From: Gammaproteobacteria bacterium
GTDB taxonomy: Bacteria; Pseudomonadota; Gammaproteobacteria; JAURND01
Assembly: GCA_035546635.1 (NCBI GenBank)
Contig: DASZWJ010000019.1
Span: forward strand, 229,386 to 293,385
Direction: 5' to 3'
Length of the DNA: 64,000 nucleotides
Shown here: positions 1-64,000 of the stretch, one piece after another
How the letters are laid out: each line of letters starts with the position of its first letter
Numbering within the stretch: position 1 is the stretch's first letter
The notes under the pieces: model-generated
Database searches by the model: none
What the model was told of the DNA's origin: nothing
Seen by the model: the letters and a program-made list of their open reading frames with translations, nothing else
Position numbers and translations under genes: made by a program

Positions 1-675
1 TTAACGAGTGATGCAAAAAAACGTCTGACGGCCATTGAATCACTAGAAGATTTAGGTGCAGGATTTATGTTGGCGACACATGATCTGGAAATTCGTGGCG
101 CTGGGGAGTTATTAGGTGATGAACAAAGCGGCCATATGCAAGAAATTGGTTTTTCACTGTATATGGAGTTATTGGAAGAAACGGTTAAAGCCTTGAAATC
201 AGGTAAAGAACCGCTGTTGGATAAACCGCTTGCGGCAGCTACAGAAATCAATTGTAAAATCCCTGCACTCATCCCTGAGAATTATTTACCCGATGTGCAC
301 ACGCGTTTGATGTTGTATAAACGTATAGCCAATGCCAAGAATAAAGCTGCGTTGGATGATCTACAAGCAGAAATGATAGACCGCTTCGGAATCTTACCGC
401 CTGCTACCAAAAATCTATTCCATATTACCGAATTGAAATTACAAGCAGAACCTTTGGGTGTGCGTAAAATTGATATGGGAGTAGAAACCGGCACGATTGA
501 ATTTTCACCTAACCCGGCCATTAATATGGCGGCCTTGATCCAATTGGTACAAAAACAACCTGAGCGCTATAAAGTAGTGGGAAGTGAGAAATTACGATTT
601 ACGATGCCTGAAGGTAATGTCGATGAGAGAATTAAGGCAATAGAATCCTTGTTGGAGAAATTAAGCATGCCATAA
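1..675 (+). CDS. mfd: Transcription-repair coupling factor Mfd, C-terminal fragment; the ORF is open from window position 1, and the track start at 67 is an internal Met
   Basis: Frame 1 translates from position 1 as ...RLTAIESLEDLGAGFMLATHDLEIRGAGELLGDEQSGH..., the conserved TRCF C-terminal region. There is no stop codon before 675. Confidence 0.88.
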   Translation, partial: LTSDAKKRLTAIESLEDLGAGFMLATHDLEIRGAGELLGDEQSGHMQEIGFSLYMELLEETVKALKSGKEPLLDKPLAAATEINCKIPALIPENYLPDVHTRLMLYKRIANAKNKAALDDLQAEMIDRFGILPPATKNLFHITELKLQAEPLGVRKIDMGVETGTIEFSPNPAINMAALIQLVQKQPERYKVVGSEKLRFTMPEGNVDERIKAIESLLEKLSMP

Positions 676-687
676 TTCGTCGCTGGG

Positions 688-737
688 GTTAATCACTGTA
701 ACCCCCTCTCCCCTTGTGGGAGAGGGGATATAGTGCT
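688..737. repeat. REP-like palindromic element, family A. Core is CCCCTCTCCCC-TTGTG-GGAGAGGGG, flanked by CACTGTAA / TAGTGC.
   Basis: Perfect 10-bp inverted repeat around a 5-nt loop, read directly. The core TCCCCTTGTGGGAG or its reverse complement recurs at 7899, 8029, 14666, 5318 and 26137. Confidence 0.7.
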
Positions 738-846
738 TTGCCGGACACCTATGCACAATTTAAAGATGCTTAGCAAGAGGCAGCCCATTCAGCAATTTCT
801 CCAAGCTGTGCTATCATCGTTCATTTTCACCCTGAACTTAAAAATT

Positions 847-2184
847 ATGTCACAAAAACTCTACATCAAAACCTTCGGCTGCCAGATGAACGAATACGAT
901 TCATCTAAAATGGTGGATGTGTTAAAAAACCATGCGGAAATGACCTTAACCGATACCCCTGAAGAAGCCGATATCCTATTACTGAATACGTGCTCCATCC
1001 GTGAAAAAGCCCAAGAAAAAGTGTTTTCCGATTTAGGTCGTTGGCGGCAATTAAAAACGGTGAAGCCTGAGTTAATTATTGGCGTGGGAGGATGCGTTGC
1101 CAGCCAGGAAGGGGAGCAGATTATTAAACGCGCACCATTTGTAGACTTGGTGTTTGGTCCGCAGACCCTGCACCGCCTGCCGGACATGCTCAAGCAACGT
1201 CAAGATACCCATAAGCCAGTCGTGGATATCTCGTTTCCAGAAATTGAGAAATTCGATAACCTACCAGAGCCCAAGGCCAATGGTGCTGCCGCAATGGTTT
1301 CCATTATGGAAGGCTGCAGCAAATATTGCAGCTTTTGTGTAGTGCCTTACACCCGGGGCGAAGAAATCAGTCGCCCATTTGATGATGTGATCTATGAAAT
1401 TGTCAAATTGGCAGAACAAGGGGTACGAGAAGTTACGTTGCTGGGACAGAATGTCAATGATTACCGCGGCCTCATGCATACTGACGGTAAAGCGTCTTTA
1501 GCATTACTCATTCATTATGTGGCTGCTATTCCTAGCATAGAGCGCATCCGCTTTACTACTTCGCATCCATTGGCTTTTTCAGATGACTTGATTGAAGCCT
1601 ATGCGACAGAACCGAAATTAGCTAATCACCTGCACTTACCGGTACAAAGTGGCTCAGACCGCATATTAGCTGCTATGAAACGTGGTTACACCACTTTAGA
1701 ATACAAAGCCAAAATTCGAAAACTACGCAAAGTCAGGCCGGATATCAGCATCACCTCAGACTTCATTGTCGGCTTTCCAGGCGAGACCGAAGCCGATTTT
1801 ATGGCCACTATGAATTTGATTGCTGAAGTCGGGTTTGATGATTCCTTCAGCTTTGTCTATAGCAAACGCCCAGGTACTCCAGCGGCACAACTATCGGATG
1901 ATGTGTCACTTGCGTTGAAGAAACAGCGTTTAAAACTATTACAAGAACGACTACGCCTACAGGGTAGTCACATCAGTGATGCCATGGTTGGCACCGAACA
2001 AAAAGTGTTAGTCGATATTCCGGCTGAACCCGATAAAGTGCTGCAGTTATCCGGCCGCACTGAAAACAATCGCACAGTTAAGTTTGCGGCCAATTCTGAA
2101 CAAATCAAGACGTTACCCGGTCAAATCATTGATATCAGAATCACTGCAGCTTCAAGACATATTCTAAATGGAACAATAGAATGA
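847..2184 (+). CDS. miaB: tRNA-2-methylthio-N6-dimethylallyladenosine synthase MiaB (radical-SAM methylthiotransferase)
   Basis: [19 protein letters not shown]... MTTase N-terminal domain, the radical-SAM CxxxCxxC motif ([15 protein letters not shown]) and a TRAM C-terminus. The ATG at 847 matches the MiaB N-terminus, so the track's upstream extension from 733 is unlikely. Confidence 0.93.
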
Positions 2185-3149
2185 AAAAACCCAGGCACAC
2201 CCTAGAAATGACTTTAACACCTTTTGATAACAAAAGACTCGCTGATCTTTGCGGACAATTTGATGAACACTTGCATCAAATTGAGCGTTACTGGGGTGTA
2301 GAAATCAATAATCGCGGCAATGTGTTTCAAATTATTGGCACTAAACGCTCTGTTAACAAAACCGAAGCCATATTGACGCGACTATTTGAGGAAACCGCTC
2401 ATCCAAATCAGGTCAATCTCGCCAAAATCCACGTATTACTACAAGCCATAGACCAGCAAAGCGAACATAAAAAACCCCCACCAGATTACAATGAATTTGT
2501 CATTAAAACGCGTTTGGTTAAAATTCGTCCGCGCAATCCTAATCAATTTCATTATATTAAAAATATTCAGAGCCATGATATCAGTTTTGGGGTGGGGCCT
2601 TCAGGCACAGGTAAAACTTATTTGGCTGTCGCTGAAGCGGTAACTTCTCTAGAAAATGATAAGGTCCAGCGCATTATTTTGGTGCGTCCGGCTGTAGAAG
2701 CTGGAGAGCGTTTAGGATTTTTACCAGGAGATATGGCGCAAAAAGTCGATCCCTATCTTCGTCCTTTATACGATGCTTTATATGAAATGCTAGGTATAGA
2801 GCAGGTGGATAAGCTGATAGAGCGGAATATTATCGAGGTTGCACCGCTGGCCTATATGCGGGGTAGAACCTTGAATGAAGCATTTATTATTCTGGATGAG
2901 GCGCAAAATACCACACGTGAACAAATGAAAATGTTCTTAACCCGTATTGGTTTTGGTTCTAAAGCCGTCATTACCGGCGATATTACGCAGATTGATTTGC
3001 CTAAAAATGAATTTTCCGGTCTGCGCCATGCCATTGCTGTATTAAATGAGATCAAAGATATACACTTTACGTTTTTTCAGGCGCGCGATGTAGTGCGCCA
3101 TCCTATTGTTCAATTAATTATTCAAGCTTACGAAAAAGCCGAGAAATGA
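2181..3149 (+). CDS. ybeZ: PhoH-like ATPase (YbeZ)
   Basis: Walker [15 protein letters not shown] and the PhoH family signature. The ATGA start/stop overlap with miaB indicates a conserved miaB-ybeZ-ybeY operon. Confidence 0.9.
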
Positions 3150-3613
3150 CGTTACGCCTACACTTGCAACATGCTACCTCGTTAAAACCACTGCCTAGCA
3201 GGCCGCAATTCCGACGTTGGATATTGGCAGCTTTGGCTGGGGCTAAAAAATTTCCTCTTGAATCACCGAGAGAACTCACGATTCGCTTGGTAGATGAAGC
3301 GGAAAGCGCTGAATTGAATAGTACTTACCGACACAAAAAAGGACCTACAAATGTGCTTTCTTTTGTGTTTGATTCTCCGTCTGAAGTAAATATCCCAATA
3401 TATTTGGGAGACCTAGTCATCTGCGCACCTTTGGTGTTAACAGAGGCAGAACAACAGCAAAAGCCTATACTTGCCCACTTTGCTCACCTGACTATTCATG
3501 GAGTCTTGCATTTATTGGGTTATGACCATGAAACGGAACAAGATGCTAATGTAATGGAAAATCTGGAGACGACTATTTTAGGGCAATTGAAGATTGCAGA
3601 TCCATATGCCTAA
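3146..3613 (+). CDS. ybeY: Endoribonuclease YbeY (16S rRNA maturation)
   Basis: Conserved metal-binding motif [12 protein letters not shown]. Overlaps the ybeZ stop. Confidence 0.9.
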
Positions 3614-3711
3614 CCTAGCTGTCATCCTCTGAATATAAAAAAGATGCAGAACATCGCACTCACTGCTACAATCCGTAAAAAATAGAATCAATCTACAGGG
3701 AGTATCGCGGT

Positions 3712-5280
3712 ATGGAAACGGAAGCCTCATCTTCATCCTTTAAATCATCTTTACAGCTTGTCCAACCTCAAGATACCATTGCAGCCGAATCGACTACAGC
3801 GGCTCAACACCAACTACTTGAAATCACTACCCACGTTGCGGCTCAGCTTCGCCAATTGCTAGGTCGACCTTTACGCGTAGTGGATTTAGGATGTGATGAT
3901 GGTTTATTCAGCCTGCAACTTGCCTGCGAGGGCGATGAAGTCATAGGTGCTGACTCAAATCAAGCACACATCTTAACCTGCCAAGCACGGGCCAAAGAAC
4001 TTGGCCTCACCACAACTTTTGTGACAGCCGACATCAGTAATTGGCAGAATTGTGGGAAATCATTTGACCTGGCGCTGGCATTTAATTTGACGCAGTTATC
4101 TGATTTGACGAAGATAGAGAAAACTGTACAAGCTTTATCACAGCGGGCAACCATCGCACTGATTACATCGTCTTGGCAGAATACACAAGAGAATACTTCT
4201 AATCCATTACCAGCTAACCCCTTTCAATTACTTCGACCCTATGCCTATCTTGAAAAATTAACAGAATACCCATCTAGCGTCACTGACATTAAAAACCCTG
4301 TTTTTTTCTGCAGCAATGCCTATTGGTACGCCAAGGGGGCTATGCAACGTTTTGATTATTGGACAGAACAATCACGCCAACGCTTTGAAAAAGAAGTGCA
4401 TAATAATATTTATCCGCATCGGCAGACACGTCGTTACTATTTTAATGATACCCGGATGTTGAAGCATTATCGCTTAACTGGGGATAAAATTAAAAGCAAC
4501 CGCAATGAAATTCAAGCTGAAATTAATTTTATTAACAATAATATGGATAAAATTAACACACTACCACGTATGCAAGCTTACAATATAAGCGAAGATGATG
4601 CCTGGATGTTGCGAGAAAAATTTTCTGGTATTAGATTAAGTTGTGCCATTTCTGACGGCATGGATTATGACCCTAAAAAAATTCTGGTCAGCATTTTACA
4701 GCAGTTGGCCTTATTTGAGCGTCATGGTTTTTATCAGAATGATCTTAGGCCGTGGAATTTTATTTTATCTGAGAATGATACGATATTTTTAATCGATTAT
4801 GGCACTGTCAGCCAAACACCCCGCGATTCATTATCCAGAAAAAAAAGTGTATTCATGAGCTTTTTAGTGTTGGCTCATGAAATTATTTATAGAAAAGTGC
4901 TACTTGTCAGGCAATTCAGCCCAGTTTTTATAAGCCCAAGATATTTTCCTGACAATTATGCCACGTGGTTATACCATCTACTTAGTACTGATTTTAGTCA
5001 GTGGAGTTTTGCATTATTTTTAGAATTGCTTGACCGCAAAGAATTACCCGATAGACATTCTAGAACAGCAGCTAATAATATGCTGTTGTGGCTTGACGAA
5101 ATAGATCAGCACTTGGGCAATCCTAAATTTAAAATGCAGCATTTTCAAAAGTATTTTATTAAAAAATTACATCTGGAAGTTACTAAAGCTGGTTGGAAAA
5201 GCAAGCTTACTACCTTTGTAAATAAGTTTTTACTATTATTGCCGCGCTTTAACCAAAAACCTAATCCTGAGCTTGAGTAG
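3712..5280 (+). CDS. Bifunctional SAM-dependent methyltransferase / eukaryotic-like kinase fusion protein, WbdD-like architecture (paralogue A)
   Basis: The N-terminus carries methyltransferase motif I (LRVVDLGCDDG ... DEVIGAD) and a post-I acidic residue. The C-terminus carries a kinase catalytic loop HGFYQNDLRPWNF (HxDxxxxN) and a DFG-like IDYG. The RBS AGGGAG lies 9 bp upstream. It shares about 35-40% identity, at the same domain positions, with the ORF at 55198-56775. Confidence 0.6.
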   Translation: METEASSSSFKSSLQLVQPQDTIAAESTTAAQHQLLEITTHVAAQLRQLLGRPLRVVDLGCDDGLFSLQLACEGDEVIGADSNQAHILTCQARAKELGLTTTFVTADISNWQNCGKSFDLALAFNLTQLSDLTKIEKTVQALSQRATIALITSSWQNTQENTSNPLPANPFQLLRPYAYLEKLTEYPSSVTDIKNPVFFCSNAYWYAKGAMQRFDYWTEQSRQRFEKEVHNNIYPHRQTRRYYFNDTRMLKHYRLTGDKIKSNRNEIQAEINFINNNMDKINTLPRMQAYNISEDDAWMLREKFSGIRLSCAISDGMDYDPKKILVSILQQLALFERHGFYQNDLRPWNFILSENDTIFLIDYGTVSQTPRDSLSRKKSVFMSFLVLAHEIIYRKVLLVRQFSPVFISPRYFPDNYATWLYHLLSTDFSQWSFALFLELLDRKELPDRHSRTAANNMLLWLDEIDQHLGNPKFKMQHFQKYFIKKLHLEVTKAGWKSKLTTFVNKFLLLLPRFNQKPNPELE

Positions 5281-5302
5281 AAGGTTTCTCTTCGCAAAAC
5301 AC

Positions 5303-5360
5303 TTAACCTCTCCCATCCCACAAGGGGATTCCCTTCGGTCATAGACGGGAGAGGTTAAAG
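5303..5360. repeat. REP-like palindromic element, family B (CTTAACCTCTCCC ... loop CCACAAGGGGATTCCCTTCGGTCATA ... GGGAGAGGTTAAAG)
   Basis: 16-bp near-perfect inverted repeat with a structured loop. A second copy with the same loop sequence lies at 26111-26186. Confidence 0.7.
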
Positions 5361-5456
5361 TTCTTAAGAAGGAAATACAATTACAATCTTCATATTAACC
5401 ATCCGACATGGTAAGCTGCGCGCAATTCCTAAGTCACCAAGAAAACGGGCTAAACT

Positions 5457-7856
5457 TTGAAATCCAAATTAAAAGCCACAATCCCATCAAAATTTGCCGA
5501 CCATTTTAAACGTCGTCTCAGTGAAGGCGTGCTGCTTGTCGTTGGCATGGTTGCTTTATATTTATTATTAGCGCTATTTACGCATATCCCATCCGACCCC
5601 ACCTGGTCACATATCACTAAACCCATGAGTGTGGTCAATGGCGGCGGCCGAGTTGGCGCATTCCTATCGGATTTTCTACTGTATCTGTTTGGTCGTTTTG
5701 CCTATCTATTCCCACTGATGTTGTTTTACAGCGCATGGTTATATTTCCGCCATCGTGATGAATTAGACACAGATTTCCTCTCTTATTTTCTAATGCTACG
5801 TGGTGCAGGATTTCTCTTTATTTTAGTGCCTGGATGCGCCTTAGCCAGCATTCACTGGGGAATAGCTTCTTTGGCTGATGGAGGAGGTCTGCTTGGCAAG
5901 TGGATTTCCTTCAGCATGATCCGGTTTTTTAACTATTCTGGGGCAAGTTTGATTCTATTAGGGTTGTTTTTAACTGGCCTCACCCTGTTCACCGGATTAT
6001 CTTGGTTAAAATTAGCTGATTATCTCGGTGAGCGCGCCTTTCGCGTAAGTGGCTATTTTCAAGCAATGGCGCATCGTATCGATCAATGGGCTACCAATTC
6101 CAGTATAGAACCAGAACCGGAGTCAGAAGAAGAAACTCCAGCAACACCCTCGCAATCGCTGCCGAAATCCAAACCACAGATTATGCGAGTCGAGCCCAAA
6201 GTTGCGGCACTCAAAGAAATTGAAATTGCCGATCCTGATGAGCCCTATATTTCTTCATTGCAATCAGTTGCTCCTCCGGTGATATCTCCCAAAAGAGTTG
6301 CCACGCCTAAACCATCACCCCGAGCCACGCCGGAACCTTCAGGCTTATTTGAACCGCCGCTGGCAGGTACTTTACCTCCCTTAACCTTACTTGATCCGCC
6401 AGATCACAGCAACGTCAAGGGTTACACTAATCAACAACTGGAAGCCATATCACGAGACGTTGAGTTACGGTTGGAGGATTTTGGCATCCAGGTCAAAGTC
6501 GTCGCCGTGCACCCAGGACCCGTAGTCACTCGTTTTGAGTTGCAATTGGCAGCAGGCACTAAAGTCAGTCGTATTACCGCACTCGCTAAAGATTTGGCAC
6601 GCTCCCTATCAGTTCTGAGTGTGCGCGTGGTAGAAATCATCCCTGGCAAATCCGTCATCGGTCTGGAATTACCCAATATCGATCGCGAAATAGTACGCCT
6701 GCGTGAAATCCTCTCTTCGGAACTGTATCAAAATGCGCATTCACCACTAGCTTTAGCGATGGGTAAAGATATTGCCGGCAGCCCAGTGATTGTCGACCTT
6801 GCGAAAATGCCGCATCTACTCGTCGCTGGAACCACAGGTTCAGGTAAATCGGTTGGCTTGAATGCGATGTTGCTGAGTATGCTATTTAAAGCGACACCTG
6901 CCCAATTGCGTATGATTTTGATTGATCCCAAGATGTTGGAGTTATCTATTTATGAAGGCATTCCGCATTTATTAACTCCTGTAGTGACAGATATGAAAGA
7001 TGCAGCCAATGCCTTACGTTGGGCTGTGGCTGAGATGGACAGACGTTATCGTCTCATGGCAGCGCTTGGCGTGCGTAATTTGGCAGGTTATAACGCCAAA
7101 ATTAAAGCGGCTAGTACTGCAGGTGCTCCAATCCTCGATCCCTTATGGCCAGCTGATTTTGCTGAGGAAGCTCCGCCATTGGAGGAATTAGCTTATATCG
7201 TGATATTGGTGGATGAATTTGCCGATATGATGATGTTGGTAGGCAAAAAAGTAGAAGAATTAATTGCGCGCATCGCCCAAAAAGCCCGCGCTGCAGGCAT
7301 CCATCTGATTCTTGCCACCCAAAGACCGTCGGTCGATGTCATCACAGGGCTGATTAAGGCGAATATTCCGACGCGCATTGCATTTCAAGTATCTTCTAAA
7401 ATTGACTCTCGCACCATTTTAGATCAGCAGGGCGCTGAACAGTTGTTGGGTCATGGCGATATGCTGTATCTCGCGCCCGGCACGGGCGTGCCCATACGTA
7501 TTCATGGTGCATTTGTGGCTGATGAAGAAGTGCACCGTGCCGTTCAAGATCTTAAGCGTCGAGGCGAGCCACAATATCTCAATGAAATTTTATCAGGAGA
7601 TAATGAATCCGCAGAGGGCGCTGCTGGCGGAGAAGGTGGTGATTTTGCGGGCGAACAGGATCCCTTATACGATCAAGCGGTGCAAATTGTCATCGAAACA
7701 CGCCGCGCTTCAATTTCTAATATCCAGCGCCGTTTGAAGATTGGTTATAACCGCGCTGCGAATATTGTCGAATCCATGGAGGCAGCAGGCGTAGTAAGCC
7801 GAATGGATCATACAGGGAGCAGGGAAGTGTTGGTGCAGAATGCGATGGCGGATTGA
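5457..7856 (+). CDS. ftsK: DNA translocase FtsK. The TTG at 5457 is the first possible start, because an in-frame stop lies at 5451-5453.
   Basis: N-terminal membrane segments, a Pro/Ser-rich linker, motor-domain Walker A GTTGSGKS, and a C-terminal gamma winged-helix domain ([30 protein letters not shown]). Confidence 0.9.
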
Positions 7857-7876
7857 GAAAGCACAACTCCCTTTCC

Positions 7877-8088
7877 CCATAAGCACTGTAATCCCCTCTC
7901 TCCTCGTGGGAGAGGGTGAGATTAGGCCATTGCATTAAAAAATGAAAAAACTATATTCTTTATGATAAATTTATCTTTTTTTTGAGCGAAACGGCCTTAG
8001 TTACCCCTCCGTAACCCTCTCCCACAAGGGGATAGGGGATTACAGTGCTTAACCTAACTCCTATACCCATAAGAGGAGAGGGAATAAA
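7877..8088. repeat. Cluster of two or three family-A REP-like palindromes between ftsK and rdgC
   Basis: 7888-7925 reads GTAATCCCCTCTCTCC-TCGTG-GGAGAGGGTGAGATTA. 8011-8052 reads TAACCCTCTCCCACAAGGGGATAGGGGATTACAGTGC, the same family as 688-737 in reverse. A shorter related motif CCCATAAGAGGAGAGGG lies at 8066-8084. Confidence 0.65.
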
Positions 8089-8095
8089 GTAGTGT

Positions 8096-9022
8096 TCATG
8101 CTACTGCTGTAGCCACCTCTTTTTCCGTGATCTGAATAAACGATTCCGCCAAATCCTTAAGCAACGCCGATAATACTTCAGTCATAATAAAAAAATCCGC
8201 CGCAAACTGCTGCTGCTTAGTTTCCGGTTCTAACTCTTTGGCTTGCGCAATGACCTCATCCTGAAACTTAATAGAACGTAAGGAAAAATCATCTGCCAGC
8301 ACAAATTGCACATGTTCTCGCCAGGAAAGCGCTAATTGTGTCACTTCACAGCCATCTTTTAAAATCCATTGTATACCATTAGCTGATAAATCCTGCTGCT
8401 GACAACGAATCACACGACTTTGCTTACGTGGATCACTTAAGACACAGGATTTTTCTATAGTAAAGGTCTCTGGGTAATTTTCATGTGATAACCAGCGGGT
8501 CAGCGCGGTAGTTAGCTTGGTTGCTATCAGCGGCTGCATACTGGTTGCTGGTAAGGACTTTTTGAGTAGCTCCAGAAATTTCTCAGCTCTGGGCTTGGAC
8601 ACAGTATCCAACACTAACCAATTGTTCTTAGTATCCACATAAGCATAAATTCGCGACATCTTACTAAAAGCTCGCGGCAGCAAGGTCTGAATAATTTCAT
8701 CTTTTAAAGCATATTTCTCTTTTTGCGAAACTTTGCGATCTCGAAGAGCAGAAATTTCTTTGGCTTTTTCTTCTACCGCCTGACGCACCACCGTCGCCGG
8801 CAATATTTTTTCCTCTAGTTGTAAACACAGCAACATATAACCATTCACGCCATGTGCTAGCGGTGCATCCTCTTGTTCCAACGGTGGCACAAAGCCGCAG
8901 CTAAAGGGCAAGCTGGGCAAGCAAGGTGTAAACGTCAACGGCTGCAAATGATCGCATAAAGCCTCTGTATCGAAGCGCAGAGCCGGAGAGAGTTGAAGAA
9001 TTTGGGTTTGTTTGAACCACAT
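8096..9022 (-). CDS. rdgC: Recombination-associated protein RdgC
   Basis: The MWFKQTQILQL... N-terminus and a length of about 308 aa are typical of RdgC. Confidence 0.82.
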   Translation of the reverse strand: MWFKQTQILQLSPALRFDTEALCDHLQPLTFTPCLPSLPFSCGFVPPLEQEDAPLAHGVNGYMLLCLQLEEKILPATVVRQAVEEKAKEISALRDRKVSQKEKYALKDEIIQTLLPRAFSKMSRIYAYVDTKNNWLVLDTVSKPRAEKFLELLKKSLPATSMQPLIATKLTTALTRWLSHENYPETFTIEKSCVLSDPRKQSRVIRCQQQDLSANGIQWILKDGCEVTQLALSWREHVQFVLADDFSLRSIKFQDEVIAQAKELEPETKQQQFAADFFIMTEVLSALLKDLAESFIQITEKEVATAVA

Positions 9023-9239
9023 AGAATTTCACCATATTTAATTTTCAAATGTGCTTCGAGTATATCAAGTCTATAAACCTATCTGAAACCCTTATGCCTA
9101 GTTAATTTAAATTTTTATGCGCTAATTAATAACACTCTAGGTAAACACAAATTTAATAATCTATTAAGAAACACTTGTTAGTATTGAAAAAATATTAATT
9201 ATATATAAACCAATTTAAAATAAATTAGGTACAAAAGCT

Positions 9240-20808: not shown

Positions 20809-21636
20809 TTATCTTAACGAAAATATAAAGTCATCGATTAACTTGCGGGACAAACTGAGTTTTTTGGGCAATTCCGGTAGTTGGTCAACGGAAAACCAGC
20901 CGGCATCTTCTATTTCAATATTATCAATAACAATTTCCCCACTTTCATATTCCGCAGTAAACGCCAGCATCAGATTGCTGGGAAATGGCCAGGGCTGTGA
21001 ACCAAAGTACTGAATATTTTTAATTTTTATGCCTACTTCCTCAAATACTTCTCTGACGACAGTCTGTTCGGCACTTTCACCAGGCTCCACAAAACCCGCA
21101 AGCACACTGTATATTCCTTTGGTAAAATGCGGAGAACGCGCCAAAAGTAATTGCTTTTGTCTATGGATACGTACCAAGATGACAGGGGCAACATGCGGAT
21201 AAAACACTGCATTGCAGTGTGAGCAAGTTTTAGCGCGTTCGGTAGTGCTCAATGTGGTTTCTTGACCACAATAACCGCAAAAGCGCGTACTTTTATCCCA
21301 TAATAGAATTTGTTTGGCACGAGAAGCTAATAAAAACAAATCCTCATTATCACTCAGCGCCTCATAAGATTGGCGAAGATGTTGGAATGCCATACTTTCT
21401 GGGGAAATACTATTTTCTGCAACTTCTGCCACAAAACAGTGGGTATTATCATAAACTCCTAGATAATGTTGGTGTAATATCTGTAAATCAAAAGCCGTGA
21501 TATCTATCAATTCGGGAATGGACATTTGGTTTTGTATTTTCTGGATGAGTATCTCTTCACCCTTAAACACAAACCATAAGGCAGGTGCTGCCAGCGTGGC
21601 GGGAGAATGTATGTGTGAGGTAAAAGGTTTTTTCAT
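20809..21636 (-). CDS. nudC: NADH pyrophosphatase NudC (Nudix hydrolase with zinc ribbon)
   Basis: Zinc-ribbon CGYCGQ…CSHCN, and a Nudix box GFVEPGESAEQTVVREVFEEVG, followed by the SQPWPFP motif typical of NudC. Confidence 0.8.
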   Translation of the reverse strand: MKKPFTSHIHSPATLAAPALWFVFKGEEILIQKIQNQMSIPELIDITAFDLQILHQHYLGVYDNTHCFVAEVAENSISPESMAFQHLRQSYEALSDNEDLFLLASRAKQILLWDKSTRFCGYCGQETTLSTTERAKTCSHCNAVFYPHVAPVILVRIHRQKQLLLARSPHFTKGIYSVLAGFVEPGESAEQTVVREVFEEVGIKIKNIQYFGSQPWPFPSNLMLAFTAEYESGEIVIDNIEIEDAGWFSVDQLPELPKKLSLSRKLIDDFIFSLR

Positions 21637-21687
21637 AGGTTAAACTCGGTGTCTCACCCCCTTTGAAAAAGAAGGTGAAAACAGTAT

Positions 21688-23142
21688 TTATTCAACAACA
21701 TTGCTTAAAAAAGCATCTTTCATTGTGATAGCTAAATTTCGAATATAAGCTTCTAAGCCAGATAACAACTTTTGCTGGCAATTATTCAGCTCTCTTTCTT
21801 GGTATAAATTATGGATAATCTCTAATGCCCCATGAGGTGTCAAACACTTTTCCCCGCGATAATCAACTCGCGCTGCTGCATTAGACGAATAATTCGATAT
21901 TAGATACGCTTTAAATTGTTGCGCTAACTCCGGTGTCAAAAGTTCTGAATAATGCCGGCCTAATATACGCAACATGAGTTGAGATAGGGTAGGGTTAGAA
22001 AATTGCGCAGCAAACTGTATCTTCTTTTCCGGGATAGCATGGTGAAAAAACTGGCATAATTGCTCTTCTTGCTGAGTCAAAAAGCCATTATCATAGAGTG
22101 CTGCATTGGCATCAATACTAGGGATTTTAGGATAAGTATATTCTTTATGATAGTGCATGATATCTTGCAACGCTTGTGGGTTGTTATGCAACCACTGCAA
22201 ATTATCCTGCATAGTTTTCAGGCGTTCAGCTGTGAGGTGTTGGGTAAAACGTGAAGATAGTGGCAATAACAAACCCGGTTCAGCGATTTTTTTGCGCGCA
22301 ACCCAACTGTTTTGGGCAACGGTATCGGAAGTGACATTAATTAATTCTGATTTATCTAGTCGCAACCATAAGCTCTGATTTTTATAATGATTATGCTGAC
22401 CCAATGATAACACCGGAAATTGATACAAATCTTTAGCGCCGCATTCACCAACCATTAAACCCAGATAATGTTGTTGACCATTACCACTAGTCCAAGCAGG
22501 TAATTGCTTAACGCGATGACTATCAATTTTTTTATCATAATAACCCATTGCGTAATGCCACATTTCTGCATCGCGAGCAAATAGGCGTGCAAGTCCCAAA
22601 GTAGCTTCTACATCCACCATGGCATTATGTGCTGCACCTTTTGCCAGTTGATTGGCTGAATTGAGATACTCCAATTTCAGCGTGGGTTTATCATCCAGCA
22701 TTGGCCAATTTAATGCGGTGTTTTTAAATAAATAATAAAGTGTAGCTAAGGGGTAGAGATCAAAGCGACCACATTCATTAGCCCATTGATGGGTATAAGC
22801 AGGTAATAAATTACGATAAAAGGAAAAGCGCAGAAATTCATCATCAAATCCTAAGGTGTTGTATCCGCCGCTTTGAGTTCCTGGCGTATTGAATAGGGTA
22901 TAGATTTTTTCCATTGCAGCAATTTCGGAGCTGCCCTGTAACATAGTTTCGATGGGAATATTATGGATGAGTATCGCTTCTGGGTCAGGAATGACATCGC
23001 AATTGAGTTTTACTGGTATTTCATAGCGTTCCAATTCGTTTAAATCTAAATCTGTGCGAATGGCTGCAAATTGTAGGACTTGGTCAAAACATTTATTTCG
23101 ACCTGTGGTTTCTAGGTCGTAAAATAGATAGGTTTTGGGCAT
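21688..23142 (-). CDS. sbcB: Exodeoxyribonuclease I (SbcB)
   Basis: DEDDh exonuclease N-terminus YLFYDLETTG and ExoI C-terminal domains, about 485 aa. The start is set at MPKTYLFYD (23142) rather than the track's 23178, which would overlap trpS. Confidence 0.85.
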   Translation of the reverse strand: MPKTYLFYDLETTGRNKCFDQVLQFAAIRTDLDLNELERYEIPVKLNCDVIPDPEAILIHNIPIETMLQGSSEIAAMEKIYTLFNTPGTQSGGYNTLGFDDEFLRFSFYRNLLPAYTHQWANECGRFDLYPLATLYYLFKNTALNWPMLDDKPTLKLEYLNSANQLAKGAAHNAMVDVEATLGLARLFARDAEMWHYAMGYYDKKIDSHRVKQLPAWTSGNGQQHYLGLMVGECGAKDLYQFPVLSLGQHNHYKNQSLWLRLDKSELINVTSDTVAQNSWVARKKIAEPGLLLPLSSRFTQHLTAERLKTMQDNLQWLHNNPQALQDIMHYHKEYTYPKIPSIDANAALYDNGFLTQQEEQLCQFFHHAIPEKKIQFAAQFSNPTLSQLMLRILGRHYSELLTPELAQQFKAYLISNYSSNAAARVDYRGEKCLTPHGALEIIHNLYQERELNNCQQKLLSGLEAYIRNLAITMKDAFLSNVVE

Positions 23143-23174
23143 GTGTAGGGAATCCTTTGGTATGCTATGTGTTT

Positions 23175-24182
23175 TCAAAAAGGAGCAGGTATCAGCCCCA
23201 CTGCATCATGCACGCGCTGTAGAATTCTTTGCGCACGTGCTTGCGCTGTTTCTGCGCCACTTCGCAATATATCCTGTAATTTATCAATATCTGCGCGTAA
23301 TTCGTAATAACGTTCGCGCATTGGTCGCAAGTGTTCAATAATTGCCTCAGCCAGATCATTTTTAAATTTACCATAACCGCTGCCCTGATAAGCTTGTTCT
23401 AATTGCGCAATGCTTTGGTGAGTGGTCAATGCAAACAAAGTCAATAAATTGGCAACGCCCGGTTTAGCATCTACATCGTAACGTATCTCATTGCCGGAAT
23501 CGGTTACCGCGCGTTTTAATTTAGTCCGAATCATATCTTCTGAATCTAATAGCGCAATATAATTATGCTGATTGGCATCTGATTTAGACATTTTTTTGGT
23601 CGGTTCTTGCAAACTCATAATGCGTGCACCCTGAGGTGGAATATAGGGTTCAGGAATAGTAAAAATTTCACCATAAAGACTATTGAAACGTAAAGCTACA
23701 TCTCGAGTTAATTCCAAATGCTGCTTCTGATCTTCTCCAACGGGAACTCGATGCGCACCATATACTAAAATATCAGCCGCCATTAACACTGGATAATCAA
23801 ATAGCCCGACATTAATATTGCTTTCATGCTGCTTAGATTTATCTTTAAACTGCGTCATACGGTTGAGTTCACCCAGATAAGTAAAGCAGTTTAAGATCCA
23901 AGCTAGGCGGGTATGTGCCGGCACATGCGATTGTGCAAACAACACATTCTTTTCAGGATCTATGCCACAGGCAATATATAAAGCCAACACATCATAGCAA
24001 CGCTCCAATAATTGTTCAGGATCTTGGCGGACGGTTAAGGTGTGCAGGTCAGCCAGCATAAACAGGCAATCATATTCCTCCTGCATCTTGACCCAATTAG
24101 AGATGGCGCCTGTGTAATGGCCGATAGTGAGCTGACCTGAAGGTTGAATTCCACTTAGCAAAACTGGCTTTGATAGAGTCAT
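23175..24182 (-). CDS. trpS: Tryptophan--tRNA ligase
   Basis: Class I aaRS HIGH-type motif (TIGHYTGA) and KMSKS present. The start MTLSKPVLLSGIQPSG aligns with the E. coli TrpS N-terminus. Confidence 0.92.
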   Translation of the reverse strand: MTLSKPVLLSGIQPSGQLTIGHYTGAISNWVKMQEEYDCLFMLADLHTLTVRQDPEQLLERCYDVLALYIACGIDPEKNVLFAQSHVPAHTRLAWILNCFTYLGELNRMTQFKDKSKQHESNINVGLFDYPVLMAADILVYGAHRVPVGEDQKQHLELTRDVALRFNSLYGEIFTIPEPYIPPQGARIMSLQEPTKKMSKSDANQHNYIALLDSEDMIRTKLKRAVTDSGNEIRYDVDAKPGVANLLTLFALTTHQSIAQLEQAYQGSGYGKFKNDLAEAIIEHLRPMRERYYELRADIDKLQDILRSGAETAQARAQRILQRVHDAVGLIPAPF

Positions 24183-24344
24183 AAAGTTATCCATATAGAT
24201 TGATTGTTAGTAATTTACATATAATTTTGAATAAATTTAAATATTTGCAGAATTTTATTTAATGTATGAGCTTCAAGGTACTGAAATCTGTACTATATTT
24301 TAACGAAGACTAATGGATATTTCCTATAAGTGAGGATAGAAAAA

Positions 24345-24536
24345 ATGACCAGGATATTCTGCATCTTATGTATAACAGGGTTGCTCTATGGATGCACCTA
24401 CTCACCACCACCACCTTATCTCATGGATTATAATAACTATTATTATACGAGCTCTTATGGGGCCTATGAATACACCTATCCTATAGGTTATGATGATAGT
24501 TATTACGTTAAAAATAGTGGAGTAATTCCTTATTAA
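24345..24536 (+). CDS. Small Tyr-rich putative lipoprotein
   Basis: Signal peptide followed by a lipobox-like LLYG-C (MTRIFCILCITGLLYGC). The mature part is about 25% Tyr (…YNNYYYTSSYGAYEYTYPIGYDDSYYV…). Preceded by RBS GAGGA. Confidence 0.4.
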   Translation: MTRIFCILCITGLLYGCTYSPPPPYLMDYNNYYYTSSYGAYEYTYPIGYDDSYYVKNSGVIPY

Positions 24537-24647
24537 AAAGGGTAGGGTAAGCGAAAAACATAATTTTTTCTGAACCGAAAATTTTTAACTAATTTTAAAC
24601 AATAATATAATCTCGGTCTTCAATAAACTTTGGTGAAGAAAAAATAT

Positions 24648-26084
24648 ATGCTTATTACCCCCTCTCGAAAAAATTGGTATCGACTTTTATTAATCATGGT
24701 ATTTTTTGCGTTTCTTAGCGCATTCTTCATGATTTTCCTTCCGCATATTAAAGAGGAAGGTCGGTATACCATTGCCTCCATGGAAATGTTTTACAATCAT
24801 TACTATTGGCAACCGACCACGTATGGCGCACATTATCGAAGACCGCCCTTTTTCAATTGGCTAACACTGCCTATTATGCACTGGATAGGTGCCCAAAATG
24901 TACTGGTTGCTTCGCGTATTGTGGCGGCTAGCGGCACTGTGCTTTTAGCCTTGATGTTGTGGTTCTTCAGTCTCCACTTATTTAAAAACAAAGTCTTCGC
25001 GATTTTTAGTGTTGCCGTATTATTTTCTGGAGATTTTCTATTAGGCAAGGCCTGGGTGGCTTACCCTGATACTTGGTTTGCGTTTTTCACGTTTACTGCC
25101 ATTAGCTGCATGTGGATAAGCATTAAAGAACAACGTCCTTTATTTTGGATTCCTATCCCTTTTGTATTATTCGCAGCGCTACTCACCAAAGCGTTCACCT
25201 GTTATATATTTTATGCTACCGCATTATTGGTAGTAACCATAGGGTTAGGATGGTCTAAAAACTGGCGTTATCTACTTAAACCGGCCAGCATTTTAGCCCA
25301 TGCATTAGTGATTATATTACCCCTCACATGGTTTTTGCTGCCTGAATCGACTGGTTTAGCCGGTATGTTAGGAGATGTTTCGGGTTCAATGGCACAACCT
25401 GAGCAATTCACCTGGTTAGGTTATTTTCTAAAAATTCTGTCAACGCCGTTTAGTTTCATTTATTTGCTGCTCCCCATTGATATACTGGTGCTTTATTGTT
25501 TATATCGCTATAAAAAATATCCTACTATCCAGCCGGTCACCCGTTTGGATGGACAATCCATTAAATTATTAATCTGGATTATAGTCTTAAGCATATTACC
25601 TTATTGGTTTTCGACAGCGCATCTGTTAAATCCACGTTATTTATTTCCCTTATTACCCATGATAGCGATAGTGCTAGCCTATTGTGTTTGGCGGGCTGGG
25701 GAAAAAATGGTGGGTTTTGCCATTTTAATATTAATATTTGAGTTGTTCTTGAAGTGTATTTTGGTCATTTTAATTAGCCACCCTGGGAAGTTTACCTCTG
25801 TAGATTTTTCGCTTGACCAAATTGCAAATGATGCCCTCAAGCAAAGTCAGTCATATGCTAATTTAATCTATGTTAGCGATTTCGATGATGGGGGATATGG
25901 GGTGAATATTGCCTCTAAAATTAATATAATCCGTTGGCCTCAACCACCTTTAACGACTGCGCCTGAGCCACTGACCAAAGGTTGTGTGCTTAGCCAGGTG
26001 AATAGTACTAAGTGGGGGGTAGTGCCCAAGGTATATCATGTAAATAACGGGCGGGGTAAGCCTATTTATGTTTATTGCAAATAG
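24648..26084 (+). CDS. GT-C fold membrane glycosyltransferase, ArnT/PMT-like (GT83/GT39 family); candidate lipid A or envelope glycan modifier
   Basis: Polytopic membrane protein. The first periplasmic loop (EEGRYTIASMEMFYNHYYWQPTTYGAHYRRPPFFNWL) resembles the ArnT/PMT D/ExRYAEIAREM…KPPL.YW signature. It lies directly upstream of msbA-lpxK. The ATG at 24648 or the TTG at 24630 could be the start. Confidence 0.6.
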   Translation: MLITPSRKNWYRLLLIMVFFAFLSAFFMIFLPHIKEEGRYTIASMEMFYNHYYWQPTTYGAHYRRPPFFNWLTLPIMHWIGAQNVLVASRIVAASGTVLLALMLWFFSLHLFKNKVFAIFSVAVLFSGDFLLGKAWVAYPDTWFAFFTFTAISCMWISIKEQRPLFWIPIPFVLFAALLTKAFTCYIFYATALLVVTIGLGWSKNWRYLLKPASILAHALVIILPLTWFLLPESTGLAGMLGDVSGSMAQPEQFTWLGYFLKILSTPFSFIYLLLPIDILVLYCLYRYKKYPTIQPVTRLDGQSIKLLIWIIVLSILPYWFSTAHLLNPRYLFPLLPMIAIVLAYCVWRAGEKMVGFAILILIFELFLKCILVILISHPGKFTSVDFSLDQIANDALKQSQSYANLIYVSDFDDGGYGVNIASKINIIRWPQPPLTTAPEPLTKGCVLSQVNSTKWGVVPKVYHVNNGRGKPIYVYCK

Positions 26085-26110
26085 AGGGGGTATGTGAATA
26101 CCCTATCATT

Positions 26111-26186
26111 AAGCAGGCACTTCCCTTCTCCCATCCCGCAAGGGGATTCCCTTCGGTCACAGACGGGAGAAGGGAAGTGCCTGCTT
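26111..26186. repeat. REP-like palindromic element, family B, second copy
   Basis: AAGCAGGCACTTCCCTTCTCCC…loop CCGCAAGGGGATTCCCTTCGGTCACA…GGGAGAAGGGAAGTGCCTGCTT. It has a 22-bp inverted repeat, and the loop is nearly identical to 5303-5360. Confidence 0.7.
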
Positions 26187-26320
26187 ATGGAATGATATGA
26201 TGAATACTTGACCCCTCAGCCCACCTAGACTTGAAAGTGCTCCTTATGCTAAACTCCCGTTTTTATATGATCTGCTTTTCTTTACCCAGTATGCGGCAAT
26301 TGCGGCGAGCTTAATCACTT

Positions 26321-28120
26321 ATGTCGATTCCCTTTTTTGCACTGTTTTCGTCTAATCCCTCAAGCCTACTCAACCTATACAAAAGACTATTAACTTCAGT
26401 CAAACCCTACCGCTTGATCTTTTTACTGGGCATTCTAGGTACGGCTGCATCTTCTGGCATTGACGCTGGTCTGGCTTGGTTGATTAAGCCCATCATTAAT
26501 CACGGCCTAGTGGATAAAAACTTCCATTTTATCCGCATACTGCCGTTTGTGGTTATCCTGATCTTCATTCTGCGTGGTTTTGCCGTATTTATGTCCACTT
26601 ATTACATCGCCAAGGTCGGTAAAAGTGTCGTTATGGACTTCCGCCAGCAAATGTTTGCCCATATGCTCAGGTTACCAGCCAGTTTTTATGATACCCAATC
26701 CTCGGGGCAATTGCTTTCTCGCTTAATCTTTAATGTAGAACAGGTCACGGAAGCGACCACCAATGCCTTGATGATTATGGTGCAAGATGGGGTATTAGCG
26801 ATAGGTCTCATTGTCGTCATGATTTCCTTAAGTTGGCAGATGACCTTGATGTTTATGGTGATTCTACCGATGTTGAGTATCATGATTCGCTATACCAGCA
26901 AAAGAATGCGTCGGCTGAGTTTTAGCGTGCAAAAAGCGATGGGGGAAATTAGCCATATTGCCGAAGAGAGCTTTGAAGGTTACCGCGTGATTCGTACCTT
27001 TGGCGGTGAGGATTATGAAAATAACAAATTTGTCAAAGCTACTAAAGATAATCGTAGACGTGAAATGAAGATTGTCGCCACTAATGCCATCGGCACGGCT
27101 ACCACCCAAATTATTGTCTCGTTTGCAATTGCGCTCATTTTATTTCTAGCTACTTTGCCTCAAGTAGACATTTCACCTGGCACCTTTGCGGCATTAATAG
27201 CCTCCATGTTCGCATTATTACGACCCATACGGCGCATCACGCAAATCAATAACTCCATACAAAAGGGTGTTGCCGGCGCACAAAGTATTTTTGAAATACT
27301 CGATATTGAACCCGAAAAAGATACAGGGACTTTGACCGTACAGCGGGTTAAAGGAGCGATTGAATACCGCGACTTGCGCTTTACTTATCCTCATACTAAA
27401 AAGCAGGTACTGTCAGAAATAAATTTTCATATTAAACCTGGGGAAACTGTGGCCCTGGTCGGCCGTTCTGGCAGCGGCAAAACAACTTTAGTGAGTCTAT
27501 TGCCGCGGTTTTATGAGTTAGAAAAAGGCAGTATTTTAATTGATGGTGTAGACATCCGTGAGTTTCGTCTAGCTGATTTACGCAACCAGTTTGCATTAGT
27601 ATCGCAGCATGTCACTTTATTTAATGACACGATAGCGCGCAATATTGGCTATGGGCGACTCAGCGAGGTCAGTGAAGAGGATATTATACGTGCCGCTGAA
27701 GCAGCCCATGCCATGGATTTTATCCGTGAATTTCCTCAAGGCTTAAATACCCTGATTGGTGAAAATGGCGTGCTGTTATCGGGTGGTCAGCGGCAACGTA
27801 TCGCCATTGCTAGAGCGTTATTAAAAAATTCACCTATTTTAATTCTCGATGAAGCAACCTCATCCTTGGATACAGAATCCGAGCGACGGATTCAAGCAGC
27901 ACTCGATGACCTCATGCGTCATCGCACCACACTGGTGATAGCGCATCGTTTGTCGACTATAGAAAAAGCTGATCGCATTTTAGTGGTGGAGAAAGGCCGG
28001 ATTGTTGAAACCGGCACGCACGCTGAATTAGTGCGCAACAATGGCCATTATGCCTATTTACATGCACTGCAGTTCAAAGACGAGCCTGCCACCAGTGATG
28101 CTGAAGTTGTGGTCATATGA
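26321..28120 (+). CDS. msbA: Lipid A export ATP-binding/permease protein MsbA
   Basis: Six TM helices plus an NBD with Walker A GRSGSGKTT, signature LSGGQRQR and Walker B ILILDEATS. The conserved msbA-lpxK pairing is present. Confidence 0.88.
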   Translation: MSIPFFALFSSNPSSLLNLYKRLLTSVKPYRLIFLLGILGTAASSGIDAGLAWLIKPIINHGLVDKNFHFIRILPFVVILIFILRGFAVFMSTYYIAKVGKSVVMDFRQQMFAHMLRLPASFYDTQSSGQLLSRLIFNVEQVTEATTNALMIMVQDGVLAIGLIVVMISLSWQMTLMFMVILPMLSIMIRYTSKRMRRLSFSVQKAMGEISHIAEESFEGYRVIRTFGGEDYENNKFVKATKDNRRREMKIVATNAIGTATTQIIVSFAIALILFLATLPQVDISPGTFAALIASMFALLRPIRRITQINNSIQKGVAGAQSIFEILDIEPEKDTGTLTVQRVKGAIEYRDLRFTYPHTKKQVLSEINFHIKPGETVALVGRSGSGKTTLVSLLPRFYELEKGSILIDGVDIREFRLADLRNQFALVSQHVTLFNDTIARNIGYGRLSEVSEEDIIRAAEAAHAMDFIREFPQGLNTLIGENGVLLSGGQRQRIAIARALLKNSPILILDEATSSLDTESERRIQAALDDLMRHRTTLVIAHRLSTIEKADRILVVEKGRIVETGTHAELVRNNGHYAYLHALQFKDEPATSDAEVVVI

Positions 28121-29100
28121 ATACCTGGGTGAAGGCCTGGTATGACCGTCACCCTTGGCTCTATGCATTAACACCATTTGCCGCTATTTACTGCAGTGCA
28201 GCACAAATCAAACGTTACAGTTATCGAATTGGCCTAAAAAAAACCACGCAATTTGCAGTGCCTGTGATTGTAATCGGCAATGTTACCGTAGGTGGAACCG
28301 GTAAAACCCCATTAGTGATTGCTTTAGCGAAAATCCTCCTTGAACACGGATATAAACCTGGGATAGTCAGTCGTGGTTACGGTGGTCAAGCCGCAACGAC
28401 ACCACAATGGGTAACAGGAAATAGCAACCCTCTGGAAACTGGGGATGAGCCATTATTAATCGCACGGCATACCCTTTGCCCTTTAGTCATTGCCAAACAA
28501 CGTGTCTCGGCAATCACTACTTTACTCAATCATTACCCTTGCGATGTCATACTCAGCGATGATGGTCTGCAGCATTATGCTATGGGAAGGAGCATAGAAA
28601 TTGCTGTCATAGATGGGGTGCGGCGTTTTGGTAATGGTCTTTGCCTGCCAGCCGGTCCGTTACGTGAGCCCTTATCGCGCCTAAAACAAGTGGATTTTAA
28701 GGTGACTCAAGGCAACCCAGAACTGGGTGAATGGGCGATGCAATTGCTGCCGGGAACCATTTATAATCTCGCAAATCCAGAACAAAAATTGCATCCTCAT
28801 GAACATCTACCTCCTGTACACGCCGTAGCCGGCATAGGCAATCCGCAACGCTTTTTTACTCAGCTTGAACAACTGGGATTTACTGTTATTGCGCATCCAT
28901 TTCCCGATCATTATCATTTCCAGCCAGGTGATATTGATTTTGGTAAAAATGCCATCACCATTATGACTGAAAAAGATGCGGTGAAATGTGAAAAATTTGC
29001 GGATGAGCGGCATTGGTGTTTGCCAGTGACTGCACAATGTGATGCGGGTTTTATTAATTTACTGTTGGAAAAATTAGGCTGTCATCCTGGGCGTAAGTGA
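28117..29100 (+). CDS. lpxK: Tetraacyldisaccharide 4'-kinase LpxK
   Basis: P-loop VIVIGNVTVGGTGKTP, about 327 aa. Overlaps the msbA stop (ATGA). Confidence 0.9.
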   Translation: MNTWVKAWYDRHPWLYALTPFAAIYCSAAQIKRYSYRIGLKKTTQFAVPVIVIGNVTVGGTGKTPLVIALAKILLEHGYKPGIVSRGYGGQAATTPQWVTGNSNPLETGDEPLLIARHTLCPLVIAKQRVSAITTLLNHYPCDVILSDDGLQHYAMGRSIEIAVIDGVRRFGNGLCLPAGPLREPLSRLKQVDFKVTQGNPELGEWAMQLLPGTIYNLANPEQKLHPHEHLPPVHAVAGIGNPQRFFTQLEQLGFTVIAHPFPDHYHFQPGDIDFGKNAITIMTEKDAVKCEKFADERHWCLPVTAQCDAGFINLLLEKLGCHPGRK

Positions 29101-29122
29101 AGGATCTCCTGAAGGTAAAATA

Positions 29123-30334
29123 ATGACTGCTATAAAATTTCAAAATACTAAATCACTTTCTACTCAGCGCATTAATCTCATTCTATGGACTATACTTTTA
29201 CTCTATCCCTTACTTGGCATGGGCATTGATTTAATTGCCCCCTCTTTACCTGCAATTAGTCATGATTTGGGAATATCAAACGCTATCTCAAAAAACTTAA
29301 TTGCACTTTACCTGATTGGATATGCGGCAGGAAATTTTTTAATTGGATTTTTATCTGATGCACTAGGACGGCGTAAATTGCTAATGGTTAGTTTATTTGT
29401 ATTTACCTTAACCAGTCTTCTACCCATTTTTTTACCTACGACTATGACCTTATTGATTTCGCGGTTGTTACAAGGTTTTTCGTTAGCAGGTTTTGGAGTC
29501 ATAGCGCGTGCTAGTGTCGCAGATTTACTGACTGCAGATAAACTCAAACAAGTCGCTGTATTGACAGCTACTATGTGGGGAATAGGACCGATTGTTGGCC
29601 CTTTTATTGGCGGGTATTTACAATATTATTTTGGTTGGCAAGCTTGTTTCTATTTCTTTTCGCTCTACAGTTTCTTGGGGTTGGCGGCTTGCATTTTTAT
29701 CGTGCCAGAAACACATCACAACCGCCAACCATTTAACTTGCAACAAATTAAACTAAATTTTATTACTATTACCTCTCATCCGCTATTTATGGGGATGGTC
29801 ATTATTATGGGTACTAATTATTCATTATTAATTGTGTTTAACGCACTCGGTCCGTTTTTAATTCAAAATAGTCTTGGATTTTCGCCACTGTATTTTGGTC
29901 ATATCGCGTTATATATGGGACTAGCTTTTTTAATTGGCACTTATGTGTGTCGTCGTTTGATTAAAGTTTTCCAACCAGAAAAAATAATATTTTCAGGGAT
30001 TGGTATCTTTCTTTTGGTTGCCGCAATGGGTGTGATTTTGGCTTATGTTGCTGGAAAAAATATGACGGTGGTTGTTATTCCAAGTCTGTTGCTTTATTTT
30101 GCTTGCGGCATTCTTTATCCGGCTAGCATGGCCAGGGGGTTGGCGATATTTCAGCATTTAGCGGGTAGCAGTGCAGCGGTCATGAATCTATTAAATCTAT
30201 TAATCACTAGTCTCACTGCGTTCGCTATGAGCTTGATTAATCCGACTACAGCGCTGCCTATGGCCTGTATTTATCTAGTGCTTTTATTATTTTGCGCTTT
30301 GGCTTATTGGCTACTAGTTCATAAAAATGCTTAG
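29123..30334 (+). CDS. MFS transporter (12-TM, drug/metabolite exporter type)
   Basis: MFS motif A-like GFLSDALGRRKLLM between TM2 and TM3, and 12 predicted hydrophobic segments. Confidence 0.78.
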   Translation: MTAIKFQNTKSLSTQRINLILWTILLLYPLLGMGIDLIAPSLPAISHDLGISNAISKNLIALYLIGYAAGNFLIGFLSDALGRRKLLMVSLFVFTLTSLLPIFLPTTMTLLISRLLQGFSLAGFGVIARASVADLLTADKLKQVAVLTATMWGIGPIVGPFIGGYLQYYFGWQACFYFFSLYSFLGLAACIFIVPETHHNRQPFNLQQIKLNFITITSHPLFMGMVIIMGTNYSLLIVFNALGPFLIQNSLGFSPLYFGHIALYMGLAFLIGTYVCRRLIKVFQPEKIIFSGIGIFLLVAAMGVILAYVAGKNMTVVVIPSLLLYFACGILYPASMARGLAIFQHLAGSSAAVMNLLNLLITSLTAFAMSLINPTTALPMACIYLVLLLFCALAYWLLVHKNA

Positions 30335-30374
30335 AAGCGATTTTCACATTTCTGCGAAAGAAGAGGGAGGGTAG

Positions 30375-31160
30375 CTATTCTTTAAATTCCCATAGTTTCA
30401 ATATCTTATTATGTCCTTTAATCGCTGCCGCACCTGCATAATCCAGCCCGGGTTTTAAGTTAAATAATGACCACTCTTCTGCGATATATCCACCATTGCG
30501 TACTGCCAATAAGGCTGCTAACTCGCCCGAACTTACGTCGAAATCTTTCAGTGGAAACGATAATCCCAAACCTAACGCTTTGATAAAAGCTTCTTTCCGC
30601 GTCCAGATATTAAAAAAAGCACTGGTTTTTTGTGGCGGAGATAAAGCGCTTAATTCTTTAATTTCATGATCGGAAAAAAAGCGTTCAGCTATTGCCTCAG
30701 CTTCGATATGTTTTTGTATACTTTCAATATCCACCCCGACTGGTTCAGCCAAACTGATTGCATATAAAGCCATTTCATTAGAGTCTGAAGAATTAAACTG
30801 TAATGCGTATCCTTTAGGATTACTCAATTCAGGTTTACCGTGAGCGCTGAGTGCAAAACTAATTTTGTCAGGAGTTTCTCCGATATAACGCGCTAATATT
30901 AATCGCAGCACACCTTTGGCAACTATAAAGCGCCGCCGGTGATGTTCAAATTTAAAACGTAAAGCTCTGGCGTGTTCCTCTGTTGATAATAATGCCAAGA
31001 GCTGTTCCTCGCGCGCAGGTGATACTTTAAGCGAAGTACGCCATACATGTATTTCATGTGCTGATATAGTGGAAATTTGCGTAGAGGAAATGTGCCATTG
31101 ATTTAAAAAGTTCGAATTTGATTCATTCATAATCCCATCCCTAAGATCAGCACGCTTCAA
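30375..31160 (-). CDS. 4'-phosphopantetheinyl transferase, Sfp/EntD type
   Basis: PPTase motifs: …HGKPEL… ; VGVDIE (Mg-binding) ; WTRKEAFIKALGLGL. Confidence 0.8.
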   Translation of the reverse strand: MKRADLRDGIMNESNSNFLNQWHISSTQISTISAHEIHVWRTSLKVSPAREEQLLALLSTEEHARALRFKFEHHRRRFIVAKGVLRLILARYIGETPDKISFALSAHGKPELSNPKGYALQFNSSDSNEMALYAISLAEPVGVDIESIQKHIEAEAIAERFFSDHEIKELSALSPPQKTSAFFNIWTRKEAFIKALGLGLSFPLKDFDVSSGELAALLAVRNGGYIAEEWSLFNLKPGLDYAGAAAIKGHNKILKLWEFKE

Positions 31161-31248
31161 ATGTAGCCGTCAATACCGCAATTTTTACGGTATTGTTTGA
31201 TTTAACTGATCTGGTACGCTGAACACGGTTAAATTATTTCTAAACAAT

Positions 31249-31599
31249 ATGGAGAATTCTTTTATGTTTTTAACTCGTTTATTTACTGTTATTTTCAGTA
31301 TTTTAGCCTTGGCAATTTCACTGCAAGCCTATGCTGCTAAGTCAGATACGTCTGACTCACCAACTAGTATAACGACAGCTGTTTCCACCAGCGACAAAGT
31401 AAATATCAATACTGCCAGTGCTGAAGAACTTAAAACGCTCAAAGGCATTGGTGATACTAAAGCGCAAGCTATCATGGACTATCGCACACAACACGGTTTA
31501 TTTAAGTCAGCTGAAGAGTTAGGTAATGTTAAGGGATTTAGCAATAAGGTACTGGAAAAGCTGCTTAAAAACAATGCAGGTCGCATAGTGATAGAGTAA
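31249..31599 (+). CDS. comEA: ComEA-like helix-hairpin-helix DNA-binding protein
   Basis: Signal peptide followed by the C-terminal tandem HhH region ([55 protein letters not shown]). Confidence 0.8.
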
Positions 31600-31600
31600 A

Positions 31601-31800
31601 TTGCATCTAGCTGTCATCCTGAGAATTGGCTGTCATCCAAGATGGATGGCTTTAAGGTAAGGCGAAAGTAGTGGGGCAGGGGCTTATCAGACCGTCGGGT
31701 TCATGGATGAATCCGTCGAGCGTACACGGACGTATTCACAGCGTGTCTGATAAGCCCCTGCCCACTACTTTCGCCGAGGCGTGGCAATGACCTTCATTCG
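31601..31800. repeat. Composite intergenic repeat. A family-C end motif (CTGTCATCCTGAG…TGTCATCC) is followed by a 115-bp hairpin with perfect 30-bp arms at 31661-31775.
   Basis: GGCGAAAGTAGTGGGGCAGGGGCTTATCAGAC…(about 52-nt loop)…GTCTGATAAGCCCCTGCCCACTACTTTCGCC, read directly. Confidence 0.7.
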
Positions 31801-31836
31801 AATGTAGCAAGGTGCAGTGCGCCATTTTTAAAAAAA

Positions 31837-33399
31837 TCAACGATGACGCATCTTCCTCTGATTGAAATAGGCATATAATAAAAAAATCCCCATCAATACT
31901 AAAATAGGATAAATACCTATCTGCATCCAAGGCGTGCTTCCTGACATTGGTTGAACTTTACCTGTTAGTATAAACTCCCTAAACGGAGGGGCTGCTGCTA
32001 TGATCTTCCCTTTGGGAGTGACAATTGCTGTGATGCCATCATTCGTACTCATCAAGGCAAAACGACCCGTTTCCAAAGCTCGCATTTGTAAGATTTCCAG
32101 ATGCTGTGCTGGAGCTAGCGATTTGCCAAACCAACTGTCATCACTCAGAGTAATCAATAACTGTCCCTTAGGTAACTGATTTAACACAAGAGTTGGGTAG
32201 GCTATTTCATAACAAATAAAAGTTGCTATAGGAATACCATTGGCAGTTAGCAGTGCTTGATGCTTTGGACCACTATCAAAATCAGACATGGGAATTATCA
32301 CATAATTTTTTAACCACCTCAGGATTGAGCGAAATGGCATATACTCTCCAAATGGCACCAAATGACGCTTAAGATAAACTCCAGATCCCTGTCCTAGCGC
32401 AAGCATTCCATTGTAATACCGATCATCTAGCGCAATAGGTATTCCAGAAATCAGAGTACTCTGTTGAGATTTAGCCAATTGATCCATCTCTGCTAAAAAA
32501 TCAGATACCTGTGTTTGGTAAAAAGTAATAGCCGCTTCTGGCCAAATAACAATTCGCTGCTCCAGATTAGAGAGAGTCAGTTTTTTGTATAAAAGTAAGG
32601 ATTGTATGGCTTGTTCAGGTCGCCATTTAAGCTGCTGAGCGACATTTCCCTGTACCAAAGTCACTTTAACTGGATTACCACTAGGATGTGTCCAGCGAAT
32701 AGAATCTAATACTTCTCCACCTATCCATAATGCTAGCAGTAAAACGATAACTGATAACGCTAGACGGAAGTGTTTCCTGGCCATGATGGCCACTACAATA
32801 ACCCCACTGCTGACTGCAACTGCAAAGGATACACCAAATACTCCAACCAAAGGCGCAAAGCCGCTTAAAGGAGAAGCTATCTGCGAGTATCCCAAAAATA
32901 ACCATGGAAAACCGCTAAAGAACCAAGTGCGCACCCATTCTAGTAATACCCACAAGGCTGGGAAAGCTAATAAATATTTGCTGACAGTATTGGCTGGGAA
33001 AAACCGCGTTAAAACATAACCTAACACAGCAGGAAATAGCGCCAACACCATGATTAATAAGGCTGTAATAATTGCGGCAAGCACCGCATTTGCCTGCCCA
33101 TATTCACTCAAACTGATATAAATCCAAGAGATACCAATACCGAAAAAACCTAATCCAAATAACCAACCACGCCAAAAGCCATATTGCGGTGAAGCATCAG
33201 ATAATAAAATAAGCCAGAATGCTGGAGCCAAAACTGATAACAAATAAATGTGGAACGGTGCAAATGCCAGAGGCAGCAATAAGCCTGCAATCAACGCACC
33301 CAGATTACTCGGCCATGCAGGTCGTAGATTGACTCTACGGTTAAATGGGTTTTGAGGGTATTGTGCGGTTACATAATTAAAAGGACTGTATTTATTCAC
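31837..33399 (-). CDS. lnt: Apolipoprotein N-acyltransferase Lnt
   Basis: N-terminal multi-TM domain plus a C-terminal nitrilase-like CN hydrolase domain (…WPE…; catalytic Cys in the ATFICYE context), about 520 aa. It lies immediately downstream of corC, the order seen in the E. coli ybeX-lnt pair. Confidence 0.9.
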   Translation of the reverse strand: MNKYSPFNYVTAQYPQNPFNRRVNLRPAWPSNLGALIAGLLLPLAFAPFHIYLLSVLAPAFWLILLSDASPQYGFWRGWLFGLGFFGIGISWIYISLSEYGQANAVLAAIITALLIMVLALFPAVLGYVLTRFFPANTVSKYLLAFPALWVLLEWVRTWFFSGFPWLFLGYSQIASPLSGFAPLVGVFGVSFAVAVSSGVIVVAIMARKHFRLALSVIVLLLALWIGGEVLDSIRWTHPSGNPVKVTLVQGNVAQQLKWRPEQAIQSLLLYKKLTLSNLEQRIVIWPEAAITFYQTQVSDFLAEMDQLAKSQQSTLISGIPIALDDRYYNGMLALGQGSGVYLKRHLVPFGEYMPFRSILRWLKNYVIIPMSDFDSGPKHQALLTANGIPIATFICYEIAYPTLVLNQLPKGQLLITLSDDSWFGKSLAPAQHLEILQMRALETGRFALMSTNDGITAIVTPKGKIIAAAPPFREFILTGKVQPMSGSTPWMQIGIYPILVLMGIFLLYAYFNQRKMRHR

Positions 33400-33411
33400 A
33401 ATATAAGATCA

Positions 33412-34278
33412 CTATCGGTCATTTTTGTAACTGTTACTCTCTTCTGGTAATTGAGAGGAAGGCAGAGTTACTTGCAGTAATTTAATTCTACGTTTATCTG
33501 CATATAATACTTTAAACTCTAGATCGTCAATGCTAACTGTTTCAGAGCGCTTAGGCATATATCCAAAACTTTGAGCGACTAGACCACCTACGGTATCAAA
33601 TTCATCATCACTTAACGTTGTGTGAAAAAAATCATTAAATTCCTCGATGCGTGTCAAGGCTTTTACAGAATACTGTGAGCCACTGATTTGTTGAATATTG
33701 GTCTGATCTTCATCTACATCATACTCATCCTCAATTTCACCCACGATCTCTTCTAATACATCTTCAATAGTCAACATACCTGAAACACTACCGTATTCAT
33801 CGACAACAATCGCCATATGGTTACGGTTTTGGCGAAATTCTTCTAATAATATATTAAGCCTTTTACTTTCAGGGATGAAGGTGGCCGGTCGTAATATGTT
33901 GCTCATTTTAAATTCGGTTTCTTTATTAAAAGTAAATGGCAATAAATCTTTAGCCAGCAAAATACCCACTACTTCATCACGATTTTCTTTAATCACTGGG
34001 AAGCGTGAATGTGCGGACGAAATCACGGTAGGTAAAATCTCTTCCAGAGTTGAATCCAGTTCAATGACTACCATCTGTGATCGCGGAATCATCACATCCC
34101 GCACCTGCATCCCATGAACCTGAACGACTCCTTCAATCATGCGTATCGCTTCAGAATCTATTAAATGCTCATTAGCAGCATCCCGCAACCATTCCAGCAA
34201 TTCTTCAGGAGTTTTAGGACGCGAAAGCGCATGGCCTATTCGTTCTAGCCAAGATTTACTCGACGATTCACCACTCAT
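33412..34278 (-). CDS. corC: Magnesium/cobalt efflux protein CorC (YbeX): CBS-pair plus CorC_HlyC domain
   Basis: Tandem CBS domains and the transporter-associated C-terminal domain, about 288 aa. Confidence 0.88.
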   Translation of the reverse strand: MSGESSSKSWLERIGHALSRPKTPEELLEWLRDAANEHLIDSEAIRMIEGVVQVHGMQVRDVMIPRSQMVVIELDSTLEEILPTVISSAHSRFPVIKENRDEVVGILLAKDLLPFTFNKETEFKMSNILRPATFIPESKRLNILLEEFRQNRNHMAIVVDEYGSVSGMLTIEDVLEEIVGEIEDEYDVDEDQTNIQQISGSQYSVKALTRIEEFNDFFHTTLSDDEFDTVGGLVAQSFGYMPKRSETVSIDDLEFKVLYADKRRIKLLQVTLPSSQLPEESNSYKNDR

Positions 34279-34318
34279 AAAATTTATGTTCTCCTGGGCG
34301 CTTAGTTTAGTTCAGTTG

Positions 34319-34834
34319 TCATGCTTCTCTATGCTTAGGTGTCAGGTTATACTCCATTTTTAGTGCATCCGCACCATCAGCATAAAACCCAACACACCTA
34401 ACAATAGGTTTAAAACCAAGTTTGCTATAAAAATTTAAAGCAGCATAGTTATCTACTCGTACTTCCAAACGTATTTTCTGTAACTTCTGGTTTTGAATTT
34501 CTAAAATGGCTATTTCCATTAAATGCTTCCCTAAACCCATACCATGATAATCAGGATGTAATGCTAAGGAATGCAGGTGAGCGGCAGTTGAGTTTTTACG
34601 AAGCAGGAATAGGGCATAACCAATGATTAATTCTTGAATCTTTATAGTTAAAAACAATACATGCCCATGATGGATAAAATGACTAAACTGGCGTCTTGAC
34701 AACGGATAATCACTGGCCTGAAAGGATAATTGCTCCAGTGCGACTAGCGCATTTAGATCTGTGGGTACAGCTTTAACTATTTTTACTTTCTCGGCGTTAG
34801 TAGCCAATGGAGAAATTTTAGATTTTTCAGCCAT
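34319..34834 (-). CDS. GNAT family N-acetyltransferase (RimI-like)
   Basis: GNAT acetyl-CoA motif LHSLALHPDYHGMGLGKHLM. Confidence 0.72.
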   Translation of the reverse strand: MAEKSKISPLATNAEKVKIVKAVPTDLNALVALEQLSFQASDYPLSRRQFSHFIHHGHVLFLTIKIQELIIGYALFLLRKNSTAAHLHSLALHPDYHGMGLGKHLMEIAILEIQNQKLQKIRLEVRVDNYAALNFYSKLGFKPIVRCVGFYADGADALKMEYNLTPKHREA

Positions 34835-34903
34835 AAATTAAGAACTTAAAAATCTTACTTCACAGTTAAGCTAGGGGCTGTCGTCAATTAACCCTCCCCC
34901 CCT

Positions 34904-35009
34904 GCGTCGTCCCGCACTTGTCAGCGGGATCCAGGGAGTCTGGCAGATTTTTTTGGCTTCTTAGCAAGTTTTATCCTCTTCTAGATCTCGCGGAAGCCGC
35001 GGGACGACA
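34904..35009. repeat. Palindromic intergenic element related to family D: GCGTCGTCCCGC … GCGGGACGAC arms with an internal GCGGGATCCAG motif
   Basis: 10-12-bp inverted repeat at 34904-34915 and 35000-35009, with internal sub-hairpins. The GGGATCCAG core is shared with 37483-37562 and 63455-63538. Confidence 0.55.
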
Positions 35010-35103
35010 TAGTAGGGCGCGTGTGACGACAGACCCCAGATTTTATTTTCCTTTTCCCATAAGAGGAAAAGAAAAAGTGCAATTCAAAAAACCTGACCAT
35101 TAT

Positions 35104-35412
35104 TCAAGTCTTGTCTGTGGGCTCCAGAGATGAAGTTTCCGCTACAACAGCTTGATTTTTCTCCAATTGTTTTATGTGGTTTTTAAGCGAGCGGTTGCGA
35201 TTTTTTAATTTAAACCAAGGATAAATGGTTGTCAAAAAACCAAGTATAATTCCTATACCCAGGCAATAAACCATTAACAAAGACAATGCAATCTTAGTAT
35301 TTCCAAGATAATAATCTAAAGTGACAGGCGTATCATTACGAACTGCGAAAGTAATGCCTAGCAGTATAATCAGTAGTATTAGTACATAAGAGATGATACG
35401 CATGACTTTCAT
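35104..35412 (-). CDS. lapA: LapA-like (YciS/DUF1049) lipopolysaccharide assembly inner-membrane protein
   Basis: Two TM helices and a Lys/Arg-rich tail (MKVMRIISYVLILLIILLGITFAVRNDTPVTLDYYLGNTKIALSLLMVYCLGIGIILGF…), about 100 aa, adjacent to rpsA as in many gammaproteobacteria. Confidence 0.55.
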   Translation of the reverse strand: MKVMRIISYVLILLIILLGITFAVRNDTPVTLDYYLGNTKIALSLLMVYCLGIGIILGFLTTIYPWFKLKNRNRSLKNHIKQLEKNQAVVAETSSLEPTDKT

Positions 35413-35433
35413 AGAACCTCCTTTTCGCCTTCT

Positions 35434-35585
35434 CCCAAGGGTCGTTGTTGAATAAATCGAATAAATTGAGTGTCAATCTATGTTGGGTGCCATCCGGCTG
35501 AGATTCCGCGACTTGATCGCGGGATCTCAGCCGGATGGCACTAAGCAGAGTAAACCCTTCTTATTTATTCAACAATCCCCAAGGG
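35434..35585. mobile_element. MITE-like element: 14-bp terminal inverted repeats (GTTGTTGAATAAAT / ATTTATTCAACAAT) flanked by an 8-bp direct repeat CCCAAGGG, enclosing a perfect 24-bp-arm hairpin
   Basis: TIRs at 35444-35457 and 35563-35576. Direct repeats CCCAAGGG at 35434-35441 and 35578-35585. Inner palindrome GTGCCATCCGGCTGAGATTCCGCG-ACTTGAT-CGCGGGATCTCAGCCGGATGGCAC at 35488-35541. Confidence 0.5.
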
Positions 35586-35619
35586 AAAAAGGAAATGTGA
35601 CCAGTTAAAATAGGCTCCT

Positions 35620-37296
35620 TTACTCTTTGTTATTTTTATCACCTTTAACCTGCTCTCTGAACAAATCTCCTAAAGTAGTGCCAACTATCGGTTCTTTTTT
35701 GGAAGAAGCTTTAGGTTCTTTAGTTTCTTCATCCAAAGCTTTTAAAGACAGATTGAAAATGTTCAGTTTACGATCCACACCGATTAATTTTGCAGTAACT
35801 TCATCTCCGACCTTGAAAAATTCCTGAGCATCTTTCAATTGCTCATGGCTGATTTCAGATACACGCAGATGTCCTTGCAACCCATTGCCCAAATCAATCA
35901 CGGCACGTTTTGCATCTACAGAGGTTACTTGACCATTGACGATAGTACCTTTAGGGTGATCTTCCAAGAATTTTCCGATAGGATCACTTTCTAATTGTTT
36001 AACGCCAAGAGATATACGCTCACGTTCAGGATCAATGGCTAAAATAACTGCTTCCAGTTGATCGCCTTTCTTGTATTTACGGATAGCTGCTTCACCGGTA
36101 TCTTTCCAGGAAATATCTGATAAATGCACTAAGCCATCAATACCCCCTTCCAAACCAATGAAGATACCAAAATCAGTGATGGATTTAACGCTGCCGGAAA
36201 CTTTTTCTCCCTTATTATGATTGTTAGCGAACTCTGCCCAGGGGTTAGGTTGGCACTGTTTCATGCCTAAAGAAATTCGACGTCGCTCTTCATCAATCTC
36301 CAATACCATGACTTCAACTTCCTGACCCGGTTGTACAAGCTTGGCAGGATGGACATTTTTATTAGTCCAATCCATTTCAGACATATGCACCAGACCTTCG
36401 ATACCGTCTTCAATTTGCACAAAACAGCCGTAATCAGTGATGTTGGTGATATTTCCAAATAAATGGGTATTAACTGGATAACGGCGTGCAATATCTAACC
36501 ACGGATCTTCGCCTAATTGTTTCAAGCCCAATGAAACACGTTTTTTATCTCTGTCATATTTGAGCACTTTAACTTTAATTTCATCACCCACTTTCAAGAT
36601 TTCGCTAGGATGTTTTACGCGTCTCCAAGCCATATCCGTAATATGCAGCAACCCATCAATGCCGCCTAAATCAATGAAGGCGCCATAATCAGTAATATTT
36701 TTGACCACACCGGTGAATTCCTGACCCTCTTTCAGGCTTTCCAGTAAGGCTTGTCGCTCGCCGCCTGACTCTTCTTCAACCACAGCACGGCGGGAAACTA
36801 CAATATTATTACGCTTCTGATCCATCTTGATGACTTTAAATTCCAGCTCTTTACCTTCCAAAGCTGCTGCTTCACGTGTAGAACGCAGGTCTACTAAGGA
36901 GCCTGGTAAAAATGCACGCACTGAGTTCAAATCTACCGTAAATCCGCCTTTGACGCGTTCTGTCACTAAACCCATTACCGTCTGCCCTGAAGTGAAGGCT
37001 TTTTCAAGCTGTTCCCAAGCTTCAGTTCTGCGAGCTTTTTCGCGAGATACGCGGGTATTGCCAAAACCATCTTCCAGTGTTTCAACAATGACATTAATTT
37101 CATCCCCAAGCTGTACCGTTTCTCCACGAAATTCTTCTGCTGGAACAACGGCGTCTGATTTCAGGCCTGTGTTTACTGTAATATTTTCAGGGGTAATGCG
37201 AATGATCTTAGCCCGCACTGTGGCGCCGGGTCTAATATCGGCTTGTTTTAAGGTTTCTTGAAACAGGTCAGCGAAACTTTCGTTGGTATTACTCAT
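35620..37296 (-). CDS. rpsA: 30S ribosomal protein S1
   Basis: Six S1 domains and very high conservation ([17 protein letters not shown]…), 558 aa. Confidence 0.95.
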
Positions 37297-37482
37297 TATT
37301 TAAATTCCAGATTCAAATTATCAGCCTCAAGCAATCAGAGGTGAGTTGTAACTGTCATAAATGACAGGGTTAATAATTGCCTTCAGACGATACTTATTCT
37401 AAAGACCCGCATTTTTTAAAACTGAGATAACTGAAAATTATTTAGTCGTTGGCGCGAAATTCAAAAAATGCGCATCGTTCCA

Positions 37483-37562
37483 GCAGGAAGGCCGGATCCA
37501 GTCGCAGGAAAGCGAAACTTTAACTTCCCTGTCAACTGGATCCCGACTCCCTGCCGGGACGG
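37483..37562. repeat. REP-like palindromic element, family D (…GGAAGGCCGGATCCAGTCGCAGGAAAGCGAAAC…CTGGATCCCGACTCCCTGCCGGGAC)
   Basis: Inverted repeat with a GGATCCAG core. It overlaps the 3' end of cmk and so encodes the cmk C-terminal tail. A paralogous copy lies at 63455-63538. Confidence 0.65.
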
Positions 37563-38254
37563 CGCTTAATTGACGACCAAACTTGCAGTATACGCTCAAA
37601 AACTTGTTCAACCGTCAATTCAGTGGTATCAATTAAAATGGCATCCAGTGCCGGTATTAGAGGAGCTACGCCGCGCTGTTTATCACGTGTATCACGCTGT
37701 ACTAAATCCTGCAAAATGGCGTCAAGGCTAACATGTACTTCCTGGCTTTTCAACTGTGCAAAGCGTCTTTTTGCGCGTTCTTCTAAACTGGCTTGCAGAA
37801 AAATTTTCAGCTGTGCATCAGGGAATACCACAGTCCCCATGTCACGTCCATCCGTCACTAACCCAGGCCACCTGCGAAACATGCGTTGCCTGTCCAGTAG
37901 CGCAGTGCGCACAGCCGACAAGGCAGCAATCCGAGAAGCGGCATTGCCACAACTTTCACTGCGTATAGCAAAAGTGACATCTTGCCCTGACAAAAGGATT
38001 TTTATGGCGCCATTGGTTTCAATAAATTCAATGCTTAGATGATGCGCCAAATCCTGCAATTGCTGCTCACTACTTAAATCAATCCTACGTTCTAGTGCTG
38101 CATAAGCTAACAAACGATAAAGCGCGCCACTATCTAAGTAATGCCACCCCAACTTTTTAGCAATTAATTCGCCCACGGTTCCCTTGCCAGTACCACCTGG
38201 GCCATCAATAGCGATAACGGGTGGCAATTCACTCACTATATTACTTTTTTTCAT
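37532..38254 (-). CDS. cmk: Cytidylate kinase
   Basis: P-loop IAIDGPGGTGKGT and the Cmk fold, in the cmk-rpsA gene order. The start is set at MKKSNIVSELPPVIAIDG (38254). Confidence 0.88.
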   Translation of the reverse strand: MKKSNIVSELPPVIAIDGPGGTGKGTVGELIAKKLGWHYLDSGALYRLLAYAALERRIDLSSEQQLQDLAHHLSIEFIETNGAIKILLSGQDVTFAIRSESCGNAASRIAALSAVRTALLDRQRMFRRWPGLVTDGRDMGTVVFPDAQLKIFLQASLEERAKRRFAQLKSQEVHVSLDAILQDLVQRDTRDKQRGVAPLIPALDAILIDTTELTVEQVFERILQVWSSIKRRPGRESGSS

Positions 38255-38285
38255 TAAACTGGTGCTCACTATCTCAGTATTTATA

Positions 38286-38768
38286 TTATTTAAAGCATTC
38301 ACCAAGCGCGCATATCACTGCCTGCCTACGGATCATTTCCCGATCACCTTCAAAATGGTAGCAGACCAGTTGTGTTAATTTACCAATAGCGGCTGCAGCA
38401 ATCCATACCGTACCTACTGGTTTTTCAATGCTACCTCCTTCTGGTCCTGCGATTCCGGTAATGGCGATAGTGCAGTGTGCCCGACTATGCGTTAAGGCAC
38501 CTTCAGCCATTTCCTGCACCGTCTGTGCACTCACTGCACCAAATTGGGTTAAAGTGCTGTGTTTTACTCCCAGCATATCCTGTTTGGCCTGATTGCTGTA
38601 AGTGATAAAACCCCGATCGAACCAGGTCGAACTGCCTGCAATAGAAGTAATCGTTTCTGACAGCCATCCCCCAGTGCAAGATTCAGCCACTGCTAAAAGA
38701 TGACCCCGTTGCTTAAGCAATTCTCCAAGCCGAGTAGCTAAAGTTTGTAATTCGATATCAATAGTCAT
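38286..38768 (-). CDS. pncC: CinA C-terminal domain protein / nicotinamide-nucleotide amidohydrolase PncC (YgaD-like)
   Basis: The VAESCTGGWLSETITSIAGSS motif is characteristic of the CinA C-terminal domain. 160 aa. Confidence 0.8.
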   Translation of the reverse strand: MTIDIELQTLATRLGELLKQRGHLLAVAESCTGGWLSETITSIAGSSTWFDRGFITYSNQAKQDMLGVKHSTLTQFGAVSAQTVQEMAEGALTHSRAHCTIAITGIAGPEGGSIEKPVGTVWIAAAAIGKLTQLVCYHFEGDREMIRRQAVICALGECFK

Positions 38769-39000
38769 GAGTTAATTTAAGAATGAGTGCTCTGTTTCCA
38801 TTGACTTTTAATCTCGTCAACAGGAAAACCCAGGAAGTTGTTGATCTGAAAGAAGTAGGCAGTATAAAGCGCATATATACACTGTGCAATAAAATATATG
38901 ATGGCTAACTATCATCCTTTGCCCAATGACAGATAGTTCCAGGATGAGCGCTGTACTATTACTCTGGAGTCCTGTCTTATCCTCAGCTATCATACCGTCC

Positions 39001-41595
39001 ATGAAAATGGATATAACAAAAACCACTGAAGAATTATCCGCGCATACGCCAGCGATGCAGCAATATCTGCGTATTAAAGCCCAGCATCCTGATATGTTGC
39101 TGTTTTACCGCATGGGCGACTTCTACGAATTATTTTTTTCCGATGCAGAAAAAGCTGCACGACTGCTCAATATCACCCTCACCGCACGTGGCCAATCCGC
39201 AGGTCGAGCCATACCTATGGCGGGCGTGCCTTACCATGCCTTAGAAAATTATCTTGCCAAACTAGTACAGCTAGGAGAATCAGCAGTATTGTGTGAACAA
39301 GTGGGAGATCCAGCAACCAGCAAAGGCCCAGTTGAACGCCAAGTCACACGCATCATCACCCCTGGTACTGTCAGCGACGATGCGCTATTAGATGAGTCTA
39401 ACGATAATCTATTGGTAGCCATCCACACCGTAGGCAATCAATTTGGCATCGCCAGCCTCGATATCACCAGCGGTCGCTTTCAGATTCTAGAAGTGCAGGG
39501 TATAGAAGCACTGCAAGCAGAACTTGCTCGCTTAAAACCAGCAGAAACGCTTTTGAGTGAAGACTTTGCTCATGTGCAGCATTTAACGTCATTCGCAATG
39601 CGCCGTCGTCCGCCTTGGGAATTTGAAATAGACAGCGCCCTGCATGTGTTAAATCAACAATTTAAAACCCAAAATTTGCAAGGTTTTGGTTGCGATCATC
39701 TGAGTATCGCCATCTGCGCTGCCGGGGCGCTACTACACTATGTTAAATATACACAACGCTCAGCGCTACCCCATATCCGTGCCCTGATAGCTGAACCGCA
39801 CGATGCCAGCGTCATACTGGATTCTGCGACCTTGCGCAATCTGGAACTGATAACTAACTTAAATGGTGGTAAACAACACACACTAGCGGAAATCCTCGAT
39901 CAGACGGCAACACCGATGGGCAGTCGAGCATTGCGCCGCTGGCTGACCCGCCCCACTCGCGATATATCCCTATTAATCACCCGCCAACAAAATATCGCCA
40001 CATTACAAGCCACAGCGCTTAACCAACCTTTACATAGCCTATTGCGGGGCATTGGTGACATGGAACGTATTCTTGCGCGTATCGCATTAAAATCAGCGCG
40101 CCCACGTGATTTAGCACAACTACGCCAAGCATTAACTCTTCTTCCCCAAATTCAAACTTTACTCATGAAGCACTTAACGCCCAGTTTGCAACAGCTAAGT
40201 ATTGATCTTAAAGATTTCAACCACTTAACACAGCTATTGCAACAGGCTATTGTGGAAAATCCTCCCGCATTGCTGCGGGAAGGTGGTGTGATAGCCACTG
40301 GATATGATAAGGAGCTGGATGAATGGCGCCAATTAAGCGAGCACGCAGATCAGTTCCTGATCGACTTAGAGCAACGCGAAAAAGCCCGCACCGGTATAGC
40401 TACATTAAAAGTGGGCTATAACCGCATCCATGGCTATTACATTGAGATTAGCCGTGGTCAATCGGCAGCAGCACCGGTTGATTACATCCGCCGTCAGACT
40501 TTAAAAAATGCTGAGCGCTATATCACCCCTGAACTCAAGCAATTTGAAGATAAAGTATTAAGTAGCAAAAGTCGTGCCTTATCACGCGAAAAATTACTGT
40601 ATGAAGAATTACTCGATCGTCTGATACAAGACATCGCGTCACTGCAAACGACAGCCAGCGCTTTAGCAGAATTAGATGTACTCAATAATCTCGCAGAACG
40701 CGCTACGACTTTGAACTTGGTCGCACCTGAATTTCAGCAGCAACCTGGCATTTTTATCGAAGCCGGCCGGCATCTGGTTATTGAACAAGTCAGTCAAGCC
40801 CCTTTTGTGCCTAACGATATTCAATGCCATGCTGAGCGACGCATGTTGCTTATCACAGGTCCAAATATGGGCGGAAAATCAACCTATATGCGTCAGACGG
40901 CTTTAATCGCGCTATTGGCTTATACCGGCAGCTTTGTTCCTGCTTCACGCGCTATACTGGGCCCTATAGATAGAATCTTTACCCGCATCGGCGCCAGCGA
41001 TGATTTAGCCAGCGGTCGTTCTACTTTTATGGTAGAAATGACAGAAACGGCGACTATTTTACATAACGCGACAGAAAACTCTCTGGTACTTATGGATGAG
41101 ATCGGCAGAGGCACTAGCACCTTTGATGGTTTATCCTTGGCCTGGGCATGTGCCGCACACCTGGCTCGTGAAATCCGTGCTTTAACATTATTTTCAACAC
41201 ATTATTTTGAGTTAACGCATTTACCGGAGTACATTCCCTGTGTAGCTAATGTCCATCTGCACGCAGTGGAACATAATGATAAAATTGTATTTTTACATAC
41301 GGTCAATGAAGGACCGGCAAGCCAAAGCTATGGTTTACAGGTGGCGCAATTGGCGGGAGTGCCACACGCAGTTATCCAGCAAGCGCGCGATAAATTGCAA
41401 GAATTGGAGCGGCAAAATTTTCAGGCAATGCCCCAGCAACATCTGTCACAACCGGTACAAAAAGATTTTTTACTGGAGACTTTTTTGCATCCAGCACTGG
41501 AAAAACTGAAAAGTATAGCACCGGATTCACTGACACCAATGGCTGCCTTAGAAGAGATTTATAAGTTAAAAAAAATGCTGGAGCTCACATTGTGA
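39001..41595 (+). CDS. mutS: DNA mismatch repair protein MutS
   Basis: Mismatch-binding N-terminus ([31 protein letters not shown]) and an ATPase with Walker [10 protein letters not shown]. The start is set at MKMDITK (39001); the track start at 38926 is an upstream extension. Confidence 0.95.
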
Positions 41596-41629
41596 CAATC
41601 CTAATCAATTTACCCAACCCAGGTTAAAC

Positions 41630-43588
41630 ATGTTTTTAAAAAAATGCCGAGAAATTTTTATAGGCGTGCCTCGCAACCCATTTGATACCGGCACACGCAA
41701 AAATATAGCCTTAATCGCTTTCCTCGCCTGGATAGGCTTAGGCGCGGATGGTCTGTCATCCTCCTGTTATGGCCCCGAAGAAGCCTTTTTAGCGCTGGGT
41801 ATACATTATCACCTCGCACTCTATCTAGCGATTTTGACCGCCCTGACTGTCTTTATCATTTCTCTTGCTTATAACCAGGTCATCGAATTATTCCCTAGCG
41901 GTGGCGGAGGATATAAAGTTGCCAGCAAACTGATTTCACCCCATGCTGGCGTTATTTCTGGTTCTGCTTTGATCGTAGACTATGTATTGACCATCGCCAT
42001 CTCAGTTGCTAGCGGCGTTGATTCCTTATTTAGTTTTTTACCATTAGCAGCACAACACTACAAACTGCATTTTGAAATTATCATCTTGTTGCTACTGTTA
42101 GTGCTTAACTTACGCGGTATGAAAGAATCTATCAAAATACTACTGCCGATTTTCTTAGGCTTTGTCATCACCCATTTTTTCCTAATTTTTTATGGCGTCT
42201 TGTTGCATGGCTATCATCTACCTGAATTGATGAGCGGCTCAGTAGCAGATACGCAGAAATTTGTACAAGAAAGCGGCTGGTTTGTCGCATTGGCGATATT
42301 TTTACGCGCCTATTCCTTAGGAGGCGGTACTTATACTGGGTTAGAAGCCGTATCCAATAACGTAAACCATTTAGTTGAACCGCGTGTGCGTACCGGTAAA
42401 TGGACTATGTTCTACATGGCCGTTTCGCTCAGTCTCACGGCAGGGGGGATTATTCTTCTGTATTTGCTCTGGGATGTAAAACCTACCGAAGGACAAACTT
42501 TAAACGCAGTGACCTTTGGCAGTATTTTAGCTGGGTTCCCCATGCACCACGCCTTATTAATCTTGGTTTTATTATTAGAAGCTGGATTATTGTTTGTGGC
42601 TGCCAACACTGGATTTTTAGGCGGCCCTGCGGTGTTGGCGAATATGTCAATCGATGGCTGGTTGCCTAAACGTTTTCGTAACTTATCCAATCGTTTGGTC
42701 ACTCAGACGGGTATTGTCTGGTATGGCGTCGCTGCTATTTTCATTCTATTCTGGACGCATGGGGAAGTCTCTATGCTGGTGGTGCTCTACAGCATGAATG
42801 TGTTTCTTACTTTTTCACTCTCTTTACTCGGACTATCCAATTATTGGTGGAAAAATAGGAAATTAAGCTTTAGTTGGTATTATCGTATGACATTATCAGT
42901 CGTAGGCTTCGTGGTTTGTGCGGCTATTTTAATCATCACCTTGCTGGAAAAATTTACCGCTGGTGGCTGGTTAACTGTATTAATTACTAGCAGTGTCGTC
43001 ACTTTATGTCTAGTCGTTAAAAAGCATTATGTTTCCATAGAAAAACAAATCAAGTATTTAGATGAAATTTTAACGATCCCGCTGTCACCGACACCGCCTG
43101 ATAAAAAAATACCTGAGCTGGATGTCACCAAACCTACTGCGGTATTGTTAATTAGTGAAAGCACAGGGCAGGGTATGCATACCTTGTTGTGGATACAACG
43201 TATGTTCCCCAACCATTTCAAAAACTACGTCTTTATCAGCGTGGGAGTGGTCGATGTCGGTAGTTACGGCAGCGATTCTGCGCTAAAAGATATGCAGGAA
43301 AAAATCCAGGCGCGTCTACAATATTTTATTGATTTTTGTCATCAGCATAATTTTGCTGCAACTTCTTTTGTCACTTATAACAGCGACCCAATAGAAGCCC
43401 TGGTGCATTTGGCAGACCAGGTCTCGCAACAATTTCCGAACTGTGTATTTTTTGCAGCCTCGCTGATCTCCAAACAGGACAGCTGGTTTCACCGCCGTCT
43501 ACACGGTGATATCCCCATCATCATGCAGCGCCAGCTGAATTTAAAAGGTTTACAAATGGTTATTCTGCCCGTTAAACTGGAGCGATAA
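41630..43588 (+). CDS. APC-superfamily transporter (about 12 TM) with a C-terminal cytoplasmic domain of about 200 aa
   Basis: An N-terminal amino acid/polyamine/cation transporter-like core (…GADGLSSSCYGPEEAF…) is followed by a soluble C-terminal region (from about residue 450 to 652). Confidence 0.65.
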   Translation: MFLKKCREIFIGVPRNPFDTGTRKNIALIAFLAWIGLGADGLSSSCYGPEEAFLALGIHYHLALYLAILTALTVFIISLAYNQVIELFPSGGGGYKVASKLISPHAGVISGSALIVDYVLTIAISVASGVDSLFSFLPLAAQHYKLHFEIIILLLLLVLNLRGMKESIKILLPIFLGFVITHFFLIFYGVLLHGYHLPELMSGSVADTQKFVQESGWFVALAIFLRAYSLGGGTYTGLEAVSNNVNHLVEPRVRTGKWTMFYMAVSLSLTAGGIILLYLLWDVKPTEGQTLNAVTFGSILAGFPMHHALLILVLLLEAGLLFVAANTGFLGGPAVLANMSIDGWLPKRFRNLSNRLVTQTGIVWYGVAAIFILFWTHGEVSMLVVLYSMNVFLTFSLSLLGLSNYWWKNRKLSFSWYYRMTLSVVGFVVCAAILIITLLEKFTAGGWLTVLITSSVVTLCLVVKKHYVSIEKQIKYLDEILTIPLSPTPPDKKIPELDVTKPTAVLLISESTGQGMHTLLWIQRMFPNHFKNYVFISVGVVDVGSYGSDSALKDMQEKIQARLQYFIDFCHQHNFAATSFVTYNSDPIEALVHLADQVSQQFPNCVFFAASLISKQDSWFHRRLHGDIPIIMQRQLNLKGLQMVILPVKLER

Positions 43589-43619
43589 ACTAAAATATTC
43601 TATCTTTCGGAGAATTGAT

Positions 43620-44102
43620 ATGCCTTCTTTTGACATCGTTTCAAAAGTAGATGCCCACGAAATCCGCAATGCCGTAGACCAGGCAAATCGTGAAGTTGGT
43701 ACGCGTTTCGATTTTAAAGGCACTGATGCACGATATGAATTGGTTGAAGAAAAAATTACCCTGTTCGCGGAAACTGATTTTCAACTTAAACAAATGTATG
43801 AAATCCTCATCGGTAAGTTAGCTAAGCGCCAAGTGGATATCTTGGTTCTTGATCCCAAAGACCCTGAAATCCGTCTACATGAAGCCAGGCAGCAAATTGA
43901 TATTCGCCAAGGTATCGCAGCAGAAACTGCTAAAGTTATTGTTAAATGTATTAAAGATAAAAAACTCAAAGTTCAAGCTGCCATACAAGGCGATCAAGTA
44001 CGAGTGACGGGTAAAAAACGCGATGATTTACAAGAAGTGATTGCGGTATTGAAACAGGAAAAATTTGGTTTGCCACTACAATTTGAAAACTTCCGCGATT
44101 AA
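43620..44102 (+). CDS. yajQ: YajQ-family nucleotide-binding protein (UPF0234)
   Basis: [34 protein letters not shown]… is the hallmark YajQ N-terminus. 160 aa. Confidence 0.85.
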
Positions 44103-44125
44103 TAATCCTATTCACGAGACTTTCT

Positions 44126-44602
44126 ATGACTACAGAAATTGCAACTTTCGCTGCTGGCTGCTTCTGGGGGGTTGAAGCTGCTTTTCAGAAATTACCTGGT
44201 GTTATTAAAACCGAAGTGGGTTATTGCGATGGCACTAAGGAGAATCCTAGCTACGAAGATGTTTGTTCTCACACCACAGGCCATGCCGAAGCAGTGCGTA
44301 TAGAATACGACTCGAATCAAATTTCATATGAGCAGTTATTAGATGCATTTTGGGAAACCCATGACCCTACGCAATTAAACCGTCAAGGACCTGATGTGGG
44401 CGATCAATACCGCTCAGCAATTTTCTTTCATACACCTCTGCAAGAAGCATTAGCTATAGCTTCTAAAGCCGCACTACAGAAATCTCAAAAATTTAATCGC
44501 CCGATTGTCACTGTTATTAAACCAGCTCCAACTTTTTTTCGCGCGGAAGAGTACCACCAACATTATCTGGAAAAACGTGGTCAGGGGGCATGCCATTATT
44601 AA
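44126..44602 (+). CDS. msrA: Peptide methionine sulfoxide reductase MsrA
   Basis: Active site GCFWG ([15 protein letters not shown]) and the MsrA fold. Confidence 0.92.
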
Positions 44603-44613
44603 ATGAACGATGA

Positions 44614-44710
44614 AGCATTGTCATTCCCACCTAGGTGGGAATCTATCCTAATTTTGGCTAGATGCCAGAGAAGAATAGATTCCCGCCTACGCAGGAATGA
44701 CATGTTTTTT
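44614..44710 (+). terminator. Family-E palindromic element acting as a likely rho-independent terminator after msrA
   Basis: A perfect inner hairpin ATTCCCACC-TAGG-TGGGAAT is present. A second hairpin is closed by the outer stem TGTCATTCC/GGAATGACA and is immediately followed by TTTTTT at 44705-44710. Confidence 0.5.
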
Positions 44711-44740
44711 ATATACTTAAATTCACACTAGATAAAGCTG

Positions 44741-45637
44741 ATGAAATCCATTTCAAGATTAAGAATCGCCATACAAAAAAGTGGACGTCTCAATCACGAT
44801 TCGCTAGACCTTTTATATCGTTGTGGCCTTAAAATGCATACACGCGCAAATACCTTATTTTGTCATAGCGAAAATCTACCGATTGACATATTGTTTGTCC
44901 GAGATGATGACATTCCCACGTTGGTGATGGACGATATCTGCGACCTTGGCATTGTCGGTGAAAATGTCCTGTTTGAAAAAATACCGGCTTCAAGATGTGC
45001 CATCGACAATCCAAAGTTTACTATAGTGCAAAAATTAGGTTTTAGCCGCTGTCGTCTTTCCATTGCCTTGCCGGAAGAAATCCCATTTAGCCCTAAAACA
45101 CTGCAAGGACTGAAAATCGCTACCAGTTACCCCAATTTGCTGCAGCAATATCTCGATCAACACCAGATCAAGGCTGAGATCACAGTGATCTCAGGTTCCG
45201 TGGAAATTACACCTCGGTTGGGTATGGCCGATGCCATTTGTGATTTAGTTGCCACCGGTCAAACTTTAGAAGAACATAACTTAAAAGAGGTGGCAGAGAT
45301 TATTCAAAGTCAAGCTGTATTAATTAAAACGCAAAAAGACCTTAATCCACAAAAACTCGATACCTTTGAATTATTATTGCGCAGGATTAATGGTGTATTA
45401 AAAGCCCAGGAAAGCAAATATATTATGTTTCATGCGCCCTTAGCGCAGCTGGACAAAATTAAAAATATTCTGCCTGGCGCGGAAATGCCGACGATTATTC
45501 CTTTAGCCGGCACTACAGAAAAAGTGGCCGTACATGCCGTATCGACCGAAGGGGTGTTTTGGAGCACTTTGGAGAAGTTGCAAGAGGCAGGAGCCAGTTC
45601 AATTTTAGTATTACCCATTGAAAAAATGTTGAACTAG
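44741..45637 (+). CDS. hisG: ATP phosphoribosyltransferase HisG (long form with a C-terminal regulatory domain)
   Basis: LRIAIQKSGRL… N-terminus, 298 aa. Confidence 0.92.
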   Translation: MKSISRLRIAIQKSGRLNHDSLDLLYRCGLKMHTRANTLFCHSENLPIDILFVRDDDIPTLVMDDICDLGIVGENVLFEKIPASRCAIDNPKFTIVQKLGFSRCRLSIALPEEIPFSPKTLQGLKIATSYPNLLQQYLDQHQIKAEITVISGSVEITPRLGMADAICDLVATGQTLEEHNLKEVAEIIQSQAVLIKTQKDLNPQKLDTFELLLRRINGVLKAQESKYIMFHAPLAQLDKIKNILPGAEMPTIIPLAGTTEKVAVHAVSTEGVFWSTLEKLQEAGASSILVLPIEKMLN

Positions 45638-45645
45638 GTGGCACA

Positions 45646-46956
45646 GTGCATATTCATTTTTGGAATCAGTTATCCGCAATAGAACAGCAAAATCTGCTGG
45701 AAAGACCTAAAGCCAGTCAACCTGACTCAATTCGGGAAAAAACCCAAGCAATTATCGATCAAGTAAGGGAAGAGGGCGATGCAGCGTTAATTGACCTCAC
45801 CGTCCTACACGACAAAGTAAAACTAACCCAATTAACCACTACTTTAGCGGAATTTTCAGCAGCAAAAAATCAAATCCGCAAAGAAGCGTTAGCCGCTATA
45901 GAGCGTGCACAACAGCAGATCACCACTTATCATCAAGCACAACAGCCTGAAATCCGCAAAATTGAAACTGCCCCAGGTATTTACTGTGAGCGTCAGCCAC
46001 GTGCCATTGACAGAGTAGGGCTTTATGTTCCAGGTGGCTCTGCCCCTTTGATTTCTACTTTGCTGATGCTGGCAATTCCAGCACAGTTAGCCGGTTGCTC
46101 ACTCAAAGTCCTCTGCACACCACCGAATAAAAATGGCACTATTGATCCACATTTGTTATATGCTGCAGAGCTGTGTGGTATTCAGCAAATTTTTAAAATC
46201 GGCGGAGCGCAAGCGGTCGCTGCGATGGCCTATGGCACTGAATCTGTACCGAAAGTTGATAAAATCTTTGGGCCAGGAAATGCTTTTGTCCTTGCTGCGA
46301 AAATGTTGGTTTCACAGGATGCCAAAGGTGCCAGTATTGATATGCCTGCTGGTCCATCAGAGCTCCTGGTGATTGCCGATGACAATGCCAATGCAGATTT
46401 TGTTGCTGCAGATTTGTTATCTCAAGCTGAACATGGGATTGATTCGCAAGTGATATTGCTGACCATGTCAGTAGATTTTGCTAACCAAGTTCATGGTGCG
46501 CTTAACCAGCAATTATCCCAGCTATCACGTCGCACAATTGCTGAGCAATCTTTAGCCCATGGCCGTATTATTGTCGTTACCTCTTTGGAACAAGCATTTT
46601 CTATTAGCAATCGTTATGCCCCTGAGCATTTAAGCTTACAAATAACCCACCCAGAGAACTTTCTCACAGAGATTCATAATGCAGGAGCCGTATTTTTAGG
46701 TGACTGGTCAGCTGAAACTATGGGAGACTATATCACCGGTTCTAACCATGTTTTGCCTACTTCAGGTTTTGCGCGCGCCTATAGTGGGTTATCTTTAGTG
46801 GATTTTATGAAGTTTATTAGTTTTCAAAAAGTCAGCCGCCCTGGGTTGCAAGCCCTTGGGCCATTTGCCGAACAATTGGCCGAGCTGGAAGGATTGGATG
46901 CTCACAGAAATGCGGTGTCTATTCGTTTGGGAGTTGACTTTCATCCTGAGCATTAG
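45646..46956 (+). CDS. hisD: Histidinol dehydrogenase HisD (GTG start)
   Basis: HisD conservation throughout, with RBS AGGTGG upstream of the GTG. The last five codons (…FHPEH*) lie inside the family-C repeat. Confidence 0.92.
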   Translation: MHIHFWNQLSAIEQQNLLERPKASQPDSIREKTQAIIDQVREEGDAALIDLTVLHDKVKLTQLTTTLAEFSAAKNQIRKEALAAIERAQQQITTYHQAQQPEIRKIETAPGIYCERQPRAIDRVGLYVPGGSAPLISTLLMLAIPAQLAGCSLKVLCTPPNKNGTIDPHLLYAAELCGIQQIFKIGGAQAVAAMAYGTESVPKVDKIFGPGNAFVLAAKMLVSQDAKGASIDMPAGPSELLVIADDNANADFVAADLLSQAEHGIDSQVILLTMSVDFANQVHGALNQQLSQLSRRTIAEQSLAHGRIIVVTSLEQAFSISNRYAPEHLSLQITHPENFLTEIHNAGAVFLGDWSAETMGDYITGSNHVLPTSGFARAYSGLSLVDFMKFISFQKVSRPGLQALGPFAEQLAELEGLDAHRNAVSIRLGVDFHPEH

Positions 46957-47033
46957 TGAAGGATCTCCTTATGGTGGCACTAGCCACATGAAGTACCACC
47001 ATAAGGAGATCCTTCGTTTACGCTCAGGATGAC
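46941..47033. repeat. REP-like element, family C (TCATCCTGAGC…GAAGGATCTCCTTATGGTGG…CCACCATAAGGAGATCCTTC…GCTCAGGATGACA)
   Basis: Near-perfect arms of more than 20 bp inside an outer TCATCCTGAGC/GCTCAGGATGA inverted repeat. It sits at the hisD/hisC junction. The left arm supplies the hisD stop codon. The right arm contains the spurious ATG at 47029. Confidence 0.75.
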
Positions 47034-47097
47034 AAAAAAATACAGCAACAGCCATATTAACAATTTAATACTTAAGAGCATCTTGAGTACACATATT

Positions 47098-48156
47098 ATG
47101 CCCAACCTAGCACATTTAATCAGACCTGACCTGCGCGAATTCACTGCCTACAGCTCGGCTCGTGATGAAGCTAAAAAGGGAGAGATTTGGCTCAACGCCA
47201 ACGAATCACCTTGGGAAAATGAGCATTTTGCCGAACAAAAAATTAACCGTTATCCTGAAAAACAACCACAAAAATTGATTAATGCGCTAGCTGAAATTTA
47301 CGGTGTTAAAAATAATCAGCTATCTGTATTGCGCGGTAGCGATGAAGCTATTGATCTATTGATGCGCTTATTTTGTGAAGCGGGAAAAGATGCCATTATC
47401 ACTTGTCCTCCGACTTTCGGCATGTATGCTGTCTATGCCAAATTACAAGGTGCAAAAATAATCGATATTCCTTTAGTGCCTGAAGCAGGTTTTCAATTGG
47501 ATATGAAAAATCTAGTAAACCAACAACACCTCGAAGTTAAATTGATTTTTCTATGTTCTCCAAATAACCCAACAGGTAATTTATTGTGCGAGGCAGATAT
47601 ACTACAATTATGCGAGCATTATGCCGGAAAAGCCGTGATTGTAGTTGATGAAGCTTACATAGAATTTTCCTCGGCAAACAGCCTGTCTCACTATATAGAC
47701 CAGTATGAAAATTTAGTGATCCTACGTACCTTGTCCAAGGCTTACGGATTGGCCGGTGCACGCTGTGGTTTATTATTAGGTCACAGCTTTATTATCAACT
47801 GGATAAAAGCGATTATGGCGCCTTATCCATTGCCGGCATTTACGATTCATGCCGTGACGCAAACACTCATGAAATTACAACGCCTTAAGCAACAGATTGA
47901 GACCATTAAAACGGAGCGCGAGCGTTTGGCTACTGAATTACAGCGACTGCCATTTGTTAAAAAAATCTGGCCAAGCGCGGCAAATTTTTTGTTGCTAGAA
48001 ACAGAAAATTCACAAAAAATTATGCAAGCGTGTATAGATTCCGGTATTGTACTACGCGATATGCACGGGAAATTATTTTTGCAAAACTGTATCCGAATTA
48101 CGGTTGGTACGCCTTTAGAAAATGCTCGCTTAATTGAATTTTTACAAACGTTATAA
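47098..48156 (+). CDS. hisC: Histidinol-phosphate aminotransferase HisC
   Basis: Class-II aminotransferase with the PLP lysine context YGLAGARCG. The start is set at MPNLAHLIRPDL (47098); the track start at 47029 lies inside the repeat. Confidence 0.88.
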   Translation: MPNLAHLIRPDLREFTAYSSARDEAKKGEIWLNANESPWENEHFAEQKINRYPEKQPQKLINALAEIYGVKNNQLSVLRGSDEAIDLLMRLFCEAGKDAIITCPPTFGMYAVYAKLQGAKIIDIPLVPEAGFQLDMKNLVNQQHLEVKLIFLCSPNNPTGNLLCEADILQLCEHYAGKAVIVVDEAYIEFSSANSLSHYIDQYENLVILRTLSKAYGLAGARCGLLLGHSFIINWIKAIMAPYPLPAFTIHAVTQTLMKLQRLKQQIETIKTERERLATELQRLPFVKKIWPSAANFLLLETENSQKIMQACIDSGIVLRDMHGKLFLQNCIRITVGTPLENARLIEFLQTL

Positions 48157-49242
48157 ATGAGTTTCTCAAACATGCCACAAGAAAAACTGCTTTTTATCGA
48201 CCGTGACGGGACTTTAATCGAGGAACCAGAAGATCAGCAGATCGATAGCATAGAAAAATTACATTTCCTGCCAGATGTCATTTCTAGTCTATTAAAATTA
48301 AAAACTGCCGGTTACAAATTTATTATGGTCAGCAATCAAGATGGCTTAGGAACTGATAGCTTGCCGCACGGAGATTTTCAGCCACCCCATGAATTAATGC
48401 TGCGTATTCTATCCTCTCAAGGCATTCATTTTGATGCCATACATATCTGCCCACATAAGCCGGACGCCAACTGTGACTGTCGCAAACCCAAAATCGGTTT
48501 ATTAGCGAATTATCTAATCGAACAAAAGATCAACCGTGAGCATTCTTATGTCATCGGTGATCGGCAGACTGATCTAGAATTAGCGCAAAATTTGGGAATA
48601 AAAGGCATCCGCATTCGCACCCCAACCACTCCAGGCTGGGCTGAAGTCGCTCACCAGATTCTATCTCAACCGCGGCAGGTGCAACTCATACGCAAAACTA
48701 AAGAAACTGCAATAGAAGTACAAATTGATCTTGATAAACCTAGTCCCATTCATATCCACACCGGTATCGGTTTTTTCGATCATATGCTGGAACAGTTAGC
48801 TAAACATGGTGGCTTCAGTCTAAAAATAACTGTTGCAGGGGATTTACATATTGACGACCATCATACCGTAGAAGATACGGCCATTACGCTGGGTGAAGCC
48901 ATGCGTGAAGCTTTAGGAGATAAAATAGGTATTGGGCGCTATGGTTTTTTATTGCCTATGGACGAAGCCTTAGCCAGGGTAGCCATTGATTTAAGTGGGC
49001 GCGCGCATTTAACTTTTAAAGCAGCATTTAACCGCGAGCGCGTGGGGGATTTATCCACGGAATTGGTAGAACATTTTTTCCGTTCTTTTGCCGAAGGATT
49101 AAAAGCGACATTGAATATTAAAGTAACAGGGGACAACACCCACCATATGATCGAATCAGTTTTTAAAGGCGTAGGGCGCGCCTTACGCCAGGCTATTGCT
49201 AAAACCGGGGATGATCTACCTAGCACTAAGGGTTTACTATGA
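48157..49242 (+). CDS. hisB: Bifunctional histidinol-phosphatase / imidazoleglycerol-phosphate dehydratase HisB
   Basis: N-terminal HAD phosphatase (LFIDRDGTLIEEP) and C-terminal IGPD (IGFFDHMLEQLAKHGGFSL…DDHHTVEDT). Confidence 0.92.
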   Translation: MSFSNMPQEKLLFIDRDGTLIEEPEDQQIDSIEKLHFLPDVISSLLKLKTAGYKFIMVSNQDGLGTDSLPHGDFQPPHELMLRILSSQGIHFDAIHICPHKPDANCDCRKPKIGLLANYLIEQKINREHSYVIGDRQTDLELAQNLGIKGIRIRTPTTPGWAEVAHQILSQPRQVQLIRKTKETAIEVQIDLDKPSPIHIHTGIGFFDHMLEQLAKHGGFSLKITVAGDLHIDDHHTVEDTAITLGEAMREALGDKIGIGRYGFLLPMDEALARVAIDLSGRAHLTFKAAFNRERVGDLSTELVEHFFRSFAEGLKATLNIKVTGDNTHHMIESVFKGVGRALRQAIAKTGDDLPSTKGLL

Positions 49243-49850
49243 TTGCGATTATTGATGCCTGTGGGGCTAATTTCGCTTCGGTGGAATTTGCACTTAAACG
49301 CTTGGGGCGAGCAGTGACGCTCACGCGAGATAAAGACATCATTCGCTCAGCATCACATGTAATTCTACCTGGCGTAGGCACTGCCAGCCAGGCTATGCAG
49401 CAATTGGAAAATTTACAATTAATTTCAGTGATTCAGCAATTAACGCAACCGGTATTAGGTATCTGTCTTGGCATGCAGATTTTACATGCCCATTCTGCTG
49501 AAGGCGATGTGGATTGTCTAGGCCTTTTGCCAGGGGATATTAAGCCATTGCCAGAAGATCAGGGTTTACCTATTCCACATATGGGTTGGAATCAGCTATG
49601 CATCTCCCATGCGACCAGTTCTTTACTGCAGGATATCCCGAATAATAGCTACGTCTATTACGTGCATAGCTATGCAGCGCCAGTGACTGAGCATACCCTG
49701 GCTACCACCCAATACGGTGCAATATTTACGGCAGCAGTACATTATAAAAATTTTTATGGGGTACAATTTCATCCTGAGCGTTCGGGAGCGGTTGGCGCTA
49801 AGATATTACAGAATTTTCTTGTCCTGAGCGAAAGCGAAGGATCTCCATAA
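49239..49850 (+). CDS. hisH: Imidazole glycerol phosphate synthase, glutaminase subunit HisH
   Basis: Class-I glutamine amidotransferase (catalytic Cys in GICLGMQ, HPE near the C-terminus). The final about nine codons and the stop (…VLSESEGSP*) are encoded by the family-C repeat. Confidence 0.9.
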   Translation: MIAIIDACGANFASVEFALKRLGRAVTLTRDKDIIRSASHVILPGVGTASQAMQQLENLQLISVIQQLTQPVLGICLGMQILHAHSAEGDVDCLGLLPGDIKPLPEDQGLPIPHMGWNQLCISHATSSLLQDIPNNSYVYYVHSYAAPVTEHTLATTQYGAIFTAAVHYKNFYGVQFHPERSGAVGAKILQNFLVLSESEGSP

Positions 49851-49913
49851 TGTGGCGCCTCATCATAAAAGTGCCATCATACGGAGATCCTTCGCTATCG
49901 CTCAGGATGACAG
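49821..49913. repeat. REP-like element, family C, second copy at the hisH/hisA junction
   Basis: TCCTGAGCGAAAGCGAAGGATCTCC…GGAGATCCTTCGCTATCGCTCAGGATGA, with arms of about 25 bp. It overlaps the hisH 3' end. Confidence 0.75.
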
Positions 49914-49932
49914 TCAAGGGAAATAAACCTCA

Positions 49933-50676
49933 ATGAAACTATACCCAGCAATCGATTTAAAATCAGGAACCTGTGTCCGCCTTTACAAAGGCTCTTTTGA
50001 CCATGTCACTGCTTATCAAGCATCCCCCTTATCTGTCGCTGAAAATTTTGCCAGTGAAGGCGCAGATTTTCTTCACATCATTGATCTAGATGGCGCTCAA
50101 GAAGGCACCTCCAAACATACATCGTTAGTCTTAGATATTATTGAGAAAACTAGATTGAGCATACAATTAGGTGGCGGCATTCGCAGCTATGCACAATTAT
50201 CCCAATGGTTACACAATGGCGTCACTCGCGTTATTTTAGGTAGCATCGCTCTGTCCGAACCCGAGAAAGTGAACATGTGGCTGCGTGAATTTGGCGCTGA
50301 ACGCATTGTATTAGCGCTAGATATTAGAATGAATAGCGCCAATGAACCCATATTGGCATCACACGGTTGGCAACAAAATAGCGGCATGAGTTTATGGCAT
50401 TTACTTGACCTATATCAGGACAGCCCATTAAAACATGTACTTTGCACGGATATTGATTGCGATGGCACGTTGGCCGGGCCCAATATTTCCCTCTATCAAC
50501 AATGTAGCCAACGCTACCCAAACCTTGATTTTCAAGCCTCAGGTGGGGTCAGCTCCTTAGCCGATCTACGCACATTAGCACAAATGCAAGTTTCCGGTGT
50601 CATTGTCGGCAAAGCACTTTACGAGCGGAAATTTTCTTTAAGTGAAGCATTAATTGAGCTCAGCCATGTTAGCTAA
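49933..50676 (+). CDS. hisA: ProFAR isomerase HisA
   Basis: [17 protein letters not shown]… TIM barrel, 247 aa. Confidence 0.9.
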
Positions 50677-51433
50677 ACGTATTATTCCGTGCCTTGATGT
50701 AAAAAATGGCAAAGTTGTTAAAGGTATCCAGTTTCGTAATCATCAAATCATGGGTGATATTGTGGAATTGGCACAATATTATTGTCAGTCTGGCGCCGAT
50801 GAATTGGTGTTCTATGATATTACTGCCAGTGCCGATCAACGTGCTGTTGGGCGTGACTGGATTCGTGAGATTGCCCAACATTTAGATATTCCTTTTTGTG
50901 TTGCCGGCGGTATCCGCAGTCTTGAAGAAGCTGAAGCGGTACTAAATGCCGGTGCGGATAAAATCTCTGTTAATAGTCCGGCATTGGAAAACCCTGATTT
51001 GATAAACCAATTAGTCAAGGTATTTGGGCAGCAATGTATTGTGATTGGCATCGACAGTCTAAAAATCGACGACCGCTATAAAGTCTGCCAATACACCGGT
51101 AGTGAGTCTAAAACGCTGACCACAGTGCGTTATACGGAAGATTGGATCTGTGAGGTGCAAGAGCGCGGTGCCGGCGAAATCGTGCTGAACTGCATGAATC
51201 AAGATGGTATGCGTCAAGGTTATGATATAGAACAATTAACCCAGATGCGTGCTATTACTAAAACTCCCTTAATCGCATCCGGCGGGGCAGGCAATATGCA
51301 GCATTTTTTAAGCGTATTTCAAGAAGCACAGGTTGATGGCGCATTGGCGGCCAGTGTCTTTCACACCAAAGCCATAGCAATTCCTGAGTTAAAACAGTTT
51401 CTTTTAAACCATCATGTTGAGATCAGGCTATGA
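50666..51433 (+). CDS. hisF: Imidazole glycerol phosphate synthase, cyclase subunit HisF
   Basis: [20 protein letters not shown]… is the canonical HisF N-terminus. The ATG at 50666 is preferred over the TTG at 50654. It overlaps the hisA stop. Confidence 0.92.
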
Positions 51434-52032
51434 TAAATTTTGCCCCAGATGATTTGGCTTGGGATAAAATGCAAGGTTTACTGCCAGCTATTGTGCAAGA
51501 TGTGCATTCAGGTTCAGTACTGATGTTAGGTTATATGAACCGTGCGGCTTTACAACGTACTTTGGATACAAAATGGGTGACATTTTTCAGTCGCTCTAAA
51601 AATGCCTTGTGGCTAAAAGGTGAAACCTCGGGCAACAAGTTGCAATTAGTCAGCATAACCACCGATTGCGATCAAGATACATTGCTGATACTGGCTAACC
51701 CCACTGGGCCAGTTTGTCATACTGGATCATTAAGCTGTTTTGGCGAACAGCAAACAGATTGGGAATTTCTTAAACAGCTAGAAGCAACTATTGCTGCGCG
51801 TCAGCAGCAACGCCCAGAAAACAGTTATACCGCTCAATTATTTGCCGCAGGTATAAAAAGAATGGCACAGAAAGTCGGGGAGGAGGGCGTAGAAGTGGCT
51901 ATTGCTGCATTGGCTGAAGAGGATAGCAAGTTCTGCGAAGAAGGCGCTGATTTATTATTCCATCTATTGGTTTTATTACGTGCGAGAAATTTAAATTTGG
52001 CTGCCGTTATTGCTGCTCTGCGGACTAGATAA
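51430..52032 (+). CDS. hisI: Bifunctional phosphoribosyl-AMP cyclohydrolase / phosphoribosyl-ATP pyrophosphatase HisIE
   Basis: N-terminal HisI (…LLPAIVQD…) and C-terminal HisE (…[10 protein letters not shown]…[14 protein letters not shown]), 200 aa. Confidence 0.9.
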
Positions 52033-52131
52033 TTCTAGATCGGCATCTCTTGCTGACATAAATTGACTTTATCCCGCTTTGCCTGCAAAGTAAATGCCTA
52101 GTTTAGCTAACAAATTTCACAGGAGTTCTTT

Positions 52132-52503
52132 ATGAAACATGGTATTAAATTCATCGCTTTGGCAGATGATGCTAGAACGCGTATCTCTGAAACCAATGTA
52201 CAAGAAGTCAAAAAACTCCTAGATGAAAATGCCGCATTCTATCTAGTAGATGTGCGTGAAGAATCCGAATGGAATAATGGACATCTCCCCGGAGCTATTC
52301 ATTTAAGCAAAGGCATTATTGAACGGGATATAGAGGCACGCATCCCTGATGTAGAGGCTAAGATTGTCCTTTATTGCGGCGGTGGTTACCGTTCTGCATT
52401 AGCGGCTGATAACTTACAAAAGATGGGTTATAAAAACGTAATTTCTATGGATGGTGGTTTTAGAGGCTGGAAAGAAGCAGGGCTAGAACTAGAGATGGAC
52501 TAG
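52132..52503 (+). CDS. Single-domain rhodanese-like sulfurtransferase
   Basis: Active-site loop CGGGYRS in YCGGGYRSALAADNLQKMGY. Confidence 0.8.
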   Translation: MKHGIKFIALADDARTRISETNVQEVKKLLDENAAFYLVDVREESEWNNGHLPGAIHLSKGIIERDIEARIPDVEAKIVLYCGGGYRSALAADNLQKMGYKNVISMDGGFRGWKEAGLELEMD

Positions 52504-52520
52504 AAGGTATACGAAAGAGC

Positions 52521-52865
52521 TCAATTTGCCTCACTCTCTTTTCTACACCCAACAGTCGCCAGTGCATTTTCAACTTTATTAAGCATACGAGCTGTTACTG
52601 AACTCTGACGTTCCAATTTGCTGATATAAGCCTGGGATACCCCTAAACAATTTGCTAAATGTTCCTGAGTAATCCCAGCTTTGATACGTGCTAGAGCTAC
52701 TGGGTTATTGGAATAATCTTCCGATTCAAAACATACATATCCATTTTGATTCTTTAATTGTTGCAGTTGTGCATTAATTTCCGCTCGCAAAGTATAGTAA
52801 ATACTCACAGGTAGTAGGGCATATTCATCTTTGCCAGACATTGATTTAATAATTTGTAAATCCAT
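52521..52865 (-). CDS. XRE-family helix-turn-helix protein (C-terminal HTH; antitoxin-like, orphan)
   Basis: The HTH ITQEHLANCLGVSQAYISKLERQ lies in the C-terminal half. The N-terminal ~50 aa were not recognised. No adjacent toxin ORF. Confidence 0.5.
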   Translation of the reverse strand: MDLQIIKSMSGKDEYALLPVSIYYTLRAEINAQLQQLKNQNGYVCFESEDYSNNPVALARIKAGITQEHLANCLGVSQAYISKLERQSSVTARMLNKVENALATVGCRKESEAN

Positions 52866-53078
52866 TTTATTTCCCCATAAATTTAATCTTTACTAAAGAT
52901 ACTCCATAACCGCTACAAGGCTACCATTGACCTACCCATAAACAATGGTAAGATTCTCTTAGTATACATGGATGATTATAGGTTATATTTAGTTATAATA
53001 CCAATCGTCTGCATCTATTAGATGTATTTTTTAGGATATTTTGACGGGCAACTGCCCATCTCCATAAGGAATATAACC

Positions 53079-54251
53079 ATGACCACCTTAACCGGATTAG
53101 ATCTGTTTGAACGAGAATGGCCTTCGAGCTTTAACGCGGCAAGAGTAGGCCTATTGGTACATCCTTCTTCCGTAAATAAAAATCTTACCTATGCTGTAGA
53201 CCTATTTTTGCAATCTAAAAAATTTAAAGTGACTGCATTATTTGGCCCCCAACATGGTATACGCGGTGAAACACAAGATAATATGATTGAATGGGAAGGC
53301 TTCCAAGATCAAAAAACTGCATTGCCGGTATTTAGCTTATACGGAAAAGCTCGCAAACCTACCCCGGAAATGTTAAAAAATGTCGATGTTTTGGTAATTG
53401 ATCTTCAAGATGTAGGGGCTCGCTACTACACTTTTATCTGGACTATGGCGCTTTGTATGGAAGCCTGCGCTGAACTTAACAAGTCCATACTCATTTTAGA
53501 CCGACCTAATCCCATCAATGGGCGTGATATTGAAGGGCAGATTTTAGATCCGCATTACAGCTCTTTCGTGGGGCTGCGTCCACTGCCGATACGCCATGGG
53601 ATGACAGTAGGGGAAATAGCAAGCTACTTAAAAGAAACCTTTTATCCCAAACTAGATTTAAAGGTAATCCCTATGCAGGGTTGGAAGCGTGATATGGCAT
53701 TTGATGAGACAAAATTGCCCTGGGTCATGCCATCACCTAATATGCCGACACTGGATACGGCTTTTGTTTATCCAGGTATGTGTCTATTTGAAGGCACACA
53801 GCTAAGTGAAGCGCGTGGCACCACGCGACCATTTGAGATTTTCGGTGCCCCCTTCATCGACCCGGATAAATTAGTAAAGCAGCTAGATGCCTTTAAATTA
53901 CCCGGTGTGAAATTTAGACCAAGCTATTTTTTACCTACATTCCAAAAACATGCAAATACTGTGTGTGCCGGTGCACAAATTTATGTCACAGATAGAGCTC
54001 AGTATAAATCCGTACAAACAGCGATAGTGATATTAAAAGTGATTCACGACTTGTATCCTTCCCAGTTTGCTTGGAAAAATCCACCTTATGAATATGAGGA
54101 GGAAAAAATGCCCATTGATATACTCGCCGGGAATGATGAATTAAGAACGACTATAGAACAAGGAAAGGACATTTCACAGCTGGAAACCAGCTGGCAAAAT
54201 GAATGCGAGAATTTTAATAACCAGGTCAGGAAGAAATTTTTAATCTATTAA
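53079..54251 (+). CDS. DUF1343 family protein (NamZ-like exo-beta-N-acetylmuramidase family)
   Basis: Family signature region …WVMPSPNMPTLDTAFVYPGMCLFEGTQLSEARGTTRPFE… The start is set at MTTLTGLDLFE (53079). Confidence 0.65.
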   Translation: MTTLTGLDLFEREWPSSFNAARVGLLVHPSSVNKNLTYAVDLFLQSKKFKVTALFGPQHGIRGETQDNMIEWEGFQDQKTALPVFSLYGKARKPTPEMLKNVDVLVIDLQDVGARYYTFIWTMALCMEACAELNKSILILDRPNPINGRDIEGQILDPHYSSFVGLRPLPIRHGMTVGEIASYLKETFYPKLDLKVIPMQGWKRDMAFDETKLPWVMPSPNMPTLDTAFVYPGMCLFEGTQLSEARGTTRPFEIFGAPFIDPDKLVKQLDAFKLPGVKFRPSYFLPTFQKHANTVCAGAQIYVTDRAQYKSVQTAIVILKVIHDLYPSQFAWKNPPYEYEEEKMPIDILAGNDELRTTIEQGKDISQLETSWQNECENFNNQVRKKFLIY

Positions 54252-54265
54252 GATGTGTTGTATCT

Positions 54266-55201
54266 ATGAATATATTTATACCTGCTGCGGGATTTGGTTC
54301 GCGCTTATCCCCCATTACCTCCCGTATACCTAAACCTTTACTGCCTATTGTTGGCAAACCCTTGCTAGGATTATCGCTGGAAAAACTCAACCGCCTTAAA
54401 CCTAATCAAATAGGTATAAATCTTCACTATCTGCGCGAAGCCTTAACCCAATGGGTTGCGCATTCGCCGTTGCGCAATAAAATACAGCTATTTCCAGAAG
54501 AAACGATTTTAGGTTCTGGTGGCGCACTGAACAATGCCTATTCTTTATTGTGCCAAGATCACTTTCTGGTTTATAACAGTGATGTGCTATGTGATCTAGA
54601 TTTAGAATGGTTAATGCAACAACATTTGAATTCTGAAAACCTAGTCACACTCACCACCTGTCAGCACCCTAAATTTCCTCATGTTAAAGCGAATGTTGCT
54701 ATTAATTCTGAAGGTTTTTTTCAAGGCGTTGACAAAAAGCTTATTCCTTACGCTAAAGTAGCACAATACGTGGCTTATACCAGTATCGCGATGTATTCCC
54801 CTGAGTTTTTACAATTTTTACCTGCAGGAAAATCCAGTGTGCTAGATGCCTGGTTGACAGTAGCCGCCAAAGGTTATCGCATCGGCACCGTAGATATCAG
54901 CGCTTATGACTGGAATGATATAGGCACTCCTGCCGCCTATTTCTCAGCTGCTATGACTAATTTAAAAAGTACTGGTAAATCGGTTTATATCCATCCTTCT
55001 GCCAATGTCAATCGCACTGCGGTCATAGAAGGAGAGGTGATTATTGAAAGATATGCGGTAGTCGAGTCGGGGGTCAGTATTAAAAACTGCTTACTGCTAC
55101 CTGGTGCTGAGTTAATAAAAAACCGGCGCTATGAAAATAGTATCATAGGGCCCGGTTATGAGCTGCCAATGCTGTCATCCTTCGCTTGCGCTCAGGACTA
55201 A
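54266..55201 (+). CDS. Sugar-1-phosphate nucleotidyltransferase (NTP_transferase domain plus C-terminal left-handed beta-helix)
   Basis: MNIFIPAAGFGSRLSPITSRIPKPLLPIVGKPLL is the RmlA/GlmU/MurU-type G-x-G-x-R-L…K motif. The C-terminus carries hexapeptide-like repeats. The gene lies 14 bp downstream of the DUF1343 gene, so the two are probably an operon. Confidence 0.75.
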   Translation: MNIFIPAAGFGSRLSPITSRIPKPLLPIVGKPLLGLSLEKLNRLKPNQIGINLHYLREALTQWVAHSPLRNKIQLFPEETILGSGGALNNAYSLLCQDHFLVYNSDVLCDLDLEWLMQQHLNSENLVTLTTCQHPKFPHVKANVAINSEGFFQGVDKKLIPYAKVAQYVAYTSIAMYSPEFLQFLPAGKSSVLDAWLTVAAKGYRIGTVDISAYDWNDIGTPAAYFSAAMTNLKSTGKSVYIHPSANVNRTAVIEGEVIIERYAVVESGVSIKNCLLLPGAELIKNRRYENSIIGPGYELPMLSSFACAQD

Positions 55202-56775
55202 GAAACCAACGGTCGATTAAGATAGCGCGAAAATTTAGAGAAGCGCACTAAAAATTTATTATACAGAAAAATATTTATTAATTTTTGCTGCAAAGTATTT
55301 TTTCTTGATTCTTGACTTAGCTTCTTAATAACTACTTTTTCAAAATATTTAAGCTTCATTTCCCTTTTTGCTATCAATCCTTCAATTTCATTTAACCAAG
55401 GTCTTAAAGAATTATTCAGTTCAGCTGAAATGATTTTCTGCTCACCCTCGTGAAATAGCTTTAAAAACAGGCTAAAACTCCATTGTTGCGGGTGTGTTGA
55501 TAATATTCCCTGAATTAAATTTAAATAAATATCAGGATAATTTTCTGCCTTTAAGAACATAGGGCTCAAATTCCTGATCGTGACTATTTTTCTGTGAGTT
55601 ACTTCATAGATAAATACTAAAAATGCTAGAAAAATATTTTTAGGCACCATCACATTACGTGCTGCATCTTCAATAGCGCCAAAATCAATGAGCCGTACCG
55701 AACCCTGGGTAGAAATCAGCACATTCCAAACGCGTAAATCATTATGATAAAGACCATGCGCTTCCAAGGCGGCCAATTGTTCCAGAATGTCACCAATAAT
55801 CACATTAGGGTCATAATCCAGTCCCTTGATTATCATGGTGCTTAATAAAATCCCAGGTATTTTTTCACGCAACACCCAACCGCTGTCTTCATGCATTTCA
55901 AAACCCAACAAGCGCGGCAATACATGAGTCACCGAAAATCCACTTTGCAAAAATTTTATTTCACCTACAAGTTCTTCACGGTTGCTCTCTGCTTCATCAC
56001 CTGAGAGTTGAAAATTTTTAAGCATCGTATTAGTGGTAAAATAATAACGTCGTGAGTCTTTATGTGCATCATTCGTAAATTCATGTGAAGTATTAGTCCA
56101 TGAATCAAAATGCGTTAGCTCTTCATTAATATACCAATAATGATTGCTGCAAAAATAGATAGGACGCTGAATTTTTGACAGGTGGGTATGATGGTGTGAT
56201 ATTTGCTGAAAATAAGCAAATTGATCCAATAATTCATAGGGCTGGTCCGGTAGGGAAGTAGCCCATTTTTCAGGCTCTTCTCTAAGAGCGGTTTCGATAA
56301 GACAGGCTGCCGTTCTTTGTGCTAAAAGGCCAATGAAATTTCGAGTAGTCTCAAATCCGATGTGATGACACAGATGATGAAAAACGCTAAGTCCTATGAT
56401 TAAATCAAACTCTTTAATGGGCAAAGCGTCAATTCCGGCTACACAGTCAGCAACTACAAAAGTCGCAGGCAAGGACAAGACTTTAGATAACTCTGTGCAA
56501 AGCTCCACATTTTGCGGAACTATATCAATACCATATACCTCATCACCAACAGCTGCCAGGTTAAAACAGAAGAAACCCTGAGCGCATCCTATATCTAAAA
56601 TCCGCAATGGACGCTGCAACTCAGAACGCAATTTATCAGCAACACTCTGTACGATCCACCATCTATCATAACAGCTGCGCGATGAATTCCCATCAAATTC
56701 ATTAAAACCATAAATTGGTTGATAGATTTCTGGCAAATTACCAATTAGATATTTTATCTGTGAGTTCGATTCCAT
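55198..56775 (-). CDS. Bifunctional SAM-dependent methyltransferase / eukaryotic-like kinase fusion protein, WbdD-like architecture (paralogue B)
   Basis: Methyltransferase motif I LRILDIGCAQG…DEVYGID and a kinase catalytic loop HGLYHNDLRVWNVLI with a canonical DFG (LIDFGAIED). It is collinear with the ORF at 3712-5280 (shared blocks FCSN.YWY, RRYYF, QWSF.LFL). It is AT-rich relative to the housekeeping neighbours. Confidence 0.6.
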   Translation of the reverse strand: MESNSQIKYLIGNLPEIYQPIYGFNEFDGNSSRSCYDRWWIVQSVADKLRSELQRPLRILDIGCAQGFFCFNLAAVGDEVYGIDIVPQNVELCTELSKVLSLPATFVVADCVAGIDALPIKEFDLIIGLSVFHHLCHHIGFETTRNFIGLLAQRTAACLIETALREEPEKWATSLPDQPYELLDQFAYFQQISHHHTHLSKIQRPIYFCSNHYWYINEELTHFDSWTNTSHEFTNDAHKDSRRYYFTTNTMLKNFQLSGDEAESNREELVGEIKFLQSGFSVTHVLPRLLGFEMHEDSGWVLREKIPGILLSTMIIKGLDYDPNVIIGDILEQLAALEAHGLYHNDLRVWNVLISTQGSVRLIDFGAIEDAARNVMVPKNIFLAFLVFIYEVTHRKIVTIRNLSPMFLKAENYPDIYLNLIQGILSTHPQQWSFSLFLKLFHEGEQKIISAELNNSLRPWLNEIEGLIAKREMKLKYFEKVVIKKLSQESRKNTLQQKLINIFLYNKFLVRFSKFSRYLNRPLVS

Positions 56776-57284
56776 GGATTTTGCTCCTAAAATGTAACAG
56801 TCATATGAAAGAGGAAAGCAAGTTTCCCCTGAAACAGTGAGGAAGTTTTTACAAATCTTCTTGGATTGCCATGCTCTTAAAAAGAAGATGAACCATCCCT
56901 TTAGATTACAATGGTTTATTGTATGATATAAGTTTTCTTTAAGGAAATTAAAATTACAGTTTTTAGCTATCTTTAAATTTTTAATCGGTATGTAATCCTA
57001 TGACTTATTAAAATGTCACAATATTTTCAAATTTAATGTAACTTTAATTAGGAGTTGCAATGCTTTCTTTTCGTGTTCATCCTAGTAAAAGCAAAGGATA
57101 ACCCTATGAAAGTGCCATTGAGCATTGCTAAAATCCACATACCGCTGTATAATAAAAACTCATTTTTAACCCTCTCTAGGACGATTCAAATGATATTGCT
57201 TGGTTAAATCGCTCTCAGTAAGACCGGTCAATTCATTGCTATTTGGCTGGAATTTTATACATCGATTTTTTACCAGGTCATATT

Positions 57285-59048
57285 ATGAATCTGCCTACAT
57301 CAAATTTTGCCTTTATTTTTTACTTCGTCCGTCAACAATGGTTGCGGTTTCTAGCCTTATTCGCCATATCAATGGTTTGGGCGGTTAACGATGCGATGTT
57401 GCCTTATTTCTTGAAACGGATAGTCAATACTCTGCACGACTACACCGGCCCTCCACAAGGTGTCTATTTGGCAGTCAAGGGCATATTAATTATCTTACTG
57501 ATATTCTGGATCGTGACAGAAATATTAAATCGCATTCAAGGTATTAACCAAATTTATACTTTCCCACGTTTTCGCGCTAACATTCGCGCCTCGGTATTTA
57601 ATTACGTAAAATCACATTCTCATGAATATTTTTCCAACCAATTTGCCGGAAATCTCGCCAAAAAGCTGGCTGACTTACCGCACAGCTGTCAAAACATTAT
57701 GGAGATTATTTCCTTTCAATTTATTACAGCAACTGTAGGCATCAGCATGGTGTTGACCATGATGTGGCTTACCAAACCACTGTTTGCTGTGATTCTATTA
57801 ATTTGGCTCAGTTTTCATTTGGGATTAACCATCCTTATTTTACGTCGCGCTAACGTACTATATGAAACCCATGCTGAATCCGTTTCCGTATTAAGCGGAA
57901 AAATTGTCGACATATTTACGAATATTTTAAATGTGCGTCTATTCGCGCGTAGTCGATATGAATCCGAATATTTGCAACAATTCCAACAAGATGAAATCAC
58001 TAAAGCCAGAAAAGCCATGTGGCTAATTGAGTTAATGCGTATGGGTCTTGGAATAAATGGATTATTCCTCATATTCGGTATGATTTTTACTTTACTCTAC
58101 GGCTGGGCGCACGGTTGGGTAACGCTGGGCGATTTTACTCAAGTGAGTATGCAGTCATTCTGGTTATTAGGTTTGATTTGGTTCGTCAGTTTTCAAATGA
58201 CTGTGTTTGTGCGGGAGACCGGCACCATTAGCGATGCATTGAGTTTAATTAAAAAAAGCCACGATCTATCGGACACTGAAAATGCCCATCCTATTGCCAT
58301 TCCTTGCGGTCAAATCATTTTTAATCAGGTCACTTTTGGTTACAAAAGAAATCGTCCGATATTTCAAAATTTGAATCTTGTCATTCAACCTGGAGAGAAA
58401 ATTGGTTTAGTTGGATTTTCCGGCTCAGGAAAGTCTACTCTGGTGAATCTCATCTTGCGTTTCTACGACTTACAATCTGGTCAGATTTTAATTGATGGTC
58501 AAGATATCGCTAAAGTCAGTCAAGAATCTTTACGCGCTCAAATCGCCATGATTCCACAAGATCCCGCATTGTTTCATCGCAGCTTAATGGAAAATATCCG
58601 CTACGGCCGTTTGGATGCAACAGACGAAGAAGTCTTTAAAGCCTCAGAGCTGGCACACTGCCATGAGTTCATTGAAAAATTGGATTGTGACTATGAGTCT
58701 CTAGTCGGAGAACGCGGCATTAAATTATCCGGTGGTCAACGACAACGCATTGCCATCGCTCGCGCCATCTTAAAAAATGCGCCGATTCTAATTTTAGACG
58801 AGGCAACTTCTTCACTGGATTCAGTTACAGAAAAGCTGATTCAAGAAAGCCTGGAGCATTTAATGCAGGGTAGAACTACGATTGTAATTGCACACCGTTT
58901 ATCTACATTAGCTGATATGGATAGAATTTTAGTCTTTCATAAAGGAGAAATCGTCGAACAGGGTACAATTGCAAACTTACTGAATGTAAATGGCCACTTT
59001 GCGAAATTATGGCATATGCAATCCGAAGGATTTTTGCCAGAGAGTTGA
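57285..59048 (+). CDS. ABC exporter, fused permease-ATPase (MsbA/multidrug type), second copy in the window
   Basis: Six TM helices plus an NBD with Walker A GFSGSGKST, signature LSGGQRQR and Walker B ILILDEATS. The start is set at MNLPTSNF (57285). Confidence 0.85.
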   Translation: MNLPTSNFAFIFYFVRQQWLRFLALFAISMVWAVNDAMLPYFLKRIVNTLHDYTGPPQGVYLAVKGILIILLIFWIVTEILNRIQGINQIYTFPRFRANIRASVFNYVKSHSHEYFSNQFAGNLAKKLADLPHSCQNIMEIISFQFITATVGISMVLTMMWLTKPLFAVILLIWLSFHLGLTILILRRANVLYETHAESVSVLSGKIVDIFTNILNVRLFARSRYESEYLQQFQQDEITKARKAMWLIELMRMGLGINGLFLIFGMIFTLLYGWAHGWVTLGDFTQVSMQSFWLLGLIWFVSFQMTVFVRETGTISDALSLIKKSHDLSDTENAHPIAIPCGQIIFNQVTFGYKRNRPIFQNLNLVIQPGEKIGLVGFSGSGKSTLVNLILRFYDLQSGQILIDGQDIAKVSQESLRAQIAMIPQDPALFHRSLMENIRYGRLDATDEEVFKASELAHCHEFIEKLDCDYESLVGERGIKLSGGQRQRIAIARAILKNAPILILDEATSSLDSVTEKLIQESLEHLMQGRTTIVIAHRLSTLADMDRILVFHKGEIVEQGTIANLLNVNGHFAKLWHMQSEGFLPES

Positions 59049-59090
59049 GCATCACATTCTCTCCTTTCTTATCGAGAAGGATATCGACAA

Positions 59091-60320
59091 TCATAAAGAA
59101 CGCTGCTGCTGTTTAACCCAAATCGAAAAACACACCAACGCGCTTATGCTAGAACATCCTGAAATATAAACCACAATTTCTTGATGCACCGCCATCAACC
59201 CACCCATTATCGGTGGCCCAATTAATATAGACAACGACAATAAAGATTGCGCCACACCAATGACTTTCCCTTGAATATTTTTAGCCACCACACCACCAAA
59301 AATAGAATTATAATGCGCCCATACCAATACACAGGTAAAACCTACCAAAGCATAAGGAATAAATAATCCACCCGGATGCCTTGGCAGCAAAAATAAAAAG
59401 AAAGCTATACAAAGAATGCTCAAGCACAATAATACAATTTGATTAGAACTATAATGTTCACTCAGTTTACGATTAATCACTAAAGAACTCAGTGCCGAAC
59501 ACAAAGACCCCATAGCAAATAAAACTCCTAACCAAGCACTACTTACCTGAAACTTTCGCACCGCAAAAATGGGTAATCCCGCAAAAATAGTTTCTGTACT
59601 TAGCACAAATAAAAAATAAGAAAGCAATAGTAATGGCAGAGGTTGAATAGTAAAGCACTCAAAAATATTCTTAAATCCGGTAAAAAGATTAAATGGACGC
59701 CTTTCATAATGCCCCCTATCCTGATAGCCACGTATCAGCATAAAAATATTCACTGCAAAAGCAATACTCATAAATAAAAATGGCGTTGCTTTACTCGGCC
59801 ATGGTAATCCATGTATTGCTGACAAGCCAGCGCCTACCACAGGACCTAGCACAGCGCCAATAGAACAGGCACCGGCCAGATACCCTAATTGCAAACCACG
59901 TTGCTTTTCATCTCGATTACTATGCGTCACTGCAGCAAAAATCACAGAACCATTCCCTGAGGCAAATCCAGTTCCAAAACGGCACAAAAACAATAGCACT
60001 AAATTATTCATAAAAAGGCTAAGCACGCCCAAAATATTAGCACCCACCAGACAAGCGACACCCCAAATAATTACTTTCTTGCGCCCCAGCTGGTCTGATA
60101 ATTCTCCTAAAACCGGCCCACCCCATAGCTGCCCAAAACCATAACTGGCAATCAATAACCCAATTAAGGTCGTGCGCAAGCCAATGGGTGCTTGAGTAGG
60201 CAGCATAGGACTGTGAGGATCAAGTAATAGGGGAGCAAAGATAGGAATCACCATGAACAACCCGATAAAATCAAGTAATAGCGTCACGGTCATTGCGGGT
60301 AATGCTGAATTTTTTGACAT
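59091..60320 (-). CDS. MFS efflux transporter (TetA/MdtG-like family)
   Basis: Motif A GPVLGELSDQLGRKKVI and 12 hydrophobic segments. The start is set at MSKNSALPAM (60320). Confidence 0.8.
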   Translation of the reverse strand: MSKNSALPAMTVTLLLDFIGLFMVIPIFAPLLLDPHSPMLPTQAPIGLRTTLIGLLIASYGFGQLWGGPVLGELSDQLGRKKVIIWGVACLVGANILGVLSLFMNNLVLLFLCRFGTGFASGNGSVIFAAVTHSNRDEKQRGLQLGYLAGACSIGAVLGPVVGAGLSAIHGLPWPSKATPFLFMSIAFAVNIFMLIRGYQDRGHYERRPFNLFTGFKNIFECFTIQPLPLLLLSYFLFVLSTETIFAGLPIFAVRKFQVSSAWLGVLFAMGSLCSALSSLVINRKLSEHYSSNQIVLLCLSILCIAFFLFLLPRHPGGLFIPYALVGFTCVLVWAHYNSIFGGVVAKNIQGKVIGVAQSLLSLSILIGPPIMGGLMAVHQEIVVYISGCSSISALVCFSIWVKQQQRSL

Positions 60321-60391
60321 GACTATTTCCCTGTCACAACCTTTCCATAGGAAGCGCAATGGCTCCCCCCCTTTTCAAAGGGGGAGGGTAG

Positions 60392-61159
60392 TTACAAATA
60401 AGCGATCACAAAAAGCCTAAGGAAAGGAAAAAGCACCTGACCATTGGCTTGCCGTGGATAGGCTTTAGCAATCAACTGCAAATAACCCTGCAAAAATGAG
60501 TCTTGCTTATCCTCAGGTAAAAGATCGAGAAATGGCCGCAACCCTGAGCCTTTATACCACTCAACAATCGCCTCTGGACCTGACATGGCGTGGAAGTATT
60601 CGCTACGCCACAGCTCAATATGAGACGCATGAGGTGATAGAACATCATAATAAAATGCAGGTGGGTGTACGTACCATTCCCTGATGGGTTGATGGAAATG
60701 TTTACGCCAATGTTTGGAAGCAGCCAAATCCCGCATCAACTGATGAGCTGTTGCATTGATATTAGCCGGCACTTGAAAGGCCAGCGCACCCCCTGGTTTA
60801 ACCTGCTGCAGCAGATGCGGTAGAACCCGTTCATGCTCTGAGACCCACTGTAGTGCCGCATTAGAAAAGACTATATCGTAAGTTTCAAGCGGAGTCCAAC
60901 TGGCAATATCTGCCTGCAACCATTGTCCCTTGGGATATAGTTTGCGCGCCTCCATAATCATCTGCTCTGAACTATCCAAGCCGGTAATAACCGCATTCGG
61001 CCAGCATTCCATTAAAACTTGGGTACTATTGCCCGGACCACAGCCCAGATCAATGATTTTTTGTGGATCTTCAATTTGAACTGAACGCGCTAGATCTTGG
61101 CAAGGGCGGGTCCGTTGATTAAAAAATTTTAGATATTGCTTGGGATTCCAGCTTGGCAT
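60392..61159 (-). CDS. tam: Trans-aconitate 2-methyltransferase
   Basis: The N-terminus MPSWNPKQYLKFFNQRTRP…DLGCGPGNST aligns closely with E. coli Tam (MSDWNPSLYLHF…DLGCGPGNST). 255 aa. Confidence 0.85.
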   Translation of the reverse strand: MPSWNPKQYLKFFNQRTRPCQDLARSVQIEDPQKIIDLGCGPGNSTQVLMECWPNAVITGLDSSEQMIMEARKLYPKGQWLQADIASWTPLETYDIVFSNAALQWVSEHERVLPHLLQQVKPGGALAFQVPANINATAHQLMRDLAASKHWRKHFHQPIREWYVHPPAFYYDVLSPHASHIELWRSEYFHAMSGPEAIVEWYKGSGLRPFLDLLPEDKQDSFLQGYLQLIAKAYPRQANGQVLFPFLRLFVIAYL

Positions 61160-61291
61160 ATATACACTCTTTTATGGGTAATTAAAAAACCTGTGGGGTG
61201 ACATACGCGCTCCCAAGGTGATGATTTGATTTACCGCTATCCAAGGATGTGGCAAAATCAATCAAACAAAAACCAACTTAAGGACAAACAT

Positions 61292-61756
61292 ATGTTAAAA
61301 AAAATATTTTTCACGGCGTTTATTTTATTCAGTTCTACCTGGGTAGCAGCTCAAACCCCATTGGCAACTAATGATGCAAGCAACCATGAAATTGCCGCTA
61401 ATGTAGTCAGCATTAAAACCCCAGAAGTGAATGCAACTATGCCAACGCAACATGGCGCCCAAGTATACATGGAATTGGATAACAAGGGAGCAATAGCACA
61501 TCAACTCATTGCTGCCTATAGCCCAGTTGCTAAACTGATTCAACTGCATCAGACTTTTCAAAAAGAGGGTACAAGCTTTATGCAACAAGTACCAGTAATC
61601 AATATCAAACCAAGTCAAGAACAAGATCTCAAACAAGGCGGTTTTCATGTCATGCTAATGGGGTTAAACCAATCTTTAAAAAAAGGGCACAAAATACCCT
61701 TAGTATTGCTATTTGAAGATGGTAGTTATCTCAATTTAAATATAACAATTATCTAA
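61292..61756 (+). CDS. Periplasmic copper chaperone PCu(A)C (DUF461)
   Basis: Signal peptide MLKKIFFTAFILFSSTWVAAQ and the C-terminal copper-binding motif GGFHVMLMGL. About 155 aa from the ATG at 61292. Confidence 0.62.
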   Translation: MLKKIFFTAFILFSSTWVAAQTPLATNDASNHEIAANVVSIKTPEVNATMPTQHGAQVYMELDNKGAIAHQLIAAYSPVAKLIQLHQTFQKEGTSFMQQVPVINIKPSQEQDLKQGGFHVMLMGLNQSLKKGHKIPLVLLFEDGSYLNLNITII

Positions 61757-61767
61757 AGAAAAATGTT

Positions 61768-64000: not shown

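What the first reader, a model, noticed from the sequence alone, without database searches (positions are those of the whole stretch)
3712..5280. Two paralogous WbdD-like methyltransferase-kinase fusion proteins in one 64-kb window
Where: ORFs 3712-5280 (+) and 55198-56775 (-).

What the sequence shows:
- Both ORFs are about 520 aa and collinear at roughly 35-40% identity.
- Each carries an N-terminal class-I SAM methyltransferase motif I (LR[VI][VL]D[LI]GC..G … DEV.G.D).
- Each carries a C-terminal protein-kinase-like core: catalytic loop HG[FL]Y[QH]NDLR.WN, then IDYG in A or IDFG in B.

Why it matters:
- The only well-characterised protein with this domain order is E. coli O9a WbdD, a kinase plus methyltransferase.
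- WbdD caps the polymannan O-antigen with a methyl-phosphate and so sets chain length.
- These two proteins lack WbdD's long C-terminal coiled coil.
- They are not located next to Wzm/Wzt or mannosyltransferase genes.
- Their substrate could therefore be a glycan, a small molecule or a host protein.
- The presence of two diverged copies suggests functional specialisation.
- Copy A sits exactly in the slot after ybeY that corC (ybeX) normally occupies.
Basis: partly seen in the sequence, partly recalled or inferred. Interest (0 to 1): 0.62.

Follow-up and report, generated by a model that had tools for sequence, protein, structure and literature searches.

The report
Two orphan WbdD-like kinase-methyltransferase paralogues
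The window really does encode two diverged relatives of WbdD, the E. coli enzyme that caps a surface sugar polymer; one looks fully equipped, while the other keeps the kinase but has lost every residue WbdD needs to methylate phosphate, and neither lies near sugar-polymer genes.

Summary
Observation confirmed. ORF A (3712-5280 +, 522 aa) and ORF B (55198-56775 -, 525 aa) are collinear paralogues (37% identity, E 5e-110). Both are true WbdD homologues by sequence (phmmer vs PDB: B 2e-91, A 1.4e-45) and by fold (Foldseek: 1e-45 and 1.3e-32).

- **Copy B:** keeps all residues shown experimentally to be needed for WbdD phosphate methylation (Y16, H132, H133, R203) and the kinase core.
- **Copy A and its orthologues:** have lost all four residues plus R31 and R36 of the sulphate pocket. 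They keep the SAM-binding motifs and an intact, more strongly conserved kinase.
- **Origin:** A, B and a third paralogue found in a sister MAG form one lineage-specific clade (bootstrap 100/100) in an uncultured gammaproteobacterium. Legionellales placement was not verified.
- **Synteny:** A always sits between ybeY and ftsK (four genomes). B sits beside NamZ and a GMPPB-like nucleotidyltransferase, downstream of the his operon.
- **Context:** among 71 distant homologue loci, Wzt was found in 50, GT4 in 51 and Wzm in 42. This lineage has none.
- **Tails:** short (about 55-residue helix) and basic-amphipathic.
- **corC-lnt:** present in the window but inverted, so A marks an inversion breakpoint rather than a replacement of corC.

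Verdict: a new variant of a known kind, of moderate interest.

The parts
3712..5280 (+). Copy A: 522-aa WbdD-family protein with an intact kinase and a catalytically degenerate methyltransferase-like domain
   Evidence: ORF. phmmer vs WbdD 1.4e-45. AF2 pLDDT 86.1. Foldseek to WbdD 4ax8 1.3e-32. Orthologues P0122 (68%) and P0123 (57%) lie in the same slot.
3712..3777 (+). A residues 1-22: diverged N-terminal 'lid', predicted disordered. It lacks the LPEIYQPI motif that carries WbdD Tyr16.
   Evidence: pLDDT about 32. Y16 equivalent is V/I/S in the A clade against Y in 36/37 other members. Identity among A orthologues is only 27-38% here.
3778..4314 (+). A residues about 23-201: class I SAM-methyltransferase fold. 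Motif I (DLGC..G) and the acidic residues D81 and D119 are kept; H132, H133, R203, R31 and R36 equivalents are lost.
   Evidence: Pfam Methyltransf_25 6.8e-11. Column table. Alignments.
4315..5052 (+). A residues about 202-447: eukaryotic-like kinase domain. K251, E270, D344 (QND), N349 and D362 (DYG) are present. There is an insertion next to the Gly-rich-loop position, where Arg replaces the family His/Tyr.
   Evidence: Invariant columns. Column table. 72-76% identity among A orthologues.
5053..5277 (+). A residues 448-522: helical tail (helices 448-467, 471-509) ending in a basic amphipathic segment. It shares the lineage motif F[EQ]K.FIKKL.
   Evidence: Secondary structure. Hydrophobic moment and charge. 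Alignment.
55198..56775 (-). Copy B: 525-aa WbdD-family protein with a complete set of methyltransferase and kinase catalytic residues
   Evidence: ORF. phmmer vs WbdD 2.2e-91. AF2 pLDDT 88.3. Foldseek 1e-45, TM 0.85. Orthologue P0002 is 70% identical in the same synteny.
56146..56775 (-). B residues 1-210: N-terminal lid plus methyltransferase domain with Y18, R33, R38, H133, H134 and R204 (= WbdD Y16, R31, R36, H132, H133, R203)
   Evidence: These are the most conserved parts of the B clade (72-90% identity to P0002).
55405..56145 (-). B residues 211-457: kinase domain with K253, E272, H344-N-D346, N351 and D364-F-G
55201..55404 (-). B residues 458-525: single long helix (458-512) followed by a basic amphipathic end. 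Residues 506-523 have muH 0.65 and net charge +5, the highest hydrophobic moment in the protein.
54266..55201 (+). Context of B: sugar-1-phosphate nucleotidyltransferase (NTP_transferase + GMPPB_C). It converges on B with a 4-bp overlap, and the adjacency is conserved in the sister MAG.
   Evidence: Best PDB match is human GMPPB over the full length, 3.4e-18. MurU model gives 1.5e-28 but scores below its cut-off.
53022..54251 (+). Context of B: NamZ-family (DUF1343) protein directly upstream of the nucleotidyltransferase
   Evidence: Pfam NamZ_N/NamZ_C.
3146..3613 (+). Context of A: ybeY, the upstream synteny anchor
5457..7856 (+). Context of A: ftsK, the downstream synteny anchor
31837..34278 (-). 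lnt (31837-33399) and corC (33412-34278), the genes that normally follow ybeY, here inverted about 29 kb away
   Evidence: Pfam LNT_N/CN_hydrolase and CorC_HlyC/CBS.

Best explanation
A and B are two of at least three lineage-specific paralogues of the WbdD family of glycan-terminating kinase/methyltransferases, in an uncultured gammaproteobacterium.

**Copy B** is a complete enzyme. Its eukaryotic-like kinase domain phosphorylates a hydroxyl group, most likely on the non-reducing end of a lipid-linked glycan at the cytoplasmic face of the inner membrane. The adjoining SAM methyltransferase domain then methylates that phosphate, as in E. coli O9a WbdD.

**Copy A** has kept the kinase under strong constraint. 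It has lost every residue that WbdD needs to bind and methylate the phosphate, while still looking able to bind SAM. It most likely acts as a kinase only, adding a phosphate without a methyl group or acting on a different acceptor. Its methyltransferase-like domain would then serve as a scaffold or SAM sensor.

**Shared features.** Both proteins carry only a short helical stalk and a basic amphipathic end. That would hold them, probably as oligomers, close to the membrane instead of on a long 'molecular ruler'.

**Shown:** homology, fold, the residue pattern, paralogy, synteny and the absence of nearby glycan genes.

**Inferred:** the substrate, membrane binding, oligomeric state and the kinase-only activity of A.
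For: - **Homology:** full-length homology to WbdD by sequence and fold.
- **Experimental basis:** Y16F, H132A, H133A and R203A each abolish WbdD methylation but not phosphorylation. D351, N356, D369 and E274 form the kinase site (PMC3482155).
- **Residue pattern:** in a 43-sequence family alignment, the six methyltransferase and pocket residues are conserved in 36-37 of 37 outside members and in B, P0002 and P0003. All are replaced in A, P0122 and P0123. K, E, D, N and D of the kinase are invariant in all 43.
- **Domain-wise identity:** the pattern inverts between clades. A clade: lid 27-38%, MTase 40-69%, kinase 72-76%. B clade: lid 78-90%, MTase 62-72%, kinase 47-69%.
- **Wider lineage:** relatives P0247, P0248 and P0252 have truncated or deleted methyltransferase domains but intact kinases.
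- **Paralogy:** A+B+C monophyly has NJ bootstrap 100/100.
- **Synteny:** ybeY-A-ftsK is conserved in four genomes, down to 37% identity. B sits beside NamZ and the nucleotidyltransferase in two genomes.
- **Neighbour of B:** it resembles GDP-mannose pyrophosphorylase GMPPB.
- **Family context:** overwhelmingly glycan assembly. Wzt in 50, GT4 in 51, Wzm in 42 and ManC in 21 of 71 loci.
- **Tails:** basic amphipathic tails, matching the membrane-associated amphipathic helix described for WbdD (PMC11231755).
Against: - No Wzm, Wzt, polymerase glycosyltransferase or other O-polysaccharide gene lies in the 64-kb window or within 10 kb of any orthologue. No glycan substrate can therefore be named.
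- The long coiled-coil ruler and the polymerase-recruitment region that define WbdD's chain-length mechanism are missing.
- The stalk helix is modelled with only moderate confidence (pLDDT 59-70).
- Loss of WbdD's catalytic residues does not prove that A's methyltransferase domain is inactive on some other, non-phosphate acceptor.
- The rest of the genome could not be searched.
Confidence: 0.55

Rival explanations
1. A, B and the third paralogue are secreted (for example type IV) effector kinases of an intracellular bacterium. They would phosphorylate, and in B's case methyl-phosphorylate, host glycans, lipids or proteins rather than the bacterium's own envelope glycan.
For: - The expansion is lineage-specific, and none of the paralogues is linked to glycan gene clusters.
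- The third paralogue and the P0245-type gene lie near Fic, LRR, HEPN and Sel1-repeat genes, which are typical of host-associated bacteria.
- The kinase fold is eukaryotic-like.
- Legionella is known to deploy many atypical kinases (PMC9758233).
Against: - A sits in a deeply conserved housekeeping slot (ybeY-A-ftsK) in four genomes, and B next to the his operon. This is unlike typical accessory effector loci.
- B keeps the phosphate and sulphate pocket residues of the glycan-capping family.
- The tails are basic-amphipathic rather than acidic or Glu-rich.
- No secretion system is present in the window, and the organism's lifestyle and order are unverified.
Confidence: 0.15
2. B is a small-molecule sugar kinase that works with its neighbours. 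NamZ would release a sugar, B would phosphorylate it, and the nucleotidyltransferase would activate it. This is analogous to the AmgK-MurU MurNAc salvage route.
For: - The NamZ-nucleotidyltransferase-B adjacency is conserved in two genomes.
- The nucleotidyltransferase's best NCBIfam hit is MurU, at 1.5e-28.
- No separate AmgK-like kinase lies in the neighbourhood.
Against: - B is convergent with, not co-oriented with, the NamZ operon.
- The MurU score (100 bits) is far below the model cut-off (250). The full-length best structural relative is GMPPB, with the beta-helix domain that MurU lacks.
- B matches the APH family of AmgK only at E 0.007, below cut-off.
- WbdD phosphorylates a 3-OH, not the anomeric position.
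- B retains the phosphate-methylating residues, which would block nucleotidyl transfer.
Confidence: 0.07
3. Copy A is a decaying, non-functional duplicate on its way to becoming a pseudogene.
For: A has lost six otherwise near-invariant methyltransferase residues, the HxD histidine is replaced by Gln, and A has the longest branches in the tree.
Against: - The reading frame is intact in four genomes in the same slot.
- The kinase domain is 72-76% identical among orthologues whose methyltransferase domain has fallen to 40%.
- All kinase catalytic residues are retained.
- The AlphaFold model is confident.
Confidence: 0.05

Closest known systems
E. coli O9a / Klebsiella O3 WbdD (PDB 4AZS, 4AZW, 4UW0): bifunctional kinase and phosphate methyltransferase that terminates polymannan O-antigen
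   Same: - Same domain order and fold over about 460 residues.
- B shares all experimentally defined methyltransferase and kinase catalytic residues.
- Both window proteins have a helix after the kinase corresponding to the trimer-forming helix alpha-V, and a basic amphipathic C-terminus.
   Different: - Length is 522-525 aa against 708 aa, so there is no extended coiled-coil ruler or recognisable polymerase-recruitment region.
- They are not encoded with wzm, wzt, wbdA or manCB.
- The acceptor-contacting Tyr230 is His in B (as in most of the family) and Arg plus an insertion in A.
- A lacks Y16, H132, H133, R203, R31 and R36.
E. coli O8 / Klebsiella O5 WbdD (methyltransferase-only terminator)
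   Same: It gives a precedent that members of the WbdD family can carry only one of the two activities (PMC3482155).
   Different: O8 WbdD has lost the kinase and kept methylation. Copy A and its relatives show the opposite: kinase kept, methylation residues lost. That kinase-only state does not appear in the papers read here.
Short 'orphan' WbdD homologues of alphaproteobacterial MAGs (loci L012, L016, L017, L025, L029, L035, L069)
   Same: They are 506-566 aa, have no Wzm, Wzt or GT4 within 8 kb, and share no recurrent neighbours.
   Different: They group apart from the A/B/C clade in the NJ tree, though that alphaproteobacterial grouping has weak support (bootstrap 20/100). L012, the closest of them to B, is no more than 39% identical to it.
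Legionella Lcin_0519 kinase-methyltransferase family (pan-kinome survey, PMC9758233)
   Same: It is also a kinase/methyltransferase combination, proposed to decorate LPS in a Legionellales genome.
   Different: The authors describe it as a clearly different family, only remotely related to WbdD, and it is encoded next to wzm, wzt and a glycosyltransferase. The window proteins are true WbdD-family members and have no such neighbours.

Membership tests
WbdD family (glycan-terminating methyltransferase-kinase) | N-terminal class I SAM-dependent methyltransferase fold with SAM-binding motif I and the acidic post-I residue | tested here: met
   Both meet it. Pfam Methyltransf_25/31/11 score above the gathering score. 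D61, G63, D84 and D124 (B numbering) are invariant or nearly so, A included. The fold match covers this domain.
WbdD family (glycan-terminating methyltransferase-kinase) | Phosphate-methylation catalytic residues Y16, H132, H133 and R203, plus pocket residues R31 and R36 | tested here: met
   Copy B only: Y18, H133, H134, R204, R33 and R38 are all present, as in 36-37 of 37 other members.
WbdD family (glycan-terminating methyltransferase-kinase) | The same phosphate-methylation residues, tested in copy A | tested here: not met
   A, P0122 and P0123 have V/I/S, a gap or S, a gap or E, N/Q, A/E and L at these six positions. The N-terminal lid is predicted disordered.
WbdD family (glycan-terminating methyltransferase-kinase) | Eukaryotic-like kinase domain directly after the methyltransferase, with the catalytic Lys, Glu274, Asp351, Asn356 and Asp369 (DFG) | tested here: met
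   Both meet it. K253, E272, D346, N351 and D364 are invariant in all alignments. phmmer and Foldseek alignments to WbdD span both domains.
WbdD family (glycan-terminating methyltransferase-kinase) | Extended C-terminal coiled-coil 'molecular ruler' (WbdD residues about 460-600 and beyond) | tested here: not met
   Only 68-77 residues follow the kinase. B has one helix (458-512) and A has two (448-467, 471-509), at pLDDT of about 50-95. Coiled-coil propensity and trimerisation were not computed.
WbdD family (glycan-terminating methyltransferase-kinase) | C-terminal membrane-associated amphipathic helix and polymerase recruitment site | tested here: inconclusive
   The tails are basic amphipathic: B 506-523 has muH 0.65 and charge +5, and the last 40 residues hold 8 K+R against 1-3 D+E. 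This is consistent with membrane binding. A recruitment site cannot be recognised from sequence.
WbdD family (glycan-terminating methyltransferase-kinase) | Encoded with an ABC-transporter-dependent glycan cluster (Wzm, Wzt with a carbohydrate-binding module, polymerising glycosyltransferase) | tested here: not met
   None lies in the 64-kb window or within 10 kb of the orthologues. In 71 distant homologue loci, Wzt appears in 50, GT4 in 51 and Wzm in 42.
WbdD family (glycan-terminating methyltransferase-kinase) | Demonstrated phosphorylation then methylation of the terminal sugar of a polymer | not testable with these tools
   Requires enzyme assays.
AmgK (anomeric MurNAc/GlcNAc kinase, APH family) working with MurU | Membership of the APH/choline-kinase phosphotransferase family, co-oriented with murU | tested here: not met
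   B matches APH at E 0.0071, 16.6 bits against a cut-off of 23.2. B is convergent with the nucleotidyltransferase, and that enzyme is closer to GMPPB than to MurU.
Lcin_0519-type Legionella kinase-methyltransferase | Sequence membership of that family | not tested
   No Lcin_0519 sequence was available. The describing paper states that the family is distinct from WbdD, whereas A and B match WbdD at E 1e-45 to 1e-91.

The most novel reading that the evidence does not exclude
The A-type gene, fixed between ybeY and ftsK in at least four genomes of an uncultured gammaproteobacterial lineage, may define a previously undescribed kinase-only derivative of the WbdD fold. Its SAM-binding pseudo-methyltransferase domain would be regulatory, and its target would not be an O-antigen at all. 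Candidates include another envelope or cell-division-linked molecule, or a host molecule. The repeated loss of the methyltransferase in relatives (P0247, P0248, P0252) would then mark a new family of bacterial eukaryotic-like kinases that emerged from a glycan-capping enzyme.
Probability: 0.25. Interest if true: 0.65.

Novelty: new variant of a known kind. Interest (0 to 1): 0.42.

Why it matters
WbdD is the textbook example of how bacteria set the length of a surface polysaccharide, using a terminal cap and a coiled-coil ruler.

This lineage shows the same catalytic module in a different configuration. It has almost no ruler, it sits outside any glycan gene cluster, and it is triplicated. One copy has shed the methylation chemistry but kept the kinase under strong constraint.

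That gives a natural 'separation-of-function' pair for asking two questions:
- What does a phosphate-only cap, or a WbdD-type kinase acting alone, do?
- Do orphan short WbdD homologues, which also occur in Alphaproteobacteria, still act on O-antigens?

It also corrects database annotation. Both proteins are currently named only 'methyltransferase domain-containing protein' or 'class I SAM-dependent methyltransferase'.

Tried and rejected
- **MurNAc-salvage reading (NamZ + MurU + kinase):** considered for B and largely rejected.
- **Pseudogene reading of A:** rejected on conservation.
- **Taxonomy:** I tried to place the organism with MutS. Only unnamed metagenomic relatives came back, the closest named one being 'Coxiella sp. 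DG_40' at 64%. Legionellales could not be confirmed.
- **Metagenome scan with the A-clade alignment:** found nothing.
- **Promoter and terminator scans around both genes:** no more informative than shuffled sequence. Co-transcription of A with ybeY remains open.
- **Base composition:** gives no sign of a foreign island (GC 0.37-0.43 against a window average of about 0.42).
- **Shared neighbours among short orphan homologues elsewhere:** none found.
- **his-operon proximity:** B lies close to the his operon, as does relative P0248, and enterobacterial O-antigen clusters do too. I noted this but could not distinguish it from coincidence.
Full report
**1. Observation**

Mechanical ORF listing gives 3712..5280 (+), 522 aa, and 55198..56775 (-), 525 aa. 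BLASTP between the two gives 37% identity and 55% positives over 492 residues, E 5e-110.

Pfam puts the N-terminal halves in class I methyltransferase families above the gathering score. The C-terminal halves match Pkinase just below it. NCBIfam offers no specific family.

**2. Relationship to WbdD**

- phmmer against PDB sequences gives WbdD as by far the best hit. B aligns over residues 7-469 at E 2.2e-91 and A over 33-456 at E 1.4e-45. The next hits are generic kinases or methyltransferases at about 1e-5 to 1e-7.
- AlphaFold models built on a 43-sequence alignment are confident: B has pLDDT 88.3 and pTM 0.81; A has 86.1 and 0.84.
- Foldseek against the PDB returns the five WbdD entries first. 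For B the best is E 1e-45 with TM 0.85 normalised to the target; for A it is E 1.3e-32 with TM 0.77. Nothing else is better than 1e-8.

**3. What differs between the two copies**

The WbdD structure paper shows that Y16F, H132A, H133A and R203A each abolish phosphate methylation without affecting phosphorylation. It also describes a sulphate and phosphate pocket lined by R31, R36 and others. The kinase depends on Y230, D351, N356, D369 and E274 (PMC3482155).

In the 43-sequence family alignment, the equivalents of Y16, R31, R36, H132, H133 and R203 are conserved in 36-37 of 37 members outside this lineage. They are also conserved in B and its relatives P0002 and P0003. All six are replaced or deleted in A and its orthologues P0122 and P0123.

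- **SAM binding:** A keeps the SAM-binding signature (DLGC..G, the post-I Asp and the FDL Asp).
- **Kinase core:** the kinase Lys, Glu, Asp, Asn and DFG-Asp are invariant in all 43 sequences.
- **HxD histidine:** it is Gln in A.
- **Position of WbdD Y230:** it is His in B, as in 32 of 37 others. In A it is Arg, next to a 9-11-residue insertion.
- **N-terminus:** A's first 22 residues, the lid that carries Y16 in WbdD, are predicted disordered.

Domain-wise identity confirms a shift of constraint:

| Clade | Lid | Methyltransferase | Kinase |
|---|---|---|---|
| A orthologues | 27-38% | 40-69% | 72-76% |
| B orthologues | 78-90% | 62-72% | 47-69% |

**4. Evolutionary setting**

Word-indexed searches found only three close relatives of A and two of B. 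Everything else is at or below about 40% identity.

The sister genome is MAG CAWFAS01, an 'uncultured Gammaproteobacteria bacterium'. It carries an A-type gene (57% identical), a B-type gene (70%) and a third paralogue (55% to B). An NJ tree of 71 family members places A, B and the third paralogue in one clade. Bootstrap support is 100/100, with 100 for the A subclade and 96 for the B subclade.

An exhaustive HMMER search of 1.84 billion cluster representatives with the A-clade profile found 285 family clusters at E <= 1e-30. A small intermediate group (P0245-P0249, P0252) shares the lineage-specific tail motif F[EQ]K.FIKKL.

Within that group:
- P0245 is A-like, with degenerate methyltransferase residues. 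It lies between ybeY and ftsK.
- P0247, P0248 and P0252 have truncated or deleted methyltransferase domains but intact kinases.

Methyltransferase decay with kinase retention therefore recurs in this lineage.

MutS places the organism only among unnamed metagenomic gammaproteobacteria: 81% to the sister MAG, no more than 73% to others, and 64% to 'Coxiella sp. DG_40'. Legionellales is unverified. Two Legionella sp. MAGs do carry WbdD homologues, but those are canonical. Both have a GT4 gene within 8 kb, L060 also has Wzm and Wzt, and both branch with enterobacterial sequences.

**5. Genomic context**

- **A:** lies in mfd-miaB-phoH-ybeY-[A]-ftsK-rdgC. This arrangement is conserved in four genomes.
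- **B:** lies downstream of the his operon, after a rhodanese gene, an HTH gene, and a NamZ-nucleotidyltransferase pair that converges on B with a 4-bp overlap. On B's other side is a divergently transcribed MsbA-like ABC exporter. The sister MAG keeps his operon-rhodanese-NamZ-nucleotidyltransferase-B but has an MFS transporter in place of the ABC exporter upstream of B.
- **The nucleotidyltransferase:** matches human GDP-mannose pyrophosphorylase GMPPB over its full length (3.4e-18). It also carries the GMPPB_C beta-helix. The MurU model scores far below its cut-off.

Pfam annotation of the rest of the window shows only housekeeping genes: rne, rluC, a thi operon behind a TPP riboswitch, nudC, sbcB, trpS, msbA-lpxK, lnt, corC, rpsA, cmk, mutS and his. 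No Wzm, Wzt or glycosyltransferase is present.

For comparison, I clustered the neighbours (+/-8 kb) of 71 distant homologues and annotated representatives of the clusters. The number of loci containing each neighbour was:

| Neighbour | Loci (of 71) |
|---|---|
| Wzt with Wzt_C | 50 |
| GT4 | 51 |
| Wzm | 42 |
| RmlD/epimerase | 38 |
| ManC | 21 |
| ManB | 15 |

Forms of 580 aa or more are almost always inside such clusters. Many short forms (about 500-570 aa), mainly from alphaproteobacterial MAGs, are orphans with no shared neighbours. These alphaproteobacterial orphans group away from the A/B/C clade in the NJ tree, although their own grouping is weakly supported (bootstrap 20/100).

**6. 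C-terminal tails**

[quoted passage not shown] Here only 68-77 residues follow the kinase:
- B has one helix, 458-512.
- A has two helices.
- Both end in a strongly basic amphipathic segment. B 506-523 has muH 0.65 and net charge +5, the highest moment in the protein. The last 40 residues carry 8-13 K+R against 0-3 D+E across the lineage.

This fits a peripheral membrane enzyme held close to the bilayer, but that is an inference.

**7. Interpretation**

The best-supported reading is that B is a complete WbdD-type kinase and phosphate methyltransferase. A is a kinase-only derivative whose methyltransferase-like domain is retained for SAM binding or as a scaffold.

The family's overwhelming association with ABC-transporter-dependent glycan assembly makes a lipid-linked glycan the most likely substrate class. 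So does the GMPPB-like neighbour of B. The absence of any linked glycan genes keeps this at moderate confidence.

Rivals considered:
- **Host-directed effector kinases:** supported by the lineage-specific expansion and by Fic, LRR and Sel1 neighbours of relatives. The housekeeping synteny of A and B argues against it.
- **Sugar-salvage kinase working with NamZ and the nucleotidyltransferase:** opposed by gene orientation, family assignment and B's retained methylation residues.
- **Decay of A to a pseudogene:** opposed by strong kinase conservation in four genomes.

**8. The corC remark**

In E. coli the order is miaB-ybeZ-ybeY-ybeX(corC)-lnt (established knowledge). Here corC (33412-34278) and lnt (31837-33399) are present but on the minus strand, about 29 kb downstream of ybeY.

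Re-inverting roughly 3.65-34.3 kb would restore the canonical order. A therefore lies at an old inversion breakpoint rather than replacing corC. The ybeY-A-ftsK-rdgC-rne arrangement produced by that breakpoint is also found in the sister MAG.

**9. Novelty and score**

The family is known and the proteins are clear members at the catalytic-domain level. Three things are new here:
- Ruler-less, cluster-independent paralogues that have been triplicated in one lineage.
- A conserved kinase-only state, the reverse of the methyltransferase-only O8 WbdD.
- A fixed housekeeping location for that copy.

This is a new variant of a known kind. Interest is moderate (0.42). It would be higher if the A-type proves to act on something other than an O-antigen.

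Noticed in passing
window 31837-34278 (-) versus 733-3613 (+): lnt and corC, which normally follow miaB-phoH-ybeY directly, lie inverted about 29 kb away. A single inversion of roughly 3.65-34.3 kb would restore the canonical operon. Copy A sits at one breakpoint.
   Followed up: partly
window 57243-59048 (+) and 26321-29100 (+): There are two MsbA-like ABC exporters. One is in the canonical msbA-lpxK pair (26321-29100). The second (best model 'MsbA_rel', below cut-off) is divergently transcribed from copy B across a 467-bp spacer. It is absent from that position in the sister MAG.
   Followed up: partly
window 53022-55201 (+): A NamZ-family (exo-N-acetylmuramidase-like) gene is paired with a GMPPB-type sugar-1-phosphate nucleotidyltransferase. 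This is an unusual pairing, conserved in the sister MAG, and its pathway role is unclear.
   Followed up: partly
window 9240-10808 (+) and 24630-26084 (+): Two large ORFs (522 and 484 aa) have no Pfam or NCBIfam match. The first contains a long serine-rich low-complexity tract. An unannotated ORF of similar size occupies the same position in the sister MAG.
   Followed up: no
window 14810-14916 (+): A TPP riboswitch (74 bits) lies upstream of thiC and heads a thiC-thiO-thiG-thiDE cluster.
   Followed up: no
L088 (MAG contig_667) 10001-11284; window 44741-52032 versus 55198-56775: WbdD-like kinases of this lineage lie within about 3 kb of the his operon in two different arrangements. B is downstream of hisIE, and kinase-only P0248 is upstream of hisG. 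Enterobacterial WbdD-containing O-antigen clusters also abut his genes. This may be coincidence or a relic.
   Followed up: no
loci L012, L016, L017, L025, L029, L035, L069: Short (506-566 aa) WbdD homologues in alphaproteobacterial MAGs are also orphans, without Wzm, Wzt or GT4 and with no shared neighbours. They suggest a wider, undescribed class of cluster-independent WbdD-like enzymes.
   Followed up: partly
protein P0129: A metagenomic MutS homologue 71% identical to the window's MutS is annotated as fused to ankyrin repeats (1194 aa). This may be a gene-calling fusion or a real eukaryotic-like domain in a relative.
   Followed up: no
L091 2482-4523: The methyltransferase-less relative P0252 overlaps a CTP_transf_like cytidylyltransferase gene and lies near a phosphoglucomutase/phosphomannomutase gene. 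This is a second hint of a link to sugar-phosphate or nucleotide-sugar metabolism.
   Followed up: no

Follow-up and report, generated by a model that had tools for sequence, protein, structure and literature searches.

A predicted, highly divergent ArnT-like GT-C glycosyltransferase encoded in a variable gene slot upstream of msbA-lpxK in a gammaproteobacterial genome

The window analyzed here is a 64-kb (64,000-nucleotide) stretch of gammaproteobacterial DNA. The part of it described below carries, on one strand, genes for a predicted small tyrosine-rich lipoprotein, a GT-C glycosyltransferase, the lipid A flippase MsbA, and the tetraacyldisaccharide 4'-kinase LpxK, with a REP-like hairpin between the GT-C gene and msbA (Table 1). 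The msbA stop and the lpxK start overlap by 4 nt. A preliminary description of this DNA had placed the GT-C gene on the same strand as msbA and 236 nt before it, and these coordinates are borne out. An alternative TTG start for the GT-C gene is present at 24630, but the ATG at 24648 agrees with the N-termini of homologues. The GC content of the gene (0.402, versus a gene mean of 0.42 +/- 0.03) gives no compositional signal of horizontal transfer, and its GC3 is also normal for the window.

Table 1. Genes, protein features, and repeat element of the locus, in window positions
Feature	Position	Strand	Basis
Small Tyr-rich lipoprotein, 63 aa	24345..24536	+	ORF; NCBI call P0017; predicted signal peptide and lipobox-like LYGC
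GT-C glycosyltransferase	24648..26084	+	Intact ORF, 478 aa
First periplasmic loop motif, residues 36-71	24753..24860	+	Residue-by-residue hhalign to ArnT
D129 and D141, periplasmic ends of TM3 and TM4	25032..25070	+	hhalign, topology, conservation
K181, aligned with Lys of ArnT 'TKG' motif	25188..25190	+	hhalign; K in 125/126
R330-Y331, nearly invariant	25635..25640	+	R 125/126, Y 122/126
C-terminal periplasmic alpha/beta domain, residues 380-478	25785..26081	+	AF2 model, topology, conservation
REP-like imperfect palindrome, 26-nt arms and 26-nt apical part	26110..26187		RNA fold, repeat comparison
msbA, lipid A flippase	26321..28120	+	TIGR02203, 759 bits (cut-off 602)
lpxK, tetraacyldisaccharide 4'-kinase	28117..29100	+	PF02606, E 1.6e-105; TIGR00682, 243 bits

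The lipoprotein is present as described, except that the share of tyrosine in its mature region, previously put at about one-quarter, was slightly low. The mature protein has 14 tyrosines in 47 residues (30%), while tyrosine makes up 24% of the whole protein. Compared with the pattern [LVI][ASTVI][GAS]C, the lipobox L-Y-G-C has an atypical Tyr at -2; the orthologue in the closest relative of the window (L095, in which TrpS is 86% identical and DNA is 72 to 78% identical) has a canonical L-S-G-C, and three lipoproteins of similar composition (L009, P0016, and P0018) have L-A-G-C. By analogy with the E. coli rule, the Thr at +2 suggests outer-membrane sorting. The mature N-terminus is rich in Ser, Thr, and Pro (C-T-Y-S-P-P-P-P). 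Pfam and NCBIfam scans with this protein gave zero matches, even at E <= 10, and its family has only five members among 5.8 billion proteins. The L095 orthologue (L095:7009-7203) has 75% DNA identity over 131 alignable nt, and the two proteins share the conserved tail DDSYY[VI]KNSG[VI]IPY. The Tyr-rich lipoprotein is a stable resident of the locus, a point that the preliminary description had missed. In three of the five genomes that encode it, the lipoprotein gene adjoins a gene for a GT-C enzyme, drawn from two separate GT-C families. That so rare a lipoprotein recurs beside GT-C genes leaves room for a minority reading, in which the lipoprotein is the acceptor.

The GT-C protein has zero matches in Pfam and NCBIfam scans, even at E <= 10; thus neither PF13231 (PMT_2) nor PF02366 (PMT) is matched at that threshold, and the NCBIfam ArnT equivalog is not matched either. 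A profile of the GT-C family searched against PDB sequences also gave 0 matches at E <= 10, and homology to ArnT was found only by profile-profile and fold comparison. When the family profile was compared with E. coli ArnT by hhalign, residues 17 to 187 aligned with a probability of 95.3% and an E value of 2.3e-8, with the motif residues in register. Ten of 15 relatives of the GT-C protein match PMT_2 at E <= 0.01 (best E, 5.6e-11) and 1 of the 15 matches PMT, so membership of the window protein in PMT_2/PMT is transitive only. The NCBIfam ArnT model PRK13279 is matched at E <= 0.01 by 5 of the 15, reaching only E 8.6e-10. The AF2 model of the window protein (pLDDT 81, pTM 0.85) superposes on solved GT-C(A) enzymes, and Foldseek searches with this model matched ArnT at E 1.6e-6 with TM scores of 0.59 to 0.62. 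Judged by these comparisons of sequence and predicted fold, the 478-aa protein is a genuine but very divergent ArnT relative.

The predicted topology has ~11 transmembrane (TM) helices, with the N-terminus inside and a periplasmic C-terminal alpha/beta domain. The positive-inside rule places loop 1 in the periplasm, and in this topology the conserved acidic and basic residues are on the periplasmic side. The ArnT/PMT-like loop signature that had been reported for this protein is present, with EEGRYTIASMEM corresponding to residues 36 to 47 and YRRPPFFNWL to residues 63 to 72. The full loop-1 motif, E36-E37-G-R-Y40-T ... E46-M47 ... Y63-x-R65-P66-P67-x-x-N-W71, corresponds by hhalign to D-E-x-R-Y-A and Y-F-E-K-P in ArnT; the RYA and YFEKP motifs of ArnT contain a functional Tyr and a functional Lys (PMC5377068). 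The first-loop acidic residues, on which the ArnT-like reading had been made to depend, are retained and aligned to those of ArnT, with E36-E37 directly after TM1. Among 126 family representatives, E36 and E37 are each conserved in 125, E46 in 120, and P67 and W71 each in 118. The acidic pair of the subfamily is E-E, not D-E, in 125 of the 126, and it aligns to the D-E of ArnT. Residues R39-Y40-T41 are at the position of RYA, where 106 of 126 representatives have Tyr or Phe. YFEKP is replaced by Y-R-R-P-P, in which the Lys has become Arg (R in 104 representatives, K in 14) and the Glu is not conserved. D141 (D in 122, E in 4) is aligned to the Asp of 'VLDP', the second one conserved in ArnT; D129 is D in 104 and E in 9. 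The R330-Y331 pair has no sequence-level alignment to the Arg/Tyr of ArnT and is, by analogy, a candidate for polyprenyl-phosphate ligands. The close clade keeps C446 and C477, which could form a disulfide in the C-terminal domain. These observations support assigning the window protein to the GT-C enzymes of the ArnT/PMT clan, with no loss of the acidic residues in loop 1.

Among characterized enzymes, ArnT (GT83; E. coli b2257; C. metallidurans 5EZM/5F15), the undecaprenyl-phosphate-L-Ara4N:lipid A transferase, shares the most with the window protein: the elements [DE]-E-x-R-Y, E-M, and Y-x-[KR]-P in register, the second Asp (D141), the 'TK' Lys (K181), the N-in topology, and the periplasmic C-terminal domain. 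In addition, distant members of the subfamily are in arn-like operons beside msbA. Unlike ArnT, to which it is 14% identical, the window protein has 478 aa rather than 550, ~11 predicted TM helices rather than 13, E-E rather than D-E, and Arg for the YFEKP Lys, with the YFEKP Glu lost (position 64 is variable); it lacks an NCBIfam or Pfam ArnT match and has no arnBCADEF genes nearby. The LPS transferases of PMT_2 (PF13231), which include the Rhizobium RgtA-D GalA transferases, Francisella FlmK, and Bordetella LgmB, act in the periplasm, where they add sugars from polyprenyl-phosphate carriers to lipid A or core. The window protein resembles them in that its relatives match PF13231 and are paired with ArnC-like GT2 genes, but it is itself below the PF13231 threshold and has the E-E signature, and the likeness is one of family description, not of demonstrated orthology. 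Compared with bacterial PMT (GT39), the differences are the missing PF02366 match, the Gram-negative host, and the LPS-gene neighborhoods found across the family, and ArnT outscores every PMT structure in the fold search. In the logic of three-component Gtr systems, GtrA is the flippase, GtrB the polyprenyl-phosphate sugar synthase, and a GT-C protein the transferase (PMC11127046). Full GT-C/GtrA/GT2 operons of this kind are found in Rickettsiella and Gallionella members of the subfamily, whereas the GT-C gene stands alone in the window and in the closest clade, and the neighbors point toward inner core, not O-antigen.

The subfamily comprises ~180 clusters at 50% identity, from iron-oxidizing betaproteobacteria, from Rickettsiella, Aquirickettsiella, and Mycoavidus symbionts, and from the uncultured gammaproteobacterial lineage of the window. 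TrpS of the window has its closest named homologues in Solimonas (Nevskiales) at an identity of only 63 to 65%, so the lineage can be placed no more finely than uncultured Gammaproteobacteria. A metagenome scan with a close-clade profile gave one locus only (L091). Recurrent neighbors across the subfamily are ArnC/GtrB-like GT2 genes, gtrA, waaA, heptosyltransferase genes, waaL, and true msbA. Within 5 kb of the GT-C gene, 51 of 91 loci have an ArnC-like GT2, 17 have GT9 heptosyltransferase-family genes, 13 have waaA, and 8 have WaaL. True msbA orthologues are 2 to 7 kb upstream in 11 loci, and in 10 of these they are 46 to 48% identical over most of their length; in L080 the match is in two pieces. 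In Rickettsiella (L027), GT-C, GtrA, and GT2 form an overlapping operon. The Gallionella loci (L004/L006) have the arrangement gtrA-GT2-GT-C, in which the GT2 shares 27% identity with E. coli ArnC along its entire length (E 4e-35); WaaL, MBOAT, and multiple GT2/GT4 genes of the sort that typify outer core or O-antigen regions are also present. A Burkholderiales locus (L078) has an arn-like set, msbA-GT2-methyltransferase-DegT aminotransferase-MBOAT-GT-C, and only such distant members have a DegT aminotransferase plus a GT2 beside the GT-C gene. In the closest clade, GT9 is immediately upstream of GT-C (L001, L008, L011, and L015), and LPS neighbors are absent from close-clade subclade A (L003, L012, L013, and L091). 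Adjacent GT2/GtrA genes are generally missing from the closest clade, where it may be usual for the donor gene to be unlinked.

The preliminary description had proposed a lipid A or core glycosylation step coupled to export. The acceptor half of this proposal is the better founded: gene neighborhoods across the wider family make LPS (lipid A or core) the best-supported acceptor. The GT-C gene is absent from the trpS-msbA gap of L095, which contains the lipoprotein gene, an IS110 transposase gene, and a gene for a soluble 480-aa protein, with msbA and lpxK kept. More distant relatives (L097/L098 and L099) have neither the lipoprotein nor the GT-C gene in this slot. Based on these slot contents, GT-C is an accessory gene in a variable slot; its adjacency to msbA is incidental, with no fixed partnership with msbA-lpxK, and the claimed coupling to export is not supported by the placement. 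The 480-aa protein of L095 and a 527-aa protein in L100, both encoded beside trpS, are soluble and unrelated to GT-C. The sole tblastn match to GT-C in L095 covers 26 aa at E 0.19; its strand is wrong and its translation unrelated, and we regard it as chance rather than as a remnant. A search for the cognate polyprenyl-phosphate sugar synthase, which the preliminary description had called for, found no donor synthase by tblastn in the 64-kb window. GtrA, ArnC-like GT2, WaaA, GT9, MBOAT, and WaaL are all without a match there, and with no ArnC-like GT2 or flippase in the window there is no arnBCADEF association.

With moderate confidence, we favor the view that the protein is an inner-membrane, GT-C(A)-fold, ArnT-like polyprenyl-phosphate-sugar transferase with a periplasmic active site that acts on the LPS inner core or lipid A. 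It is most likely an optional LPS-decorating enzyme, and its chemistry is expected to be conventional. Fold, homology, residue conservation, the logic of the topology, and gene neighborhoods across the family are shown here, and the donor type and acceptor are inferred; a lipid-phosphate-linked sugar donor is indirectly suggested by the ArnC-like GT2 beside so many homologues, with none in the window. By analogy with ArnT, the E36-E37 pair and D141 would activate the acceptor and position the sugar, and R65, K181, and R330-Y331 would bind the phosphate of the donor polyprenyl-phosphate-sugar. An ArnC/GtrB-like GT2 would make the donor and a GtrA-like protein would flip it, with both genes located elsewhere in the genome, and the sugar would be transferred to LPS (inner core or lipid A) after MsbA flips core-lipid A to the periplasmic leaflet.

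The neighborhoods do not distinguish among lipid A, core, and O-antigen as the acceptor, and the same chemistry could serve another glycan: the repeat units of O-antigen or capsule (seroconversion of the Gtr type), periplasmic glucans, or a different glycolipid of the envelope. We consider this unlikely, although it is the strongest of the alternatives. Classical three-component GtrA/GtrB/GT-C systems modify O-antigen (PMC11127046), the Gallionella loci have the WaaL, MBOAT, and GT2/GT4 genes of outer core or O-antigen regions, and the GT-C gene is accessory and variably present, like seroconversion genes. However, it is inner-core and lipid A genes (waaA, GT9, and msbA) that recur most among the neighbors, not wzx/wzy or O-antigen exporters of the ABC type, and ArnT is the nearest match among both solved structures and profiles.

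The recurrent Tyr-rich lipoprotein neighbor is a possible protein acceptor and is counted against the LPS reading. In the resulting two-gene protein glycosylation cassette, GT-C would act in the periplasm to glycosylate the neighboring lipoprotein, which is rich in Tyr, Ser, Thr, and Pro; this can be likened to the O-mannosylation of actinobacterial lipoproteins by PMT. The lipoprotein is beside a homologous GT-C in two lineages (the window and L009/L010) in which flanks and relative orientation differ; in L009/L010 it is divergent from GT-C and 16 bp away. In L093 the gene divergent from it encodes a GT87 protein (PF09594, E 1.1e-8), a member of another GT-C family. No further such lipoprotein is present in 1.6 Mb of related loci, and the five-member family and the Ser/Thr/Pro-rich mature N-terminus are further points in favor. 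TfpW offers a precedent for a GT-C whose gene adjoins that of its protein substrate: it is reported to modify the pilin encoded beside the TfpW gene (bioRxiv 10.1101/2020.04.19.049825). Several observations argue in the other direction. The lipoprotein has no adjacent GT-C in L095, at the same locus, or in L092, whose backbone is that of L009, and ~90 other family loci have LPS genes and no such lipoprotein. Moreover, the homology between the window-type and L009-type lipoproteins is largely compositional (tblastn E 2e-5 with composition correction off), and the sites may be variable-gene hotspots, since the trpS-side slot of relatives contains IS110 and soluble effector-like proteins. We consider such a cassette quite improbable, and we are more doubtful still of its specific form in which GT-Cs are interchangeable, with an ArnT-like one in the window and in L009 and a GT87 one in L093, and modify a short, very Tyr-rich lipopeptide of the outer membrane, perhaps at Tyr as well as at Ser/Thr. 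If true, an ArnT-like enzyme would here do for a Gram-negative bacterium what PMT does in the mannosylation of actinobacterial lipoproteins, in a lineage of uncultured gammaproteobacteria that is probably host associated. That GT-C is an orphan or decaying gene, inactive or non-catalytic for want of a cognate donor pathway, is very unlikely: no donor-pathway gene is within 64 kb, the nearest relative lacks GT-C, and the L008 homologue is broken into pieces, but the window ORF is intact, keeps every residue that is nearly invariant across the 126 representatives, has GC and GC3 normal for the window, and belongs to a clade in which an unlinked donor may be usual.

For the preferred reading, modification of lipid A or inner core could change outer-membrane charge, cationic-peptide resistance, and innate immune recognition. 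The E-E acidic pair, in place of D-E, is diagnostic for this ArnT-like subfamily, and the failure of Pfam and NCBIfam models to detect the window protein and some of its relatives is an annotation gap.

The inverted repeat reported between GT-C and msbA (26111-26186) is real, with arms at 26110-26135 and 26162-26187 that are 96% complementary (RNA fold, -61 kcal/mol; z, -10). It starts 26 nt past the GT-C stop codon and has no U-tract. It had been taken to argue for independent promoters, but REP elements are commonly inside operons in E. coli, and a consensus scan found no plus-strand promoter-like site between the hairpin and msbA; the hairpin carries no information on promoters. Over 24150-26400, promoter-like sites are fewer than in shuffled sequence and there is no plus-strand terminator, so the scan is uninformative on operon structure. 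An Rfam search with the hairpin found no family, and a relaxed threshold gave only chance matches to miRNA-precursor hairpins. A second intergenic copy (5299-5359) shares the 44-nt apical core at 95% identity but differs in the outer stem; these two are the only copies in the 64-kb window, in which none is expected by chance.

Searched alone against Pfam and NCBIfam, the 478-aa GT-C protein gives no match even at an E value of ≤10, and comparison of its family profile with PDB sequences also found none. Despite the lack of a direct family match, homology to ArnT/PMT_2 enzymes is firm. Among 15 relatives recovered with a word-indexed search, PF13231 (PMT_2) was matched by 10 (best E value, 5.6e-11), and the NCBIfam ArnT model was matched weakly by 5. 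The family profile aligns with Escherichia coli ArnT at 95.3% probability (E value, 2.3e-8; residues 17 to 187), placing E36-E37-G-R39-Y40 opposite D-E-T-R-Y, E46-M47 opposite E-M, Y63-R64-R65-P66 opposite Y-F-E-K-P, D141 opposite the D of VLDP, and K181 opposite the K of TKG. ArnT function requires a Tyr and a Lys within the RYA and YFEKP motifs (PMC5377068). With the motif residues in register, this alignment supports the ArnT/PMT-like assignment made in the preliminary description, in which the loop sequences quoted are residues 36 to 47 and 63 to 72. Hydropathy and a structure model give ~11 transmembrane helices with the N terminus inside, a topology in which loop 1, D129, D141, K181, and the C-terminal alpha/beta domain (residues 380 to 478) are predicted to be periplasmic. 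The protein is a new, poorly annotated example of an already known kind of enzyme.

When 1.84 billion representatives were searched exhaustively with a profile, 180 proteins scored at an E value of ≤1e-30, 1,215 at ≤1e-10, and 4,118 at ≤1e-3: a small full-length subfamily that merges gradually into the PMT_2/ArnT continuum. Among 126 full-length representatives, E36, E37, R90, K181, and R330 are each conserved in 125, Y331 in 122, E46 in 120, M47 in 119, and P67 and W71 in 118; position 141 is D in 122 and E in 4, and position 65 is R in 104, K in 14, and H in 7. The signature of the family is an E-E pair replacing the usual D-E. Loss of the acidic loop residues had been named as grounds for rejecting the assignment, and the near-invariance of E36 and E37 answers that test, as they have not been lost. 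Family members come from Gallionella, Sideroxydans, Nitrosomonadales, Burkholderiales, Acidithiobacillus, and Nitrospirota and also in Mycoavidus, Rickettsiella, and Aquirickettsiella. The closest clade (43 to 55% identity) is rare and uncultured, and the window GT-C is a lone basal branch inside it.

Features of the window
Feature	Position	Strand	Basis
ORF preceding second hairpin copy	3712-5280		ORF
Second hairpin copy	5299-5359
TPP riboswitch	14810-14916	+	RF00059, 74 bits
First gene of thiamine cluster	14998-16743		ORF
Small lipoprotein, 63 aa	24345-24536	+	ORF
GT-C, 478 aa	24648-26084	+	ORF
REP-like hairpin	26110-26187		palindrome
msbA	26321-28120	+	TIGR02203, 759 bits
lpxK	28117-29100	+	PF02606, E 1.6e-105
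Bcr/CflA-type MFS efflux gene	29123-30334	+
Second MsbA-like ABC exporter	57243-59048	+	tblastn

The window ORF check and the Pfam/NCBIfam matches for msbA and lpxK confirm the ORFs and features described earlier. The ATG start of the GT-C gene agrees with homologue N termini, with an upstream TTG at 24630 as a possible alternative; 236 nt separate the end of this ORF from msbA, which overlaps lpxK by 4 nt. In the second exporter, only the ATPase half aligned to msbA (52% identity). The riboswitch lies ~80 nt 5' of the thiamine cluster, and the L095 ORF syntenic to the first gene of that cluster is ThiC.

Syntenic regions of relatives were fetched with TrpS as the handle. In the closest relative, L095, TrpS is 86% identical to that of the window, and DNA identity is 72 to 78% across nudC, sbcB, trpS, msbA-lpxK, and the lipoprotein gene and 66% across the phosphopantetheinyl transferase gene. 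The trpS/msbA gap of L095 contains the lipoprotein orthologue, and neither a GT-C nor a GT-C remnant was found there; this slot (L095:5487-9968) holds an IS110-family transposase, an AHSA1-domain gene, and, on the opposite strand, a soluble protein of 480 aa that matches no Pfam family. In L097 and L098 (TrpS, 73% identical), msbA is divergent from AHSA1-trpS and the slot has no lipoprotein and no GT-C; L099 is similar, and L100 has a different soluble protein beside trpS. The slot is a hotspot for variable genes, and since its contents differ among relatives and L095 lacks the GT-C, we conclude that the GT-C is accessory and occupies a position of fluid gene content. The significance earlier attached to adjacency to msbA is not borne out, because the GT-C is missing from the slot in L095, L097, L098, and L099. 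L095 likewise has no counterpart of the MFS gene that directly follows lpxK in the window and carries a 110-aa ORF at the syntenic position; this MFS gene is thus another accessory neighbor of msbA-lpxK, besides the GT-C.

Taken on its own, adjacency to msbA in this one genome carries little weight, but the family-wide association with LPS genes does carry weight. When 91 GT-C loci were compared by tblastn, genes within 5 kb of the GT-C included an ArnC-like GT2 in 51 loci, MBOAT in 31, a GT9 heptosyltransferase family member in 17, WaaA in 13, GtrA in 10, and WaaL in 8. The GT-C, GtrA, and GT2 genes overlap in Rickettsiella (L027), and in Gallionella waaA is divergent from gtrA-GT2-GT-C-MBOAT-x-waaL, the GT2 being similar to E. 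coli ArnC along its full length (E value, 4e-35). A true msbA orthologue lies 2 to 7 kb upstream of the GT-C in 11 loci (in 10 of them, 46 to 48% identity along most of its length; in L080, two pieces). The Burkholderiales locus L078 has an arn-like layout (msbA, GT2, x, methyltransferase, DegT aminotransferase, MBOAT, x, GT-C). These neighborhoods agree with the three-component logic described for periplasmic glycosylation (PMC11127046). No donor-pathway genes were found within the 64 kb of the window. Judged from gene neighborhoods, the likeliest acceptor would be LPS inner core or lipid A, which upholds the LPS direction of the preliminary description. Within the closest clade, one GT-C paralogue directly follows a GT9 gene (L001, L008, L011, and L015) and the other has no LPS neighbor (L003, L012, L013, and L091). 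Two MAGs, MFD10064.bin.1.32 (L011/L012) and MFD04463.bin.2.67 (L013/L015), carry one paralogue of each kind. Many genes in L003:800-7800 and L008:8001-9500 are broken into short adjacent ORFs (exonuclease VII large subunit is in three pieces, and GT-C P0010 ends early at 310 aa), which could reflect long-read frameshift errors or pseudogenisation.

The two 26-nt arms of the hairpin between the GT-C gene and msbA show 96% complementarity (fold, -61 kcal/mol; z, -10). The second copy shares a 44-nt apical core (95% identical) and has a different outer stem sequence in which pairing is kept, so that these could be structured elements rather than plain repeats. Both sit just after a stop codon (~20 nt in the second copy) between codirectional genes. 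As a palindrome that recurs in the window, the hairpin fits the description of a REP-like element; Rfam gave only chance matches to it. It lacks a U-tract, and a consensus scan from it to msbA found no plus-strand terminator and no promoter-like site. REP elements in E. coli are often inside operons. For these reasons the hairpin is no argument for the independent promoters previously deduced from it.

The Tyr-rich lipoprotein has a signal peptide, a lipobox-like LYGC, and a mature part of 47 aa, 14 of them Tyr (30%). Searching 5.8 billion proteins with a profile recovered it and two others (P0016 and P0018); with the protein of L009/L010 and the orthologue from L095 added, the family has five members. 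Window and L095 proteins clearly share PPPP, YDNYYYT[ST]SYG, and DDSYY[VI]KNSG[VI]IPY. The link to the L009-type protein (tblastn E value, 2e-5 with composition correction off) is mostly a matter of similar composition, a lipobox, and an initial C-x-Y-x-P-x-P. In L009 and L010 the lipoprotein gene is divergent from a homologous GT-C, 16 bp away, and in L093 P0016 is divergent from a GT87/DUF2029-type membrane protein (L093:3-707, minus strand; PF09594; E value, 1.1e-8), a different GT-C family at the position filled in L009 by the ArnT-like GT-C. Across 1.6 Mb of related loci, no further comparable lipoprotein was found. Pairing in three of five cases exceeds chance expectation, yet it is not obligatory: the lipoprotein lacks a GT-C neighbor in L095 and also in L092, whose ABC2/Nudix backbone matches that of L009. 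There are two explanations: the lipoprotein could serve as acceptor or partner, which is improbable, or the two sites could be hotspots at which surface genes vary. Eukaryote-like Ser/Thr kinase fragments and a 1,119-aa ankyrin-repeat protein are encoded in relatives (L092:32-1045, L003:16776-17425, and L099:12841-16200) and hint at an association with eukaryotic hosts for the lineages that have a close-clade GT-C or the lipoprotein.

What the first reader, a model, noticed from the sequence alone, without database searches (positions are those of the whole stretch)
46941..47033. REP elements supply the C-terminal codons and stop codons of hisD, hisH and cmk, and create a spurious upstream start for hisC
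hisD:
- Its last codons (…D F H P E H *) are encoded by TTTCATCCTGAGCATTAG.
- That stretch is the left arm of the family-C element.

hisH:
- It ends …VLSESEGSP* inside the second family-C copy (49821-49850).
- That is about nine residues beyond where HisH homologues normally end.

cmk:
- It ends …RRPGRESGSS* inside the family-D element (37532-37562).

hisC:
- The six-frame track start at 47029 (ATGACAAAAAAA) lies in the right arm of the family-C element.
- The homologous start is at 47098.

Interpretation:
- Insertion of palindromic elements into the 3' ends of essential genes, with the element providing a new in-frame tail and stop, is an unusual and checkable form of gene remodelling.
- It also implies that these elements insert by targeting gene ends or terminators.
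Basis: seen in the sequence. Interest (0 to 1): 0.5.

Follow-up and report, generated by a model that had tools for sequence, protein, structure and literature searches.

The report
Palindromic repeats rewriting gene ends
Short palindromic repeats (REP-type) sit on the last few codons of several housekeeping genes in this uncultured Legionella/Coxiella-like bacterium and supply new tails and stop codons; the effect is real but is an already documented side-effect of such repeats.

Summary
hisD ends FHPEH* inside the left arm of a 96-nt palindrome (46938-47035). hisH ends VLSESEGSP* inside a second copy (49820-49913). cmk ends RPGRESGSS* in a family-D palindrome (37476-37561). An in-frame ATG at 47029 lies in the right arm, 69 nt upstream of the homologous hisC start (47098).

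Orthologue comparison shows the tails are element-derived:
- A sister genome (HisD 75%, Cmk 80% identical) has native tails. It carries different palindrome families downstream of the stops at the same three junctions.
- More distant relatives have hisD/hisC and hisH/hisA overlapping by 4-17 nt (hisH/hisA up to a 7-nt gap), with no element.
- HisH and Cmk are about 6-8 residues longer than the mode. HisD is not longer; five codons were swapped.

Three more genes in the window do the same (lpxK, an NTP-transferase, an rluD-like gene).

The arms have the layout of CGTC/TGTC-tagged REP units arranged as inverted dimers. The literature already reports that REPs hug ORF 3' ends and often supply stop codons (Di Nocera 2013) and that MITEs fuse to ORFs (Delihas 2008). 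"Unusual" is therefore not supported, and targeting of gene ends is not shown. The one mildly new point is that different REP families repeatedly occupy the same his-operon junctions. Interest is low to moderate.

The parts
46938..47035 (.). Family-C palindromic element, copy 1. An inverted dimer of two TGTC-tagged REP-like units between hisD and hisC.
   Evidence: Arms 46941-46981 / 46992-47032, 88% complementary. Fold -60.1 kcal/mol, z -12.1. Related copies at 29079, 49820 and 55172.
45646..46956 (+). hisD (histidinol dehydrogenase, 436 aa). Codons 432-436 (FHPEH) and the TAG at 46939-46956 are element-encoded.
   Evidence: Translation. Homology to orthologues and to PDB 1k75 ends at residue 428-429. 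The sister genome ends ...RLAAIDQVLNK*.
47029..47031 (+). In-frame ATG inside the right arm. It gives a 23-codon ORF extension of hisC and is most likely not used.
   Evidence: Orthologous HisC proteins start at the equivalent of 47098. The 375-aa form is absent from the public protein collection and the 352-aa form is present. The ATG is buried in the -60 kcal/mol stem and AGG abuts it with no spacing.
47098..48156 (+). hisC (histidinol-phosphate aminotransferase, 352 aa) from its homologous start.
49239..49850 (+). hisH (203 aa). Residues V195-P203 and the TAA are element-encoded.
   Evidence: Orthologues end NFLxL(x)*. The tail after FHPE is 23 residues against a mode of 16-17 in 117 homologues. 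The PDB 4gud alignment ends at residue 196.
49820..49913 (.). Family-C element, copy 2, between hisH and hisA (hisA starts at 49933).
   Evidence: Arms 49822-49856 / 49873-49907, 86% complementary. Fold -59.3 kcal/mol, z -10.7. Identical in independent assemblies L140 and L141.
37476..37561 (.). Family-D palindromic element (a dimer of CGTC-tagged units) downstream of and overlapping cmk.
   Evidence: Arms 37476-37502 / 37535-37561. Fold -64.2 kcal/mol, z -8.6. Second copy at 63455-63537.
37532..38254 (-). cmk (cytidylate kinase). The last nine residues RPGRESGSS lie in the element arm and the TGA follows it directly.
   Evidence: Relatives at 87% and 80% identity end ...MQSIETMAVN* and ...MQQVEQRDV*. 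The tail after DTTxL is 27 residues against a mode of 20. The PDB 1kdo alignment ends at residue 219 of 234.
63455..63537 (.). Family-D copy 2, in a divergent intergenic region. It is not at a gene end.
   Evidence: Fold -58 kcal/mol, z -6.7.
29079..29116 (.). Single family-C unit (half element). lpxK (28117..29100) ends CHPGRK* inside it.
   Evidence: The Pfam LpxK match ends at residue 320 of 327.
55172..55205 (.). Collapsed family-C fragment. The NTP-transferase gene (54266..55201) reads through it as LSSFACAQD*. The convergent gene 55198..56775 (-) stops at its edge.
   Evidence: A 91%-identical orthologue (P0245, locus L017) stops right after ...LPM, nine residues earlier.
14635..14727 (.). 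Another palindrome, related to the CCCTCTCCCCTTGTGGGAGAGGG family. The rluD-like gene 13689..14651 ends ...GFLQP* inside its left arm.
44619..44702 (.). A further TGTC-tagged REP dimer, 16 nt after msrA and before hisG. It does not overlap a stop.
   Evidence: I6. The unit hairpin folds at z -3.0.

Best explanation
**Source (shown).** The window comes from an uncultured Legionellales/Coxiellales-like gammaproteobacterium.

**What the elements are (layout shown, family placement inferred).**
- Its chromosome is peppered with several families of 80-100-nt palindromic elements.
- Each arm has the layout of a CGTC/TGTC-tagged REP unit: tag, a short stem that begins with A-T, a 4-nt loop, then a tail.
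- The elements are inverted dimers of such units.

**What happened (sequence state shown, process inferred).**
- Copies have been gained and lost independently in sister lineages.
- They survive almost only right after stop codons or in the last few dispensable codons of genes.
- Where the junction fell just upstream of the native stop, the gene lost its last 0-5 codons and its stop. It now reads into the arm until the first in-frame stop.
- Element-encoded tails:
  - hisD: 5 residues.
  - hisH: 9 residues.
  - cmk: 9 residues.
  - lpxK: 6 residues.
  - NTP-transferase: 9 residues.
- These tails lie beyond the conserved fold, so they are tolerated.
- They are neutral or slightly deleterious by-products, not an adaptation.
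- In the his operon the insertions also broke ancestral overlapping, translationally coupled junctions: hisD/hisC by 8-17 nt and hisH/hisA by 4 nt.
- They incidentally created an in-frame ATG upstream of hisC.

**Likely consequence (inferred by analogy).**
- The stop codons now sit inside the 5' arm of hairpins of about -60 kcal/mol.
- Termination of the upstream gene must melt the hairpin.
- This may lower expression of that gene or alter mRNA stability, as described for E. coli REPs within 15 nt of a stop.
For: **Structure and repetition**
-.

**Tails are absent from orthologues**
- L001-L006 (58-62% identical HisD) have hisD/hisC overlapping by 8-17 nt. Their hisH/hisA junction runs from a 4-nt overlap to a 7-nt gap in L002-L006, and HisH ends NFLxL(x)*.
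- Sister genome L013/L015 has native tails: HisD ...QVLNK*, HisH ...NFLELS*, Cmk ...QRDV*. Different palindrome families lie 4-45 nt after the stops at the same three junctions.
- Serine 197 of HisH uses AGC in the window but TCT in L013, so the shared 'LS' is not homologous DNA.
- A 91%-identical NTP-transferase stops 9 residues earlier.

**Tail-length statistics**

| Protein | Window tail | Homologues |
|---|---|---|
| HisH | 23 | mode 16-17 |
| Cmk | 27 | mode 20 |
| HisD | 12 | range 5-16 |

**Beyond the conserved fold**
- Element-encoded residues lie past every alignment to solved structures.

**Mobility**
- Family C sits after yajQ and hisG in L013 but not in the window. It sits at hisD and hisH in the window but not in L013.

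**REP placement**
- TGTC/CGTC tags, A-T-first stems, 4-nt loops and dimers match the description in PMC3733652.
- 14 of 15 palindromes in the window abut a gene 3' end and 6 contain a stop.
- Of 81 testable arms, 14% hold the stop of a long open frame and 30% have one within 60 nt upstream. Random positions give 7% and 8%.

**Independent assemblies**
- They agree with the window sequence.
Against: - No empty-site allele of the very same species was found, so the exact insertion junctions and any target duplication are not defined.
- No transposase or RAYT is present among about 50 window ORFs scanned, so the means of mobility is unknown.
- The unit hairpin of family C is thermodynamically weak in the window copies (z about 0). 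The placement in the CGTC-REP group rests on layout, not on a curated model.
- Rfam has no matching family.
- Expression effects are inferred only by analogy with E. coli REPs.
- 'Neutral by-product' cannot be told apart from weak selection with these data.
Confidence: 0.85

Rival explanations
1. Active targeting. The elements are inserted by a machinery that recognises a feature of gene 3' ends, such as terminator-like hairpins, pre-existing REPs or stalled forks. Overlap with stop codons would then be a direct result of site choice, not of selection.
For: - The same junctions are hit repeatedly by different families. hisH|hisA is expanded in 4 of 9 related his operons by at least 3 families, and hisD|hisC in 2 of 9.
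- cmk|rpsA holds different families in the window and in L015.
- Elements start 4-45 nt after stops in L013/L015.
- Stops are enriched about fourfold within 60 nt upstream of arms in metagenome loci.
Against: - In operons with overlaps or gaps under 10 nt, only these positions can tolerate an insertion, so selection alone predicts the same picture.
- Four of eight events at one of seven junctions is not significant (my estimate, about 0.13), and the window and L013 events may not be independent.
- hisB|hisH, hisA|hisF and hisF|hisIE are never hit, which fits their overlaps being intolerant.
- One family-D copy lies in a divergent promoter region (63455-63537).
- No target motif was found. GTGGCAC is at chance level, and the similarity of the FHPE-coding motif to the REP head does not track occupancy.
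Confidence: 0.25
2. Selected regulatory punctuation. The REP dimers are kept at hisD|hisC and hisH|hisA because the hairpins tune relative expression within the his operon by uncoupling translation, protecting upstream mRNA or creating processing sites. The altered tails would be a tolerated cost.
For: - The hairpins are very stable.
- They break translational coupling that is ancestral in relatives.
- The same junctions are occupied recurrently.
- E. coli REPs within 15 nt of a stop lower translation of the upstream gene (reference 17 cited in PMC12306157).
Against: - Five of nine related operons work without any element at these junctions.
- Family, position and size differ between lineages.
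- The same elements sit after unrelated genes all over the window.
- No terminator- or promoter-like signal exceeds chance.
Confidence: 0.12
3. The repeat arm derives from the gene end. The gene tail would be ancestral and the repeat copied from it, or the overlap would be a chance resemblance.
For: The REP head in one frame encodes (C/F)HPE, the same tripeptide as the catalytic FHPE motif of HisH 50 nt upstream. There is a 14 of 14 nt identity at 49767-49780.
Against: - No orthologue carries the tails.
- The arm motif occurs in more than 120 unrelated metagenome stretches, next to unrelated genes.
- The FHPE-coding sequence scores 11-14 of 14 in all Legionellales-like relatives whether or not an element is present.
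Confidence: 0.02
4. Assembly or annotation artefact of a metagenome-assembled genome, such as mis-joins or collapsed palindromes at repeats.
For: The source is a MAG. Half copies (29079) and a collapsed copy (55172) could in principle reflect assembly problems.
Against: - Gene order is intact across both his junctions.
- Independent Logan assemblies from two other runs are identical across hisH-element-hisA.
- The exact HisD, HisH, LpxK and NTP-transferase proteins recur on 2-4 contigs.
Confidence: 0.02

Closest known systems
CGTC/TGTC-tagged REPs and their dimers (Di Nocera et al. 2013, PMC3733652)
   Same: - Terminal (C/T)GTC tag.
- Stem of 8-9 bp starting with complementary A-T, and a 4-nt loop.
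- Frequent inverted dimers that fold into large hairpins.
- Several families per genome.
[quoted passage not shown]
- Reported in Coxiella and Rickettsia.
- No dedicated transposase known.
   Different: - The paper's explicit stop-codon statement concerns the TAG of GTAG tags. Here the stops arise inside the unit (loop TAG, GTGAAGG variant) or in the dimer centre.
- The family-C unit stem has two G·A mismatches and is weak in the window copies.
- These particular families and this organism are not described there.
REPINs, REP doublets forming hairpins mobilised by RAYT (Bertels & Rainey 2011, PMC3116915)
   Same: Two inverted REP units with a short spacer form the mobile unit. Distribution varies between close relatives.
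   Different: - REPINs are GTAG-type and tied to a RAYT gene.
- No RAYT was seen in the window.
- The tag here is CGTC/TGTC.
E. coli REPs close to stop codons (reference 17 in PMC12306157; to my knowledge Liang, Rudd & Deutscher 2015)
   Same: A stable hairpin at or within 15 nt of the stop of the upstream gene. The predicted effect is ribosome stalling and lower output.
   Different: - Here the stop lies inside the 5' arm, so part of the hairpin is translated.
- No expression data exist for this organism.
Rickettsia palindromic elements (RPE) and bacterial MITE-ORF fusions (Ogata 2000 as reviewed by Delihas 2008, PMC2229807)
   Same: Palindromic repeats of about 100 nt are translated as part of conserved housekeeping proteins. 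The fusions are tolerated because they lie outside the fold.
   Different: - RPEs are typically inserted internally and in frame, with the host protein resuming afterwards. Here only the extreme C-terminus and the stop are replaced.
- MITEs have target-site duplications and a parent IS, neither of which was seen here.

Membership tests
CGTC/TGTC-tagged REP (Di Nocera 2013) | CGTC (often TGTC) tetranucleotide at one end of each unit | tested here: met
   - Family C: TGTC at 29080, at 49820, and on the reverse strand at 47034 and 49913. The unit at 46939 has the degenerate form TTTC.
- Family D: CGTC at 37561 (minus strand) and at 63451.
- The 44619 element has TGTC at both ends.
CGTC/TGTC-tagged REP (Di Nocera 2013) | Unit is a short imperfect palindrome: stem of 8-9 bp starting with complementary A-T, loop of 4-5 nt | tested here: inconclusive
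   - The layout fits: AT-CCTGAGC-GNAA-GCGAAGG-AT.
- The family-C consensus folds only to -3.7 kcal/mol (z -1.35), and the window copies are no better than shuffles.
- The family-D unit (z -3.1) and the 44619 unit (z -3.0) fold clearly.
CGTC/TGTC-tagged REP (Di Nocera 2013) | Units commonly paired in opposite orientation as dimers able to form larger hairpins | tested here: met
   - Dimers at 46938-47035, 49820-49913, 37476-37561, 63455-63537 and 44619-44702.
- Singletons at 29079 and 55172.
CGTC/TGTC-tagged REP (Di Nocera 2013) | Predominantly downstream of ORFs, close to the 3' end | tested here: met
   - 14 of 15 palindromes in the window abut a gene 3' end, from 74 nt downstream to 31 nt inside; 6 contain the stop.
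- Metagenome arms: 44% have a long-ORF stop inside or within 60 nt upstream, against 15% for random positions.
CGTC/TGTC-tagged REP (Di Nocera 2013) | High copy number per genome | not testable with these tools
   Only 64 kb of this genome was available. It holds four family-C and two family-D copies.
REPIN / RAYT system | Cognate RAYT (Y1 HUH transposase) gene flanked by the REPs; GTAG-type unit | tested here: not met
   - No Y1_Tnp or other transposase domain in about 50 window ORFs.
- The tag is CGTC/TGTC, not GTAG.
- The rest of the genome was not examined.
MITE | Terminal inverted repeats, size 50-500 bp, non-coding, variable presence between relatives | tested here: met
   sites filled in L013 are empty in the window, and vice versa.
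MITE | Target-site duplication and a parent IS sharing the TIRs | tested here: inconclusive
   - No duplication is visible at the four complete family-C copies (window x2, L013 x2).
- No same-species empty site is available.
- A parent IS was not searched for genome-wide.
Rickettsia palindromic element (RPE)-type in-frame insertion | Element translated internally, with host protein sequence resuming downstream | tested here: not met
   In all six cases the ORF terminates within the element and nothing resumes.

The most novel reading that the evidence does not exclude
REP dimers may not be scattered passively. Particular intercistronic junctions would then be recurrent landing or replacement sites for different REP families. 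hisH|hisA is occupied in 4 of 9 related operons by at least 3 families. hisD|hisC and cmk|rpsA hold different families in sister genomes. This would imply that REP insertion is directed at a feature of certain gene ends or at resident REPs, and that the hairpins serve as selected punctuation that uncouples translation inside a biosynthetic operon.
Probability: 0.15. Interest if true: 0.5.

Novelty: new member of a known kind. Interest (0 to 1): 0.2.

Why it matters
- **Annotation.** In REP-rich uncultured Legionellales-like genomes, the last 5-10 residues of conserved enzymes (HisD, HisH, Cmk, LpxK and others) can be repeat-derived. ORF-extension starts such as 47029 are spurious.
- **REP biology.** The window gives a clean comparative series of the same junction in three states: empty, filled after the stop, and filled before the stop. 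This shows how REP turnover erodes and rebuilds gene ends and breaks translational coupling in an operon.
- **Limits.** It does not reveal a new kind of element or mechanism.

Tried and rejected
- **Shared spacers.** I asked whether the spacers between the elements and the downstream starts are homologous between the window and the sister genome, which would indicate one ancient insertion site. They are not significantly similar (P about 0.5). The rpsA leader, used as a control, is similar.
- **Stops in every frame.** I tested the idea that the elements carry early stops in all frames, which would make any insertion benign. This is false: several frames are open across the whole element. L001 shows a 34-residue HisH extension.
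- **FHPE motif as target.** The HisH FHPE-coding motif is identical to the REP head over 14 nt. I considered it as a possible target or origin. The similarity is 11-14 of 14 in the related Legionellales-like genomes and does not track occupancy.
- **GTGGCAC motif.** It occurs in the centres of family C, at the ends of the L013 family and in the empty hisG|hisD spacer. I considered it as a target motif. It gives 5 hits against 4.85 expected, and AGTGGCAC gives 0.
- **Rfam.** The only match at the gathering threshold is a TPP riboswitch; nothing matches the elements.
- **Promoter and terminator scan of the his region.** Counts equal those of shuffles, and no terminator-like site lies at the elements.
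- **Literature search for the arm sequence or its peptide.** Nothing relevant was found.
- **Transposase or RAYT in the window.** None was found.
- **Same-species empty site.** No hit lay between 100% and 75% identity for HisD or HisH. The DNA of the 87% Cmk relative could not be fetched.
Full report
**1. Is the observation in the sequence?**

Yes. At 46938-47035 there is a 96-98-nt palindrome.
- Its arms are 46941-46981 and 46992-47032: 41 nt, 88% complementary, with a 10-nt loop.
- As RNA it folds to -60.1 kcal/mol (z = -12.1; none of 200 shuffles does as well).

hisD (45646..46956) ends ...AVSIRLGVD|FHPEH*. Codon F432 (46939-46941) is the first element position, and the TAG (46954-46956) lies 13-15 nt into the left arm.

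The whole element recurs at 49814-49917 (104 nt, 78%).
- Its arms are 49822-49856 and 49873-49907; the fold is -59.3 kcal/mol (z = -10.7).
- hisH (49239..49850) ends ...QNFL|VLSESEGSP*. The element starts at the third base of the L194 codon.

cmk is on the minus strand with its stop at 37532-37534. It ends ...SSIKR|RPGRESGSS*. It reads through arm 37535-37561 of a different palindrome, family D.
- Family D has arms of 27 nt, 81% complementary, and folds to -64.2 kcal/mol (z = -8.6).
- A second copy lies at 63455-63537 (85% over 60 nt).

ATG 47029 lies in the right arm of the first element. It is in frame with ATG 47098, with 23 open codons between them.

The stretch is not an assembly artefact. 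Independent Logan assemblies of two other runs match the window with 0 and 2 mismatches, including 160 nt across hisH-element-hisA.

**2. Are the tails element-derived?**

A scan of species-representative genomes found no close relative. It did find six Legionellales/Coxiellaceae-like MAGs with 58-62% identical HisD (L001-L006).
- In all six, hisD and hisC overlap by 8-17 nt (for example ATGAGTAG). HisC begins M-x-x-[IV]-x-x-L-I-R-x-D-L.
- That start aligns exactly with MPNLAHLIRPDL from 47098.
- In five of the six (L002-L006), hisH and hisA overlap by 4 nt or are up to 7 nt apart, and HisH ends NFLxL(x)*.

A protein search found a sister genome with HisD 75%, HisH 73% and Cmk 80% identical (a 780-kb contig; loci L013 and L015).
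- There HisD ends ...RLAAIDQVLNK*, HisH ends ...NFLELS* and Cmk ends ...IMQQVEQRDV*.
- All three junctions are nevertheless expanded: hisD|hisC by 187 nt, hisH|hisA by 202 nt and cmk|rpsA by 335 nt.
- They contain palindromes of other families, beginning 35, 4 and about 45 nt after the native stops.
- The window's hisD diverges from L013 immediately after the shared D431 codon, exactly where the element starts.
- The 'LS' shared by the two HisH tails uses AGC in the window and TCT in L013. It is therefore coincidence, not homology.
- An 87%-identical Cmk from another sample ends ...IMQSIETMAVN*.

Tail lengths, measured from a conserved anchor over the best 104-117 homologues:

| Protein | Window tail (residues) | Homologues | Window's position |
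|---|---|---|---|
| HisH | 23 | mode 16-17 | only 7 of 117 are as long or longer |
| Cmk | 27 | mode 20 | only 3 of 104 are as long or longer |
| HisD | 12 | range 5-16 | mid-range |

So HisH and Cmk are lengthened by about 6-8 residues. In HisD five native codons were simply exchanged for five element codons.

Alignments to solved structures end at HisH residue 196, HisD residue 429 and Cmk residue 219. All element-encoded residues therefore lie beyond the conserved fold.

**3. The phenomenon is wider in the window.**

About 15 palindromic elements of several families are present.
- Fourteen abut the 3' end of at least one gene.
- Six contain a stop codon.

Besides hisD, hisH and cmk, the six include:
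- lpxK (28117..29100), which ends CHPGRK* in a single family-C unit at 29079-29116. The Pfam LpxK match ends at residue 320 of 327.
- An NTP-transferase (54266..55201), which reads LSSFACAQD* through a collapsed family-C fragment at 55172-55205.
- An rluD-like gene (13689..14651), which ends inside palindrome 14635-14727.

For the NTP-transferase there is a 91%-identical orthologue that stops right after ...LPM, nine residues earlier. This is the closest available natural control.

**4. What the elements are.**

Each arm has the same layout.
- Family C: (C/T)GTC - AT - CCTGAGC - GNAA - GCGAAGG - AT - CTCC.
- Family D: CGTC - TCCCGGC - AGGA - GCCGGGA.
- The element at 44619-44702: TGTC - ATTCCCAC - CTAG - GTGGGAAT.

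This matches the published description of CGTC-tagged REPs (Di Nocera et al. 2013, PMC3733652).
- The tag is often changed to TGTC.
- Stems are 8-9 bp and begin with complementary A-T; loops are 4-5 nt.
- Units are mostly arranged as dimers that can form larger hairpins.
- The group is present in Coxiella burnetii and, as RPE-4 and RPE-6, in Rickettsia.
- No dedicated transposase is known.

One caveat applies. The family-C unit hairpin is weak: the consensus gives -3.7 kcal/mol (z -1.35), and the window copies are no better than shuffles. The family-D and 44619 units fold clearly (z about -3).

The arm motif is extremely widespread. The motif occurs there as singletons, inverted dimers and tandem arrays.

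Other checks gave nothing:
- Rfam has no model for these elements.
- No transposase or RAYT is encoded among about 50 window ORFs.
- No target-site duplication is visible at the four complete family-C copies.

The elements turn over between lineages.
- Family C sits after yajQ and 8 nt after hisG in L013, where the window has no element.
- It sits at hisD and hisH in the window, where L013 has another family.

**5. How it most likely works.**

Shown:
- The sequence state described above.
- Its absence from relatives.
- The breaking of ancestral overlaps.
- The position of the stops inside very stable hairpins.

Inferred:
- REP units or dimers are inserted, or generated, by an unknown mechanism.
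- In this compact genome only copies in intercistronic spacers or in dispensable C-terminal codons survive.
- When the junction lies upstream of the native stop, the ORF runs on to the first in-frame stop in the element.

The elements do not carry stops in all frames, so long extensions are possible. One is seen in relative L001, where a different REP (GTCATTGCGAG type) adds 34 residues to HisH.

Further inference by analogy:
- E. coli REPs within 15 nt of a stop codon stall ribosomes and lower translation of the upstream gene (reference 17 cited in PMC12306157; to my knowledge Liang, Rudd & Deutscher 2015).
- Here the stops sit inside the 5' arm, so a similar or stronger effect is plausible.
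- HisH and the rluD-like protein also end in Pro-stop. From general knowledge, this slows termination.

The hisC ATG at 47029 is unlikely to be used.
- It is buried in the stem.
- AGG abuts it with no spacing.
- It has no counterpart in orthologues.
- The public annotation uses 47098.

**6. Targeting or selection?**

Across nine related his operons the junction gaps are as follows:

| Junction | Expanded in |
|---|---|
| hisG\|hisD | L013 only |
| hisD\|hisC | window and L013 |
| hisC\|hisB | L001 only |
| hisH\|hisA | window, L013, L018 and L001 |
| hisB\|hisH, hisA\|hisF, hisF\|hisIE | never |

- At hisH|hisA at least three different families are involved.
- L018 is only 59% identical in HisH. 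It carries a 246-nt nest of family-C units there, and its HisH ends KMCHPEA* in the same frame as hisD here.

This recurrence is suggestive. However, four of eight events at one of seven junctions is not significant (my estimate, about 0.13). The never-hit junctions are overlaps, mostly long ones of 14-23 nt, that would not tolerate insertion.

In the metagenome sample, 30% of arms have the stop of a long ORF within 60 nt upstream and 14% have one inside. Random positions in the same loci give 8% and 7%. This confirms the association with 3' ends but does not separate targeting from selection.

**7. Comparison with what is known, and novelty.**

[quoted passage not shown] - Delihas (PMC2229807) reviews in-frame fusions of MITEs and RPEs with conserved protein genes.
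- REPINs (PMC3116915) are inverted REP doublets that act as the mobile unit.

The finding is thus a correct and well-documented new instance of a known phenomenon, in an undescribed organism with undescribed REP families. The only mildly new aspect is the comparative series showing repeated colonisation of the same operon junctions by different families.

**Verdict.** Interest is about 0.2.

Noticed in passing
window 49767-49780 compared with 46939-46952: The DNA encoding the catalytic FHPE(R) motif of HisH (TTTCATCCTGAGCG) is identical over 14 nt to the head of the REP unit at the hisD end. In that frame the REP head encodes (C/F)HPE. Across the related Legionellales-like genomes the motif scores 11-14 of 14 regardless of whether an element is present, so it looks like coincidence.
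   Followed up: yes
L001 14265-14361 and 12380-12570: In a relative with 60% identical HisD, a different REP family (GTCATTGCGAG...CTCGCAATGAC) extends HisH by 34 residues (...SPSLRGREALGRGNPEILDCHAPQKARGSQ*). More copies of that family fill a 212-nt gap between hisC and hisB.
   Followed up: partly
L018 6595-6810: In a genome with 59% identical HisH, the hisH|hisA junction holds a 246-nt nest of at least four family-C-like units. HisH ends KMCHPEA*, in the same element frame that hisD uses in the window.
   Followed up: partly
window 55172-55205: The family-C fragment looks like a dimer collapsed between the two ATCCT repeats (TGTCATCC|TTCGCTTGCGCTCAGGAC). Such a deletion would have removed the TGA of TCCTGAGC and lengthened the NTP-transferase tail from 3 to 9 residues. 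Two convergent genes (54266..55201 on + and 55198..56775 on -) overlap by 4 nt here.
   Followed up: partly
window 14810-14916: A TPP riboswitch (Rfam RF00059, 74.2 bits) lies upstream of thiC (14998..16743). thiO-like, thiG and thiD/thiE genes follow.
   Followed up: no
window 38236-38254: The public annotation starts Cmk at GTG 38236 (234 aa). The two closest relatives begin MKK..., matching ATG 38254 (240 aa), so the annotated start is probably six codons short.
   Followed up: partly
window 3712..5280 and 55198..56775 (-): Two proteins of about 522-525 aa have an N-terminal SAM-methyltransferase domain. The second also has a sub-threshold protein-kinase-like match (30.1 bits against a cutoff of 31.7). 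L013 carries a syntenic counterpart. Their function is unknown.
   Followed up: no
L013 9660-10001: In the sister genome the hisG|hisD junction, which is 8 nt in the window, is expanded to 340 nt by three different palindromic elements in a row. A family-C dimer there starts 8 nt after the hisG stop.
   Followed up: partly

Follow-up and report, generated by a model that had tools for sequence, protein, structure and literature searches.

Does the NamZ-like (GH171/DUF1343) gene of this locus form a pathway for amino-sugar salvage or modification with the sugar-1-phosphate nucleotidyltransferase gene behind it, and does the methyltransferase-kinase gene that converges on the two supply the kinase? 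The initial annotation had proposed a unit of all three genes, with the methyltransferase-kinase in the place of the APH-type kinase AmgK. Together, AmgK and MurU convert MurNAc into UDP-MurNAc (PMC8054146; PMC11957156). Published surveys place NamZ with the catabolic MurQ route; according to them, most organisms with the AmgK/MurU route do not have it (PMC8054146), and Legionella lacks it as well (PMC11957156). The locus analysed here points to the opposite arrangement.

Organization of the locus

The proposed three-gene layout, with its 14-nt spacer and the 4-bp overlap of the convergent stops, is borne out by the ORF coordinates (Table 1), the stop codons being TAA at 55199-55201 for the transferase and TAG at 55198-55200 on the minus strand for methyltransferase-kinase B. 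For the NamZ-like gene, the ATG at 53079 is preferred over an upstream ATG at 53022, because an AAGGA ribosome-binding site is located about 9 nt 5' of the former; the homologues also start at this position. The 14-nt spacer implies operon-type coupling of the NamZ-like and transferase genes. A promoter/terminator scan found no terminator-like site between them, while its counts were at chance level and the scan is therefore uninformative on transcription units. A divergently oriented XRE-type HTH protein is a possible local regulator; the same arrangement is observed in the relative L089 and is absent at the relative L003. The neighbours of methyltransferase-kinase B comprise, besides the NamZ-like pair, an MsbA-type ABC exporter, an MFS transporter and a small methyltransferase.

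Table 1. Features of the locus and its paralogue in the 64-kb window, i.e., the whole stretch of DNA that was analysed.
Feature	Position	Strand	Remarks
WbdD-like methyltransferase-kinase paralogue A	3712..5280	+	36.6% identity to B over 492 aa
XRE-type HTH protein	52521..52865	-	HTH_3 E = 7.1e-08; divergent from NamZ-like gene
NamZ-like (GH171/DUF1343) gene	53079..54251	+	390 aa; NamZ_N + NamZ_C domains
Gln58 codon in NamZ-like gene	53250..53252	+	site of the proposed catalytic Glu92 (B. subtilis NamZ)
Spacer NamZ-like gene/transferase	54252..54265	+	14 nt
Sugar-1-phosphate nucleotidyltransferase, short beta-helix tail	54266..55201	+	311 aa; PF00483
WbdD-like methyltransferase-kinase B	55198..56775	-	525 aa; convergent; homology to WbdD structure 4uw0

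A related cassette in Nitrospirota

Proteins of 600-700 aa, with PF00483 at the N-terminus and an APH domain (PF01636) at the C-terminus, are most closely related to the transferase. MurU is the best NCBIfam match of the transferase half in four of the five fusions scanned (about 80-110 bits), and the APH half matches AmgK best (56-80 bits, cutoff 550). As these scores lie far under the equivalog cutoffs, the sugar could differ from MurNAc. Downstream sequence of 3.2 kb or more is available for 56 Nitrospirota loci, a sample from one phylum picked by similarity to the query. Of these, 54 hold a NamZ-like gene (61-68% identity) followed directly on the same strand by the transferase and APH parts, and in 53 of those 54 both parts are encoded by a single ORF of about 630 aa. 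Between the NamZ-like match and the transferase match, the median distance is about 21 bp (end to start). The transferase and APH are the sole recurrent families near the NamZ-like genes (77 and 68 of 80 Nitrospirota loci), the next commonest family being found at no more than 10 of the 80, and none of ampG, nagZ and anmK recurs around these 80 loci. A NamZ-family protein is thus tightly coupled to a MurU/AmgK-type enzyme, and at least 592 matches were counted in a collection with one genome per species. As had been supposed, the NamZ-like and transferase genes hence form a real, conserved functional pair tied to an AmgK/MurU-type route, and no description of a NamZ-like plus transferase(-kinase) cassette was found in the searchable literature, in line with the earlier view that the locus is not a plain AmgK/MurU pair and had not been described as a unit.

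In neighbour-joining trees of limited taxa, the kinase-less transferase clade nests inside a fusion-dominated clade, and the gammaproteobacterial NamZ-like clade within Nitrospirota diversity (36 of 40 bootstraps). A metagenome scan with an alignment of stand-alone transferases added nothing, its best match being 42% identical and from a fusion-type locus. We consider it fairly probable that 53079-54251 and 54266-55201 constitute a two-gene operon for MurNAc salvage, a kinase-less derivative of the Nitrospirota cassette whose kinase is supplied elsewhere. The widespread Nitrospirota cassette itself would combine a cytoplasmic Gln-type GH171/NamZ-like enzyme with a bifunctional protein composed of a MurU-like transferase and an AmgK-like anomeric sugar kinase. 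In the cytoplasm, the NamZ-like enzyme would act on an imported cell-wall fragment and release MurNAc or a closely related amino sugar, the kinase would turn the freed sugar into its alpha-1-phosphate, and the transferase would produce a UDP-sugar that feeds directly into peptidoglycan synthesis. The gammaproteobacterial lineage would have lost the kinase domain and kept the transferase under selection, so that the phosphorylation step would need another source, the simplest being a separate AmgK-type gene located beyond the window. Confirmation of this model would give muramic-acid recycling a third layout, a compact one, and define a GH171 subfamily whose active-site chemistry is altered, and the single-polypeptide kinase-transferases might be useful for peptidoglycan metabolic labelling.

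The nucleotidyltransferase

The transferase matches NTP_transferase (PF00483, E = 3.1e-19) and contains the N-terminal GxGxR...K signature, with PAAGFGSRL...PKPLLPI conserved across its clade. It had been described as longer than MurU and as ending in a beta-helix. The first part is correct (311 aa versus about 225-240), while the helix is weakly detected by domain models (GMPPB_C 17.4 bits, cutoff 39; Hexapep 17.3 bits, cutoff 27), yet the alignment with human GMPPB, the best solved-structure match, spans residues 4-295 and runs through it. MurU ranks first among the NCBIfam models, far below the cutoff (NF045761, 100.2 bits versus 250), and a second MurU model reaches 45.3 bits versus 370 (NF045697). 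Firm membership in the mannose-1-phosphate guanylyltransferases was considered and rejected, as that model scores 90 bits, comparable to MurU's, with all of these scores sub-threshold. The full-length GMPPB match including the beta-helix and the proximity of the 90 bits to MurU's 100 could also be taken to mean that the transferase makes an NDP-sugar, e.g., GDP-mannose, for a surface polysaccharide capped by the WbdD-like enzyme, with the NamZ-like gene as an unrelated neighbour; WbdD enzymes do work in polysaccharide pathways (PMC3482155). However, the closest homologues of the transferase carry a fused AmgK-like kinase and have a NamZ-like gene coupled to them, the transferase and WbdD-like genes are convergent, and the surroundings of methyltransferase-kinase B lack glycosyltransferase and Wzm/Wzt genes; we give this interpretation the least credence of those considered here.

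With a dN/dS of 0.093 relative to L089, the kinase-less transferase is under purifying selection. Its end falls precisely on the linker from which the fusion homologues run on into the kinase; no APH remnant was found in searches 3' of the transferase and elsewhere in the window, nor does the 64-kb window contain an APH-type kinase for the pathway. Compared with the AmgK-MurU systems of Pseudomonas putida and L. pneumophila (lpg0296/lpg0295), the fusion homologues follow the same logic of an anomeric kinase plus a nucleotidyltransferase, and their halves have MurU and AmgK as top matches, but they are one polypeptide with the transferase first, and their scores do not come near the equivalog cutoffs. 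Further differences are the extra beta-helix domain of the transferase and the coupling of the cassette to a NamZ-like gene; in the window, the kinase is missing altogether.

The NamZ-like protein

Both NamZ domains are present at full length (PF07075, NamZ_N, E = 6.8e-88; PF20732, NamZ_C, E = 1.7e-56), and phmmer aligns the protein to the solved DUF1343 structures 4k05 (E = 2.2e-76) and 4jja (E = 2.1e-58). The AlphaFold model has a mean pLDDT of 60.8, with the active-site loops below 50; Foldseek likewise returned 4k05 (E = 5.8e-24) and 4jja (E = 1.8e-16) as the best two matches, with a TM-score of just about 0.46 because of the low confidence of the model. The NamZ/GH171 exo-beta-N-acetylmuramidases (B. 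subtilis NamZ; T. forsythia NamZ1 and NamZ2; B. fragilis 4k05 and 4jja) share with the window protein the two-domain architecture, the core motifs and the Arg279 equivalent, but the latter has Gln for Glu and a remodelled loop, and its gene is linked to an anabolic transferase/kinase instead of murQ/nagZ. In contrast to the characterized secreted or periplasmic NamZ enzymes, which carry signal peptides, no signal peptide was found in the protein; it is homologous to the mature domain from residue 5 onward, and the clade members (388-410 aa) are devoid of an N-terminal extension. The protein is therefore presumably cytoplasmic, and judging from the sequences, the Gln-type NamZ-like clade presumably represents a distinct cytoplasmic subfamily.

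In alignments, the motif GPQHG (Gln58) stands against GPEHG in 4k05 and SPEHG in 4jja, and Gln occupies this position in all 120 closest homologues and at all 80 genome loci. Glu92 of B. subtilis NamZ, located at the tip of beta-strand 2, is no more than a putative catalytic residue (PMC8054146). In the model of the NamZ-like protein, beta-2 is predicted to cover residues 49-56, which would put Gln58 at its C-terminal tip, the equivalence of Gln58 and Glu92 resting on the solved-structure alignments and predicted strand positions. A candidate B. subtilis NamZ sequence that agrees with the published features (length, signal peptide, Glu92, Arg279) had no exact database match and was not relied on. 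Of the NamZ catalytic residues to which the initial annotation had pointed, the proposed Glu is indeed lacking, being replaced by Gln58 throughout the clade, and hydrolase activity is consequently not assured. R246 (ARGTT), invariant in the clade, aligns with GRGTT of 4jja and corresponds to B. subtilis Arg279; the other solved structure, 4k05, is without this arginine.

Two readings of the altered active site were weighed. The Gln-type enzyme could be a phosphorylase that converts a beta-MurNAc glycoside into MurNAc-alpha-1-phosphate, leaving the transferase to complete the route alone, which would explain the loss of the kinase domain. Known hydrolase-to-phosphorylase switches, as in GH65 and GH130, involve loss of a catalytic base and a gain of basic residues; here Gln replaces the proposed carboxylate in every clade member, the loop after Gln58 is remodelled and invariant, the arginines R167, R172, R250 and R306 are specific to the clade, and selection on the kinase-less transferase is strong. 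The phosphorylase is nonetheless quite unlikely, as the same Gln-type enzyme is nearly always paired with a kinase domain in Nitrospirota, arguing for a free-sugar product, and Glu92 has only putative catalytic status (PMC8054146). It is equally doubtful that the protein is inactive and serves as a muropeptide- or sugar-binding partner of the transferase-kinase, be it a sensor or a substrate-delivery subunit. The Gln in place of the proposed catalytic Glu would suit such a role, and the 61-69% identity to the Nitrospirota homologues fits a binding or protein-interaction surface constrained across phyla, but 54 positions common to the solved Glu-type proteins are still conserved in the clade, including His59 beside Gln58 and the DRPNP motif, R246 is kept as well, and a newly conserved acidic loop (E64, D67, E71) could provide a carboxylate. 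We regard as somewhat less unlikely, though still improbable, a broader proposal in which the Gln-type proteins possess a new activity, as MurNAc-alpha-1-phosphate phosphorylase or as a hydrolase opening 1,6-anhydro-MurNAc, and form with the MurU-like/AmgK-like protein a compact, unrecognised recycling shortcut that is Nitrospirota-wide and was passed horizontally to the gammaproteobacterial lineage, in which the kinase could then be dispensed with.

The WbdD-like methyltransferase-kinase

Methyltransferase-kinase B does carry the predicted methyltransferase part (SAM methyltransferase domains at about 1e-10), together with a sub-threshold Pkinase match (30.1 bits versus 31.7). Residues 7-469 align to 5-474 of the WbdD structure 4uw0 (E = 2.2e-91), and B is clearly homologous to WbdD across both catalytic domains. 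Enzymes of the WbdD family phosphorylate and methylate the end of a polysaccharide. In WbdD itself, the O-antigen chain-terminating kinase/methyltransferase of E. coli O9a, the methyltransferase and eukaryotic-like kinase domains align end to end with B, which retains the Trp of the catalytic loop and the DFG motif. However, B is shorter than WbdD (525 versus 708 aa) and extends only about 55 residues past the kinase domain, so that it is without most of the C-terminal coiled-coil, membrane/WbdA-binding region (460-708; PMC3482155). B also lies outside any ABC-transporter-dependent O-polysaccharide cluster and has several scattered paralogues: WbdD-like genes are present in at least two or three copies per genome in unrelated contexts, paralogue A, for instance, lying between ybeY and ftsK without polysaccharide genes nearby.

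Several findings speak against the proposal that B is the APH-type kinase of the pathway. PF01636 scores 16.6 bits (cutoff 23.2), no AmgK model appears among the best 25 of its 26 NCBIfam matches, and the match to the fused APH domain is confined to 24 residues of the catalytic loop. The gene is convergent and multi-copy, and a WbdD-like gene occurs at none of the 80 Nitrospirota loci. B is probably outside the salvage module, and, as part of the two-gene operon model and with the same fair probability as the model as a whole, we take it for a lineage-specific neighbour and not the anomeric kinase of the cassette.

A three-gene salvage or sugar-nucleotide modification unit, in which B has replaced the lost AmgK-like domain, is accordingly very unlikely. 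WbdD homology extends over both domains, and WbdD acts on the 3-OH of the polymer's terminal mannose and not on an anomeric hydroxyl (PMC3482155); similarity to the AmgK/APH family among the best 25 of 26 NCBIfam matches does not go past the catalytic loop, each genome carries at least two or three paralogues in unrelated contexts, and the gene is absent from all 80 Nitrospirota cassettes. The co-occurrence expected for the three genes thus holds everywhere for the pair, and for the trio solely in three close relatives. It is in these relatives that the evidence for a replacement lies, besides the fact that the WbdD-like gene abuts the exact point of kinase loss: in all three gammaproteobacterial relatives with context, including L003 and L089, a WbdD-like gene adjoins the pair, and the genes of the block track each other in identity (about 85-88% in L089 and about 67-74% in L003). 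The genes flanking the NamZ-like/transferase/WbdD-like block differ among these relatives, and the persistence of the WbdD-like gene beside the pair in such different surroundings leaves room for a functional link.

Gene layout of the locus

Inspection of the sequence confirmed the three open reading frames proposed in the initial annotation, together with the 14-nt spacer between the DUF1343 (NamZ-like) gene and the transferase gene and the overlap of the convergent stop codons of the transferase and methyltransferase-kinase B (TAA at 55199-55201 on the plus strand and TAG at 55198-55200 on the minus strand). About 9 nt ahead of the ATG at 53079 lies an AAGGA ribosome-binding site, which backs this start of the NamZ-like gene; the base composition is unremarkable throughout the three-gene locus. 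Pfam analysis revealed full-length NamZ_N (6.8e-88) and NamZ_C (1.7e-56) domains in the NamZ-like protein, an NTP_transferase match (3.1e-19) with a weakly detected beta-helix tail in the transferase, and SAM methyltransferase domains plus a sub-threshold protein-kinase match in methyltransferase-kinase B. The XRE-type HTH gene divergent to the NamZ-like gene may be a local regulator; this divergent layout recurs in L089 but is missing in L003, two metagenome relatives carrying the same gene pair. The MsbA-type exporter gene is absent from the corresponding position in L003, pointing to a lineage-specific insertion or deletion.

Features of the window and of related sequences
Feature	Sequence	Coordinates	Strand	Remark
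XRE-type HTH gene	window	52521-52865	-	
NamZ-like gene (DUF1343/GH171)	window	53079-54251	+	
Transferase gene	window	54266-55201	+	
WbdD-like methyltransferase-kinase B	window	55198-56775	-	
MsbA-type fused ABC exporter	window	57243-59048	+	between WbdD-like gene and MFS gene
WbdD-like paralogue A	window	3712-5280	+	36.6% identical to B; between ybeY and ftsK
522-aa ORF	window	9240-10808	+	between rdgC and RNase E gene; no Pfam match at E <= 1e-4
WbdD-like methyltransferase-kinase	L087 (related assembly)	8001-9533		
Large Sel1-repeat/leucine-rich-repeat proteins	L089	597-3527		
	L087	11102-12403		

A conserved NamZ-like/transferase cassette

When one genome per species was scanned for the NamZ-like clade, at least 592 matches came up, and the best 80 of them all belong to Nitrospirota. 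Of these 80 loci, 56 have 3.2 kb or more of downstream sequence and were counted. In 54 of them, a transferase plus APH domain immediately follows the NamZ-like gene in the same orientation, and this direct coupling bears out the pairing of the NamZ-like gene with the transferase in the initial proposal. The gap that separates the NamZ-like match from the ensuing transferase match, measured end to start, has a median of approximately 21 bp, and in 53 of the 54 cassettes transferase and APH domain share one ORF of about 630 aa. Clustering of the neighbouring ORFs at all 80 loci recovered the two cassette families in 77 and 68 loci as the only recurrent ones, every other family being present in at most 10, which indicates that the pair is retained in changing surroundings. 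The independent metagenome contigs L005, L006, and L090 repeat this layout. Such tight coupling, independent of context, argues for proteins acting in one pathway. In the long-read assemblies L005, L006, and L089, the NamZ-like and transferase-kinase genes are broken into adjacent ORFs; as the pieces align continuously, these breaks are probably assembly frameshift errors rather than real gene fission.

Transferase family and probable loss of the kinase domain

MurU is the top NCBIfam match of the window transferase, with 100 bits at a cutoff of 250, while an archaeal GlmU-like model and a mannose-1-P guanylyltransferase model score 91.5 and 90 bits, respectively, and human GMPPB is the best solved-structure match. 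Thus, the transferase falls firmly into none of these families. An exhaustive homologue search of 1.84 billion representatives yielded 63 proteins at E <= 1e-30, and the best matches, apart from one close relative, are mostly proteins of 600-700 aa aligned over their first ~300 residues only. The C-terminal halves of these fusion homologues are APH domains (Pfam ~1e-20) with AmgK as the best NCBIfam match (56-80 bits), and MurU is the best match of the N-terminal halves in four of the five scanned. A single linker marks the end of the window transferase and of its close relatives, 300-311 aa in length; there the fusions run on into "LIGTGGSDRKYYR...". A neighbour-joining tree nests the stand-alone transferases within a fusion-dominated clade, a position that would agree with, though it only suggests, a loss of the kinase domain. 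The dN/dS ratio of 0.093 against an 85%-identical relative indicates that the stand-alone transferase is functional and not a decaying fragment.

A Gln-type NamZ subfamily

The initial annotation had named a lack of the NamZ catalytic residues as refuting its proposal, and the proposed catalytic Glu is missing: alignment revealed GPQHG in the window protein versus GPEHG or SPEHG in two solved Bacteroides structures of the Glu type (4k05 and 4jja). In B. subtilis NamZ, the putative catalytic Glu92 lies at the tip of beta-strand 2 (Müller et al.; PMC8054146). As beta-2 spans residues 49-56 in the predicted structure of the window protein, Gln58 would occupy the very tip at which Glu92 is placed. 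Gln is found at this position clade-wide, in 120 of 120 closest homologues and in all 80 genome loci (the best 80 of at least 592 matches). Behind it comes a remodelled loop that is invariant and acidic, GETQDNM(I/V)EW (loop 64-72). There are 52 clade-specific conserved positions, including four extra arginines (R167, R172, R250, and R306), and 54 further positions, His59 and the DRPNP motif among them, are common to the clade and the Glu-type structures. The GRGTT arginine (R246) is retained in the clade and, of the two solved structures, in 4jja only. Since the loss of Glu is shared by a whole, strongly conserved clade, we consider this a new subfamily rather than a dead gene. This pattern of clade-specific positions resembles known hydrolase-to-phosphorylase switches. 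Unlike the characterised NamZ enzymes, which are secreted and carry a signal peptide, Gln-type proteins have no N-terminal extension and are therefore presumably cytoplasmic, a location that would fit a partnership with cytoplasmic nucleotide-sugar enzymes.

The WbdD-like neighbour

Over both catalytic domains, methyltransferase-kinase B aligns with the E. coli O9a WbdD crystal structure (E = 2.2e-91), and it has kept the DFG motif and the catalytic loop of the kinase. Its database homologues are Xanthomonas, Stenotrophomonas, and Pseudomonas proteins, a part of which are annotated by their sources as O-antigen chain-terminating methyltransferase/kinases. WbdD acts on a lipid-linked polymer, adding first a phosphate and then a methyl group at the 3-OH of its terminal mannose, and the enzyme's C-terminal coiled-coil region (residues 460-708) (PMC3482155) is mostly missing from the 525-aa window protein. 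Comparison with the fused APH kinase domain gave a match of only 24 residues at the catalytic loop, and no AmgK model is among the 25 listed NCBIfam matches of methyltransferase-kinase B; both results speak against this protein as the kinase of the pathway. A third WbdD-like copy was detected among unrelated genes in a related assembly. The lineage has several scattered copies of the family, two of them in the window and at least two in the related assembly; all are without the long coiled-coil, and none lies in a polysaccharide gene cluster.

No WbdD-like gene was found at the 80 Nitrospirota loci (again the best 80 of at least 592 matches). It adjoins the pair in all three members with context, namely the window, L089 (85% identity), and L003 (~70% identity), although the flanks of the three-gene block differ among them, and this retained adjacency leaves room for a lineage-specific functional link. 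Its kinship with WbdD, its orientation, its paralogues, and the lack of such a gene in the ancestral cassette, however, speak against a role as the anomeric kinase of the pathway. Thus, of the salvage or modification module initially envisaged, the NamZ-like/transferase pair stands, whereas the assignment of the kinase step to methyltransferase-kinase B does not.

Pathway reading and origin

Three independent signals, namely GH171 homology, the MurU best match of the transferase, and the AmgK best match of the fused kinase, converge on salvage of muramic acid or a closely related amino sugar; the pathway steps are inferred. In the simplest reading, a separate AmgK, such as L. pneumophila has, would supply in trans the kinase step missing in the window. 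NamZ is mostly missing in bacteria with the AmgK/MurU route (PMC8054146), and NamZ homologues are apparently absent in Legionella (PMC11957156). No description of a NamZ/GH171/DUF1343 cassette with AmgK/MurU or their fusion was found in the literature searched, whose coverage is incomplete and leaves novelty unproven. The window locus is a kinase-less variant of a NamZ-like plus MurU/AmgK-like cassette that is apparently undescribed.

Identity between the gammaproteobacterial NamZ-like sequences and their nearest database homologues, which are largely Nitrospirota-labelled, is 65-69%, a distance similar to that between the most divergent of those homologues. Together with the placement of the gammaproteobacterial clade inside this diversity in 36 of 40 bootstraps, this suggests an ancient horizontal acquisition of the gene. 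Besides, the large Sel1-repeat and leucine-rich-repeat proteins encoded near these loci in relatives of the window hint at a host-associated lifestyle.
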